Position numbers and translations under genes: made by a program. The notes beneath the pieces were generated by a model. The model was not told the DNA's origin, made no database searches, and saw nothing but the letters and a program-made list of their open reading frames with translations. A stretch of 64,000 nucleotides of DNA, from assembly GCA_944387405.1 (NCBI GenBank), contig CALXET010000003.1, positions 36,962 to 100,961 on the forward strand, read 5' to 3'. Positions 1-64,000 of the stretch are shown in pieces (within the stretch, counting starts at the first letter, position 1; each line of letters starts with the position of its first letter). Source of the stretch: an uncultured Clostridia bacterium (GTDB lineage: Bacteria > Bacillota > Clostridia > TANB77 > CAG-508).

Positions 1-293
1 AAGAAATATTTTACTAGTACATAAATGATTAAAATATATTCACAAATAGCTATTGTTGGAAAACCTATCACAAATCTAACCTTTTTAGTCTTATGCCTAC
101 AAATTACCATTCCTAAATTTGTACCAATTCCTCCACCTAAAAAAGTTATATAAAATAATACCTTTTCTGGAATTCTCCATCTATTTCTTTCTGCTTTTAC
201 TTTATCGATAAACATAGCTAAAAATCCTATACAATTAATTATTATTAGATAATATATTATATATCTTACATCAATAATATCTGATAAATTCAT
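1..293 (-). CDS. DUF1294/YsdA-family small membrane protein, truncated at the window edge
   Basis: Manual translation from ATG at 293: MNLSDIIDVRYIIYYLIIINCIGFLAMFIDKVKAERNRWRIPEKVLFYITFLGGGIGTNLGMVICRHKTKKVRF. The DKxKA-RWRIPE-GG-G-RHKTKK motif is characteristic. Not in the ORF track. Confidence 0.85.
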   Translation of the reverse strand, partial: MNLSDIIDVRYIIYYLIIINCIGFLAMFIDKVKAERNRWRIPEKVLFYITFLGGGIGTNLGMVICRHKTKKVRFVIGFPTIAICEYILIIYVLVKYF

Positions 294-327
294 TCTATCT
301 CCTACTTTATAATTCTTATTTTCCTAT

Positions 328-3300
328 TTAAACAAATAAACTCATTTGATTTGATTGTGTCATTCCCTCTAAGCAACCAGCTGCTTTTAATAATTCAATT
401 ACAGATTTTCCGACTTTACCTCTTTGTTGGATATCATCTATACACATAAATTTTTCTTCTTCTCTAGCTTTTACAATGCTTTCCGCAGCAACCGTACCGA
501 GACCTGGAATACTATTTAATGGTGGACGTATTCCATCTTCCTCCATTATAAATTTCTTACTATCTGATTTATATAAATCAATTGGCAAAAATTTTATTCC
601 TCTTTCATACATTTCGAGAACTAATTCTAAAATTGCATACATATTTTTATCTTTAGTCGTCGCAGAATTTCCTTGCATGTCAATTTCTTTCATTTTATTT
701 ATGACTTTTTCTTTTCCATGAATCATTATATCACTGTCAAACTCATCTGCTCTTATTGAGTAAAAAGCTGTATAATATGCTTTAGGCTCGTGTACTTTAA
801 ACCAGGCTATTCTAAATGCATTTGTTACATAAGCCGCAGCATGAGCTTTAGGGAACATGTATTTAATTTTTTCACAAGATTTTATGTACCATTCAGGAAC
901 ATCATGTTCTTTCATTATTTTTACATATTCTGCCCATTTTTCAGGATCTTTTAAAGCTTTACCCTTACGAACTGTTTCCATTATCTTAAAAGCATGATTT
1001 GGTTCTAATCCTTTTTTCATTAAATAAACCATAATATCATCTCTACATCCTATTGCTTCACTTAATGTAACAATTCCTTGATTAATTAATTCTTGAGCAT
1101 TATTAAGCCATACATCTGTACCGTGTGATAATCCAGAAATACTTATAAGCTCACCAAACGTCGTTGGTTTTGTATCTACAAGCATTCCTCTTACGAATTT
1201 TGTACCAAATTCAGGAACACCAAAAGTTCCAACTTGTGAATGTATTTGTTCTGGAGTTACTCCTAAAGCATCTGTAGAACTAAATATTGACATTGTTTCT
1301 TTATCATCTAGTGGTACTTTAGTTGGATCTATTCCTGTTAAATCAAAAAGCATTCTTATCATTGTAGGATCATCATGACCTAATATATCAAGCTTAAGTA
1401 AGTTTTGATCTATTGAGTGATAATCAAAATGTGTTGTTATTATATCTGAATTAGGATCGTCTGCTGGATGTTGTACAGGAGTAAATTCATATATTTCTCT
1501 TCCTTTAGGTACAACTATAATTCCTCCAGGATGCTGTCCTGTTGTACGTTTAATTCCAGTACATCCTACTGAAATTCTTTCAACTTCTGCACTACTTACA
1601 GGAATATGTCTTTCTTCATAATATTTCTTTACATATCCATATGCAGTTTTATCTGCTATAGTACCTACTGTACCTGCCTTAAAAGTAGTACCTTTTCCAA
1701 ATATTACTTCTGTATATTTGTGAGCTTTTGCTTGATATTCTCCTGAGAAGTTTAAGTCTATATCAGGCTCTTTATCTCCATTAAACCCAAGGAAAGTCTC
1801 AAAAGGTATATCCATTCCATCTTTTGCAAGATCAGTTCCACACTTTGGGCATTTTTTATCTGGAAGATCAAATCCATTTTTTACTCCATAATCAGTAAAA
1901 TCAGAATATTTACAATTTGGACATCTATAATGAGCAGGAAGTGAATTAACTTCTGTAATACCTGTCATATTAGCTACAAAAGAAGAACCAACAGAACCTC
2001 TTGAACCTACTATATATCCGTCTTCATTAGATTTCCATACTAGTTTTTGAGCAATAATATACATAACAGAAAATCCATTAGATATAATTGAATCTAATTC
2101 TTTCTTTAATCTAGTCTCTACTAACTCTGGAAGTGGGTCTCCATATAATTCATGAGCTTTACTATATGCAATATCTTTAATAGTTTGTTCACAACCTTCA
2201 ATATGAGGAGGACATTTCTCTCCTGAAATTGGACTTATTTTATCGCACATATCAGCTATTTTATTAGTATTTGTTATAACTACCTCTTTTGCCTTTTCTG
2301 GTCCTAGATATGCAAATTCATCTAGCATTTCTTCAGTAGTTCTTAGATAAAGTGGTGCTTGAATATCTGCATCAGCATATCCTTGACCTGCTTCTAATAT
2401 TCTTCTATAAATCTCATCTTGTGGATCCATAAAGTGAACATCACAAGTAGCAACTACTAATTTATTTAATTTTTCACCTAAAGCAACTATTTTTCTATTT
2501 ATGTCTCTTAAAGCTTCATGATCTGGTACTGTTCCATTTCTTACTAAGAAATCATTATTTCCTATAGGCTGAATCTCTAAATAATCATAATATTTAGCAA
2601 TTTCCTCTATTTCTTCATCTGATTTTCCTTTTTCTATTGCTTGATAAAGCTCTCCTGCTTCACATGCACTTCCTAAAATCAAACCTTCTCTATATTTCTC
2701 AAATAAACTTTTTAATATTCTTGGTTTTTTATAAAAATAATGTAGATGTGAAAAAGAAACTAATTTGTATAGATTTTTAAGTCCAACATAATCTTTTGCA
2801 AGAATAATTGCATGATATGATGGAAGTTTTTTGTATGAGTCTTTATCATTTCCAAATAATATATCTATATCATTAATTATCTTTCCGCCTTTTTCCTTTA
2901 TTTTTTCAAGCATTATATTAAATATAGCGACTAATGTTTTTACATCATCTAGAGCTCTATGAGCAACTTCAACTTCTATATTTAAATTACTTGCTATTAT
3001 TCCTAATTTATATTTTTTAAATTCTGGGAATATTACTTTTGCAAGTCTTAAAGTATCTATATATGTATTTTCTAATGAATATCCATATTCTGCAAAATTA
3101 TATTTTAAAAATCCAATATCAAAATCCGCATTATGTGCAACTAAAATCGAATCACCTATAAAATCAATTATTTTAGGAATTACTTTATCTATTGTTTCTG
3201 CATCCTTAACCATATTATCAGTTATATGTGTAACTTCAACAACTTCTGGTGGGATTGGTTTTTCTGGATTTACAAAACATTCAAATTCATCTATTACCTC

Positions 3301-4713
3301 TCCATTTTTTATTTTTATAATACCAACTTCAGTAATCTTCTCTGTTCTAAATGAAATTCCTGTAGTTTCTAAGTCAAGCACACAATAAACAGAATCAATA
3401 GGTTGTTCTTTAGCATAAAAAACACTTGGATCTTTATCAGGTACAAAATATGCCTCTACACCATATAATACTTTTAAATCTGGATTAGCTTTTCCTAAAA
3501 ATTTATGCGCATCTGGAAAGCTTTGTACAACGCCATGATCAGTAATTGCAATAGATTTCCAGCCCCAACTTACAGCTCTTTTTAATAAGTCTGCACATGC
3601 AGTTACTGCATCCATTTGACTCATTTGTGTATGCATATGAAGTTCAACTCTTTTTTCATCTGCATTATCCATTCTCTTTTTCTTAGGGTTTCCTGCTGTT
3701 TCTATAATTGTATTTGCCATTACAGTAATTTCTTTTGCAAAATTATCATAAGATGCATTTCCATCTAGCTTTAAGCCTTTTGCAGATTGTATTCTTTTCA
3801 TTGTATCTTTAAACTTTGCTTTTTCAACAAAAGCTTTACAAGTTATAGTGCTTGTTCCATCATAAAGATTGAACATAATAATTACTTTATCATTTTTTAT
3901 CTCTCTTGAATCTGAAGATATTACTTCACCTTCTATACATACTTTCACAGTATCTGGTGAAATATCTATTATTTTTGTAAGCGGATTTCTTAAAGTAGCA
4001 TTTCTACCATATATTAATGGAGAATTTTCTTCTGCAATTTGTTTTTGTAAATCTTCCATTTTTGGAACATTTGCATATTCCCCTGATTTTACATTTAGAG
4101 CTGCTTCTCTTTCTTCTACTTTTCTTCTATCTTCTTTCATTGCTTCAGCTCTAGCTTCCTTAGCTTGTCTTTCTAGCTCCATAAAAGCTTGTTTTTCTTC
4201 ATTTTTAAGATATTCTTCATATTTTTCCATATCTTCTTTTGTAACTTTATCTACATATTTTACTTTATATTTTTTGTTATATAAATTTGTAATTAAATGT
4301 TCTAATCCTTTATCAAACCTTTTTGAGCGTAAAAAATCAGCCCCTTTTACTTTAAGTTCGATATCTATATCATCTCCATCTATCACTAAACTACTGTTAG
4401 TTAAAATAGCTTTTGTAAGAGGCTCTTTTTTGGACATATATTTAGTAAGTTTTTCCCAATCTTCTAAAACAGTATTTTCTATTTTAGCATCATCATTATA
4501 TTTAATATTTAAAATTGCTTTATTTACAGCAAATTTATTTACTAGGAAGTTCTGAAAACTTTCTAGTTCATCTACATTAATCTGCTTTCCACTAGTTAAA
4601 TCAATCTCTAATTTATTACTTTTTTTAAATAGATTTATATTTGTTATATCTGCATCTTGCATACTATTTACTTCTGAATAATCATTAAATACTTCTTTAA
4701 CTTGTTTTTGCAT
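328..4713 (-). CDS. polC: DNA polymerase III alpha subunit, Gram-positive PolC type
   Basis: 1461 aa. PHP motif (VELHMHTQMS, AITDHG), inserted DEDDh exonuclease (VLDLETTG), GSRGSVGSS, CxxC zinc finger, PDIDLNF. Confidence 0.99.
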   Translation of the reverse strand: MQKQVKEVFNDYSEVNSMQDADITNINLFKKSNKLEIDLTSGKQINVDELESFQNFLVNKFAVNKAILNIKYNDDAKIENTVLEDWEKLTKYMSKKEPLTKAILTNSSLVIDGDDIDIELKVKGADFLRSKRFDKGLEHLITNLYNKKYKVKYVDKVTKEDMEKYEEYLKNEEKQAFMELERQAKEARAEAMKEDRRKVEEREAALNVKSGEYANVPKMEDLQKQIAEENSPLIYGRNATLRNPLTKIIDISPDTVKVCIEGEVISSDSREIKNDKVIIMFNLYDGTSTITCKAFVEKAKFKDTMKRIQSAKGLKLDGNASYDNFAKEITVMANTIIETAGNPKKKRMDNADEKRVELHMHTQMSQMDAVTACADLLKRAVSWGWKSIAITDHGVVQSFPDAHKFLGKANPDLKVLYGVEAYFVPDKDPSVFYAKEQPIDSVYCVLDLETTGISFRTEKITEVGIIKIKNGEVIDEFECFVNPEKPIPPEVVEVTHITDNMVKDAETIDKVIPKIIDFIGDSILVAHNADFDIGFLKYNFAEYGYSLENTYIDTLRLAKVIFPEFKKYKLGIIASNLNIEVEVAHRALDDVKTLVAIFNIMLEKIKEKGGKIINDIDILFGNDKDSYKKLPSYHAIILAKDYVGLKNLYKLVSFSHLHYFYKKPRILKSLFEKYREGLILGSACEAGELYQAIEKGKSDEEIEEIAKYYDYLEIQPIGNNDFLVRNGTVPDHEALRDINRKIVALGEKLNKLVVATCDVHFMDPQDEIYRRILEAGQGYADADIQAPLYLRTTEEMLDEFAYLGPEKAKEVVITNTNKIADMCDKISPISGEKCPPHIEGCEQTIKDIAYSKAHELYGDPLPELVETRLKKELDSIISNGFSVMYIIAQKLVWKSNEDGYIVGSRGSVGSSFVANMTGITEVNSLPAHYRCPNCKYSDFTDYGVKNGFDLPDKKCPKCGTDLAKDGMDIPFETFLGFNGDKEPDIDLNFSGEYQAKAHKYTEVIFGKGTTFKAGTVGTIADKTAYGYVKKYYEERHIPVSSAEVERISVGCTGIKRTTGQHPGGIIVVPKGREIYEFTPVQHPADDPNSDIITTHFDYHSIDQNLLKLDILGHDDPTMIRMLFDLTGIDPTKVPLDDKETMSIFSSTDALGVTPEQIHSQVGTFGVPEFGTKFVRGMLVDTKPTTFGELISISGLSHGTDVWLNNAQELINQGIVTLSEAIGCRDDIMVYLMKKGLEPNHAFKIMETVRKGKALKDPEKWAEYVKIMKEHDVPEWYIKSCEKIKYMFPKAHAAAYVTNAFRIAWFKVHEPKAYYTAFYSIRADEFDSDIMIHGKEKVINKMKEIDMQGNSATTKDKNMYAILELVLEMYERGIKFLPIDLYKSDSKKFIMEEDGIRPPLNSIPGLGTVAAESIVKAREEEKFMCIDDIQQRGKVGKSVIELLKAAGCLEGMTQSNQMSLFV

Positions 4714-4736
4714 TTTCCTTTTTTTGCTCCTTTTAG

Positions 4737-5315
4737 CTAATTGTTATTTTCTTCTCCAGTTCCTAATTTTTCTTTTATATCATTAAATACTTTATCTACA
4801 TTTTTTATTGAATCTATATATATATGTTTTTCTAAAAGATTTTTAGAAGCTGTTTTAATATATATAGTTCCAATTCCAAATATTTTTTCAAATCTCGTTT
4901 GATTATATGATATTTCTTTAACATCTGTATAACTAATTTCTATTTTTTTCTCTTTGAAAAATACTATTTTTTTATAAACAAATTTTGTCATGTAAAATGT
5001 ACATTTTGAATGATTTATCTTATATTTATCATACAAAAACACAAATATCTCTGCTAAAATTACTAATATAATAAAAATGATTGATTCTAGCAAAAATTCT
5101 GAAGCTGTAAGTATTAGTACTGCACAAACAATAATTGCAATAAATAATGATTCTAAATGTTGCGAAAGTTGATACCCAAATACAAATTTTCTTTTAAATT
5201 CATATACTTTAACTCTATCAGCTCTTTTTTCTTCTTCTTTTAAAACTTTATTCATACAGTTATTACACAATTCTCCTTCTTTTTTTAGTTCAGCTCCACA
5301 CATTTTACATCTCAT
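4737..5315 (-). CDS. Membrane protein: N-terminal zinc ribbon, two TM helices, bacterial PH-like domain
   Basis: CKMCG..LCNNC at the N terminus, two hydrophobic segments, and a C-terminal 'EISYTDVKEISYNQTRFEKIFGIGTIYIKTA' typical of bPH_2. Start set at ATG 5315 after the AGAGGG RBS. Confidence 0.65.
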   Translation of the reverse strand: MRCKMCGAELKKEGELCNNCMNKVLKEEEKRADRVKVYEFKRKFVFGYQLSQHLESLFIAIIVCAVLILTASEFLLESIIFIILVILAEIFVFLYDKYKINHSKCTFYMTKFVYKKIVFFKEKKIEISYTDVKEISYNQTRFEKIFGIGTIYIKTASKNLLEKHIYIDSIKNVDKVFNDIKEKLGTGEENNN

Positions 5316-5349
5316 AATAATCCCTCTTTCTTTTATCATAAGTATTTAT

Positions 5350-6609
5350 TTAAAATAATCTCAGTATATCATTATATGATACATATATTGATAGTAAGAT
5401 TAATAATGAAAATCCTATTAATTGAACTGTTATTTCAAACTTTTCACTTAATGGTTTACGTCTAATAGCTTCTATTAAAAGTAATAATATTTTTCCACCA
5501 TCTAAAGCTGGAATTGGTAATAGATTCGTAACACCAAGTGATAGAGAAATAACTGCAAGTAGATATATAAATTCTGCAAAAGTCGTTGTAGATGCTACTG
5601 TTGATGATATTCCAACAGGTCCCATTAGTTGATCTGTAGAAACATTTCCTGTAAATAATTCTTTTACATTATATAATAATGAGCCTGAGAAATCTACAGT
5701 AGTCCAAAAGCCATAATATAAATTATTTTTTATATTTTTATCTGCTACTTTAAACATTGTTCCTATATAATATTCTTTGTTTTCGATAGGAATAATATCA
5801 AAATCAACTTTTTCACCATTTCTATCTACTGTTAATTTAACATTTCCTTCAGAATTTTGTATTAATTCTATTGCTCTTTTGTAATCTTTATTTACTTCTT
5901 CACCATTTACACTAAAAATAATATCACCTGACTGTAATCCTACCTTTTCTGCTGGTGAGTTTTCATATATTGATTCTATTTTACATGATGCAGTATTTTC
6001 ATTACCAAGATATATACCTATAGTTTTAGTTATCTTTTCTGTAGGTTTAAAATCATATGAAATCTCTTTTCCATCACGTAAAACTAAAACATTAATACTT
6101 TCTCCATTACTTTTCTCAACTTCTTCAGTTATATCTGAATTTAATCTAATCTTTTTATTATTAATTTCTAATATTTTGTCTCCAGGCATTATTCCAACAT
6201 TATCTGCAGCATATGTATCTACTACTTCTGCTACTGTTGTTGAATAAAAATTTCCAATAGAACAAGCAAGTGCAAAAAATACTAAAAGTCCAAAAACTAT
6301 ATTTACTGTTGCTCCTGCTGCAACTATTAAAATTCTTTTTGGAATAGAAAGTTTACTAAAAGATCCATTTTCATCTGATCTTTCATCTTCTCCTTCCATG
6401 CTAACAAATCCACCTAATGGAAAAGCTCTTATGCAATACCTTGTTTCTTTTCTTTGTTTTGAATATAATACTTTTCCAAATCCTAATGAAAATTCATTAA
6501 CTTTTACTTTAAATAATTTTGCAACTAAAAAATGTCCTGCTTCATGTATCAATATTAGAAAACCCAATAAGAAAATAATTTTAATAGCATTTATTATAAA
6601 AGAAATCAA
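5350..6609 (-). CDS. rseP: RIP metalloprotease RseP (M50B) with two PDZ domains
   Basis: HEAGH zinc motif, NLLPIPALDGG motif, PDZ repeats; canonical position after cdsA. Confidence 0.96.
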   Translation of the reverse strand: MISFIINAIKIIFLLGFLILIHEAGHFLVAKLFKVKVNEFSLGFGKVLYSKQRKETRYCIRAFPLGGFVSMEGEDERSDENGSFSKLSIPKRILIVAAGATVNIVFGLLVFFALACSIGNFYSTTVAEVVDTYAADNVGIMPGDKILEINNKKIRLNSDITEEVEKSNGESINVLVLRDGKEISYDFKPTEKITKTIGIYLGNENTASCKIESIYENSPAEKVGLQSGDIIFSVNGEEVNKDYKRAIELIQNSEGNVKLTVDRNGEKVDFDIIPIENKEYYIGTMFKVADKNIKNNLYYGFWTTVDFSGSLLYNVKELFTGNVSTDQLMGPVGISSTVASTTTFAEFIYLLAVISLSLGVTNLLPIPALDGGKILLLLIEAIRRKPLSEKFEITVQLIGFSLLILLSIYVSYNDILRLF

Positions 6610-6622
6610 TATTTCCTCCTAT

Positions 6623-7438
6623 TTACATCATTAATATATTAATTAAATAATAAGCAAATGGTGCTGCAAAAATAACACTATCTATTCTATCTATCATTCC
6701 TCCATGACCAGGAATTAAATTACTATAATCTTTTATTCCAACATATCTCTTTATTGCAGATGCTGAAAAATCACCAATTTGTCCTAATATTGCAAGAACA
6801 AATCCTATTATTCCTGCTACTATATAATTAATATTCATTGCAAAAACATTATTTAATAATATTGTATATAATATGACTAGTAAAACTCCACCTACTGTTC
6901 CTGCTACACAGCCCTCTATAGATTTATTTGGGCTAATTTTACTAAATTTGTGTTTTCCAAATTTGCTACCAATACAAAAAGCAAATATATCACAGCCCCA
7001 GGTTGCTAAGAATATATACCATATGTAAAACTTTCCAACGTTTTCTAATCCATAAAGTAATGCTAAAAATGCTATAAATCCTATAATATAAATATATCCA
7101 AATAAACTAACTACTATATCAGAAATGTTTGTCTTCATTTCTCTTACAATAACTATTGTAAATAAAACTGCAACTATTGTTACTAAGCCAAGTCCTAAAA
7201 ACTTAGTAATCATATCTATAGGGATTAAATGTATTCCAGCAATTGAAGATGCTAAAATATATCCTAACCATTTAACTGGTTTTATATCTTTCTTCTCCAT
7301 AGCATTCATATATTCATGAATACTAATTATAGCAATAACTGCTAAAAAAACATCTAATATATACTTATTTCCAAAAACTAATAATAAAGCAATTATTGGC
7401 AGTCCAAAAACACCTGACAATATTCTTTTTATTCCCAT
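6623..7438 (-). CDS. cdsA: Phosphatidate cytidylyltransferase
   Basis: SPNKSIEG and GDFSASAIKRYVGIKDYSNLIPGHGGMIDRIDS motifs. Confidence 0.96.
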   Translation of the reverse strand: MGIKRILSGVFGLPIIALLLVFGNKYILDVFLAVIAIISIHEYMNAMEKKDIKPVKWLGYILASSIAGIHLIPIDMITKFLGLGLVTIVAVLFTIVIVREMKTNISDIVVSLFGYIYIIGFIAFLALLYGLENVGKFYIWYIFLATWGCDIFAFCIGSKFGKHKFSKISPNKSIEGCVAGTVGGVLLVILYTILLNNVFAMNINYIVAGIIGFVLAILGQIGDFSASAIKRYVGIKDYSNLIPGHGGMIDRIDSVIFAAPFAYYLINILMM

Positions 7439-7450
7439 AACAAACTCCTT

Positions 7451-8158
7451 TTATTTTCCACCAAATTTTCTATTTCTCTTTTGATAAATTTCAATAACTT
7501 TATCTAAATCCTCCTCATTAAAATCTGGCCAATTTTTTTCAACAAAGATAAACTCAGAATACACTATTTGCCATGGTAAAAAATTGCTAGTTCTCATTTC
7601 TCCAGATGTTCTTACAACAACATCTGGATCTGGCATACCACTTGTATATAAATTATTTGATATTATTTCTTCATTAATATCTTCGATTTTAATTTCATCT
7701 TCTTTAACTTTTTCTGCAATTTTTCTTACTGCTTTTACTATTTCATCTCTTCCGCCATAGTTAAGTGCTATATTAAAATTGATATCTGTATTATCTTTTG
7801 TTCTCTCTTCTAGTTTTCCTATTGTACTTTGCATTCCTTTTGGAAGAACAGATATATCTCCTAAAACTTTAACTTTTATACCTTCTGTATCTGCTCTTTT
7901 GGCATAACTATCAAGATATGCTTGTAAAAGAAACATTAAAGCACCAACCTCATCTTCACTTCTTTTCCAATTTTCAGTTGAAAATGCATATACTGTTATA
8001 TATTTAATTCCAACTTTTTTTGCATATCTAACTATTTTCTCTAAAGTCTTTGCTCCTTCTTTATGTCCTACTTTTATATCTAATCCTCTCTGTTTTGCCC
8101 ATCTTCTATTTCCATCCATTATGATAGCTACATGTACTGGTAAATTTGATGTTTGCAT
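7451..8158 (-). CDS. uppS: Undecaprenyl diphosphate synthase
   Basis: HVAIIMDGNRRWA, YAFSTENWKR and RTSGEMRTSNF motifs. Confidence 0.97.
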   Translation of the reverse strand: MQTSNLPVHVAIIMDGNRRWAKQRGLDIKVGHKEGAKTLEKIVRYAKKVGIKYITVYAFSTENWKRSEDEVGALMFLLQAYLDSYAKRADTEGIKVKVLGDISVLPKGMQSTIGKLEERTKDNTDINFNIALNYGGRDEIVKAVRKIAEKVKEDEIKIEDINEEIISNNLYTSGMPDPDVVVRTSGEMRTSNFLPWQIVYSEFIFVEKNWPDFNEEDLDKVIEIYQKRNRKFGGK

Positions 8159-8176
8159 ACCTTTCTCCTTATATAA

Positions 8177-8725
8177 CTAAATTGACATTATCTCTTTTTC
8201 TTTTTTCTCTAATATTACATCTATTTCTGCTATTTTTTTATCTGTTATTTTTTGAATTTGTTCCTCTGCTCTTTTTAAATCGTCTTCTGTCATCATACTT
8301 TCTTTTTCAAGATCTTTTGCTTCATCAATACCATCTCTTCTTATTGATCTTACAGCAACTTTTGCTTCTTCAGCTAACTTTTTAATATCTTTTACTATTT
8401 CTTTTCTTCTTTCCTCATTTAATTCTGGAAATACAAGTCTTATTACTTTGCCATCATTATTTGGATTTATTCCTATATCTGAAGCTAAGATTGCTCTTTC
8501 AATCTCTTTTAAAACACTTGCATCCCAAGGTTGGATTACTATCATTCTAGCTTCAGGAACAGATATTCCTGCGACTTGATTAATAGGTGTTGGTACACCA
8601 TAGTAATCTACTGTTATTTTGTTTAATATTGCAGGATTTGCTCTTCCTGCTCTAATTTCTGATAAATTTTCTTCAAAAACACTTATTGATTTGTCCATTC
8701 TTTCTTCAATTTCATTAAATTCCAT
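8177..8725 (-). CDS. frr: Ribosome recycling factor
   Basis: [37 protein letters not shown]. Confidence 0.98.
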
Positions 8726-8797
8726 ATCTAAAAAATCCTTTCTTTATTTCTAATATATTTACCATCTTTTGTATTATTATAATTAAATAATTATTTT

Positions 8798-9493
8798 TTA
8801 TTTAACTAAAGTTCCTATAGTTTCACCTTCTGCCGCTTTTACTATATTATCTGGTTCAAATATACTAAAAACAACTAAAGGAATATTGTTTTCCATGCAT
8901 AAAACAGTAGATGCTAAATCCATTGCTTGTAAATTTTTACTTAATACTTCATTATAGCTTATTGTATCATATTTTATAGCATCTTTATCTTTCTTTGGAT
9001 CTGCAGAATAAACTCCATCTATCGTTTTTGCAACTAAGATTACTTCTGCATTCATCTCACATGCTCTTAATGCTGCACATGTATCTGTTGAAAAATATGG
9101 ATGTCCTGTTCCTGCTGAGAATATTACTACTTTTCCTTCTTTTAAATATTTTTCCATATTTCTTTTAGTATATTTTTCAGCTATTTCATTCATTTCTATT
9201 GCAGCTAAAACAACAGCTTCAACTCCTCTTTTTTCTAAAGCATCTCTAACTGCTAGAGAATTCATTACTGTAGCTAGCATTCCTATATAATCAGATGTGG
9301 TTCTTTCCATATCATGATTATCTCTTCCTCTCCAGAAATTTCCTCCACCTACTACTACACCTATCTCAACTTCTTTTTCATGTAATACTTTTATTCTATC
9401 ACATATTTTTCCGACTGAATCAGGATCTATATTAGTTTTCTTATCTCCTGAAAGTGCTTCACCACTAATTTTAAGTAAAACTCTCTTGTACAT
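8798..9493 (-). CDS. pyrH: UMP kinase
   Basis: RVLLKISGEAL, VVGGGNFWRG, GTGHPYFSTD. Start moved to ATG 9493 downstream of GGAGG. Confidence 0.96.
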   Translation of the reverse strand: MYKRVLLKISGEALSGDKKTNIDPDSVGKICDRIKVLHEKEVEIGVVVGGGNFWRGRDNHDMERTTSDYIGMLATVMNSLAVRDALEKRGVEAVVLAAIEMNEIAEKYTKRNMEKYLKEGKVVIFSAGTGHPYFSTDTCAALRACEMNAEVILVAKTIDGVYSADPKKDKDAIKYDTISYNEVLSKNLQAMDLASTVLCMENNIPLVVFSIFEPDNIVKAAEGETIGTLVK

Positions 9494-9694
9494 TTTTCTA
9501 ATGACCTCCATACTTTTATACTTTTCACATTTTATCATATATTATATAGTTTCGCTACATTTTTTTAATATTTGTTTAAGTATTTTTAACTTTTTTACTT
9601 TAACAAATTTTATACAAGAAAAAAGATTTGAATATAATTTCAAATCTTTTACTTATAATTTTATTTAATCATTTTAATTTTCTTTTTTCATTTT

Positions 9695-10030
9695 TTAATT
9701 TGATTCCCATCTAACAAGTTTTATATCTTTATATGTTGAAAGTACATCCATATACTTTTGATACTCTTCTTCCCAAAGTGCATTTGGTACTTTATCAAAA
9801 GCGTCAAATACTCTTTCAGCTTCTCTTAAAAACATTAATTGTTCAGTTGTACTTAATTTTTCATACTTCTTTGAAAATGCATATAATTTATCTAACATTT
9901 CATTTGCTTTAATAAAAGACCAAAAATCCTTAACTTTCATACCTGCCATTTTAATCTGTGCTACGGCAAATGCAATTAACAATACAATTATAGCAAGAAG
10001 CATTACTATTATCATTAGTGCTCCACTCAT
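9695..10030 (-). CDS. Small hypothetical protein with N-terminal TM anchor
   Basis: 111 aa with RBS (AGGAG), an N-terminal hydrophobic helix and a helical soluble part. Confidence 0.7.
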   Translation of the reverse strand: MSGALMIIVMLLAIIVLLIAFAVAQIKMAGMKVKDFWSFIKANEMLDKLYAFSKKYEKLSTTEQLMFLREAERVFDAFDKVPNALWEEEYQKYMDVLSTYKDIKLVRWESN

Positions 10031-10148
10031 AAAAATACTCCTTATACTACATTATAAAAAAATTATAGCACATAAATATTTTTATATCAATTTTTTATAT
10101 CAATATTTTACATTTTTTTATTATTTTCTACTATTTTTCATTTTATTT

Positions 10149-18427: not shown

Positions 18428-20164
18428 TTATTTATTTAAAATCTTTTTCATTTCTTCATGTCTTTTTATTTTTAAAGTAGTAGTCTTTATTAATTCCTCT
18501 TCTGTTAGTTCAACATTATTAACACTAATAGCTTTATAAGCAGGAACTAATTTATTTATTTCTTTTATATGATTTAATATATATTTTTTAATATCCTCCA
18601 TATTATCTGAGTTAATTATTTCCTTTATTACTTCCTTGTCATACACAACTTTTGCATGTAATGTTAAATCATTCTCATCCTTATTATCAGAAAGTCCATA
18701 TACCATTGATTCTTTTACGCCCTCTAATTTATTAATTAAAGTTTCTGTTTCTTCTGGATAAATATTTTTACCATTTTTTAGAACAATTACACTCTTTTTT
18801 CTTCCAGATATAAATAAATACTTATCTTTATCAAAATATCCCAAGTCACCTGTATAAAACCATCCATCTACAATAGCTTCATCCGTTGCTTCTTTGTTTC
18901 CAAAATACTCAAGCATTACAGAAGGTCCTTTTACTGCGATTTCTCCTATTCCTTCTTCGTTTTTATCTTCAATTTTAACATCTATACTTGGAAATACTTT
19001 TCCTACAGACCCATATCTTCTATATTTATCATTTTCTGCAGCAACTACAGGAGATGTTTCAGTAAGTCCATATCCTGCATATGTTGTAATTCCAAGATCA
19101 TTAAATCCTTTTTGAACATCTTTGTCTATTGCAGCTGCACCACTTACAAATAATCTCAAATTTCCGCCAAAATTATCATGTAACTCCTTGAAAATTTTCC
19201 TTCTAATATCTATATGTATTTTTCTTAGGAAATTACTTATTTTAATTCCTTTTTTTATTTTTTCTAATTTTCCTTGCTTTTCAATTGATTTCATTACTCT
19301 TTTGTACATGTTTTCAAAAAGTACAGGAACTGAAATCATAACACTTATTTTATATTCTCTTAAATTATCTTGTATATGCCTTATTCCATCACAATATGCT
19401 ACAGAAGCTCCTTTATATATTGGATATAAAAATCCTACTGTTGCTTCAAAAGTGTGATGTAGTGGTAAAAAAGATAAAAATGTATCTTCTTCTGTGACTT
19501 CTATTACTGAAGCAATATCCATTAAATTTGTACATATATTCTTATGACTAAGAGCAACAGCTTTTGACATAGAAGTTGTCCCAGAAGTAAATAACATTAT
19601 CTGCATTTCTTCAGGATTTATTTCTGCACTTAAAAACCTCTTATCACCTTCATCTATTAATTTTCTACCACCTTTAATTAACTCTTTAAATGATAATATT
19701 TTTCCATCTTTCTTTTCTGCATCCATACAAATATAATATTTAATCTTATTTTTCTCATTTTGTTCTTCTATAAATTTTTTCATTATATCTGTATATTTGT
19801 CACTATAAATTATAGCCTCTACTTCTGATCTTTCTATTAAACTTCTTATCTCTTTTTCTGGAAGAGCTCTATCTAAAGGAACAACTATTCCAGTTCCACA
19901 TACAACTGCTAAATAACTAACAGCCCATTCATATCTATTCTCACTAATTATTGCTATTCTCTTTGATTTTAATCCTAAGTCTATTAATTTAGTTCCAAGA
20001 GAATCCACTTCATCTAGAAACTCATTATATTTTTTGGTTCTTATACGTCCTTCTACATCAGTTTTAAATTTAAACGCTGTCTCATCACCAAATTCATTTC
20101 TTGTTTTAGTTATCATATCTTTTAAAGATTTGATTTCTACATAATCATGGATTCTTTCATTCAT
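18428..20164 (-). CDS. Long-chain acyl-CoA synthetase (AMP-binding family)
   Basis: MLFTSGTTSMSK, YGLTETSP, FYTGDLG, SGRKKSVIVLKNGKNIYPEE. Confidence 0.92.
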   Translation of the reverse strand: MNERIHDYVEIKSLKDMITKTRNEFGDETAFKFKTDVEGRIRTKKYNEFLDEVDSLGTKLIDLGLKSKRIAIISENRYEWAVSYLAVVCGTGIVVPLDRALPEKEIRSLIERSEVEAIIYSDKYTDIMKKFIEEQNEKNKIKYYICMDAEKKDGKILSFKELIKGGRKLIDEGDKRFLSAEINPEEMQIMLFTSGTTSMSKAVALSHKNICTNLMDIASVIEVTEEDTFLSFLPLHHTFEATVGFLYPIYKGASVAYCDGIRHIQDNLREYKISVMISVPVLFENMYKRVMKSIEKQGKLEKIKKGIKISNFLRKIHIDIRRKIFKELHDNFGGNLRLFVSGAAAIDKDVQKGFNDLGITTYAGYGLTETSPVVAAENDKYRRYGSVGKVFPSIDVKIEDKNEEGIGEIAVKGPSVMLEYFGNKEATDEAIVDGWFYTGDLGYFDKDKYLFISGRKKSVIVLKNGKNIYPEETETLINKLEGVKESMVYGLSDNKDENDLTLHAKVVYDKEVIKEIINSDNMEDIKKYILNHIKEINKLVPAYKAISVNNVELTEEELIKTTTLKIKRHEEMKKILNK

Positions 20165-20182
20165 TTTATATTCCCCTTTTTA

Positions 20183-20746
20183 TTAATATTTTAATCCCTC
20201 TAATATATTTTCAAACTCTTTAGACAAATTTTTAACATCTAATTCTTCTTTTCTATTTAACTTAACTATCATAGTAGCACAAGTGACTGCAAATATCTCA
20301 GCAGCTATTACATTACTGTCTCCTTCTCTAATTTCTTTTTTCTCCATTCCTTCTTTTACTATTTTTTCAATCTCATCAATATATCTTAAGACAGTCTCTT
20401 TGCATCTAACACTTCTTGGATCATCTCCCCATATTTGACTTAAGAATATCTTTATTAGACTCTCGTATTTTTTTAGTATTCTTATTTGAAGTACAATAAC
20501 TGCTCTTAATTTATCTATTGAATTATCGAACTTTTTGATTTTGATTTCAATATTATTTAATAATAACTTAATTCCTTCATCTACTAAAAAATTAAAAATT
20601 TCTTCTTTACTAGAAAAATGATAATACAAAGTTCCTTTTGCAACACCTACAGTTGCTGTTATCTCTTCTACACTAGTTGCATCATATCCTTTTTCAGCAA
20701 AAAGTTTCATAGATGCTTCAAATATTTTTCTCTTTGTTTTATTCAT
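20183..20746 (-). CDS. TetR/AcrR-family regulator
   Basis: N-terminal HTH: FAEKGYDATSVEEITATVGVAKGTLYYHFSSKEE. Confidence 0.95.
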   Translation of the reverse strand: MNKTKRKIFEASMKLFAEKGYDATSVEEITATVGVAKGTLYYHFSSKEEIFNFLVDEGIKLLLNNIEIKIKKFDNSIDKLRAVIVLQIRILKKYESLIKIFLSQIWGDDPRSVRCKETVLRYIDEIEKIVKEGMEKKEIREGDSNVIAAEIFAVTCATMIVKLNRKEELDVKNLSKEFENILEGLKY

Positions 20747-20827
20747 ACTATAACTTCACCCGTTTTTAATAATTTCTATTATTATATAATCTTATCCTCT
20801 TTTTTTCAAGTAATAAAAAATTACACA

Positions 20828-21616
20828 CTAAGCATACTTCTTTACTTTCACAACTAATCTATCATTTCTTGTATTTCTTATAAAACTATCTACAATATAT
20901 TTGCCTTTTCCTCTAATTGTAATAATGTCACTTATTTTAATATCTTTTGATGCTTTAAATACATCTTCATGATTTACTAAAACTCTACCTTCTTCTATTA
21001 ATTCGCACGCTTTACTTCTTGATGTTTTTGCTATCTCAGATACAAAAGAATCTAATCTCATTGAAGATATTATAATTTGTATATCTTCAAATTTCATCAT
21101 TTTTTTCTTTACATTTTTTATATCCTGAATTGTAATATCAGCTTTTCTAAATCTTGTTAGTAATTTAAGATTTTCTGAAAAATATAACTCATTATCTTTA
21201 AATATTAAAATATCTGCCCCAGACTCATCTAATATAATATCACCAACTTTTTCTCTTGAAACACCTAATTTCATTATTCCTCCTAAAAAATCTTTATGAG
21301 AATACTTACCTTTTAAATTATTTGGGATATTAATTCTTATTACTGAAAAAATATTATTTAAATTACATAAAACTATATCTTTTGTTAACTTTTCTGGATA
21401 GAATATTAAAGATTTTCTCTCCGCTTCTTCATATCCTCCACTTAAAATATATGTATCAATTCTTTTTTGTTTTAAATATTTTTCTACTTTTTTAATTTCT
21501 GTTTCATACAAAAAATCTGTATGTGTTATTTTATTTCTAGTTTTTGATAATTTAATCTTATCATCAATCTTAGCATAAAAAAACTTATCTATATCATCTA
21601 ATTCTTTTTTTATCAT
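20828..21616 (-). CDS. ylmH: YlmH-like S4 RNA-binding protein
   Basis: GGYEEAERK, HKDFLGGIMKLGVSREKVGDI, SMRLDSFVSEI..SRS S4 domain. Confidence 0.85.
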   Translation of the reverse strand: MIKKELDDIDKFFYAKIDDKIKLSKTRNKITHTDFLYETEIKKVEKYLKQKRIDTYILSGGYEEAERKSLIFYPEKLTKDIVLCNLNNIFSVIRINIPNNLKGKYSHKDFLGGIMKLGVSREKVGDIILDESGADILIFKDNELYFSENLKLLTRFRKADITIQDIKNVKKKMMKFEDIQIIISSMRLDSFVSEIAKTSRSKACELIEEGRVLVNHEDVFKASKDIKISDIITIRGKGKYIVDSFIRNTRNDRLVVKVKKYA

Positions 21617-21645
21617 ATAAATCTACCTATCTATATTATTTTTCA

Positions 21646-23529
21646 TTATGTTTTTTCTACCATTTTTAAAATATTTTCTTTTATACTATCTTTATCCATT
21701 TTATATTTTTTCTCAATTTCTTTAACCGAACCTTGCTTAATAAATTTATCTGGATATCCCATATTTAAAATTTTAATTTTTTCATCTTGCTTTATTAAAA
21801 TATCATTTATACTGCTAGCAAGTCCTCCTATTAAATATCCATCTTCTATTGTGATTACCTTTTTAGTTTTTATTGCTGATTTTAAAACTTTTTCTTTATC
21901 TAATGGTTTTAAAAATCTTATATTAATTACTTCTACATTTATATTTTCTTTTTTTAAATCACAAGCTACTTTATAAGCATATTCAGTCATCTTTCCAATT
22001 GAAATAATTGTTATATCTTCTCCTTCTAATAAGACTTCGGCTTTTCCTCTTGATATTTTATTTATGCTTCCATATTCTAAGCTATCTTTAGAATTTTCTC
22101 CTTCTTCCTCTCCTCCTCTTGGATATCTAATTGCTATTGGTTTATTTGATTTAATAGCATATTCTAACATTTTTTCAAGTTCTAAGAAGTTTTTAGGAGC
22201 CATTATAGTGATATTTGGAATGCTGTTTAAGAAACATAAGTCTAGTAATCCTTGATGAGTTTCTCCATCACTTCCAACAATACCCGCTCTATCTACACAT
22301 ATCACTACTTGCAAATTTTGCATACATATATCATGAACTATCTGATCATATCCTCTTTGTAAAAAGGAAGAATAAATTGGAATTACTGGTTTCATACCTT
22401 CTTTTGCAAGTCCAGCTGCAAATCCTAAAGCATGTTGCTCTGCAATCTCAACATTAAAAAATCTATCAGGGAATTTACTAGCAAACTCATTAAGCCCTGT
22501 ACCATCTTCCATTGATGCAGTTATTGCTACTATTCTTTTATCATTTTTAGCAAGCTTTACTAATTTTTCTCCCATTACTTTAGAATAATCTTTTTTCTTC
22601 TTTTCTAATTTTTCACCTGACTCTAAATCAAAACTTGATATTGAATGAAATTTATTTGGATTTTTTTCAGCAAATTTATATCCTTTTCCTTTTTTAGTTA
22701 TAATATGAATCAATATTGGTCCTTTTACTAATTTACAACTTTTAAAAACATTTTCTAAAGCTTCTATATTATGTCCATCTACTGGTCCTAAATACTTAAA
22801 TCCTATATCTTCAAAATACATTTTTGGAATAATTAATTGTTTTATTCCCTTTTTTATATTTATTATCAAATTAATTATTTTTTCTCCAAGATAAGGAATT
22901 TTTCTTAATATCTTCTTTACTACTCCATTAGACTTTTCATATAATTTTTTTGTCCTAAGATTAGTAAGCATCCTTGCCATACCACCAGAATTTTTTGAAA
23001 TGCTCATTTCATTGTCATTTAATATAACTATTAAATCTGTTTTACTATTTCCCGCATCGTTTAGAGCTTCTAAAGCCATTCCTCCTGTAAGAGCGCCATC
23101 ACCTATTACTGCAATTACTTTATTATTTTCTTTTTTTATATCTCTTGCTTTAGCCATTCCTAAACTTGCCGAAATAGATGTACTACTATGTCCTGTATTA
23201 AAGCTATCATAATCTGATTCTTCTGCTTTAGGAAAACCAGCTAGTCCATCTTTTTTTCTTAAAGTTTTAAATTTATCTTTTCTACCTGTTAATAATTTAT
23301 GAGTATATGTTTGGTGTCCAACATCCCAAACAATCTTATCTTTAGGCATGTCAAATACACTGTGAAGTGCTATTGTAAGTTCTACTACACCAAGATTTGA
23401 AGCCAAATGCCCTCCATTTTTTGAAACGACATCTTTTATTTCTTCTCTAATTTCTTCTGCTAAAATCAGTTTTTCTTCTTTTTTCAGTTTTTTCACATCA
23501 TCTGGTAAATTTATTTTTTCAAGTATCAT
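21646..23529 (-). CDS. dxs: 1-deoxy-D-xylulose-5-phosphate synthase
   Basis: GGHLASNLGVVEL, WDVGHQTYTHK, GDGALTGGMALEALN, EIAEQHA, DGETHQG. Confidence 0.97.
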   Translation of the reverse strand: MILEKINLPDDVKKLKKEEKLILAEEIREEIKDVVSKNGGHLASNLGVVELTIALHSVFDMPKDKIVWDVGHQTYTHKLLTGRKDKFKTLRKKDGLAGFPKAEESDYDSFNTGHSSTSISASLGMAKARDIKKENNKVIAVIGDGALTGGMALEALNDAGNSKTDLIVILNDNEMSISKNSGGMARMLTNLRTKKLYEKSNGVVKKILRKIPYLGEKIINLIINIKKGIKQLIIPKMYFEDIGFKYLGPVDGHNIEALENVFKSCKLVKGPILIHIITKKGKGYKFAEKNPNKFHSISSFDLESGEKLEKKKKDYSKVMGEKLVKLAKNDKRIVAITASMEDGTGLNEFASKFPDRFFNVEIAEQHALGFAAGLAKEGMKPVIPIYSSFLQRGYDQIVHDICMQNLQVVICVDRAGIVGSDGETHQGLLDLCFLNSIPNITIMAPKNFLELEKMLEYAIKSNKPIAIRYPRGGEEEGENSKDSLEYGSINKISRGKAEVLLEGEDITIISIGKMTEYAYKVACDLKKENINVEVINIRFLKPLDKEKVLKSAIKTKKVITIEDGYLIGGLASSINDILIKQDEKIKILNMGYPDKFIKQGSVKEIEKKYKMDKDSIKENILKMVEKT

Positions 23530-23547
23530 ACTATTCCTCTATAAATT

Positions 23548-24192
23548 TTAAATAATATATCCAACAATTGCAGTAATAATTATAGGAACTGTAATATTAT
23601 CAAGTCCTTTTACTGATATTGCTTCTAATATAGTAGCTATAAAAGCTATTAAAATAGATTTTGCTATTAAATAATCTACACCTATGAATGCAAATATTAA
23701 TACAGATATAATTAAACTTACAATAAACATTGTAGTAGATCCAGCAATTGATTTTGTGCTTCCAAATATATTAAAACTTTTACTTTTTATACTTTGTCCA
23801 ACAACTGCTGCTAAACCATCTCCATATCCCATGATAAGTATTCCTGGAAGTGCAAGTATTGGCTTATTAATATAAAAAGTAACTAAAGACAATATAGTAA
23901 GTGAAATAGCATAATATACTGTTCCTATTCCTTCTTTTTTATCTTCTCTTTCCATTATTTTTATTAAATTATATTTATATGATAGTGAATTAATTATGAC
24001 AAAAAGCATTGGTAAAATAGCTGCGATTATGAAATTATCAAAAAAAGCTAGAGATATAAACCAAATATTAGAAAGCATTATATGAATATATTTTCTAGTA
24101 ACTTCTTTTCCTTTTTTCTTAAATAATTTTGAAGTTAAAAATATAACTAATATATATATACTAGCAACTATTAATCCTATTACATTGTTCAT
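23548..24192 (-). CDS. CTP-dependent lipid/prenol kinase (phytol/dolichol kinase, DGK1/VTE5 family)
   Basis: RKYIHI, GTVYYAIS, MGYGDGLAAVVG, KSIAGS and GLDNITVP motifs in a multi-TM protein. Confidence 0.85.
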   Translation of the reverse strand: MNNVIGLIVASIYILVIFLTSKLFKKKGKEVTRKYIHIMLSNIWFISLAFFDNFIIAAILPMLFVIINSLSYKYNLIKIMEREDKKEGIGTVYYAISLTILSLVTFYINKPILALPGILIMGYGDGLAAVVGQSIKSKSFNIFGSTKSIAGSTTMFIVSLIISVLIFAFIGVDYLIAKSILIAFIATILEAISVKGLDNITVPIIITAIVGYII

Positions 24193-24288
24193 CTTAATAT
24201 TTCCTTTTTATACAAATTTTTACTGATTATATCAGATTATATGTTAAAAGACAAGTAAACTAAACCGTATCCTTTATGGAAACGGGAA

Positions 24289-24322
24289 AGGAGCAAAAGC
24301 CAAAACTTTAGCTTTTGCTCCT
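24289..24322 (-). terminator. GC-rich terminator of the orphan gene 24328-24978
   Basis: Arms AGGAGCAAAAGC/GCTTTTGCTCCT. Confidence 0.75.
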
Positions 24323-24327
24323 CCCTC

Positions 24328-24978
24328 TTAGTCGCATTCAGGTTCGTCTGTTATTCTCCAAGTTGCCACAGCAGAGTTTATCAGCCTGTCTAAATTCTCC
24401 TCGGTGAAAATTCCAGTCTTCGGGTAGAAAACAGTAGCCAATCCCTCGCTTAAATCCACACCCAGGAGAACGAAATACTGATTTCCGAACACCCCTTTCA
24501 GATTGTAGTGCTCCTCATCATTTGCAAGCACTACATGCGCGAAGAACTTATCCAAACCTATCAGATCCTCGACTATCTCTTCCGGCTTAATCCTTTCAGA
24601 GGACAACCCAACATTTTTCTCAAAATCGTCAAACCACGATTCGTATGTGGAATTTCCGTATTCGAAAAAATCTGCCTTGTATCCTCTTTCGTAAGCCATA
24701 TCCGCAAGCTCTTTTGCAGAAAACTCTTTCGGTCCTGCAAAAAGGTTAATCAGGAAAAGAGTCGCATAGATACCATCTCCTGTCATATACAACGTTTCTT
24801 TTTCGCCATATCGTATCCTCGAAGCTTCTGTGCTTATCATGACATTAAGATCATATCCATATCTTTCCGGATTTTCTCCTAACTTGTCTACATTGAACTG
24901 CACAAGTGCCTGACCAACTATAGGATAAGACTCCCCTCTTTTTACTTCCTTCCGCAACTTTTCAATATACTGTCCCAT
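24328..24978 (-). CDS. Higher-GC orphan; degenerate C39-like (papain-fold) peptidase homologue
   Basis: GGAGG RBS and TTGATA-17-TATAAT promoter. Motif order resembles Peptidase_C39_2, but the catalytic positions read D, Q and Y. Confidence 0.65.
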   Translation of the reverse strand: MGQYIEKLRKEVKRGESYPIVGQALVQFNVDKLGENPERYGYDLNVMISTEASRIRYGEKETLYMTGDGIYATLFLINLFAGPKEFSAKELADMAYERGYKADFFEYGNSTYESWFDDFEKNVGLSSERIKPEEIVEDLIGLDKFFAHVVLANDEEHYNLKGVFGNQYFVLLGVDLSEGLATVFYPKTGIFTEENLDRLINSAVATWRITDEPECD

Positions 24979-25176
24979 TTAATCTCCTCCATTCTGAATC
25001 TTGGGACTATCCCATTACTGGGATAAAACAATATTGCTACATATTAATTATACCATAATTTACATAATATATCAATTTTTAAGAGAGTAGCTTAACAGCC
25101 ACTCTCCTATTACTTTCATAACTTTTACATATATTTAAATAAACAACAAATAATAATTTAATATTTATTTAATTGT

Positions 25177-25671
25177 TTAGTCTTTTTTTCCAAATCTTTT
25201 GAAAAATTTTATAATTATATTTTTAATTTTAACAAAAATATTTTCATTGTGAACAACTAATTCGTTATTACTTTCCTTATTATCTATATTATTCTTTTCA
25301 TCTACATTGCTTTCTTTTCTATCTTCGATAATAGGACTTTCCATATCTAAAGTAAATATATTATATATTCCCTGAAGTTTCATTGTCTCTTCTAATGCAA
25401 CTAATTCTTTTTGCAAATTTTCATCATCGCTCTTGTTCCAATATTTCAAATATAAATATGCTAAAATCTCTTTTGTTTCTTCTGATATTTTATTTTCTAT
25501 TATTTCTCCTAATTCTTTTTCATTTTCGTCTATTTTAAAATCATATTCTTTTGATTTATTCTCAGAAATTTTAAAAATCACTTCAAAAGGAATCTCATCA
25601 AAAGACTTTTGATCTATATATAATAAAATCTCATAAATTTCTGATAAAGCTTCTCTAAACTTTTTATCCAT
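25177..25671 (-). CDS. Hypothetical protein with C-terminal amphipathic helix
   Basis: 164 aa, acidic helical N-domain, ends NIFVKIKNIIIKFFKRFGKKD. Confidence 0.75.
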   Translation of the reverse strand: MDKKFREALSEIYEILLYIDQKSFDEIPFEVIFKISENKSKEYDFKIDENEKELGEIIENKISEETKEILAYLYLKYWNKSDDENLQKELVALEETMKLQGIYNIFTLDMESPIIEDRKESNVDEKNNIDNKESNNELVVHNENIFVKIKNIIIKFFKRFGKKD

Positions 25672-25786
25672 CTTTTCACCTTTTCTTTAGTATTATTATA
25701 GTATATTAATCATTAATAGAATATTATTAAAAAATTTTTTTGTCAAGAAATGATTTTATCTTAAATATAACTTAGTATTAATTAAT

Positions 25787-26236
25787 TCAGCTTAGAATTT
25801 GTTTTGATAACTTAAATTTTAGCATACCTACTTTAGTTTTCTTGTTTTCCAAATCTCTTTTCATATTATTTATTTGTCTATTATATAAATCATTTAATCT
25901 AATCAAATCTTTTTCAGACATTTCACTCATTAAAATCTCTTTACTTTCAAATCTTCTTTGTAATTCTAACAATTCTGGATCTTCTCTATTATCTACTCTT
26001 AAATAATTTAAGAAGTCAGACTCATATTTAGTAGTATATTCTTCTTCCTTTGATGTAGACTCACTTATAGAATTATTATAATTACTACTTTGATTTTCAT
26101 CTTTATAAATTTCATTAGAATAAATATCACTTTTTTCTATATTATTTTTAGTATCTTTTTTAAATAAATTCTTTAAAAAATTTAAAATCTTTGTGAATAT
26201 ATTTTCCTTTTTTTCAATTAAATACTTATCTTTCAT
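25787..26236 (-). CDS. Hypothetical protein with N-terminal amphipathic helix and C-terminal coiled coil
   Basis: 149 aa, GAGGT RBS, ENIFTKILNFLKNLFKK near the N terminus. Confidence 0.75.
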   Translation of the reverse strand: MKDKYLIEKKENIFTKILNFLKNLFKKDTKNNIEKSDIYSNEIYKDENQSSNYNNSISESTSKEEEYTTKYESDFLNYLRVDNREDPELLELQRRFESKEILMSEMSEKDLIRLNDLYNRQINNMKRDLENKKTKVGMLKFKLSKQILS

Positions 26237-26256
26237 TTGTTACCTCTATAAATATT

Positions 26257-26883
26257 CTATTTTTCTTCACCTTGTCTATCTTCTTCGCTTTTTCCTTTTT
26301 TGTCTTCTATACCTTTAGCTTCTGTTTCTAAAGCATCAAGCTCTTTATCAACTAATGCAAGTTCATCTTCTAAAGCTCTTTTATCATCTAATCTACTTAG
26401 TAATTGCTCCTCTAAAATCTGTCTATCATCAGAACTACTTTCATTACTACTTTTATATTCAGGATAATAAGAAATCATCTCTCCATATTTTTCTGTTTCC
26501 CAAGATTTCACAAAATCTTTTCCTCTATCAGAATATTTTGCAAGTGTATCAGCTACAATTCTTTCTAAATTTCTTCTTAAGAAAATACTATTTCCCTCAC
26601 ACATTTTGCAAACATCTTCTATAGAGGTGCCCTTTTTTAATTCTTCAAGTAAATCTAGTGCTAAATCGAAAGCTCTAACCTGTCTTTCAGACTCTCTATC
26701 TAAATCATAATTCATTCCTACAAAAAATGATACATCAAAATCAAAATCTTGCATTAAATCTTCAGGAATAAGACCTTTTCCTCTTTCCATATACTTTTTC
26801 TTAATATCCTCTATTGATTCGTCTGTAACCACTTCTCCGACTACAAATTCAATTTCTTCATTTGCTTTCTTATCTTCTCTCAT
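26257..26883 (-). CDS. Acidic hypothetical protein with C-terminal coiled coil
   Basis: 208 aa, GAGGG RBS, heptad-like LEDELALVDKELDALE. Confidence 0.75.
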   Translation of the reverse strand: MREDKKANEEIEFVVGEVVTDESIEDIKKKYMERGKGLIPEDLMQDFDFDVSFFVGMNYDLDRESERQVRAFDLALDLLEELKKGTSIEDVCKMCEGNSIFLRRNLERIVADTLAKYSDRGKDFVKSWETEKYGEMISYYPEYKSSNESSSDDRQILEEQLLSRLDDKRALEDELALVDKELDALETEAKGIEDKKGKSEEDRQGEEK

Positions 26884-27004
26884 AATAGCCCTCTTTTCTC
26901 TTTTTATTTATTATCACATTTATGAAAAATAATTTCAAGTATATGTCTTTTACTTTTTCAAGCAAAAAAATAAAAGAAACCAAATTTTACTTTGATTTCT
27001 TCTA

Positions 27005-27079
27005 TGGCTGGGGTACTGTGATTCGAACACAGGAATGTCGGAGTCAGAGTCCGATGCCTTACCGCTTGGCAATACCCCA
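27005..27079 (-). tRNA. tRNA-Gln(CTG)
   Basis: TGGGGTATTGCCAAGCGGTAAGGCATCGGACTCTGACTCCGA...GTTCGAATC...CCCCAGCCA. Confidence 0.96.
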
Positions 27080-27147
27080 ATATTATTATATTTGTTATTA
27101 TACTTTGTTTTACTAAATTTTACAATACTTATTATAACACTTTTACA

Positions 27148-27189
27148 ATATTCAAGATAAGAATAAATAAATATTCTTATCTTGAATAT
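27148..27189. terminator. 18-bp inverted repeat, likely terminator of the tagB/F-like gene
   Basis: ATATTCAAGATAAGAATA / TATTCTTATCTTGAATAT. Confidence 0.65.
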
Positions 27190-27236
27190 AATAAATTTAA
27201 AAATTCTACATCAATTTATTTTATCTTTCCTAATTT

Positions 27237-28364
27237 TTATTTACTAATATTATTCATATTTTGAATTATAAATTCTGTTAATTCTTCTGTATTATTTTTC
27301 TTATATACCTCTATATATTTATCTCTGAAATCATATAGCTGACTATAATTATACATATTACTCTCAATAGCTTTAACTAAAGTATCTGCTTTTTTAAATG
27401 TAGCTTCTCTCATTTCTTTTGTAATATCTACATTTAATCCTCTATTTTCTAGATACTCCCTTATATCATATACATAAAAATAAAGTGGTTTATTTAATAT
27501 ACATGCTTCATATGCTATTGCAGAATAGTCTGTTATAATAATATCTGCAATTTTTAGTAAATCCATTGTTTCAAATTTTTTATCTACTATATAATCATTA
27601 TCCTCTTTTTCTATATCTAAAGGATGTTTTCTAATTATTAGTCCATATTTATCTTTATTAATTTTTGCTATTAAATCTGAAGAATTAATATCCTTTCCTT
27701 TTCTAAATGTTGGAACATATAATATTATTTCTTTATCTTTATACTTAGGATATTCTTCTAAAAATTCTTCTTTTAGTTTATCATCTCTTATCTTTAAATA
27801 ATCAATTCTTGGAAGTCCTATAAGTTTAATTTTATTTTTTGGAACATTAAAGGCCTCTGAAAAAAATTCGCCTGTTTTTTTGCTTGGAGCTAAAACATAA
27901 TCATAGTTCTTGTGCATTCTCATTATTTCAATAATTTCAGATTTAGTACCTTCTTTTTTATCTACAACTTGATATCCAAATTTTTTAGTTGCTCCTGATG
28001 CATGCCACATTTGTATTATAACTAAACTTTTTTTATGTTTTAGTAGACTTATAGGAATTGAATATCCATCTATTATACATACTTTAGAATCTGCTAAATT
28101 ATTCATTATCTTTAGCATGTAAAAACAATATCCTACCTTACTTATAAAACTTTTTCCAATCATTTTATACATACAAACAATCTTAATATCTTTATATTTT
28201 TTCAAGCTTTCTTCTAAAAGTCTAAAATCTAAACTTTTTTTATTAGATTGCCTACTAAGTAATAATACTTTATTTTTCGTCTTTTTTAGTTTCAAAATGC
28301 TATATATTAAATTTAAAATAAATCTACCAATAAATACTAATATTTTTAATAATTTTATTTTCAT
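27237..28364 (-). CDS. CDP-glycerol glycerophosphotransferase (TagB/TagF family)
   Basis: IQMWHASGATKKFG, GLPRIDYL, ILYVPTFR, DIIITDYSAIAYE. Confidence 0.9.
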   Translation of the reverse strand: MKIKLLKILVFIGRFILNLIYSILKLKKTKNKVLLLSRQSNKKSLDFRLLEESLKKYKDIKIVCMYKMIGKSFISKVGYCFYMLKIMNNLADSKVCIIDGYSIPISLLKHKKSLVIIQMWHASGATKKFGYQVVDKKEGTKSEIIEIMRMHKNYDYVLAPSKKTGEFFSEAFNVPKNKIKLIGLPRIDYLKIRDDKLKEEFLEEYPKYKDKEIILYVPTFRKGKDINSSDLIAKINKDKYGLIIRKHPLDIEKEDNDYIVDKKFETMDLLKIADIIITDYSAIAYEACILNKPLYFYVYDIREYLENRGLNVDITKEMREATFKKADTLVKAIESNMYNYSQLYDFRDKYIEVYKKNNTEELTEFIIQNMNNISK

Positions 28365-28526
28365 TTCAAATACTCTATACTCTCTTTTATTTTATACTTT
28401 ACGATTTTATCATGTAAAGCATTTCTTTTCAAGTCATTTCCTTTTCAGAAATTATTACAAAAAATAAAAAGTAGCTTAAATCTACTAGATTAAATCTACT
28501 TTTTATATTTTACATTTTACAATTTA

Positions 28527-29306
28527 TTATTTTTTCTCATCATCTTTTTTATTTCTAAATAAAATTTGATTATTTCCATATTCATCTTCTTTTTCTTTTA
28601 AAGCTAAAGTATTTTTATTTTTTAATTTATCAATAAAACTTCTTTTATCTTTATATTCTTTTTTATTTTTCTTTTCTTCACTTTCTTTTTTCATTGCAAG
28701 TGCAGCTTCGATTGTCATCGTTTTTTCATAATCTATGATATTATTTACTGGGTTTAAATAAATTCCTTCAATAAATTCTTCTTTTTCTGGAAGATCTGTT
28801 ACTCTAATATAATTCAAATATTTATTTATTATATATTTATCTTGTTTAGATTCTAAATCTAAATCAATATTTAAATTATTATATCTCCAAATAACATGTC
28901 TTTCATAATCAGTAAACATATCATTTTTAGATAAATCTTCATAATCATATTCTATTTTAAATTTACAATTTGCTATAGTAATAGTTATATTACTCCATAG
29001 ATTTGGATGCTTTTCTTCAGCTATTTTTCTTAATTTTTTTATATCACTATATAACTTATCTATAAGCTCATTATAATTTTGCTCGTCAATATTAAAAAGT
29101 GATGGAATTTCATAAACATTAATTGGATCTTTTTTCAATAGACCTTTTGGAAAATAATAAAAATACATTTCTCCAATAGGTTTTTTAAAAGGCTCTTCAA
29201 TAATAGCAGCATATAAATGTATGCTTTCCCACTTTTCAGGAATCATATAAAATAACTTCTTTTGTATTTCTTCAAAAACTTTTCTTTCTTCAAGTGAACC
29301 TATCAT
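28527..29306 (-). CDS. DUF600/YezG-like immunity-family protein with C-terminal extension
   Basis: MIPEKWESIHLYA, YFYY, WSNITITI and FKIEYDYEDL..W pattern of the TIGR01741/DUF600 family. Confidence 0.7.
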   Translation of the reverse strand: MIGSLEERKVFEEIQKKLFYMIPEKWESIHLYAAIIEEPFKKPIGEMYFYYFPKGLLKKDPINVYEIPSLFNIDEQNYNELIDKLYSDIKKLRKIAEEKHPNLWSNITITIANCKFKIEYDYEDLSKNDMFTDYERHVIWRYNNLNIDLDLESKQDKYIINKYLNYIRVTDLPEKEEFIEGIYLNPVNNIIDYEKTMTIEAALAMKKESEEKKNKKEYKDKRSFIDKLKNKNTLALKEKEDEYGNNQILFRNKKDDEKK

Positions 29307-29325
29307 TTCTTTAAGCCTCCTAAAA

Positions 29326-30855
29326 TTATTTTTCTATTAGACTTTCTCCTGTCATTTCTTCTGGTTTTGCTAAATTCATTAGATCAAGCATTGTTGGTGC
29401 TAAATCTGCAAGTCTACCTTCTTTTAATTTAACATCTCTACCTATTAGCACTAAAGGTACTGGATTTGTTGTATGTGCTGTATGAAGTTCACCTGTTTTG
29501 TAATCTATCATTTGCTCTGCATTTCCATGATCTGCAGTAATTAATAAAGTACCATCATTATTTTCAATTGCATCTACAACTCTCTTTACACAACCATCTA
29601 AAAATTCTAATGCTTTTACTGTAGCTTCTAAACTTCCTGTGTGTCCTACCATATCCGGGTTTGCATAATTTAAAATAATTGCATCATATTTTCTAGAATT
29701 AATAGCCTCTACTACTTTATCTGTTACTTCTCCTGCACTCATTTCTGGTTTCATATCATAAGTTTCTACTTTTGGAGATGGTATTAATATTCTATCTTCA
29801 CCTTCATATTGTTTTTCTTCTCCGCCATTAAAGAAGAATGTAACATGTGCATATTTCTCTGTCTCAGCAATTCTTAATTGTGTTAGTCCAAGCTTGCTTA
29901 TATATTCACCAAATGTATTTTTAATTTCTTCTTTTTTAAATGCAATATGAACATATGGTAGTAAAGTTTCGTCATAATTTGTAAATGTAACAAAATATGT
30001 TTTTACAAAATTTCTTTCAAACCCATCAAAATCTGGATCAACTATTGCTCTTGTAATTTCTCTTGCCCTATCTGGTCTAAAATTAAAGAATATTACAGAA
30101 TCATTTTCTCCTATAGTTGCAACTGGCTCATCATTCTTGCATATTACACTTGGTTTTACAAATTCATCAAATATTTCTTTTTGATATGAATTTTCAATAG
30201 CAGCTGTTGCTGAAGAAAATTTATGTCCTTCACCATTTACTAAAGCATTATATGCTTCTTTAATTCTTTCCCATCTCTTATCTCTATCCATAGCATAAAA
30301 TCTACCAGATATCGTAGCAATTTTTCCAACGCCTTTTTCTTTCATCTTTTCTTCAAGTTCTGCAATATATCCATCTGCAGAAGCTGGTGGTGTATCTCTA
30401 CCATCTAAAAAACAATGTACATATACATCTTCAAAATCTTTTCTTTTTGCAAGTTCTAATATTGCAAAAAGATGTCTCATATGGCTATGAACTCCACCAT
30501 CTGATAATAATCCTAATATGTGTAACTTACTATTGTTTTTCTTACAATTTTCAATTGCTGCAACAAGTTCTGAATTACTAAAGAAATCTCCATCTTCAAT
30601 AGATTTTGTTATTCTAGTTAATTCTTGATAAACTATTCTTCCTGCACCTATATTTGTATGTCCTACTTCTGAATTTCCCATTTGTCCTTCAGGAAGTCCA
30701 ACATCTAGTCCACTTGTATGAATTATAGTGTTAGGATATTGTTTCATTATTTCATTTATATTAGGGATTTTGGCTAACTTTACCGCATTACCTTCTGAAT
30801 TTTCATTTATTCCAAATCCATCTAATATCATAAGCATTGTTGTTTTCTTATCCAT
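29326..30855 (-). CDS. gpmI: 2,3-BPG-independent phosphoglycerate mutase
   Basis: LMILDGFG, GQMGNSEVGH, DGGVHSH, AETEKYAHVTFFFNGG, PDMVGHTG, TADHGNAE. Confidence 0.98.
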   Translation of the reverse strand: MDKKTTMLMILDGFGINENSEGNAVKLAKIPNINEIMKQYPNTIIHTSGLDVGLPEGQMGNSEVGHTNIGAGRIVYQELTRITKSIEDGDFFSNSELVAAIENCKKNNSKLHILGLLSDGGVHSHMRHLFAILELAKRKDFEDVYVHCFLDGRDTPPASADGYIAELEEKMKEKGVGKIATISGRFYAMDRDKRWERIKEAYNALVNGEGHKFSSATAAIENSYQKEIFDEFVKPSVICKNDEPVATIGENDSVIFFNFRPDRAREITRAIVDPDFDGFERNFVKTYFVTFTNYDETLLPYVHIAFKKEEIKNTFGEYISKLGLTQLRIAETEKYAHVTFFFNGGEEKQYEGEDRILIPSPKVETYDMKPEMSAGEVTDKVVEAINSRKYDAIILNYANPDMVGHTGSLEATVKALEFLDGCVKRVVDAIENNDGTLLITADHGNAEQMIDYKTGELHTAHTTNPVPLVLIGRDVKLKEGRLADLAPTMLDLMNLAKPEEMTGESLIEK

Positions 30856-30868
30856 ATTTTTACTCCTT

Positions 30869-31621
30869 TTATTTATCATAATTTACAATCTTTGAAAATT
30901 CTTCTGGATCTAAACTTGCTCCTCCAACTAGTCCACCATCAATATCTGAAGTTTCAAATAATTCTTTTGCATTTTTTGATTTTACACTTCCGCCATATTG
31001 AATGATAACTTCAGCTGCAACATCTTTTCCATAATTTTTTTCTATCTCATTTCTGATTTCTTTTATACTATTATTTGCATCTTCTGATGTTGCTGTTTTT
31101 CCTGTTCCTATTGCCCAAATTGGTTCATAAGCAATAATTGTATTTTTAACTTCATCTTTGCTTAAACCGTCTAAAGCTAGTTTAGTTTGAGTTCTTATAA
31201 TATCATTTGCTAAACCTTGTTCTCTTTGTTCTAATGTTTCTCCAACACATACTATTGGTTTTAATCCGTGTTTAAAAGCAGCTTTTATTTTTTTGTTTAC
31301 TGTTTCATCAGTTTCATTAAAATATTGTCTTCTCTCAGAATGTCCTATTATAACATATTCTACTCCAATAGCTTTTAACATTTCTCCAGAAACCTCACCA
31401 GTATAAGCTCCACTATCTTCAAAGTGCATATTTTGAGCTCCTACTTTAATATTTGTTCCTTGTGCTTGTAATAATACATAAAATAAATCTGTATATGGGG
31501 CACATATAATTACTTCATTTTTAGTATCTTTTACAAGTTTTGCTAAAGAATCTATAAATTCTATAGCTTCATTTGGAAGTTTATTCATTTTCCAATTACC
31601 AGCAATAACTTTTCTTCTCAT
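30869..31621 (-). CDS. tpiA: Triosephosphate isomerase
   Basis: IAGNWKMN, IIGHSERR, AYEPIWAIGTG, GGLVGGASL. Confidence 0.98.
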   Translation of the reverse strand: MRRKVIAGNWKMNKLPNEAIEFIDSLAKLVKDTKNEVIICAPYTDLFYVLLQAQGTNIKVGAQNMHFEDSGAYTGEVSGEMLKAIGVEYVIIGHSERRQYFNETDETVNKKIKAAFKHGLKPIVCVGETLEQREQGLANDIIRTQTKLALDGLSKDEVKNTIIAYEPIWAIGTGKTATSEDANNSIKEIRNEIEKNYGKDVAAEVIIQYGGSVKSKNAKELFETSDIDGGLVGGASLDPEEFSKIVNYDK

Positions 31622-31638
31622 ATATATTCTCCTTTTAA

Positions 31639-32361
31639 TTAATTATTTTCAATATATTGATAAGATATTAACTTACCATCCTCATCATACTTAAATTTTA
31701 TAGTATATTCAACAATATTCTCATCGTACATACCATCATATTTTATATTTTTATATTCTCCCTCTTCTTTTGTTTCATCTATATAAATACTATCTGCAGT
31801 AATTAAAATATTTTTCTCTGTTTCACTATTTTCTTCTTGCGAAACTTCAACGACTTCTTCATTTACTGGATAAAACCACATTGATTCTTCAAATTCTTTA
31901 TCAAATATATAATAACCTCTAGATCTAGAATATAACTCATGGTCAATTTCTTCATGAACCAAATCAGTAACTCCAAAAAACTCTTCTACAATATCATCAA
32001 TTATTTTCTTATCTATAATATATTTATTTTCTCCGTCTGAAGAACTTTGTTTTTCTAATATATTACTATATCTTCTAAAAGCAACATTATTTGCAAAATT
32101 AATCATATCATTTTCATCAAATTGTTTTTCATAAGTAGAATATTCCAGTCCTATCATTCCTGCTAATAAATCTTCATTTTTAGATAAAAACATAATTTTC
32201 TCACTATTTGAGATATTACCTCTTTGTCCATAATAAGATATTTTTTGATTATTAACATTCTCATTTTTTTGAACTTCTTTAAACAAACATATAGATACAA
32301 TTATTAAAGAAATTGCAAGTACGATTGTAAGTACAATTAAAAATATATCTAGCTTCTTCAT
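31639..32361 (-). CDS. Hypothetical membrane-anchored acidic protein inside the glycolytic cluster
   Basis: 240 aa, AAGGA RBS, N-terminal TM helix. Confidence 0.75.
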   Translation of the reverse strand: MKKLDIFLIVLTIVLAISLIIVSICLFKEVQKNENVNNQKISYYGQRGNISNSEKIMFLSKNEDLLAGMIGLEYSTYEKQFDENDMINFANNVAFRRYSNILEKQSSSDGENKYIIDKKIIDDIVEEFFGVTDLVHEEIDHELYSRSRGYYIFDKEFEESMWFYPVNEEVVEVSQEENSETEKNILITADSIYIDETKEEGEYKNIKYDGMYDENIVEYTIKFKYDEDGKLISYQYIENN

Positions 32362-32376
32362 TAATTAAATCATCCT

Positions 32377-33564
32377 TTATTTATCTTGTAAACATTCTAC
32401 TCCTGGTAATTTCTTTCCTTCTAAGAATTCTAGTGAAGCTCCTCCACCTGTTGAAATATGAGTCATTTTATCAGAAAGTCCTGCTTTTTCAATTGCAGCT
32501 GCAGAATCCCCACCACCAATTATAGTAGTAGCTCCTTCTAAGCTTCCTAATGTTTTTGCAATCTCGTTTGTTCCTACTGCAAATATTGGAAGTTCAAATA
32601 CTCCTACAGGTCCATTCCATACTATTGTTTTAGCTTTCTTTAATTCTTCTGAATATAGTTTTATTGTTTCTTCGCCTATATCAAATCCTTCCCAGTCATC
32701 TGGAATTTCTGTTGATTTTACTGTCATAGTTTCTGTATCATTGCTAAATTCTTTTCCTACCTTTGTATCTACAGGAAGCATCATTTTTACGCCTTTAGCT
32801 TTAGCTTTTTCTAATAAACTTTTTGCTAAATCTAATTTATCTAATTCACATATAGATTTTCCAACATTATATCCTTGTGCTTTAAAGAATGTAAATGCCA
32901 TTCCGCCACCTATAATTAATGTATCTACTTTTTCTAATAAATTATCTATAACATTTATTTTATCAGAAACTTTTTTACCACCTAATATTGCAACAAATGG
33001 TCTTTCTGGATTTTCTAATGCATTTCCTAAAAAGTTAATTTCTTTTTCCATCAAAAATCCTGAAACTGCAGGTAAATATGCTGCAACACCAGCTGTAGAA
33101 CTATGTGCTCTGTGAGCTGATCCAAAAGCATCATTTACATATACTTCTGCAAGTGAAGCAAGTTTTTTAGATAATTCTTCATCATTTTTTTCTTCACCTG
33201 GTTCAAATCTTACATTTTCAAGTAATACTATATCTCCTGGCTTCATTTCTGAAGTTAATTTTTTAGCAGATTCTCCTACTACATCTTCTGCAAGTTTAAC
33301 TTCTTTGCCTAATAATCTAGATAATTCTTTTGCAACAGGAGCTAAAGAAAATTCTTTTTTTACTTGTCCCTTTGGTCTACCTAAATGAGAGCAAAGAATT
33401 ACTTTTGCATTTCTTTCTAATAAATATTTTATAGTATCTAATGAAGATACTATTCTTCTATTGTCTGTTATATTTAAATTTTCATCTTGTGGAACATTAA
33501 AATCGCATCTAACTAATACTTTTTTATTTGTTACATCTATATCTCTTACTGTTTTCTTATTCAT
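32377..33564 (-). CDS. pgk: Phosphoglycerate kinase
   Basis: [54 protein letters not shown]. Confidence 0.98.
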
Positions 33565-33633
33565 AAAAACCTCCATATAAATTATAAAATATTTTTTATT
33601 TTATAATTAACTAAAATTAATTTAATTAATATA

Positions 33634-33665
33634 AAAAGGAACGGCGCCCTTTGGTCGTTCCTTTT
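33634..33665 (-). terminator. Terminator between gap and pgk
   Basis: Arms AAAAGGAACG/CGTTCCTTTT with a U-tract. Confidence 0.7.
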
Positions 33666-33710
33666 ATTTTTATTCTATTTTTCAGGGCGCTTTTTATTTA
33701 GTTAAAATTA

Positions 33711-34784
<1,074 letters not shown>

Positions 34785-35000
34785 TCAACCAAGCACATTT
34801 TATACCAAAGATTAATATATTTCAAGTAATTAGCCATATTTTTTTATTCTTTTTTTAAGTATCTTCCTATATTTTACTTATATTCTTAACCTTTTTTCAT
34901 ATTTTTAATCAAATTTATTAAAAAACAAAAAAGTCCGCAAAAAAATGCAGACTTTATTTAATAACTAATATTTATTTCTTTTCCATTTAATTTCTAATTA

Positions 35001-35321
35001 TTATAATTGTTCATTTTGACCTTTATTCTTTTTATTTTTGCCAAGAGAAAATAATCCTGAAAAAGATATTTCTTGGAATAAAAAGTCATGAACTTCAGTT
35101 AATACTTTTTCTTCTTTTGGTGATAATTCAAGTACTAAATCTTTCTTTAAGTTTATCTCTTGGAATAAAAATGATTTTACTTTACTCCACATACCAAATT
35201 TTGTAGGTAATTCGCTAGAATTAACACCTGCACTAGCATTAACATTTTCATTTTGATTTGTTTCTATAAATTTTCCAGCATATTCATTATTTGTTCCCAT
35301 TTTTACATCATCTATTTTCAT
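35001..35321 (-). CDS. Small hypothetical protein with an internal FLFQEI repeat
   Basis: 106 aa, AAGGAGG RBS. Confidence 0.75.
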   Translation of the reverse strand: MKIDDVKMGTNNEYAGKFIETNQNENVNASAGVNSSELPTKFGMWSKVKSFLFQEINLKKDLVLELSPKEEKVLTEVHDFLFQEISFSGLFSLGKNKKNKGQNEQL

Positions 35322-35503
35322 ATATATTCCTCCTTGGTATAAGACATAACTTGCCTAACTTATAATATATTTATACTATATATGACTTTTTTTATCAATA
35401 ATTTTCGTCCATTTTTTTGTATCTTTTTAATTACAAAAAAATTACTATTTTGTAACAAATTGCTAGTTATATTTTTACATATGTCATTACTACTTCAGAA
35501 AAT

Positions 35504-36826
35504 TTATATACAAATCAAGCAATCACCTTTTTCTTCTATAGCTTTTACTGTAACTATATCATTTATTTTACTTTCATCTAATTTGGCTTTACACATAATA
35601 TAATTTTGGGTATGTCCTTTAATGTATTCACCATCTTTTTCTTCAAATAATACATTTACATTTTTTCCAATATAAGATTTTAAATATCTCTCTTCGTTTT
35701 CATTAGACAACTTAATAAGTTTATGACTTCTTACATCTTTAATAGCACCAGAAATTTGATTTTTCATCTTATAGGCAACTGTTCCTTTTCTTGGTGAATA
35801 TTTAAATATATGCATTTTGTAAAAATTAATTTCTTTTAAAAATTCATATGTTTTTTCAAAATCTTCATCAGTTTCATTAGGAAATCCTACAATAATATCT
35901 GTAGTTAATATAACATCATCATATAATTTTCTAAGTCTTTTTGTAACCTCTAAAAACTCTTCACAAGTATATTTTCTATTCATCTCTTTTAAAGTTTTAT
36001 CACATCCACTTTGAAGAGATAAGTGGAAATGATGACACATTTTAGTTACTTTTTTTAATCTCGTACAGAATTCATCAGTTATTAAAGTTGGCTCTAACGA
36101 ACCTAATCTTATTCTTTTTAAATTATCTATTTTATTTATATCTTCTAACAAATCTATTAATCTATAACCATCATCTTTTTCTTTACCATATGATGATATA
36201 TGAATACCTGTTAAGACAACTTCTTTAATTCCTCTTTCTGTAATCTTGCTTATTTCCTTTAGTATATTATCTTTATCCCTACTTACTATTCTTCCTCTTG
36301 CATATGGAATAATACAATATGAGCAAAAATTATTACAACCATCTTGTATTTTTATTACAGCTCTTGTTTTTTCAGTGTAAGTTACAGTTCCGAATTCTAT
36401 ATACTCATTATTATTAGTATTGTCTTTAGAATCATATATAAATTTACTAGAATTATTACTATTTTTATTTTCCAAAAAACTTTCTATATATAAATCAATA
36501 TCTTTTTTCTGTTTATTTCCTAAAACTAAATCAACTTCATCTATTTTTTCAAGTTCTTCTCTCGAAACTTCTGCATAGCATCCAACAGCTATTATATATG
36601 CATCTTTATTAATCTCTTTACATCTTCTTAATAACTGTCTTGATTTTCTATCTGACATATTAGTTACAGTACAAGTATTTATAATATATATATCTGCAAA
36701 TTCTGTGTGTGATACAATATCATACTTATCAGATAATTTCTGTATCATTGCATTAGTCTCGTATTGATTTACTTTACACCCTAAAGTTACAAATGCTATT
36801 TTGTATCTCCTATTATTTTCTTCCAT
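35504..36826 (-). CDS. mtaB: tRNA t6A37 methylthiotransferase (radical SAM)
   Basis: TLGCKVNQYET, INTCTVT, QDGCNNFCSYCIIPYARG, C-terminal TRAM-like region. Confidence 0.93.
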   Translation of the reverse strand: MEENNRRYKIAFVTLGCKVNQYETNAMIQKLSDKYDIVSHTEFADIYIINTCTVTNMSDRKSRQLLRRCKEINKDAYIIAVGCYAEVSREELEKIDEVDLVLGNKQKKDIDLYIESFLENKNSNNSSKFIYDSKDNTNNNEYIEFGTVTYTEKTRAVIKIQDGCNNFCSYCIIPYARGRIVSRDKDNILKEISKITERGIKEVVLTGIHISSYGKEKDDGYRLIDLLEDINKIDNLKRIRLGSLEPTLITDEFCTRLKKVTKMCHHFHLSLQSGCDKTLKEMNRKYTCEEFLEVTKRLRKLYDDVILTTDIIVGFPNETDEDFEKTYEFLKEINFYKMHIFKYSPRKGTVAYKMKNQISGAIKDVRSHKLIKLSNENEERYLKSYIGKNVNVLFEEKDGEYIKGHTQNYIMCKAKLDESKINDIVTVKAIEEKGDCLICI

Positions 36827-36914
36827 TTCTCCACTCTTTTCTACTTTTATTATTTCTATATCTAAATAAAACCCTTAGAAATATTACTATTACGTTTATC
36901 TAAGGGCTTTATTT

Positions 36915-37904
36915 TTATTTTCTATCTATTAAATCTAAATTATCTAAAGCTTTTCCTGTACCTAGTGCTACACATGAAACCGCATCTTCTGCTATCATAA
37001 CATTAATGCCTGTTTTTTCTTGTAACAATTTATCTAAACCGTCTATCAAACATCCTCCGCCTGTCATATAAATACCTTTATCACTTATATCAGCAGCAAG
37101 TTCTGGTGGTGTTTTTTCTAAAACTGAATGAACAGCATCTACAATTAATCCTGCTGGTTCATCTAATGCTTCCATCATTTCACTTGAATGAATTGTTAAT
37201 GTTCTTGGAAGTCCAGTTATCAAATCTCTTCCTCTAATATCCATTTCAACATCTTGTATTTTAGGGTATACACAACCCACATTAACCTTTAAGTCTTCTG
37301 CAGTTCTTTCTCCTATCATTACATTATATTTCTTCTTTATATATTTAACTATAGCTTCGTCAAATTTATCTCCTGCTACTTTAATAGATGTACTTACAAC
37401 TGATCCTCCAAGAGAAATTACTGCAACATCAGTAGTTCCTCCTCCAATATCAACTATCATATTTCCACATGGTTTTGAAATATCTATTCCTGCTCCAATT
37501 GCCGCTGCTAATGGCTCTTCTATTAAATATACTTTTCTAGCTCCCGCATTTGAAGCTGCATCTATTACTGCTTTTTTCTCTACTTCTGTAACTAAAGAAG
37601 GTATACATATCATTATTCTTGGAGCAAATAAAAATCTCCCTCCAATTTTATTTATAAAATATTTAAGCATTTTTTCTGTTACAGTATAATCAGATATAAC
37701 ACCATCCCTCAATGGTCTTGTAGCAACTATATTTCCCGGAGTTCTTCCAAGCATTCTTCTAGCCTCATGACCTACAGCTAAAACTTCTCCTGTTGTATTA
37801 TTTACAGCAACTACTGATGGTTCTCTAAGTACTATTCCTTTACCCTTAACATATGCAATTACAGTAGCAGTACCTAAATCAATTCCTATATCTTGTCCAA
37901 ACAT
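36915..37904 (-). CDS. mreB: MreB/Mbl actin-like rod-shape protein
   Basis: IGIDLGTA, EPSVVA, IEEPLAAAIGAG, VDIGGGTTD, TGGGCL. Not linked to mreC/D, so it may be an mbl-type paralog. Confidence 0.88.
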   Translation of the reverse strand: MFGQDIGIDLGTATVIAYVKGKGIVLREPSVVAVNNTTGEVLAVGHEARRMLGRTPGNIVATRPLRDGVISDYTVTEKMLKYFINKIGGRFLFAPRIMICIPSLVTEVEKKAVIDAASNAGARKVYLIEEPLAAAIGAGIDISKPCGNMIVDIGGGTTDVAVISLGGSVVSTSIKVAGDKFDEAIVKYIKKKYNVMIGERTAEDLKVNVGCVYPKIQDVEMDIRGRDLITGLPRTLTIHSSEMMEALDEPAGLIVDAVHSVLEKTPPELAADISDKGIYMTGGGCLIDGLDKLLQEKTGINVMIAEDAVSCVALGTGKALDNLDLIDRK

Positions 37905-38254
37905 CAGTATCTTCCTTTCCTCTTTTTACACGTAAATTACAAATTCATTACGATTATATTACACCTTATAAAAAATTTCAATTGTTTTTAATCGTTTTTT
38001 ATTTTTTATATTATTTTATTATATTTAATCATTTAACTATATTATTTTAATATTTTTTCTATATTTTCTATAAATTTTTATTTATTAATAATTTATATTA
38101 ATTTTATTTACTATGAATAAGTATTTTATACATAATATATAAAAATTTCAATAGCAAATTTTTATAAAATTCATTATAAAATGTATAAAATCTTCTAAAT
38201 CATTGTTTTTTTCTTGATTTCATGAGATAATATTTGTTACTTAAGGAGAAAAAT

Positions 38255-40615
38255 ATGGATAAAAATAGTTTAAAAAAATTAGAATTTAATAAAATAGTAG
38301 AAATTTTATCATCTTTTGCAGTAACTGATAAAGGAAAAAAGCTATCTTTAAATTTAGTTCCTTATACAAAAAAAGATGATACTATAAAAGCTCAAAATGA
38401 AACTAAAGAAGCTCTTACTCTATTATACAGAAAAGGCTCTATTCCATTGACAGCAGAGTTATCAGATATCAGTGAGTATATTTTATTATTAGAAAAAAAT
38501 AATTTTTTATCTGCAAAAGCTCTTTTAGATATTGCAAATGTATTAAAAACATCTAGACTTCTAAAAGAATATTATTTTGAAAACCCATTAAATGAGACTG
38601 ATGCGCTTAATAATTATTTTAATAATTTATATACAAATAATAAAATTGAACACACAATATCATCAGCTATAATTGATGAAAATACTATTTCTGATGATGC
38701 ATCTTCTAATTTAATGTCAATCAGAAGAAATATAAGAAAAGTAAATCAAGAAATAAGAAATAAATTACAATCACTTCTTAGTTCAAAATTTCTACAAGAA
38801 CCTATTATTACAATAAAAAATAATAGATTTGTAGTACCTGTTAAAAATGAGTATAAAACTAATGTAAATGGATTTGTTCATGATATTTCGACTAGTGGAT
38901 CTACTGTTTTTATTGAACCTATGAATGTATTTGAATTAAATAATAAATTATCAGATCTTAAAAATGAAGAAATAATTGAAATAGAAAAAATTCTTCAAAA
39001 ATTATCTTCATTGCTATTTGATCTTGTAGGTGAAATTAAAAATACATTTAACTTAATAGGTTTAATTGACTTTATATTTGCTAAAGCTAAATATGCCAAA
39101 GAAATTAATGGTATTTACCCTATAATCTCTGATAAAAAAGTTATAAATCTAATTGAAGCTAGACACCCATTAATAGATAAGAATAAAGTAGTTCCAATTA
39201 CTCTTTCATTAGGAGAAAAATATACTTGTCTAGTAATTACTGGTCCGAATACTGGTGGTAAAACTGTTACTCTTAAAACTGTAGGTCTATTATGTTTGAT
39301 GGGAATGGCAGGACTACATATTCCTGCAAAAGAAAAAAGTTCTATTTATGTATTTGACAATATTTTTGCAGATATAGGAGATGAACAAAGTATTCAAGAA
39401 TCATTAAGTACATTTTCATCACATATGGTTAATGTAGTAAACATTACAATATCTGCTACTAAAGATAGTTTAGTATTGTTAGATGAATTAGGCTCTGGAA
39501 CAGATCCTTTAGAAGGAGCAAGCCTTGCTACAAGTATTCTAGAATTTTTATCAAATAAAGATATACTTACTGTCTCAACAACTCATTATCAAGAAATCAA
39601 GCATTTTGCAATGGTTAATGATAAATTTGAAAATGCTAGTTGCGAATTTGATATAAACACTTTATCTCCAACTTATAGATTACTAATTGGAGTTCCTGGA
39701 AAAAGTAATGCATTTGAAATAAGTAAAAAATTAGGTTTAAATGATGAAATTCTGTCTAGAGCAAAAAGTTTTATGACTGATGAATCGATAAATATTGAAG
39801 AATTATTAAAAAACATCTATGATAATAAACTTTTAATTGAAAAAGAAAAGGAAAAAATTCTAAAAGATTCTGAAGAAATAGAAAAAATTAAGAACTCTCT
39901 TCAAAATGAAAAAGATGATATTTCGTCAAAAAAATCTGAAATAATTTCAAAAGCAAAGGAAAAAGCTAAAAATATAATTTTAGAAGCTAAAGAAGATGCA
40001 AATGAAATTTTAAAAGAAATGGAATCATCTAAAGATACTAAAAAATTAAATAAATTACGAAAAGATTTAAATGATAAATTAGAAAATTACAAAAAAAATA
40101 GTGAAACAACATCTAATAATATACAAAATAGTTTATCTAAAGAAGATGCTAAAAATGGTGTTGAAGTATTTATTCCATCATTAAATCAATCAGGAATCAT
40201 AGTATCAAATTTAAGCACTTCTAATAAAGTAATGGTTCAAATCGGAAATATAAAAATGAATTTTGATATTTCCAAATTAATTAAAAAATCTAATTCTTCT
40301 ACCACTACTAGTACAAACAATTTAAGTAAGGTTGCTAATTATTCTAAAAAAACTTCTTTTACTCCAAGAGATGTTTCTACAGAAATAAATGTTATAGGAT
40401 ATAATGTAGAAGAAGCAATTTTTGTAATAGATAAATTTTTAGATAATGCTTGTATGTCTAAATTAGAGACTGTTAGAATTGTTCACGGAAAAGGTACCGG
40501 CATTCTGGGAAAAGGAATTCAAAAATTCTTGAAATCTAATCCTCATGTTAAGAGCTTTAGATATGGCACTTTTGGTGAAGGTGAAATGGGTGTTACTGTT
40601 GTAGAACTTAAATAA
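38255..40615 (+). CDS. mutS2: Endonuclease MutS2
   Basis: TGPNTGGKT, DIGDEQSIQESLSTFSSH, LDELGSGTDP, C-terminal Smr domain (IVHGKGTG). Confidence 0.97.
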   Translation: MDKNSLKKLEFNKIVEILSSFAVTDKGKKLSLNLVPYTKKDDTIKAQNETKEALTLLYRKGSIPLTAELSDISEYILLLEKNNFLSAKALLDIANVLKTSRLLKEYYFENPLNETDALNNYFNNLYTNNKIEHTISSAIIDENTISDDASSNLMSIRRNIRKVNQEIRNKLQSLLSSKFLQEPIITIKNNRFVVPVKNEYKTNVNGFVHDISTSGSTVFIEPMNVFELNNKLSDLKNEEIIEIEKILQKLSSLLFDLVGEIKNTFNLIGLIDFIFAKAKYAKEINGIYPIISDKKVINLIEARHPLIDKNKVVPITLSLGEKYTCLVITGPNTGGKTVTLKTVGLLCLMGMAGLHIPAKEKSSIYVFDNIFADIGDEQSIQESLSTFSSHMVNVVNITISATKDSLVLLDELGSGTDPLEGASLATSILEFLSNKDILTVSTTHYQEIKHFAMVNDKFENASCEFDINTLSPTYRLLIGVPGKSNAFEISKKLGLNDEILSRAKSFMTDESINIEELLKNIYDNKLLIEKEKEKILKDSEEIEKIKNSLQNEKDDISSKKSEIISKAKEKAKNIILEAKEDANEILKEMESSKDTKKLNKLRKDLNDKLENYKKNSETTSNNIQNSLSKEDAKNGVEVFIPSLNQSGIIVSNLSTSNKVMVQIGNIKMNFDISKLIKKSNSSTTTSTNNLSKVANYSKKTSFTPRDVSTEINVIGYNVEEAIFVIDKFLDNACMSKLETVRIVHGKGTGILGKGIQKFLKSNPHVKSFRYGTFGEGEMGVTVVELK

Positions 40616-40643
40616 TATATAAATGCATTAAATATAACAATTA

Positions 40644-40678
40644 AAAAAGCTAGTGATAATTAATATCACTAGCTTTTT
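40644..40678. terminator. Bidirectional terminator between mutS2 and lexA
   Basis: AAAAAGCTAGTGATA/TATCACTAGCTTTTT. Confidence 0.8.
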
Positions 40679-40695
40679 AGATAATATTATATCTT

Positions 40696-41358
40696 TTATA
40701 ATTTTCTAAATACTCCTGCTACTTTTCCAAGTATTTCACATGTTGGAACAATTATAGGATCCATTGTTGGATTTTGTGGTTGAAGTCTTATATGATCTTT
40801 TTCTTTATAAAACGTTTTTACAGTTGCTTCATCACCAATTAATGCAACTACAATATCACCATTATTTGCAGTATTTTGTCTTTTAACTAGAATATAGTCT
40901 CCATCTAAAATCCCCGCTTCAATCATACTTTCTCCTCTAACTGTAAGCATAAAACTTTCAAAATTTCCTACAAAATCTACTGGAATTGGAAATGTATCTG
41001 TTATATTTTCAACTGCAAGTATTGGTTCACCAGCAGTAATCTTTCCAATAACAGGAACATCTACTAATTCTTTACCATTATATAATGGCTTATCTAGTCT
41101 TTCTTGTCCATCCATTCTTCCGCCTTTTAATACTTTTAGTGTTCTACCTTTTTGAGTCTCTTTTTTTATAAACCCTTTTTCTTCTAATGAGTTTAAATAT
41201 CCATGAACAGTTGCAGTAGATCTTAAACCAACAGCTTTACAAATTTCTCTTACAGAAGGAGCATATCCTTTTGTACTTATTTGTTTTTCTATAAATTTCA
41301 AAATAGATTTTTCTCTTTTAGTTAAACCATTTTCATCTTTTTTTCTCAATATAATCAA
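40696..41358 (-). CDS. lexA: SOS repressor LexA
   Basis: [22 protein letters not shown], Ala-Gly cleavage site (ITAGEP), GESM Ser, VKTF Lys. Confidence 0.96.
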
Positions 41359-41382
41359 CTCCTGATATTTTACTTCAAAAAA

Positions 41383-41421
41383 ATCTTACCATAAAAACTT
41401 TTGGTTGTCAAACAAAAGTTT
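41383..41421 (-). promoter_or_regulatory. lexA promoter with two overlapping SOS-box-like palindromes
   Basis: TTGACA-17-TG-TAAGAT; AAAC-AAAA-GTTT at 41410-41421 and AAAC-TTTT-GGTT at 41395-41406. Confidence 0.55.
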
Positions 41422-41560
41422 TGTTTTTTGTTAATTATTTTTTGTTTTTTCTTTGTTACAATTTTGTAATTTAAAAGTAATAAGAATAACATCTAATTTT
41501 GTTGAAAAAGCTATACTTAAATAATATAATGTTTATATATATAATTTTAAGGAGAAGAAT

Positions 41561-42394
41561 ATGAATTTTACTAAAGATATTTATTTAAACACAGACAAAT
41601 TATATGAAAATTCTAGTCTTATAATTCTATATAACGGAATGCTTTCAAAAGATCAGAATAATAAAGTATTCCTTCATTATGGTTATAATGATACTTGGGA
41701 TAATCCTGATGAATTAAAGCTTAAGAGAACTGATTCTGGTATGCTTGGTGTACTTAGAGTATCATCTGGAAATAGTTTTCAATTCGTTTTTAGAGATAAT
41801 AATAATGGCTGGGATAACAACAATAATTCTAATTATATATTACCTATTTTAGAAAAAGAAGATACTGTACTAGAATTTGGCCCTGAAGATGCTGAAAAGG
41901 AAAGCAAAAAAGAAGAATCTATGCATTCTGAAAATTTAGATTTAGAATCATCAGTCTATGCTACAGATGAATTTGAATTTCAAGATTCATATAATTTAGA
42001 AACTTCTTCTATCCCTCATAATACAGTAGTTAATAAATTTGAATTTGACGATTTTACAAATACTTATTTTATAAAACAAGAAGTTATTAATCGTCCTAAG
42101 ACAGAAGAATATAAACCTTTAGATGATAGCTTTTTAGAATTTTCTTCAACAGATCAAGTAGAAGAAGTAAAAGTTTCTGAGTCAAAAATTACTGCATCTA
42201 CTCCTATAGTTGATTTTGCAGAAAATGTTGCTAAAGAAGAAAACAAAGAAACTTCTCTAGTATCATTAAAAGATTCAAAACCTTCAAGAAGATCATCATG
42301 GTATATATTAAAAAGACGTGTTAAATTAGCTGTTTTAAAATTTGTTAAATTAGTTAGAACTGCTTTAGAATATAATACCGAAAATAATAAATAA
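41561..42394 (+). CDS. Protein with N-terminal starch/carbohydrate-binding-module-like domain, acidic linker and basic tail
   Basis: YNG.L, VFLHYGYNDTW, FQFVFRDNNNGWDNNNNSNY resembles CBM25/CBM53-type modules. Confidence 0.65.
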   Translation: MNFTKDIYLNTDKLYENSSLIILYNGMLSKDQNNKVFLHYGYNDTWDNPDELKLKRTDSGMLGVLRVSSGNSFQFVFRDNNNGWDNNNNSNYILPILEKEDTVLEFGPEDAEKESKKEESMHSENLDLESSVYATDEFEFQDSYNLETSSIPHNTVVNKFEFDDFTNTYFIKQEVINRPKTEEYKPLDDSFLEFSSTDQVEEVKVSESKITASTPIVDFAENVAKEENKETSLVSLKDSKPSRRSSWYILKRRVKLAVLKFVKLVRTALEYNTENNK

Positions 42395-42541
42395 AATAAT
42401 ATTATTAATATAAATGAACATAAAATTAAACTAAATAAAAATTAAATAAATAAATTAATAATTAACTTAATTAAATAAAAAATAAAAAAGAAGCAATGCT
42501 TCTTTTTTTATTTTTCTATAAATTAATACTTCTTTGAATTA

Positions 42542-44850
<2,309 letters not shown>

Positions 44851-44892
44851 AATTTATATTCTCCTTTTAAATCATTTTTATATTTTATAAAT

Positions 44893-44952
44893 TTAAAAGT
44901 TAATTTGCCATCGTTTTTCTATATATGTTTGATAAAATAATTTTATTTTCAT
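44893..44952 (-). other. Candidate leader peptide upstream of trpS (19 aa, one Trp codon)
   Basis: TTGTAA-17-TATAAT promoter, GGAGG RBS, MKIKLFYQTYIEKRWQINF*. Confidence 0.5.
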
Positions 44953-45050
44953 AATTTTCCTCCGATTATAGACTATTATATTATACTGTATTTTACCTTA
45001 TTTTACAATAATTATTGATTATTTACATAAAATTATATTAATAATATAAA

Positions 45051-45074
45051 AGCTGTCCCCTCATGGGGCCAGCT
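45051..45074 (-). terminator. GC-rich hairpin containing the stop codon of the 45061-45288 gene
   Basis: AGCTGTCCCC-TCAT-GGGGCCAGCT, followed by TTTT on the minus strand. Confidence 0.65.
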
Positions 45075-45288
45075 CGTGATGCGATTTGAAGTACTCAGTA
45101 ATTGCTTCTCTGAGATTCAGCGCTTTTTCATCGCTGTCGAAAAACTCATCATATAGTAAATTCTGAAAAGCTCTTCCAATAACTCTAAGCTGAGTCTGCT
45201 TAACAAGCCCGTCAGGACTTACTATATACTCAGTTTTCCGATTTCCACCGCACTCTGTTGATACTTCTAAAATTTCCACTTTTGCCAT
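45061..45288 (-). CDS. Higher-GC orphan protein, 75 aa
   Basis: TTGACA-17-TATAAT promoter, AGGAGG RBS, ATG at 45288. Confidence 0.65.
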   Translation of the reverse strand: MAKVEILEVSTECGGNRKTEYIVSPDGLVKQTQLRVIGRAFQNLLYDEFFDSDEKALNLREAITEYFKSHHELAP

Positions 45289-45513
45289 AATACCCTCCTG
45301 ACTTCCCAGCACAAGAACGCTGGTACTTATTAAAACATAGTTTCACTGCATCGCCGATTATTATATAAAAATTGTTGAAATATGTCAAATAAGCATATGT
45401 GATTTACATAATTTGTATAAATTTCTTTTCTTTGATATAATAAAAATATACAAATTAACTAAAGAGTGTGTTTTCTCACTCAAGATTCAAAAAGAGAGAA
45501 AGGAAGATTCAAG

Positions 45514-45966
45514 ATGAAAAAGGAAGAGTTACTACGGAGGATTGATGATGGAAAAATCTCTTTTGAAGAGATTAAATCAGAGAATTATGATTTTGATGTA
45601 ATTCTCCAAATGTTTAATTTCTTTATGGAGAACGAAGCAATGCAACTTGCAACACCAGAACAGCAAAAATACCTGCTGTCAAATATGGGGTGCTACAATG
45701 CCAAACTTTATAGGCAACTTGCTCCGTACATTAAGCCTGAAATCTGGGCTGATAGCAAATTTGCATATATGATTTTGGCAAGATGTGCACCCGATTTTTC
45801 AAGTTCGGATGAATATATCCGCGAATTCCAAAAATACGTGCCGCTTATAAAGAAGGCGGAAGTCGAAAATAATGCTATGTTAGGTGTATGCTCCGGTGAT
45901 TCCGAAGAGGAAGTCCGTGCACATCAAGTACTCAAACTTCTAAAAATAACAACCTCTCAAAACTAG
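45514..45966 (+). CDS. Higher-GC orphan protein, 150 aa
   Basis: TTGTAT-17-TATAAT promoter, AAGGA RBS, ATG at 45514, AGGGCC/GGCCCT terminator at the stop. Confidence 0.65.
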   Translation: MKKEELLRRIDDGKISFEEIKSENYDFDVILQMFNFFMENEAMQLATPEQQKYLLSNMGCYNAKLYRQLAPYIKPEIWADSKFAYMILARCAPDFSSSDEYIREFQKYVPLIKKAEVENNAMLGVCSGDSEEEVRAHQVLKLLKITTSQN

Positions 45967-46085
45967 GGCCATAAGGGCCCTTTTTTATTTATATATTTTA
46001 TACTCTCTATCTATAATTACTGCCCCTTTACCATTTATGTTAACTATGATATAATATTATTATTAATATATAAGGAGGTGGCATT

Positions 46086-46268
46086 ATGAGCGAGCATCAA
46101 AAGCCTGAAGGCTGCATGTGCATGGGAAACTGTGCAAAGTGTAAATGCGGCAGAAACACATCGTCCACCGATGACAAAAAAGATGCAAGCACTAAACCGT
46201 ACTTTGGCGACAGCCCTGACGATTTAGAAGCTAAGACAACTGAGTTCATTGATAAGCACTTTAAATAA
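46086..46268 (+). CDS. Cys-rich miniprotein, 60 aa
   Basis: TTTACC-17-TATAAT promoter, AAGGAGGT RBS, CxCxxxCxxCxC cluster, GTCACGCGA/TCGCGTGGC terminator. Confidence 0.7.
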   Translation: MSEHQKPEGCMCMGNCAKCKCGRNTSSTDDKKDASTKPYFGDSPDDLEAKTTEFIDKHFK

Positions 46269-46388
46269 GTGCACTTAATTTATGAACCTACTTTTTTGGG
46301 TCACGCGATAACCAATTTCGCGTGGCTTTTTTATTTAAAAAAGCTTTGTACTATATTAGTACAAAGCTTTTACTTAATTTTTATGCTA

Positions 46389-47774
46389 CTAGAATTCTAC
46401 TTTTTCTGAAATCCATTTTTCTAAATCTTCTATTTTTACTCTAACTTGCTCCATTGTATCTCTATCTCTAATTGTTACTGCATTATCTTCTAAAGTATCA
46501 AAATCTACTGTAATACAATATGGAGTACCTATCTCATCTTCTCTTCTATAACGTTTTCCTATACTTCCTGCTTCATCATAATCACACATAAACTTCTTAG
46601 ATAAGTTTTCATATACTTCTTCTGCTTTATCACTTAATTTTTTAGATAATGGAAGTACAGCAACTTTATATGGAGCTAAAGCCGGATGTAAATGTAATAC
46701 TGTTCTTGTATCTCCACCATCTAAAGCTTCTTCTTCATAACTATCACATAAAAATGCAAGTGTTACTCTATCAGCTCCTACTGAAGGTTCAATACAATAT
46801 GGAATATATCTTTCATTTGTTTCTGGATCTAAGTATGTCATATCTTCTTTTGAATGTTCCATATGTTGTTTTAAGTCAAAATCTGTTCTATCAGCAATTC
46901 CCCAAAGTTCACCCCATCCAAATGGGAATGCATATTCTATATCTGTTGTTGCATTACTATAATGAGATAGCTCTTCTTTAGAATGATCTCTTAGTCTTAA
47001 ATTATTTTCTGTCATTCCCAGAGTTAATAACCAGTTCTTACAAAATTCTTTCCAATATTTATGCCACTTTAGGTCTTCTCCTGGTTTGCAGAAAAATTCA
47101 AGTTCCATTTGTTCAAACTCACGTGTTCTAAAAGTAAAGTTTCCTGGAGTTATTTCATTTCTAAAAGATTTTCCTATTTGTGCTATACCCATTGGTAATT
47201 TCTTTCTTGTAGTTCTCATAACATTTTTAAAGTTAACAAAAATACCTTGAGCTGTTTCTGGTCTTAAATAAATCTCCGCTGTTTTATCTTCTGTAACACC
47301 TTGAAATGTTTTAAACATTAAATTAAATTTTCTTATATCTGTAAAATTTGTTTTTCCGCAATTTGGACATGGTACATTATTTTCTTTTATAAAATTAACT
47401 AATTGTTCATCTGTCATACCATCTGCTATCATATCTCTTCCTTGCTCATGAGCCCACTCTTCAATTAATTTATCAGCTCTATGTCTTGTTTTACATTCCT
47501 TGCAATCTATTAGTGGATCACTAAAACCTCCAACATGTCCTGAAGCAACCCAAGTTTCTGGATTCATTAATATTGCCGCATCAAGCCCTACATTATATTT
47601 GCACTCTTGTACAAATTTTTTCATCCATAGTTTTTTTACATTGTTCTTAAGTTCAACACCTAAAGGACCATAGTCCCAAGTATTTGCAAGTCCTCCATAA
47701 ATTTCTGAACCTGGATAAATAAATCCTCTTGATTTGCATAAAGAAACCATTTTTTCCATTGAATCAACTGCCAT
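46389..47774 (-). CDS. glyS: Glycine--tRNA ligase, homodimeric class IIa type
   Basis: [54 protein letters not shown]. Confidence 0.97.
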
Positions 47775-47804
47775 AAAAATTCCTCCTTTTCACTTCTGCT
47801 AGGA

Positions 47805-48006
47805 ATCAAAAAAACTTTCATACCTAGCTTTTAATTTAGCTAGGGACGAAAGTTTATATTCCGCGGTTCCACCCTATTTGGTTTTTAAAACCCACCTTCA
47901 TTTTTAAAATTGCTCCAAAGCTCCATCCTATACCTTTATGGCTAAGCTTTCACCTTACCTTAGCTCTCTAAACATAAATAAATATATTCCCTCTTTATCA
48001 ACGCAA
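47805..48006 (-). promoter_or_regulatory. T-box riboswitch, Gly specifier (GGA), lacking Stem II
   Basis: K-turn TTGC-GTT-GA...GA-GCAA, specifier GGA at 47922-47924, T-box AGGGTGGAACCGCG, terminator with U-tract. Closely resembles the B. subtilis glyQS leader architecture. Confidence 0.93.
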
Positions 48007-48106
48007 TATTTTATTTTGGCTTTTAAATATTTTAATACGTTTTATTTTCTTTGTCAACCCAAAAATTATATTATGCTTTTTAAAATTAATAAATACGAAC
48101 ACAACC

Positions 48107-48353
48107 TGTGGATAACTTTTAAACTACCGCAAATTTTAGTCTCTTTTTTATTTCGTTTTGTTTGGTTTAAATATAGTATAAATATGTAAACTTGCATGAA
48201 TAAAGCATTACGCGGCATTTTAAAATATTATGTAACTTAATAATTCACTGTAAACTAATTCTTGTCAACCTGTGGATAATGTGGATAACTCTGTGAATAA
48301 CTTATTTATTCGACAAAATTTAACCTAATTTATGCACAGGTACCTGTGCATAT
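48107..48353. promoter_or_regulatory. DnaA-box cluster
   Basis: TGTGGATAA at 48107, 48271 and 48280; TGTGAATAA at 48292; TTATGCACA at 48330, within a 22-bp perfect palindrome (48331-48352). Confidence 0.75.
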
Positions 48354-48603
48354 TTATTTTAGTTTACGAAAAATAGATTTTATTATTTTATTATGTTTAT
48401 AGTATCTTTGTTTGCTTAATCTACTTCTATTCCCTAATTTTTCTTATATTTTATTGATTTTTTCCTATAAATTTCTCTTTTTGTAAATTATCTAAGCTTT
48501 TTCCACTTTTTTCTTCCTAAAATATAATTTATTAATTACATTATATATTTTTTTAATAGATATTTAATATTAAATATTAAAATAAAATTTTAGGAGGTTT
48601 TAT

Positions 48604-49395
48604 ATGAAAAAATATGTTCTTATTACTGTAATACTTTGTCTTATCGCATTATTTTCTGCTATAAATATTGCAAGTGCTAATTTAACAGTAACAGATGCAC
48701 AAACTGCTCAAGCTGTAAACTCACTTATTACATATAAATCATCTGAATTTTTATCTGTTTTAGACAGTACTGACGAAATAAAATCAATATCTGTAGAAAA
48801 TGATGAATTAAACAATACTGACTTTTATAAAGTAGAAACAAATAATTATTTATTAAAATTAGACACAGATGATAAAAACGTTACTGGAATTTATGCAAAA
48901 GCATCTGATACTAATTTTACAAAAGAGTCTACTGAATCTGAAGCTAGAGAATTTATAAATACTAAATACGAACAATTAAATCTACCTGAAGATTATGATT
49001 TAGTATATCTTGAAAAAATAGATGAATATACTTGGGAAGCTGATTTTCAAAAAAAATATGGTGACGTCTACAATATGTATGAAGCAGTAAAAGTATTCTT
49101 CACACCAGAAAATAATGAAATTATAGCACTTACTGTATTTAATGAACCATATGAAAATAATGAAGAAACTAAAGTTACAACTAAAGAAGCAAAAGAAATT
49201 GTAAGTAATGAATTAAATATTGATTCAAAAATAATATCTGAAGAATTAACAATAATAAAACCAAATAATTATTTTGAAAATTCTAATGATAAAGACCTTC
49301 ATAAAGCTTGGGTTTTAACAACAGAAGATAATGAAAGTATTTATGTTGATGCTATAAATGGCGATGTTATAGGAGGTGACTGTATAAATGAGTAA
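48604..49395 (+). CDS. Secreted protein with PepSY-like modules
   Basis: Signal peptide ending ASA; VTTKEAKEIV...KAWVL...IYVDAINGDVIG. Confidence 0.7.
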   Translation: MKKYVLITVILCLIALFSAINIASANLTVTDAQTAQAVNSLITYKSSEFLSVLDSTDEIKSISVENDELNNTDFYKVETNNYLLKLDTDDKNVTGIYAKASDTNFTKESTESEAREFINTKYEQLNLPEDYDLVYLEKIDEYTWEADFQKKYGDVYNMYEAVKVFFTPENNEIIALTVFNEPYENNEETKVTTKEAKEIVSNELNIDSKIISEELTIIKPNNYFENSNDKDLHKAWVLTTEDNESIYVDAINGDVIGGDCINE

Positions 49396-49996
49396 AAAGA
49401 TAGTTTCAATTTTTTTAGTAATATTATTATTTATAACTATATTCTCTACTACAGCAAATGCTGCCGCTTCTGCTAAAGTTTTTGCTAGCAGTAAAAGTGC
49501 ATACTATAATGATTGTGCTGTATATGCTAAATATGGTTTAGAAGATTTAGGATATTCAGTTAGCACGGTTACTGGTGGTATAACAAAATCTTCAATGCTA
49601 GACTGGATAGGAAACACTGGAAATGGATATGCTTTTTATGTTCACACTTTTGGTGGAGATGGATATTTTAATGATTACTCAGGTAAATCAATTGATGCTG
49701 ATGATATATCTGGTAATTGGGATTTAGTATATATAGATTCATCTTATAGTGCTAAAACTAATGAACTTGCAAGAGCTTTTCATACAGTTGGATATTCTGA
49801 TAGATGTTTCCTAGGTTGGTATAATCCTGTTACTACAGCAAATTCAAATTCTTTTAATTATTATTTCTGGACAGAATATGTAACTCATGCAACAATTAGA
49901 TCTGCTGCACTTGCTGCCGCATCAAGAGTTCCTGGTGATGGTACTACTCCTATAAGATTTTATGGAGATACTTCTTATGATGGATCAGCTCGTTAA
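49388..49996 (+). CDS. Secreted protein, possible caspase/gingipain-like alpha/beta fold
   Basis: Signal peptide ending ANA; FYVHTFGG, DLVYIDSSYSA, RCFLGWYNPV and RFYGD pattern. Confidence 0.6.
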   Translation: MSKKIVSIFLVILLFITIFSTTANAAASAKVFASSKSAYYNDCAVYAKYGLEDLGYSVSTVTGGITKSSMLDWIGNTGNGYAFYVHTFGGDGYFNDYSGKSIDADDISGNWDLVYIDSSYSAKTNELARAFHTVGYSDRCFLGWYNPVTTANSNSFNYYFWTEYVTHATIRSAALAAASRVPGDGTTPIRFYGDTSYDGSAR

Positions 49997-50026
49997 AAAA
50001 GACTATATCCATATAGGTATAGTCTT

Positions 50027-51481
50027 TTATTCTTTCTCTTCAACAGTATAAGTTCCTTCTAAAATAACTTCTCCTGTCTCTACATCTATTTTTATATTCT
50101 TATTTTCATTATATATAATCTCCCAATAAAATTTCACTTCATAATTATTCCTATATAAAGTATTATTTAATTCATCATAATGAATTTCATTTGTATTATA
50201 ATAATTTATATTTTTCTCTATCTGTCCCATATTTATTCTTATATTTTCTATAGAATTTACAGTATCATATTCTTTTAATATATCTATAGCTTTATCTTTT
50301 GTAATATTTACATTCTTTTCTTGTTTACCATAAGAAATATTTAATATGCTAATAATCTTGTTAGATGTAATATCATATTCAACATAAATACTATTATAAA
50401 TATCATCTTCTGTTAGAGCATATAAAACATCTAGAATCTTAGAATCTAATTTCTCGCTTTCATAATAACTTATTACTTTATATTCTTTGTTTAAATTTAA
50501 TAATTTATAACATTCATCAATTTCTTTTAAAATATCATCTGTAGATAATTCCTTTTGGCTAACATCTCTTTTTTCTGTTAAATCAGAATAATCTACAAGT
50601 ATACCATTTTCAGCATCAATATCTATTCTAAACTTATTATCTAAATATAATGTCCAATAAGTTTTATTATAAAGTCCATCTTTTATAAGTTTAATATCTT
50701 CATCATTATAATTTTCAGTTATCTTTAATGCTTTTAAATAACCCTTAATATTATCGCTAGCTTCTTCCCTAGTAATATTTACAGTAGACTCATCGACTTT
50801 CTTGTCTCTTTCTTCTAAAGTATAAGTCTCAGGATTCTTAACAAAATGTTCATAAACTTTATATGATGCATATACTATTCCTGTAAGCATTGTAACTGAT
50901 ATGATAATAACAATAATAGAAGTAAGCTTCTTAACCTTTTTATATCTGCTTATCAAGTCTGGATATTCTTTTTCTAATACCTTTTTCAATGATTTCTTAG
51001 CTCTATAAATTAATTGTTTTATTTCATCTTCACTTTTATCTAATACTTTAGCAGCGTCTTTATATGAACGTCCTTTTAATTTTACTAATATAATAGCTTC
51101 TCTTTGAAGTTCTGATATTTTACTCAAAGCTTTATAAAACTCATCAGCCGATTCTCTATTTTCAACTAATTCTTCTGGATTTACTACTTTCTCTTCATAT
51201 AACTCTGTTATATTCTCATTGAATTTATTATTTCTTCTTTTTATTTTAGAAGAATATGACATTAATATATTTCTTGCTATTGCTAGTACTAAATTTTTAA
51301 GTTCTTTTTCCTCTTTAGGTTTCTTATCTTCTATCATATTATATAATGTAAGAAAACTATCTTGCATAATTTCTTCAGATATTGTTTCATTTCTAGTCTT
51401 ATAGTAAATGTAATTAAAAACTTTTTTGTTATATTTATTGTAAAAATTATTAAAATTTGTTTCTTCTATTACTTTTCCCAC
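50027..51481 (-). CDS. ECF sigma factor fused to a TM helix and an extracellular PepSY-like domain
   Basis: Region 2 (FNNFYNKY..SEEIMQDSFLTLY), region 4 (QREAIIL..GRSYKDAAKVL..IKQLIYRAKKSL), TM LTSIIVIIISVTMLTGIVYASY, then about 275 aa. Confidence 0.85.
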   Translation of the reverse strand: MGKVIEETNFNNFYNKYNKKVFNYIYYKTRNETISEEIMQDSFLTLYNMIEDKKPKEEKELKNLVLAIARNILMSYSSKIKRRNNKFNENITELYEEKVVNPEELVENRESADEFYKALSKISELQREAIILVKLKGRSYKDAAKVLDKSEDEIKQLIYRAKKSLKKVLEKEYPDLISRYKKVKKLTSIIVIIISVTMLTGIVYASYKVYEHFVKNPETYTLEERDKKVDESTVNITREEASDNIKGYLKALKITENYNDEDIKLIKDGLYNKTYWTLYLDNKFRIDIDAENGILVDYSDLTEKRDVSQKELSTDDILKEIDECYKLLNLNKEYKVISYYESEKLDSKILDVLYALTEDDIYNSIYVEYDITSNKIISILNISYGKQEKNVNITKDKAIDILKEYDTVNSIENIRINMGQIEKNINYYNTNEIHYDELNNTLYRNNYEVKFYWEIIYNENKNIKIDVETGEVILEGTYTVEEKE

Positions 51482-51608
51482 TTTTCTCCCCTTCTAAAAA
51501 CATATTTCTTACATATTTTAATAAAATTCTTAAAAAATTTCAAATTTTTGCGTAACTTTTTTTCGAGTTATAAAATATATATTATATAAGACATAATTCG
51601 GAGGAATT

Positions 51609-52292
51609 ATGAAAAAAGTTTTACTATCTTTTAAAAACTTATCAAACAGTAAAGATGTTTTTAATTTTATTACACTTAGGCATAATGAAGATATACATAT
51701 TGTTGGATTATCTGATAATTATATTGAAACTATGGCTTTATTATATAAGTATGTGCCTGATTTAATATTAATAGACTCTGAATCTTTTGCTGAAATTAAT
51801 TTGAATTTACTTACATATTTACCAACATTTTATATAGATGATAAATCAAAATTATTAAATGAATCAATTTATAATTCTATCTTTATTAAAATTTATAATA
51901 ATTTTGATCATTTATTTAGTAATTTTAAAACAGATCAAAAAAGTATAGTAACCAAAAAAATAGAAACAAAAATCATAAGACAACTTAAAGACTTAAATTT
52001 TAATTTTAAACAAGCTGGTACTAGATTCTTTTTAGAAACATTAATATTTGTTTATGAAAATAAAAATCCAAATATTTTAAATAATATTAGTAAAAACATT
52101 TATCCAAATGTATCTAATAAGTACCATACAAGTATTAGCAAAGTAAAATGGAATATAGAAAAATCAATATCATATATGTATAATTTTAACTTAAATAATT
52201 ATCCTGGACTTTTAGATAACTACTTGTCTTTTGATTTCACACAAAAACCAACAACAAAAGAATTAATAGTTCTTTTAAATAAATTATTGTAA
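51609..52292 (+). CDS. Spo0A C-terminal DNA-binding-domain protein with degenerate receiver domain
   Basis: LKDLNFNFKQAGTRFF, SKNIYPNVSNKYHTSISKVKWNI and KPTTKELI match Spo0A_C; N-terminal PDLILID. Confidence 0.75.
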   Translation: MKKVLLSFKNLSNSKDVFNFITLRHNEDIHIVGLSDNYIETMALLYKYVPDLILIDSESFAEINLNLLTYLPTFYIDDKSKLLNESIYNSIFIKIYNNFDHLFSNFKTDQKSIVTKKIETKIIRQLKDLNFNFKQAGTRFFLETLIFVYENKNPNILNNISKNIYPNVSNKYHTSISKVKWNIEKSISYMYNFNLNNYPGLLDNYLSFDFTQKPTTKELIVLLNKLL

Positions 52293-52387
52293 TTCTCTTT
52301 TGTTATGCAATACTCTAGTCCTGAATTCCTTTCCAAAAGAATTCGTATACAATTTTTTACTAGAGTATTGCATAACAAAGGAGAATT
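52291..52387. repeat. 97-bp element with 29-bp terminal inverted repeats (one mismatch)
   Basis: AATTCTCTTTTGTTATGCAATACTCTAGT ... ACTAGAGTATTGCATAACAAAGGAGAATT. Confidence 0.8.
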
Positions 52388-52400
52388 ATTTTAATACACA

Positions 52401-52433
52401 AAAAAGATGTAGATTATTAAGCTACATCTTTTT
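52401..52433 (-). terminator. greA terminator
   Basis: AAAAAGATGTAG/CTACATCTTTTT. Confidence 0.75.
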
Positions 52434-52454
52434 TATATTATTCTTTTTATTATA

Positions 52455-52937
52455 TTATTGCTTTTTTATTGCTAATATTTTAAATTGCATTGTTCCTGCA
52501 GGAGCTTCTACTGTAACTACTTGATTTTTCTTTGATCCTAACAAAGCAGCTCCTATAGGAGATTCATTAGAAATTTTATTTTGAGATAAATCTACTTCTG
52601 TTGATCCAACTATTGTATATTCAACATCTTCATCAAATTCCATATCATGTACTTTTACAACGTTTCCTATTTGAACTGTTTTTGTATCAACTTCAGATTC
52701 ATCTATTATCTTTGCATATCTTAATTTATTTTCTAATTCAGCTATTTTTGTTTCATTTGAAGCTTGTGCATTTTTAGCTTCATCATACTCTGAATTCTCA
52801 GATAAATCACCAAAACCTAAAGCAACTCTAATACGTTCTGCTATTTCAGCTCTTTTTTCTGTTTTAAGATATTCAACTTCCTTTTCTAAATTATCATATC
52901 CTTCTTGAGTTAATAATATTTCTTTGTTCTCCTCCAT
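52455..52937 (-). CDS. greA: Transcription elongation factor GreA
   Basis: [31 protein letters not shown]. Confidence 0.98.
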
Positions 52938-52954
52938 ATTATCGTCTCCTCTCC

Positions 52955-54115
52955 TTAAGTTTGATTTTTTACTAACGGTACTATATTACGATTATTATAT
53001 TTTTTTGTCAAGTCTTTTGGTAGTTTTTCTTTAAGCTTTTTTATCCTTTTTACTTTCAAAAACTCTCTTCCTCTAATTATTCCATTATTTCCTAAAAAGC
53101 ATTTTATTTCTACACTATCAAATTTCAGCTTTCTTTCTATTTCACTTTGTATTAAATTATTTTCTATAATAATAGCTTCATACAATAAAATAGGATTTAC
53201 ATCTTCTAATAATTTTACTATTTTATTATATTTTTGTGGAAGATATATTAAATAATCAGTAATATTTATTCCTTCAAAAAAATTAGAATATATTTTTAAA
53301 TTATTTCTTATATTAAATATAATCGCTTTTCTAGGCATGGCACACTGACTAAATTCATCTAATAAAAAATCAAGATTTATTATTATATTTGAATTTAATA
53401 AGGTCTTATCTTTATTTGTCGTTACATTTAATATAATTCCATATTCTTTTTTTAATTCTTTTCCTAATCTATCAAATTGCCTTATATTATCTGTAATTAA
53501 ATTTATAATTTTGCATTTTTTTGCTAATTCTATAATGCCAGAAACTCTTATATTATTTTTATATTTAATTAGAATAGATATTTCGTACTTTTCCATATCC
53601 ATTCTTTGAATATTAGATATATATTCTATACTTTTATATAATAAAGATTCATATAAAAATTTTCCTTCTATAATATTAATATTGTTATTTATAAAAATTT
53701 TTTTTAATTTCTCATCATTAAATAAATTATTAGATAAAATTACATTTTTAAAATTATATTTTTTGATTTTCTTAATATTTCTTAATAATCTTAGATTTCT
53801 ATTTTTCTCTCTTCTTATATTTATTTTACTAATTAATCTATTTTTAATTTTATTATTTTTTACCAATTTTATATTTTTATTTTTTTCATTAATTATATAT
53901 AAAATATTTAATTTTAATCCATCATCATCTAAATCTATTATTTTTTTTATATTTTTATTAAACATTTTCATATAATAAAAAATACATTTGTATATGATTT
54001 CATTTAATTTTATAAATTTAAATTTATCTATTTTTAAAATTAATTTATTTTTTAATTTATATATTTTTTTAAATCTATTTAAATCTGTAATTTCATCAAC
54101 AAATAACAAATGCAA
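52955..54115 (-). CDS. Very AT-rich hypothetical protein with a degenerate Rossmann-like C-terminal half
   Basis: 386 aa; [19 protein letters not shown]-like strands; GAGGTG RBS. Confidence 0.6.
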
Positions 54116-54168
54116 TCACCTCTCATATTTTATATCTAATATATGAGAGGTATTATTTTTTATTCGTA

Positions 54169-55926
54169 TTATTTTTTATCTACTTTGATATGAATTTCAT
54201 CTAATTGTTTTTTAGTAACTTCTCCTGGAGCTCCCATTAACAAATCTTGTGCTTTACTATTCATTGGGAAAGCACATACTTCTCTAATACTTTCTTCTCC
54301 TGTAAGTAGCATTATCATTCTATCTACACCAGGAGCGATTCCAGCATGTGGTGGAGCACCATATTGAAATGCATTAAATAATGCAGAAAACTTTTTATCA
54401 ATTACTTCTTTACTATATCCTGCTATTTCAAATGCTTTTATCATAATTTCTGGATCATGATTTCTAACAGCTCCAGATGAAAGTTCAATACCATTACATA
54501 CTATATCATATTGATATGCCAAAATATCTAATGGATTTTTAGTATTTAAAGCTTCTAATCCACCTTGTGGCATTGAAAATGGGTTATGTCCAAATTCTAT
54601 TTTTCCATTATCAACTCTTTCATACATTGGGAAATCAACTATCCAGCAGAATTTAAATACATTTTCATCTATTAATCCTAATCTTCTTCCAAGTTCAGCT
54701 CTTATCTCACCTGCTAATTTTTCAACTATTCCTTCATGTTCTGCTATAAAGAATATTGCATCACCAGCATTTGTATTTGTCCTAGTTAGCATTTCTTCTC
54801 TTTCTTTATCTCCAATAAATTTAGCAATTGGTCCTTGAAGAGTTCTATCTTCATTTACTTTAAGCCAAGCTAAACCTTTCGCTTTACATTCATTTATAGC
54901 ATAGTCTGTCATTCCTTCAAATAAAGTTCTAGTTTGCAAAGCACCATCTTTTACAGATATTATTCTTACTATTTTATTTTTAAATACTTTTAAATCAACT
55001 CTTTCAAATATATCTGTAACATCTTGTATGATTAGTGGATTTCTTAAGTCAGGTTTATCTGTTCCATATTTTAATAAAGCTTCCTTATAAGGTATTCTTG
55101 GGAAAGGATATTCTGCTATCTTTTTATCAGAAAATTCTTTAAATGTGTTATATAACACTTCTTCCATAACAGAAAAAACATCTTCTTGATTTGCAAAAGC
55201 CATTTCCATATCAAGTTGATAAAACTCTCCTGGTGATCTATCTGCTCTTGCATCTTCATCTCTAAAGCAAGGTGCTATTTGAAAATATTTATCTATTCCA
55301 GATACCATTAATAATTGTTTAAATTGTTGTGGCGCTTGTGGAAGTGCATAAAACTTTCCTGGATAAATTCTACTTGGTACTAAATAATCCCTTGCACCTT
55401 CTGGTGATGAACTTGTAAGTATTGGTGTTTGAACCTCTAAAAATCCTCTTTTTATCATTTCATTTCTTAAAAATTGTATTACTTTTGCTCTTAATATAAT
55501 ATTATCTCTACATTTTGGATTTCTTAAATCTAAATATCTATATTGTAATCTTAAATCTTCTCTTACATCTCTACTAGATTGTATATCAAAAGGTAACATT
55601 TTGGTTCTTTTCCCTAAAATTTCATAACTTTCGATAAATAATTCAACTGTACCTGTTTCTATATTTCTATTTACAGTCTCTTCATCTCTTAATCTAACTG
55701 TACCTTCAAAAGATACTGTTGATTCTATAGGAATTCTTGAAACTTCATCAACTAATTTTTCATTTCCTGATGCAACTACTTGTGTAATACCATATTGATC
55801 TCTTAGATCAATAAAAATTACTCCTCCTAGATCTCTTATTGTCTCAATCCATCCTGCAAGCTTAATTTTTTCTCCAACGTGTTTTTCTCTTAATTCTCCA
55901 CACGTGTACGTTCTGTACTCCTTCAT
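54169..55926 (-). CDS. aspS: Aspartate--tRNA ligase (possibly Asp/Asn non-discriminating)
   Basis: RDLGGVIFIDLRD, RLQYRYLDLR, EGARDYLVPSR, LPQAPQQFKQLLM, GAPPHAGIAPGVDR. Confidence 0.97.
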   Translation of the reverse strand: MKEYRTYTCGELREKHVGEKIKLAGWIETIRDLGGVIFIDLRDQYGITQVVASGNEKLVDEVSRIPIESTVSFEGTVRLRDEETVNRNIETGTVELFIESYEILGKRTKMLPFDIQSSRDVREDLRLQYRYLDLRNPKCRDNIILRAKVIQFLRNEMIKRGFLEVQTPILTSSSPEGARDYLVPSRIYPGKFYALPQAPQQFKQLLMVSGIDKYFQIAPCFRDEDARADRSPGEFYQLDMEMAFANQEDVFSVMEEVLYNTFKEFSDKKIAEYPFPRIPYKEALLKYGTDKPDLRNPLIIQDVTDIFERVDLKVFKNKIVRIISVKDGALQTRTLFEGMTDYAINECKAKGLAWLKVNEDRTLQGPIAKFIGDKEREEMLTRTNTNAGDAIFFIAEHEGIVEKLAGEIRAELGRRLGLIDENVFKFCWIVDFPMYERVDNGKIEFGHNPFSMPQGGLEALNTKNPLDILAYQYDIVCNGIELSSGAVRNHDPEIMIKAFEIAGYSKEVIDKKFSALFNAFQYGAPPHAGIAPGVDRMIMLLTGEESIREVCAFPMNSKAQDLLMGAPGEVTKKQLDEIHIKVDKK

Positions 55927-55960
55927 CTTTTTTTCTCTCCTTTTTTATTTATTCGGGACA

Positions 55961-56158
55961 AAAAAACAAAAATCTTTCATCCCTATAAAAGGGACGAAAG
56001 ACTAACTTCCGCGGTACCACCCTAATTGGAAATAAATTCCCACTTTTTAAGGTTTGCTCCAATGTGTTTCATAATAGTATTATTTAAAACGCTTTCAGCC
56101 TATGGCGTTTTTTCTCTAAAAAATAATATTATTCTATTACTTTCCATCTTCATCGCAA
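55961..56158 (-). promoter_or_regulatory. T-box riboswitch upstream of aspS; specifier position reads AAC (Asn)
   Basis: K-turn TTGC-GAT-GA/GA-GCAA, AGUA/GAA loop-E, T-box AGGGTGGTACCGCG at about 56010-56023, terminator with U-tract. Confidence 0.92.
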
Positions 56159-56262
56159 AATTTTAATTTATTAAAATAAAATAAATTAGCTAGTATTTTT
56201 CTAGCTAATTCAATATTTTAAACTATTTTTTCCATTCTGTCAAATTTTATACTAAAATTATA

Positions 56263-56754
56263 TTAAACATCTAAGAGATTATACTTAAATTCTAGTATTT
56301 TTTCATCTTCATCAACTTTTATATACATATCAAAATTTAACTTTTCATCTATTAAGCCTTTAATAAAAAATCTATCTAATATTATGATGTTTGATAATAA
56401 TTTTTCTGTAGAAAGCAGCTCATTAATATCTATCCATTCCGAAGAATTCTCTTCAAAATCTCTTGGAATACCTTTGTATTTCTTTGTTAAAAATATATCT
56501 AACATATAAATCCTATCTGGATATTCTACTTTCATTAAACCTTTTTTCACTATTTTATCTTTAAAAATAGTAATTCCAGTTTCTTCTTTCATCTCTCTTA
56601 TGCAAGTATCTATATTAGATTCATTTTCTTCTATTTTTCCTCCAGGAATCTCATAATATCCTGCTTTTTTATTTTTCTCTTTATATTTAGTAACTACTAC
56701 TTTATTATCTTCTATCAAAAAACATCTTACAGCATGTCTTACTTTCTTTTCCAT
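56263..56754 (-). CDS. NUDIX hydrolase
   Basis: Nudix box PGGKIEENESNIDTCIREMKEETG. Confidence 0.92.
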   Translation of the reverse strand: MEKKVRHAVRCFLIEDNKVVVTKYKEKNKKAGYYEIPGGKIEENESNIDTCIREMKEETGITIFKDKIVKKGLMKVEYPDRIYMLDIFLTKKYKGIPRDFEENSSEWIDINELLSTEKLLSNIIILDRFFIKGLIDEKLNFDMYIKVDEDEKILEFKYNLLDV

Positions 56755-56772
56755 TCTTAAACACTCCATATT

Positions 56773-57900
56773 TTAATATGTATACCATAATCCTTGGCTT
56801 TTAAGCTCATTTATTATTTGTTCATGTTCTGCATTTGTATTTGAAAAGTATACTTTACCATTTTTATCTGCAACAAAGAAAAGAGCGTCTGAATCTGATG
56901 GATTTAATGTTGCTTCTATTGCAGATTCACTTACATTTGATATTGGTCCTACTGGAATTTTTCCTTCCATATTTGGGCCACGTGTATTATATGGGTTAGC
57001 TGTGTTTAATTCACTTTGTGTTAAATCTCTATCTCCCATATTTACCTTAAAAGCATAATATGTTGTAACATCACTTTGAAGAGCCATTCCTCTTTCTATT
57101 CTGTTTAAAAATACTCTAGCAATTCCTTTTCTATCTTCTGTACTAATTCCTTCATTTTCTACTACAGAAGCTAAACTTAAAAATTGATGAACAGTATATC
57201 CTTTTGAGTTTATTTCAATTTGATATTCTGATAATACTTTATCTGTTTGGTTTAACATTATTTTAATTATATCATCTATACTCACATCAACACTTTCAAA
57301 AGTATACGTATCTGGATATAAATATCCTTCTAAAGGATAATATATACTGTCATCTAATATCTCATCTGTCAAAAACCAGTAATTTTCTATTAAACCTTTT
57401 GCATATTCCTTACTCTCAAATACATTCATAACATCTTCATATGAATTATTTGTATTTTCCGAAATAATCTTAGCAATATCTCTCATGTTCTTTCCTTCTG
57501 GGAAAGTTACATTTATCTCTTTTATAACTACATCTCCGGCTTGAAGTTTGTTCACTATTTCTTCTACAGACATGTTTTTATTTAAATCATATGTTCCAGC
57601 TTGCATATTATTTACTTCATTTAATTTACAATAAATTTTAAAAACTAAATCGTCTTTAATTAGATTATTTTCTTTTAGCGCTTCAGCTATTCCTTCTGTA
57701 CCTTGTCCAGGAACAATATCAACTATTACGCTTTCCAAATTACCATCTTGAACTGGTCTTAGAGATAGTTCATACCAAGCAAATACTGCTATAGCACCTA
57801 TTACAATTATTAAAAATAAAATTATTAATATTATTTTTAATACAGATTTCTTACCCTTTTTAGCATTTTCTTCTGCTTCTCTTTTTTCTCTTCTACTCAT
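56773..57900 (-). CDS. mltG: Endolytic transglycosylase MltG (YceG family)
   Basis: N-terminal TM, VTFPEG, LEGYLYPDTY, LASVVENEG, LQSDVT, NPYNT, PVGPISN. Confidence 0.93.
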   Translation of the reverse strand: MSRREKREAEENAKKGKKSVLKIILIILFLIIVIGAIAVFAWYELSLRPVQDGNLESVIVDIVPGQGTEGIAEALKENNLIKDDLVFKIYCKLNEVNNMQAGTYDLNKNMSVEEIVNKLQAGDVVIKEINVTFPEGKNMRDIAKIISENTNNSYEDVMNVFESKEYAKGLIENYWFLTDEILDDSIYYPLEGYLYPDTYTFESVDVSIDDIIKIMLNQTDKVLSEYQIEINSKGYTVHQFLSLASVVENEGISTEDRKGIARVFLNRIERGMALQSDVTTYYAFKVNMGDRDLTQSELNTANPYNTRGPNMEGKIPVGPISNVSESAIEATLNPSDSDALFFVADKNGKVYFSNTNAEHEQIINELKSQGLWYTY

Positions 57901-58016
57901 ATTTACCTCTTTTCTTTAATTACTAATAATTAATTTTTTATTTTAATAAATTTTTATTTATATTTTCATTCTAATTAAATTTAATTTCTATTTTACCTGT
58001 ATTTATTTTAATAACT

Positions 58017-59051
58017 TTACTCTACACTATTTGTTACTTCTTTTAATGTATTTTCATCTAAATTATCTTTTTTAACAACTATTAAAGAAATTCCATAATC
58101 ATTTAAATATGGTCTAAGCTCTGCTAAAAATCTATAGTAATTTTCCGTATTATTAATATTATCAAAATTTACCTTTACACCTTTTAATCTTTTGCTCAAT
58201 GCAGTATCTAAAATTCTTAATATAAATTCTTTTCTTGACTCATAAGAAGAAGTTATCTCATCAATTCCGCTACTAATATCATTATTAGATAATTCTGATA
58301 TATCATCATTTTCTTCTGGTTTTATCTCATTTGCTATATTAAGATTTTCTCTAACAACTTTTTCATTAAATAAATTTTTTGTTTTTATATACCCTACATG
58401 CCCATCTCTTGACTGTACTTTTGTCCATTTATCATCTTTAGAAATAATAGTAACTTCTTCACCTTTTTTTAATTTTTCTATTGTTTTTGAAAAACTTGTA
58501 TCTTTATATTTTAATTTATCTTTCTTATTTAAATATGCCACTTTCTTTTCAGTATTTAATGAATCAATATTTATTATATTTGTATCTATATATTCTTCTA
58601 TCTCTATATTATATGCTTCATCAATATCAGAAATTGGAATATAATAAACACCTTCTTTTTCTTTAATTTTATCATCTATTTTTAATGAAAGATTATTTAT
58701 TTCAATCTCATTACTATTTTCCTTCATTAAAATCACTTTGTTTTCTGAAACAGAAATTATATTATCTTCATTATTAATGTTTTCAACATAAGTACGAACA
58801 CCTAAAAAGTTATTTATATCATCTACAGAAATATACAAAGTACTATTCTCAATAAATGGCATATACTTAAAAGCAGTATCGTTACTGTTGATATATACTT
58901 TTAACTCATTTGTATCTTTTATATAGTTTGGTGCAAAATTAAATATTAAACATAATAAAATTAATTCTAAAAGAACAATTATAATTCTTCTATATGTTTT
59001 AAAAAAATTATCTTTATTTGAATTTCTATGTCCTGAATTTTTGCTTCTCAC
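58017..59051 (-). CDS. TM + copper-amine-oxidase-like N-domain + SH3b + truncated GH18-like remnant
   Basis: GVYYIPISDI..AYNI, LKKGEEVTII..KWTKVQSRDGHVGYI (SH3b), RKEFI..LKGVKVNFDN (degenerate DxDxE). Confidence 0.65.
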   Translation of the reverse strand: MRSKNSGHRNSNKDNFFKTYRRIIIVLLELILLCLIFNFAPNYIKDTNELKVYINSNDTAFKYMPFIENSTLYISVDDINNFLGVRTYVENINNEDNIISVSENKVILMKENSNEIEINNLSLKIDDKIKEKEGVYYIPISDIDEAYNIEIEEYIDTNIINIDSLNTEKKVAYLNKKDKLKYKDTSFSKTIEKLKKGEEVTIISKDDKWTKVQSRDGHVGYIKTKNLFNEKVVRENLNIANEIKPEENDDISELSNNDISSGIDEITSSYESRKEFILRILDTALSKRLKGVKVNFDNINNTENYYRFLAELRPYLNDYGISLIVVKKDNLDENTLKEVTNSVE

Positions 59052-59281
59052 TTTTATACCTCTATTTATATTTTTTATATTTTACTTTTTAAAGTATATC
59101 ATAAAAGATACGTTTCACAAATATAATTTAGTAAAATAATATTATTTATTACAAAAGAGTAATCAAATTGTCATATTTTTTCAAAAATCTCTTTATTTTA
59201 GGCGAATTTTATGGTATAATTGTAGTGACTTTTGAATTAAGATAATTATTTCAATATATATAAATTTTAGGAGGAAAAAAT

Positions 59282-60310
59282 ATGGGCGGATTTGTTGTTT
59301 TTGTTGTGATAATTGCTCTACTAGCTTTTGTAGCATATCACACAATCAAAGTAGTTAGACAATCTGAAGTATATATTATAGAAAGGTTAGGTAAATTTCA
59401 TAAAATAGCAGATGCTGGACTTACAATAATTATTCCATTTATTGATAAAGTTAGATCAGTTGTAAGTTTAAAGCAACAAACAATGGAAATACCACCACAA
59501 AGTGTTATTACATCTGATAATGTTACAATTACAATAGACACAGTTGTGTTTTATAAAATAATTGAACCAGCAAAAGCAGTATATGAAATCCAATCTTTAA
59601 GAAAAGGTATTGAATATTTAGCTATCACAACAATTCGTGATATTGTTGGTAAAATGGAACTTGATGAAACATTCAGTTCTAGAGATATGATTAATGATAG
59701 ATTAAGGATAATTTTAAGTGAAGCTACTGATCAATGGGGTTGTAAAGTAGATCGTGTTGAAATTAAAGATATTACTCCTCCAGCAGATATTAGAGATGCA
59801 ATGGAAAAACAAATGAACGCTGAGAGAAATAAAAGAGCTTTAATTCTTGAAGCTGAAGGTAAAAGACAATCTGCTATTACACTTGCTGAAGGTAGAAAAG
59901 AAGCTGCAATATTAGATGCTGAAGCTCAAAGAGAAGCTACAATTAAAAAAGCTACTGGTGAAGCAGATGCTATAAAACAAGTTGCAGAAGCTAAAGCAAA
60001 AGAAATTCAGTTAGTATATGATGCAATCAAAGATTCAAATCCTGATGAAAAATTAGTTCAATTAAAATCACTTGAAGCTCTTCAAGAAGTTGCTAAAGGT
60101 GATGCAAATAAAATATTTATACCATTTGAAGCTACTCAAGCTTTAAGTAGTATAGGAGCAATAAAAGATGTTGTTACTGACAATGTAAAGAAATCTGCAA
60201 AAGGAAAAGTAGCTAAAGCAACTACTCAAAATACAAATTCTACTGCAGTAGCACAACCTTCTCAAGATGTTAATTCATCAAACAATAATAATGTTACAAA
60301 TAATCAATAA
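59282..60310 (+). CDS. SPFH/band-7 (stomatin/paraslipin-like) protein
   Basis: YIIERLGKF, VITSDNVTITID, WGCKVDRVEIKDI, AMEKQMNAERNKRA. Confidence 0.93.
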   Translation: MGGFVVFVVIIALLAFVAYHTIKVVRQSEVYIIERLGKFHKIADAGLTIIIPFIDKVRSVVSLKQQTMEIPPQSVITSDNVTITIDTVVFYKIIEPAKAVYEIQSLRKGIEYLAITTIRDIVGKMELDETFSSRDMINDRLRIILSEATDQWGCKVDRVEIKDITPPADIRDAMEKQMNAERNKRALILEAEGKRQSAITLAEGRKEAAILDAEAQREATIKKATGEADAIKQVAEAKAKEIQLVYDAIKDSNPDEKLVQLKSLEALQEVAKGDANKIFIPFEATQALSSIGAIKDVVTDNVKKSAKGKVAKATTQNTNSTAVAQPSQDVNSSNNNNVTNNQ

Positions 60311-60340
60311 TATAGATTTTTGTAAAACTTTTAAGCACTA

Positions 60341-60381
60341 AAAATAGATGTATTTAAGTTAAACTTAAATACATCTATTTT
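60341..60381. terminator. Bidirectional terminator
   Basis: AAAATAGATGTATTTAAG/CTTAAATACATCTATTTT between convergent genes. Confidence 0.75.
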
Positions 60382-60382
60382 T

Positions 60383-61513
60383 TTATCTATACTTTTTTAC
60401 TATATCTTTTATATTCTCCACTAAAAACTTTACATCCTCTACTGTATTGTACTTTCCAAACGTCGTTCTTAATGCAGAAGATGCAATATTAATATTAGAC
60501 GTAGTATTTAATATTACACTTGATGGTTTTATAAGTCCTGCACTGCAAGCAGATCCACTTGATGCACATATTCCTCTTTCATTTAGTAGTTCTACCATTT
60601 TTGATCCTTTAATCCCTAAAAAAGAAATATTTGCATTCCCAGGTAATCTTTTATCTAAGCTACCATTTATATGAATATCTGCTATTTCATTTACTACTAA
60701 TTTTATATATAAATCCCTTAAATATTTTACCTTTTCTATATGATTTGTAAGTTCTGAATCGATTAAAGATATAGCATATCCCATTCCTACTATACCAGGT
60801 ACATTCTCTGTTCCTGATCTTTTATTTTCCTCTTGATGTCCTCCATCTTGTTGTCTTTTAAAACTAATTCCGTTTCTAACATATAGCGCACCTACTCCTT
60901 TTGGTCCATAAAATTTATGTGCAGACATTGATAAACTATCAATATTACTTTTTTTAACATCTATTCTCAAATTTCCTATAGCTTGAACACTATCAGTATG
61001 AAAAATAATATTTCTTTTTTTTGCTATTTTCCCTATTTCACTAATTGGCTCTATTGTTCCAATTTCATTATTAGCATACATTATAGATATCAAGATTGTA
61101 TTATTTTTTATAGATTTTTCTAGTTCATCTATATTTATAAAACCATTCTCATCCACGTCTAAATACGTTACTTCGAATCCTTCTTTTTCAAGTGATTTGC
61201 AAGTTTCAAGTACTGCTGGATGCTCAATCTTACTAGTAATTATATGATTTCCTTTTGATTTATTTGCTTTTGCAATACCTTTTATTGCTAAATTATCACT
61301 TTCTGAACCACAACTTGTAAAATATATTTCTTCTGGATAACAATTAATCGCTTCTGCTATCTCTTTTCTTGCGTTATTTATGGCATATTTATTAGATCTT
61401 CCAATATCATACATAGATGAAGGATTTCCAAATTCTTTATTAAAATATGGTATCATTTTATTTATAACTCTAGAATCTACTGGTGTAGTAGCTGCATAAT
61501 CAAAATATATCAT
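60383..61513 (-). CDS. iscS: Cysteine desulfurase (IscS/NifS type)
   Basis: YFDYAATTP, GNPSS, HTDSVQA, SAHKFYGPKG, RSGTEN, SSGSACSAG. Confidence 0.9.
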   Translation of the reverse strand: MIYFDYAATTPVDSRVINKMIPYFNKEFGNPSSMYDIGRSNKYAINNARKEIAEAINCYPEEIYFTSCGSESDNLAIKGIAKANKSKGNHIITSKIEHPAVLETCKSLEKEGFEVTYLDVDENGFINIDELEKSIKNNTILISIMYANNEIGTIEPISEIGKIAKKRNIIFHTDSVQAIGNLRIDVKKSNIDSLSMSAHKFYGPKGVGALYVRNGISFKRQQDGGHQEENKRSGTENVPGIVGMGYAISLIDSELTNHIEKVKYLRDLYIKLVVNEIADIHINGSLDKRLPGNANISFLGIKGSKMVELLNERGICASSGSACSAGLIKPSSVILNTTSNINIASSALRTTFGKYNTVEDVKFLVENIKDIVKKYR

Positions 61514-61594
61514 TTAAATTATTCCTTCCTAATAATAACATTATATATTTATATTATTAATTTATGAATCTAAATTTAATATTGTGTATCTAAC

Positions 61595-62020
61595 TTAAAA
61601 AAAATTATTTAATTCAAAATCATATTTTTTTGATATATGGTCTAATATAAATTCGAGTCTAGATATTGAATCTAATGCTTGTTCAAAATTATTTGATTCA
61701 GAATAATTGTATAATGTACTAATCTCTGTTCCTACTTTCTCTAGTTCATTATGTTCTATATAATAAGATAAAATATTATTATTATCCTCCCATTTTCTTT
61801 TAATATTTTTAACATCTAGAATCAATTCATTATAAGTACTATTATTGTTTTTCTCTATATCCTCTTCATTTAAATTCTTTACAAATACTATTTTTTCTCT
61901 CATATTATCTAAATCATTATTCATATCACTTATTTTTTTATCTGTTATATTACTTGTTAAAATATCTGCTATAACAACAATAATAATTATTATCAGTGAA
62001 ATACTAATTTCTTTTTTCAT
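61595..62020 (-). CDS. DUF4363-family protein
   Basis: N-terminal TM; W...ILSYYIEHNELEK..F. Follows a DUF421 gene, the usual pairing. Confidence 0.75.
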   Translation of the reverse strand: MKKEISISLIIIIIVVIADILTSNITDKKISDMNNDLDNMREKIVFVKNLNEEDIEKNNNSTYNELILDVKNIKRKWEDNNNILSYYIEHNELEKVGTEISTLYNYSESNNFEQALDSISRLEFILDHISKKYDFELNNFF

Positions 62021-62711
62021 TCTTATTTCCTTTCTTATTGGCATTCATCTTCTCTTGAAAAAATATATTATTATCACCGTCAATAGTAACAATTAAAGCA
62101 TCTTTTGCATCATATCCGAATTTCTGTATTTCTTTTTCAAGCCATTTATAATCTTTTCCTATTTTCTTTAAATTTTCTTTCATTATTACACCATCTATTA
62201 CTAAATCATAAGATATCCCTTGATATTTTTTATTTAAATTTAAATCTTGAGCAGTAATATTTTGCTTTTCTGGTTTTAATATAACATTTACTTGTCCGCT
62301 AGTTTCCAAAATAGCATATTCTACATCTGCAATATTTGTAATACCATTTCCTCTTAATCTTTCTTGTAATTCATTTATTGTAAATCTTTCTTTTAATAAA
62401 GTTTTTTCATCAATTCTGCCTCGATAAATTAATATAGATGGCCTGCCACACAAGAATCCTCTTAATTTAATACTTTTTATATTTGCATACGAGATTACCA
62501 AATGTGCAAGCAATAATCCAAGTATCGGTATTATTCCGTGTGAAAGAGGTATTCCAGTATCAGCCATTGGGGTTGAAGCTAAATCTGCAATTACTATTGC
62601 TATTGTAAATTCAAATGGTTGCATTTGGCCAATTTCTCTTTTTCCCATTATTCTCATAACAATTAATACTAATATATATAAAAAAAGCGCTCTTGCAAAA
62701 ATAATTAACAT
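62004..62711 (-). CDS. DUF421/YetF-family membrane protein
   Basis: RIMGKREIGQMQPFEF, LQERLRGNGI..VEYAILETSGQVNVI. Confidence 0.9.
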   Translation of the reverse strand: MLIIFARALFLYILVLIVMRIMGKREIGQMQPFEFTIAIVIADLASTPMADTGIPLSHGIIPILGLLLAHLVISYANIKSIKLRGFLCGRPSILIYRGRIDEKTLLKERFTINELQERLRGNGITNIADVEYAILETSGQVNVILKPEKQNITAQDLNLNKKYQGISYDLVIDGVIMKENLKKIGKDYKWLEKEIQKFGYDAKDALIVTIDGDNNIFFQEKMNANKKGNKNEKRN

Positions 62712-62888
62712 ATTAATCCTTCTTTACATTTTTTATTTTTATTCTTAATTATATTTTTTACTTATTTGTAAATAATATTCTTAAAATAATATTTTAAATT
62801 AGAATAAAAATTTTTTTGTTGTAAATAATATAGATATAACCTGCACAGTCATTTATATTTTTACTATTAAAGAAGGAGGTTTTCTAAA

Positions 62889-64000: not shown

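Follow-up and report, generated by a model that had tools for sequence, protein, structure and literature searches.

A membrane-tethered ECF sigma factor with a PepSY-like ectodomain, its secreted paralogue and a caspase-fold protein in uncultured Clostridia: a putative signalling cassette

We describe four neighbouring genes in a 64,000-nucleotide stretch of DNA from an uncultured Clostridia bacterium (the window) that may well, although we hold this view tentatively, constitute a cassette for extracytoplasmic signalling with a sigma/anti-sigma hybrid at its core. They encode a membrane-tethered ECF sigma factor (S), two secreted proteins (A and B) and a Spo0A_C-type DNA-binding protein (R). 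The features of the region are listed in Table 1. The evidence consists of the domain architecture of S, the paralogy between S and A, the folds of A and B, the loss of a catalytic dyad in B, the co-inheritance of the genes through events of fusion and fission, and the positions of promoter motifs in relatives.

Table 1. Features of the cassette and of related regions (positions in the window)
Feature	Coordinates	Strand	Basis
Site-2 protease, RseP/RasP-type, 419 aa (Peptidase_M50 + PDZ)	5350..6609	-	domain matches
Conserved region 5' of A-B	48498..48578	+	motif comparison with relatives
A, predicted secreted protein, three PepSY-fold modules, 263 aa	48604..49395	+	ORF, AlphaFold, Foldseek, hhalign
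B, predicted secreted protein with signal peptide, 202 aa	49388..49996	+	ORF, AlphaFold, Foldseek, dyad alignment
13-bp inverted repeat AAAAGACTATA-N10-TATAGTCTTTT	49997..50028	.	between the stop codons of the convergent genes B and S
S, ECF sigma + one TM + ectodomain, 484 aa	50027-51481	-	ORF translation
S residues 206-484, juxtamembrane stretch and triple PepSY-like ectodomain	50030..50866	-	hhalign, alignment
S residues ~173-205, cytoplasmic linker and single TM helix	50867..50965	-	family alignments
S residues 1-~172, ECF sigma regions 2 and 4	50966..51481	-	Pfam, TIGR02937
S-R divergent intergenic region	51482..51608	.	promoter motif searches
R, Spo0A_C-type DNA-binding protein, divergent from S, 227 aa	51609..52292	+	PF08769

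The original prediction that S combines an ECF sigma factor, one transmembrane (TM) segment and an ectodomain was confirmed by domain searches. Pfam model Sigma70_r4_2 matched residues 113-165 (E 6e-12) and Sigma70_r2 matched residues 13-79 (E 5e-4), the latter below the cut-off here and above it in relatives, and the ECF superfamily model TIGR02937 of NCBIfam scored 65.5 bits (cut-off 42.9). S is an ECF (group 4) sigma-70 factor containing sigma2 and sigma4 only; the top NCBIfam subfamily was SigM, with 84.7 bits, under its cut-off of 148. There is one hydrophobic segment (residues ~186-205), immediately preceded by RYKKVKK and followed by an ectodomain of 279 residues. This order of sigma, TM and extracytoplasmic domain fits the architecture of a sigma/anti-sigma hybrid. 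The linker between region 4 and the TM (EKEYPDLISRYKKVKK) is conserved (YPDLxxRY plus basic KKVKK) and comprises only ~12-15 residues, which leaves no room for an anti-sigma domain; a search of this interval for a cytoplasmic anti-sigma (ASD/ZAS) module gave no Pfam anti-sigma match. Also as predicted, none of the genes flanking S encodes a separate anti-sigma.

The TM of S terminates in conserved G-I-V-Y-A, with an invariant Ala and with Gly and Tyr at least 90% conserved among 18 species, the pattern G-x-x-Y-A being present in 18/18. This end, which is followed by Ser, fits the -3/-1 pattern of signal peptidase, and the signal peptides of A homologues end identically; in one relative (L023) the HMM of A runs from its signal peptide onto the TM of S. 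The VYA motif could also be a relic of signal-peptide ancestry rather than a used cleavage site, and if it were cut constitutively no gating would be left. The juxtamembrane stretch that follows (SYKVYEHFVKNPETYT) is conserved, with invariant K208, V209, Y210, F213, K215, T219, Y220 and T221. Autoproteolysis of the SEAL type at N216-P217 within this stretch was also considered; this Asn-Pro is confined to the subclade of the window.

These features bear on the alternative that S functions without regulated proteolysis, either recruiting RNA polymerase while tethered, in the manner of ToxR/CadC, or acting as a pre-pro-sigma that is cut constitutively at VYA and yields a second soluble A-like protein. 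The absence of an anti-sigma domain between region 4 and the TM implies that the sigma is masked by nothing but its location, and the TM resembles a bona fide A-type signal peptide, as this alternative would have it. However, no part of extracytoplasmic S is better conserved than the juxtamembrane stretch, which suggests a gated site, and the characterised sigma/anti-sigma hybrid IutY requires RIP, being released with RseP (PMC8999054). We consider the alternative decidedly improbable.

Protein A has a signal peptide (ending in NIASA, followed by N) and a conserved C-terminal tail (IGGDCINE). Its AlphaFold model (pLDDT 88.5) shows three modules, each of one helix and 4 strands. The top Foldseek match of this model was the C-terminal domain of YpeB (5boi, E 3.5e-10); next came propeptides of the M4/M36 type (MCP-02 propeptide, 1.9e-5; M36 propeptide, 1.7e-4); RsgI SEAL structures were not among the matches. 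As modelled, the fold of A is a YpeB-like triple PepSY. Pfam gave no match to PepSY (PF03413) for either A or S at E<=1, and in relatives the matches to PF03413 were sub-threshold (E 3e-4 to 0.4). The PepSY assignment, which had been made for both proteins, is based on the predicted fold of A together with these sub-threshold matches; it stands as a fold and not as a Pfam match. The peptide motifs quoted in its favour were all found in the translations. Residues 41-257 of A aligned with residues 240-474 of S in a comparison of the two families (hhalign probability 98%, E 2.5e-13), collinearly over 213 columns. This shows A to be a collinear paralogue of the entire ectodomain of S, and not only that the two share modules, as had been proposed. 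A PDB sequence-profile search with the ectodomain of S gave nothing meaningful, and neither A nor B matched a Pfam or NCBIfam family at E<=1.

The genes for A and B overlap by 8 nt. The AlphaFold model of B (pLDDT 89.9, pTM 0.83) matched SAVED-CHAT 8tl0 (E 1.5e-6) and caspases-3/6/7/8/9 (~1e-5) in Foldseek, with TM scores of about 0.55-0.6, and so assigns to B a caspase-hemoglobinase (caspase/CHAT) fold. In an alignment of 50 homologues the canonical His-Gly corresponds to Phe88-Gly89 of B, and the canonical Cys to Ser119, a position that varies (S/A/G) across the clade of 202-aa proteins. The dyad (HG and D[AS]C) is retained in 22 more distant genomes. From this alignment, B does not appear credible as an active enzyme in this genome, and the secreted protease that had been predicted is upheld as to its fold and not as to its activity. 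His86 was rejected as the catalytic His, since in the family alignment it is F88-G89 that occupies the position of the canonical His-Gly. Inside the 202-aa clade both His86 and Ser118 are conserved, His86 being Cys in the L014 branch, and they might conceivably form a re-invented catalytic pair. The mature domain is very small (~175 residues). A PDB sequence-profile search with B gave nothing meaningful, no sequence match being found in Pfam, NCBIfam or the PDB, and the B-type domain family comprises ~210 clusters among 1.84 billion representatives. B is the slowest-evolving gene of the cassette, with 62-72% identity to relatives versus 22-55% for A, S and R. To be so conserved when the catalytic residues are gone, it should have binding partners that are conserved as well.

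The cassette genes were found together in 18 window-type genomes, counted at species level, and the cassette is intact with different flanks in L014 and with a rearranged gene order in L034; the three genes on which the original prediction was based thus do co-occur in relatives. R is co-inherited with them in 16 of the 18 window-type genomes and in both L014 and L034. Other relatives display split or fused versions. Sigma and a TM-PepSY anti-sigma are separate genes, accompanied by A and B and in a mobile-element context, in L012 and L033, and A and B are fused in a single ORF of 430-530 aa in L035-L054. At 30 of 40 genome loci having a B-type domain an ECF sigma lies within 5 kb. The 225-aa gene of L012 was rejected as a counterpart of R because it is not R-like, and two distant sigma fusions of 545 aa (P0049 and P0050) were dropped, their context being unrelated and lacking A or B.

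This pattern bears on whether the genes form a functional unit at all. Vertical inheritance in a small, gene-dense genome could keep them adjacent, and the wider neighbourhood (GreA, AspRS, GlyRS) is indeed conserved in the closest relatives. Nevertheless, the cassette survives where its flanks differ (L014), in another order (L034), on a mobile element (L012) and through gene fusion and fission. These comparisons largely refute the reading of mere adjacency, which we regard as extremely improbable, and support the predicted functional link between the sigma fusion and the A-B operon.

A functional link could also mean that A-B is only an output of the sigma, or only its neighbour, while the ectodomain of S senses another ligand (a cell-wall or host molecule, or an outside protease), its likeness to A reflecting duplication of a PepSY scaffold. 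Members of a regulon commonly adjoin ECF operons. In addition, the anti-sigma ectodomains of the A-B-fusion loci L035-L044 are unrelated to A (hhalign probability 0.7%) and matched in Pfam only DUF4367 and, weakly, DUF4179. A-B can therefore accompany a sigma without being its sensor; mimicry of the prodomain by the ectodomain was accordingly dropped as a general rule, and a decoy logic would be limited to loci of the window type and of the L012/L033 type. Many envelope proteins, moreover, bear PepSY, such as YpeB and the SEAL-PepSY proteins (PMC10556640). Against this alternative, the paralogy between A and S spans the whole ectodomain and includes the signal-peptide/TM end, A and B recur with a PepSY-bearing sigma or anti-sigma in independent arrangements, and B is very strongly conserved without its catalytic residues. 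We therefore judge it unlikely.

In agreement with the original prediction, S is convergent with the two overlapping secreted-protein genes, and a 13-pair hairpin lies between them. This inverted repeat is a candidate bidirectional terminator; it is limited to the subclade of the window, and in many relatives B and S abut at 0-4 nt. Rfam searches at gathering thresholds gave no match in the region 44000-56500. The S-R intergenic region contains a sigma-70-like promoter motif (TTGAAA-17-TAAAAT, from 51543 to 51515) directed at S, and a conserved GCGTAAC at 51540-51546. In sister species the latter is the -35 of an ECF-type promoter (GCAAC-N17-CGTTA) toward R; upstream of R in the window, this -35-like GCGTAAC alone remains, and the form found upstream of R, [GT][CTA]AAC-N16-18-CGT[TA]A, had no match anywhere in the window. 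Upstream of A-B lies TTTTTCC-N11-CCTAAAA (48498-48522), which overlaps a sigma-70-like TTTCCA-17-TATAAT, as well as a degenerate copy (48558-48578) of a palindrome, ATATAGCTATAT, that 14 relatives carry ahead of A at -32 to -45 and that is possibly a conserved operator.

The ECF-type motif G[CTA]AAC-N16/17-[CT]GT[AT][AT]A matched 19 times in 939 kb, and nine of these matches lay immediately 5' of genes of the system. In split systems (L012, L035, L039) the motif precedes sigma and A-B, and in sister species of the window type it precedes R. Neither this motif nor AAC-N15-18-CGT was found upstream of A in any window-type locus. A shared promoter, as had been anticipated, is thus present in relatives and absent from the window, and the claim that the sigma drives A-B in this genome found no support.

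These results also weigh on the view that A is the PepSY inhibitor of an active secreted protease, B, with the ectodomain of S sensing B or being cut by it and the released sigma transcribing A-B. The protease fold of B and the resemblance of A to PepSY propeptides agree with this view, as do the split relatives in which the HG/Cys dyad is intact and one ECF-type promoter precedes sigma and A-B (L012, L035, L039), an arrangement that, judged from these sequences, is probably close to the ancestral circuit. However, both dyad residues are replaced throughout the 202-aa clade, where the Cys position is S, A or G, a sigma-type promoter is absent upstream of A in every window-type genome, and the upstream region of A-B carries a different conserved operator. 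For the present genome we consider this view quite improbable.

R had been overlooked in the earlier reading. Its residues 124-224 matched PF08769 (Spo0A_C; E 8.7e-11, 42.2 bits, cut-off 25), while TIGR02875 scored 42.6 against a cut-off of 200, indicating that R is not Spo0A itself. Its N-terminal receiver-like region is degenerate and did not match Response_reg; in the alignment of R proteins the acidic pocket is absent from most, and the receiver looks intact in L034 only. The predicted presence of an RseP site-2 protease in the window was confirmed. Its gene is part of a housekeeping uppS-cdsA-rseP-polC cluster 43 kb from the cassette, and was consequently discarded as specific evidence for the circuit; RseP, the window's sole candidate for cutting S inside the membrane, would act from outside the cassette.

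From these features we infer the partners, cleavage sites, regulatory direction and signal of the cassette as follows. S is an ECF sigma joined, nearly without linker, to what amounts to a whole A-type pre-protein (the signal-peptide-like TM and three PepSY modules), and the membrane tether would hold the sigma at the membrane. Release would most likely require two cuts, site-1 after the signal-peptidase-type VYA motif that closes the TM on its outer side, by analogy with RsiV and RsiP, and site-2 by the housekeeping RseP. A and B would be co-produced through translational coupling, being a single polypeptide in relatives, and would form a pair of PepSY prodomain and caspase-fold protein. Because B has lost both catalytic residues and yet is the most conserved protein, it is predicted to act as a binding protein (a pseudo-protease) and not as an enzyme. 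A, as a soluble paralogue of the ectodomain that serves as receptor in S, is expected to compete with that ectodomain for B. Whether the ectodomain is shielded from or exposed to site-1 cleavage would then depend on the ratio of free B to A, or on an outside agent removing A or B. Ancestrally, the released sigma would have targeted A-B and the operon of the sigma itself. With a sigma-type promoter in front of R in the window-type lineage, the likely flow there would be from sigma to R and from R to target genes, possibly including A-B via the conserved palindromic operator.

In its full form this scheme is a pseudo-protease partner switch: a dead B shared between the ectodomain of S and the secreted decoy A, the balance of which gates release of the sigma by signal peptidase and RseP, acting through a Spo0A-type regulator, the whole having evolved from a prodomain-caspase protease that was once merely a product of the sigma's regulon. 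This full form is possible but doubtful. If true, such receptor/decoy/pseudo-enzyme logic, which is not known from bacterial sigma signalling, would add a new principle to the design of envelope signalling; if the decoy logic is wrong, a well-defined new type of ECF sensor is still left. In either case the cassette is compact and has traceable intermediates (split sigma/anti-sigma, fused prodomain-protease, active versus dead dyad), and it yields two families without a database model, a minimal secreted caspase-fold domain and a divergent triple-PepSY protein. PepSY domains have long been suspected of regulating extracellular enzymes, and here they gain a concrete signalling context in abundant uncultured gut Clostridia. 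To our knowledge, sigma/anti-sigma hybrids have barely been studied, only IutY having been dissected, and none is known from Firmicutes with a PepSY sensor.

Like IutY (Pseudomonas putida, ECF243) and the actinobacterial ECF48/52/53 proteins (e.g. SCO4117), S unites in one chain an ECF sigma, a TM and a sizeable sensor outside the cytoplasm. Between sigma and TM those hybrids retain a zinc-finger or anti-sigma domain, where S has only the short linker, and their sensors are FecR-like or carbohydrate-binding, whereas that of S is a predicted triple PepSY; in addition, the lineage here is Clostridia, and the cassette adds two further proteins, the secreted ectodomain paralogue and the putative pseudo-caspase. 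In RsiV-SigV and RsiP-SigP (Bacillus, Clostridioides) a single-pass membrane protein likewise controls an ECF sigma. There, signal peptidase is the site-1 protease (PMC6066255, PMC8844934) and cuts at an A-x-A-type site at the outer TM end, gated by ectodomain binding, with RasP acting at site-2 (PMC6066255, PMC8844934, PMC9044953), while for S cleavage at VYA is a prediction from sequence. In contrast to S, RsiV and RsiP are proteins separate from their sigmas, they respond to lysozyme or beta-lactam/PBP signals, and their ectodomains are unrelated to PepSY. The RsgI-SigI SEAL anti-sigma proteins, including SEAL-PepSY, are a further Firmicute system in which a juxtamembrane element is cut before RasP acts, and on which PepSY domains have been noted (PMC10556640). 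Asn-Pro 216-217 of S is reminiscent of the SEAL site, which is cut between N and P, but occurs in the window's subclade only; SigI, unlike S, is not an ECF sigma.

The A-B pair has counterparts of its own. YpeB, which works with SleB in Bacillus spores, has an N-terminal membrane anchor and three PepSY domains, and it partners and stabilises a secreted protein of hydrolase fold, comparable to the proposed A-B pair; it lacks a sigma domain, however, SleB is a lytic transglycosylase and not a caspase-fold protein, and sequence similarity to A is undetectable. The FTP/PepSY propeptides of M4 and M36 metalloproteases (vibriolysin MCP-02, Aspergillus Mep) precede a secreted protease and stay bound to it after processing, a layout that matches the A-B fusions of distant relatives, although the catalytic domain there has a metalloprotease fold and B a predicted caspase (clan CD) fold, here split off and with its dyad lost. 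With clan CD peptidases (caspases, CHAT) B shares the modelled fold, and in its distant homologues His-Gly and Asp-Ala/Ser-Cys stand at the ends of the strands where they are expected; B differs from them in being very small, secreted, devoid of the dyad and unmatched by any Pfam or PDB family in sequence. Set beside these systems, the cassette looks like a new way of wiring known envelope-to-gene signalling.

The three genes of the original prediction, encoding the secreted proteins A and B and the membrane-tethered ECF sigma factor S, were recovered exactly as it had described them, and the hairpin that it had placed between B and S corresponds to an inverted repeat separating the convergent stop codons. 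A fourth gene, R, which it did not include, encodes a protein with a Spo0A_C DNA-binding domain and no recognisable receiver domain, which scores far under the Spo0A equivalog cut-off. The predicted RseP site-2 protease is also real; it is, however, the housekeeping copy, located in an uppS-cdsA-rseP-polC cluster. The G+C content of the window is ~26%, its closest public relative (L015, OZ006973.1) is a circular 1.8-Mb MAG of an 'uncultured Clostridia bacterium', and every homologue derives from a gut metagenome or MAG (humans, rabbits and ruminants).

Features of the A-B-S-R cassette and its surroundings (positions in the window)
Feature	Position	Strand	Description
RseP homologue	5350-6609		M50 and PDZ domains
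Glycyl-tRNA synthetase (GlyRS) gene	46389-47774
T-box leader	47839-48010	-	upstream of the GlyRS gene
Promoter-like sequence	48057->48029		TTGACA-17-TAAAAT
DnaA-box cluster	48107-48338		GlyRS-A intergenic region
Perfect DnaA boxes	48107, 48271, 48280	-	TTATCCACA
One-mismatch DnaA sites	48292, 48330
Terminator-like hairpin	48331-48352	+	TATGCACAGGTACCTGTGCATA, then T-run
Degenerate palindrome	48558-48578		upstream of A
A	48604-49395	+	263-aa ORF
A-B overlap	49388-49395		Gly-Gly-Asp codons at the A end, GGTGGAGAT
B	49388-49996	+	202-aa ORF; 8-nt overlap with A
B-S spacer	49997-50026		30 nt
Inverted repeat	49997-50028		13 bp
S	50027-51481	-	484-aa ORF
R	51609-52292	+	divergent from S; Spo0A_C (PF08769, 42 bits)
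ORF between GreA and AspRS	52955-54115	-	386 aa; Lys/Asn/Ile-rich

S matches the ECF model TIGR02937 (65.5 bits; cut-off 42.9) and Sigma70_r4_2 (E 6e-12), and contains a single hydrophobic helix at residues ~186-205 that is preceded by a basic cluster. Since only ~12-15 residues separate sigma region 4 from this helix, S has no anti-sigma domain. The transmembrane (TM) segment ends in G-x-x-Y-A in 18/18 aligned species, the Ala being invariant and the Gly and Tyr at least 90% conserved. The signal peptides of A homologues have the same end ('...IVYA|'), and in one species (L023) the A HMM aligns from the signal peptide onto the S TM segment. Pfam did not detect PepSY in either A or S, and the earlier call of PepSY-like units in both proteins therefore needed a test at the level of the fold. 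An AlphaFold model of A (26 homologues, pLDDT 88.5) displayed three modules of a helix plus four strands, with the triple-PepSY C-terminal domain of YpeB (5boi) as its best PDB match (E 3.5e-10, 236 columns), followed by two FTP/PepSY propeptides, those of vibriolysin and of an M36 protease. In a profile-profile comparison of the two families, A 41-257 was collinear with S 240-474 (probability 98%, E 2.5e-13), which indicates that the likeness extends beyond a common repeat and that A is a secreted paralogue of the entire S sensor domain. The most fitting description of S is an ECF sigma factor joined to a complete A-type pre-protein. One relative (L020) carries two tandem sigma-TM-PepSY fusion genes (3321-4793 and 5399-6871), each of 490 aa, between B and R.

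The 'protease fold' attributed to B was borne out by its predicted structure (44 homologues, pLDDT 89.9, pTM 0.83), which resembles those of CHAT domains and caspases (8tl0, E 1.5e-6; caspases-3/6/7/8/9, ~1e-5). B has no sequence relatives in Pfam, NCBIfam or the PDB, and B-type domains are rare (210 clusters among 1.84 billion representatives at E<=1e-3). According to the family alignment, the canonical His-Gly and Cys of the fold are Phe88-Gly89 and Ser119 in the B of the window. These positions are F/L/Y/I-Gly and S/A/G across the whole clade of 202-aa proteins, and B is predicted to be catalytically dead in all genomes with the arrangement of the window; HG and D[A/S]C are found in the B-type domains of 22 more distant genomes. 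At the same time B evolves more slowly than any other gene of the cassette, with 62-72% identity to relatives (A, 38-55%; S, 26-46%; R, 22-61%). As judged from these sequence comparisons, B bears the hallmarks of a pseudo-enzyme retained for binding. One rival reading is the originally proposed circuit around an active protease. His86 and Ser118, conserved in the 202-aa clade, might form a new catalytic pair, but His86 is replaced by Cys in the L014 branch. Elsewhere, a B-type ORF in a 3.6-Mb Vallitaleaceae genome (L011/L046, 7001-7675) opens with an A-like C-terminal stretch (YIVYVNALDGEILGG), keeps HG/DAC and has no sigma gene within 5 kb; possibly it is an A-B fusion that has been truncated or assigned the wrong start.

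Loci of relatives were gathered via the encoded proteins and by a B-profile scan of one genome per species (40 loci), and were sorted into four arrangements using HMMs of A, B and R, of the sigma domain and of the S ectodomain. The arrangement of the window, in which A and B share a strand and converge on S while S and R diverge, was identified in 18 species-level genomes (L015-L032) and also on metagenomic contigs. An R gene occurs in 16/18 of these genomes; the contig of L016 ends, and none was seen in L031. L014 has the same four genes amid other flanking genes. In the split arrangement (L012/L013, L033) an ECF sigma factor of ~181-186 aa is followed by a separate TM protein and then by A and B. 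This TM protein consists of a short cytoplasmic N-terminus, a TM segment and an A-like ectodomain, and matches both A (E 1e-17) and S 198-473 (E 5e-12). In the third arrangement A and B are fused into one secreted protein of 430-530 aa with an intact dyad, usually beside a sigma/anti-sigma pair that is divergent from it or upstream of it (L035-L039, L041, L043); the ectodomains of these anti-sigma factors do not resemble A. In the fusions the caspase-like domain directly follows the conserved end of the last PepSY module (...DAxTGEIIGGD), which free A keeps as its C-terminus. In the fourth arrangement A and B accompany other sigma-TM fusions, of 536-611 aa (L034, L040, L054); R is present as well in L034, where the genes are ordered differently. 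In total, an ECF sigma gene lies within 5 kb of the B-type domain in 30/40 genome loci, and four of the ten others are cut by contig ends. The fusion of A to B, the fission of sigma and TM-PepSY parts, rearrangement, and the apparent mobile element carrying the L012/L013 system together exclude vertical synteny alone as the explanation and indicate that A, B and the sigma factor are functionally tied. We consider it probable that A, B, S and R form one signalling unit.

Several further observations concern these loci. The L012/L013 system (1-14636) has mobile-element and defence-type neighbours (Mob_Pre, TnpV, integrase, resolvase, ThsB_TIR, HEPN_AbiU2), which suggests that the module has spread horizontally, and a second ECF sigma gene and a 356-aa TM protein come next. 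In the window and relatives, the ATG of B overlaps the last codons of A, and the terminal Gly-Gly-Asp codons of A double as Shine-Dalgarno sequence for B. The same GGD is kept in the A-B fusions, where no ribosome-binding site is needed, which indicates constraint on protein and mRNA alike. In many relatives (L018, L019, L021, L023-L025, L027, L029, L030) the B-S spacer is just 0-4 nt, too short to hold a terminator, so that convergent read-through and antisense effects could matter there; the longer spacer with its hairpin characterizes the subclade of the window.

A bipartite motif, TG(C/T)AAC-N16/17-(T/C)GT(A/T)TA, is present in both orientations in the divergent intergenic regions of relatives with split or fused arrangements, and lies upstream of both the sigma operon and A-B in L035, L039, L012 and L033. 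A strict regular expression for it matched 19 times in 939 kb; nine of these sites lie within ~75 nt upstream of system genes, and they are not independent, as some of the genomes are closely related. Its placement supports the view that A-B would ancestrally have belonged to the regulon of the sigma factor. In a sister clade of window-type genomes the same motif (GCAAC-N17-CGTTA) has a constant position, -48 to -51 relative to the R start, and in the subclade of the window GCGTAAC alone remains upstream of R. The motif is never found upstream of A in window-type genomes and has no match anywhere in the 64-kb window. For this genome, the proposed transcription of the A-B operon by the released sigma factor is therefore unsupported, although it is plausible for the ancestor; on present sequence evidence a cascade from sigma to R would be the better-supported guess. 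A second rival reading takes A-B as purely an output and gives the sensor some other ligand. The conserved element upstream of A-B in window-type genomes is TTTTTCC-N8/11-CCTAAA. In addition, 14/20 window-type genomes carry a single copy per locus of a perfect palindrome, (A)TATAGCTATA(T), invariably placed at -32 to -45 of A (listed for L017-L030, L032, L022 and L026, ~35 nt 5' of the A start), with a -10-like TATAxT 12-16 nt upstream of it. The palindrome is a likely operator, with R as a possible binder, and is degenerate in the subclade of the window.

The GlyRS-A intergenic region contains all three perfect DnaA boxes of the window, and 18/20 related genomes have perfect boxes at nearly the same positions (-300 to -500 from A). 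As the cumulative GC skew does not turn there, the boxes look like a conserved non-origin cluster and not like oriC. Directly past them, in the middle of this long region, the terminator-like hairpin has no gene that it obviously terminates. The T-box leader (89.6 bits, E 5e-20), near the promoter-like sequence, scores slightly below the Rfam gathering score of 93, and a default scan therefore misses it. Beyond R, the 386-aa ORF has no Pfam or NCBIfam match; in L001 and L003 an unannotated gene of 420-426 aa is found at the corresponding position.

The analysis shows the domain architecture, the folds, the paralogy of A and S, dyad loss, joint inheritance and where the motifs lie. How the cassette might work can be outlined only tentatively, and we hold the chain as a whole with somewhat less than even confidence. 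S would be inactive while tethered and would be released by two cuts, the first at the signal-peptidase-type site (VYA|) that closes its TM helix, signal peptidase being the site-1 protease of RsiV and RsiP (PMC6066255, PMC8844934), and the second by RseP, on the model of IutY, a sigma/anti-sigma hybrid (PMC8999054). A sigma factor that stays tethered, or is processed constitutively, is the rival to such regulated release. In our proposed chain B would bind PepSY modules in the way that proteases bind their prodomains, A, translated together with B, would compete with the S ectodomain for B, and occupancy of the S ectodomain would gate site-1 cleavage. A further-reaching and more speculative reading would be an extracytoplasmic decoy/pseudo-protease switch.

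No account of a PepSY/caspase-fold pair with a link to an ECF sigma factor turned up in full-text literature searches, the nearest remark being that in RsgI-like proteins the SEAL domain is often attached to PepSY domains (PMC10556640). The nearest known kinds are PepSY propeptides and the four that follow. B shares the fold of clan CD peptidases but not their dyad. S has the same fusion as the sigma/anti-sigma hybrids (IutY; ECF48/52/53) but lacks their cytoplasmic anti-sigma module; it would have signal-peptidase gating in common with RsiV/RsiP, and has the topology of a TM segment plus three PepSY modules, and their fold, in common with YpeB.
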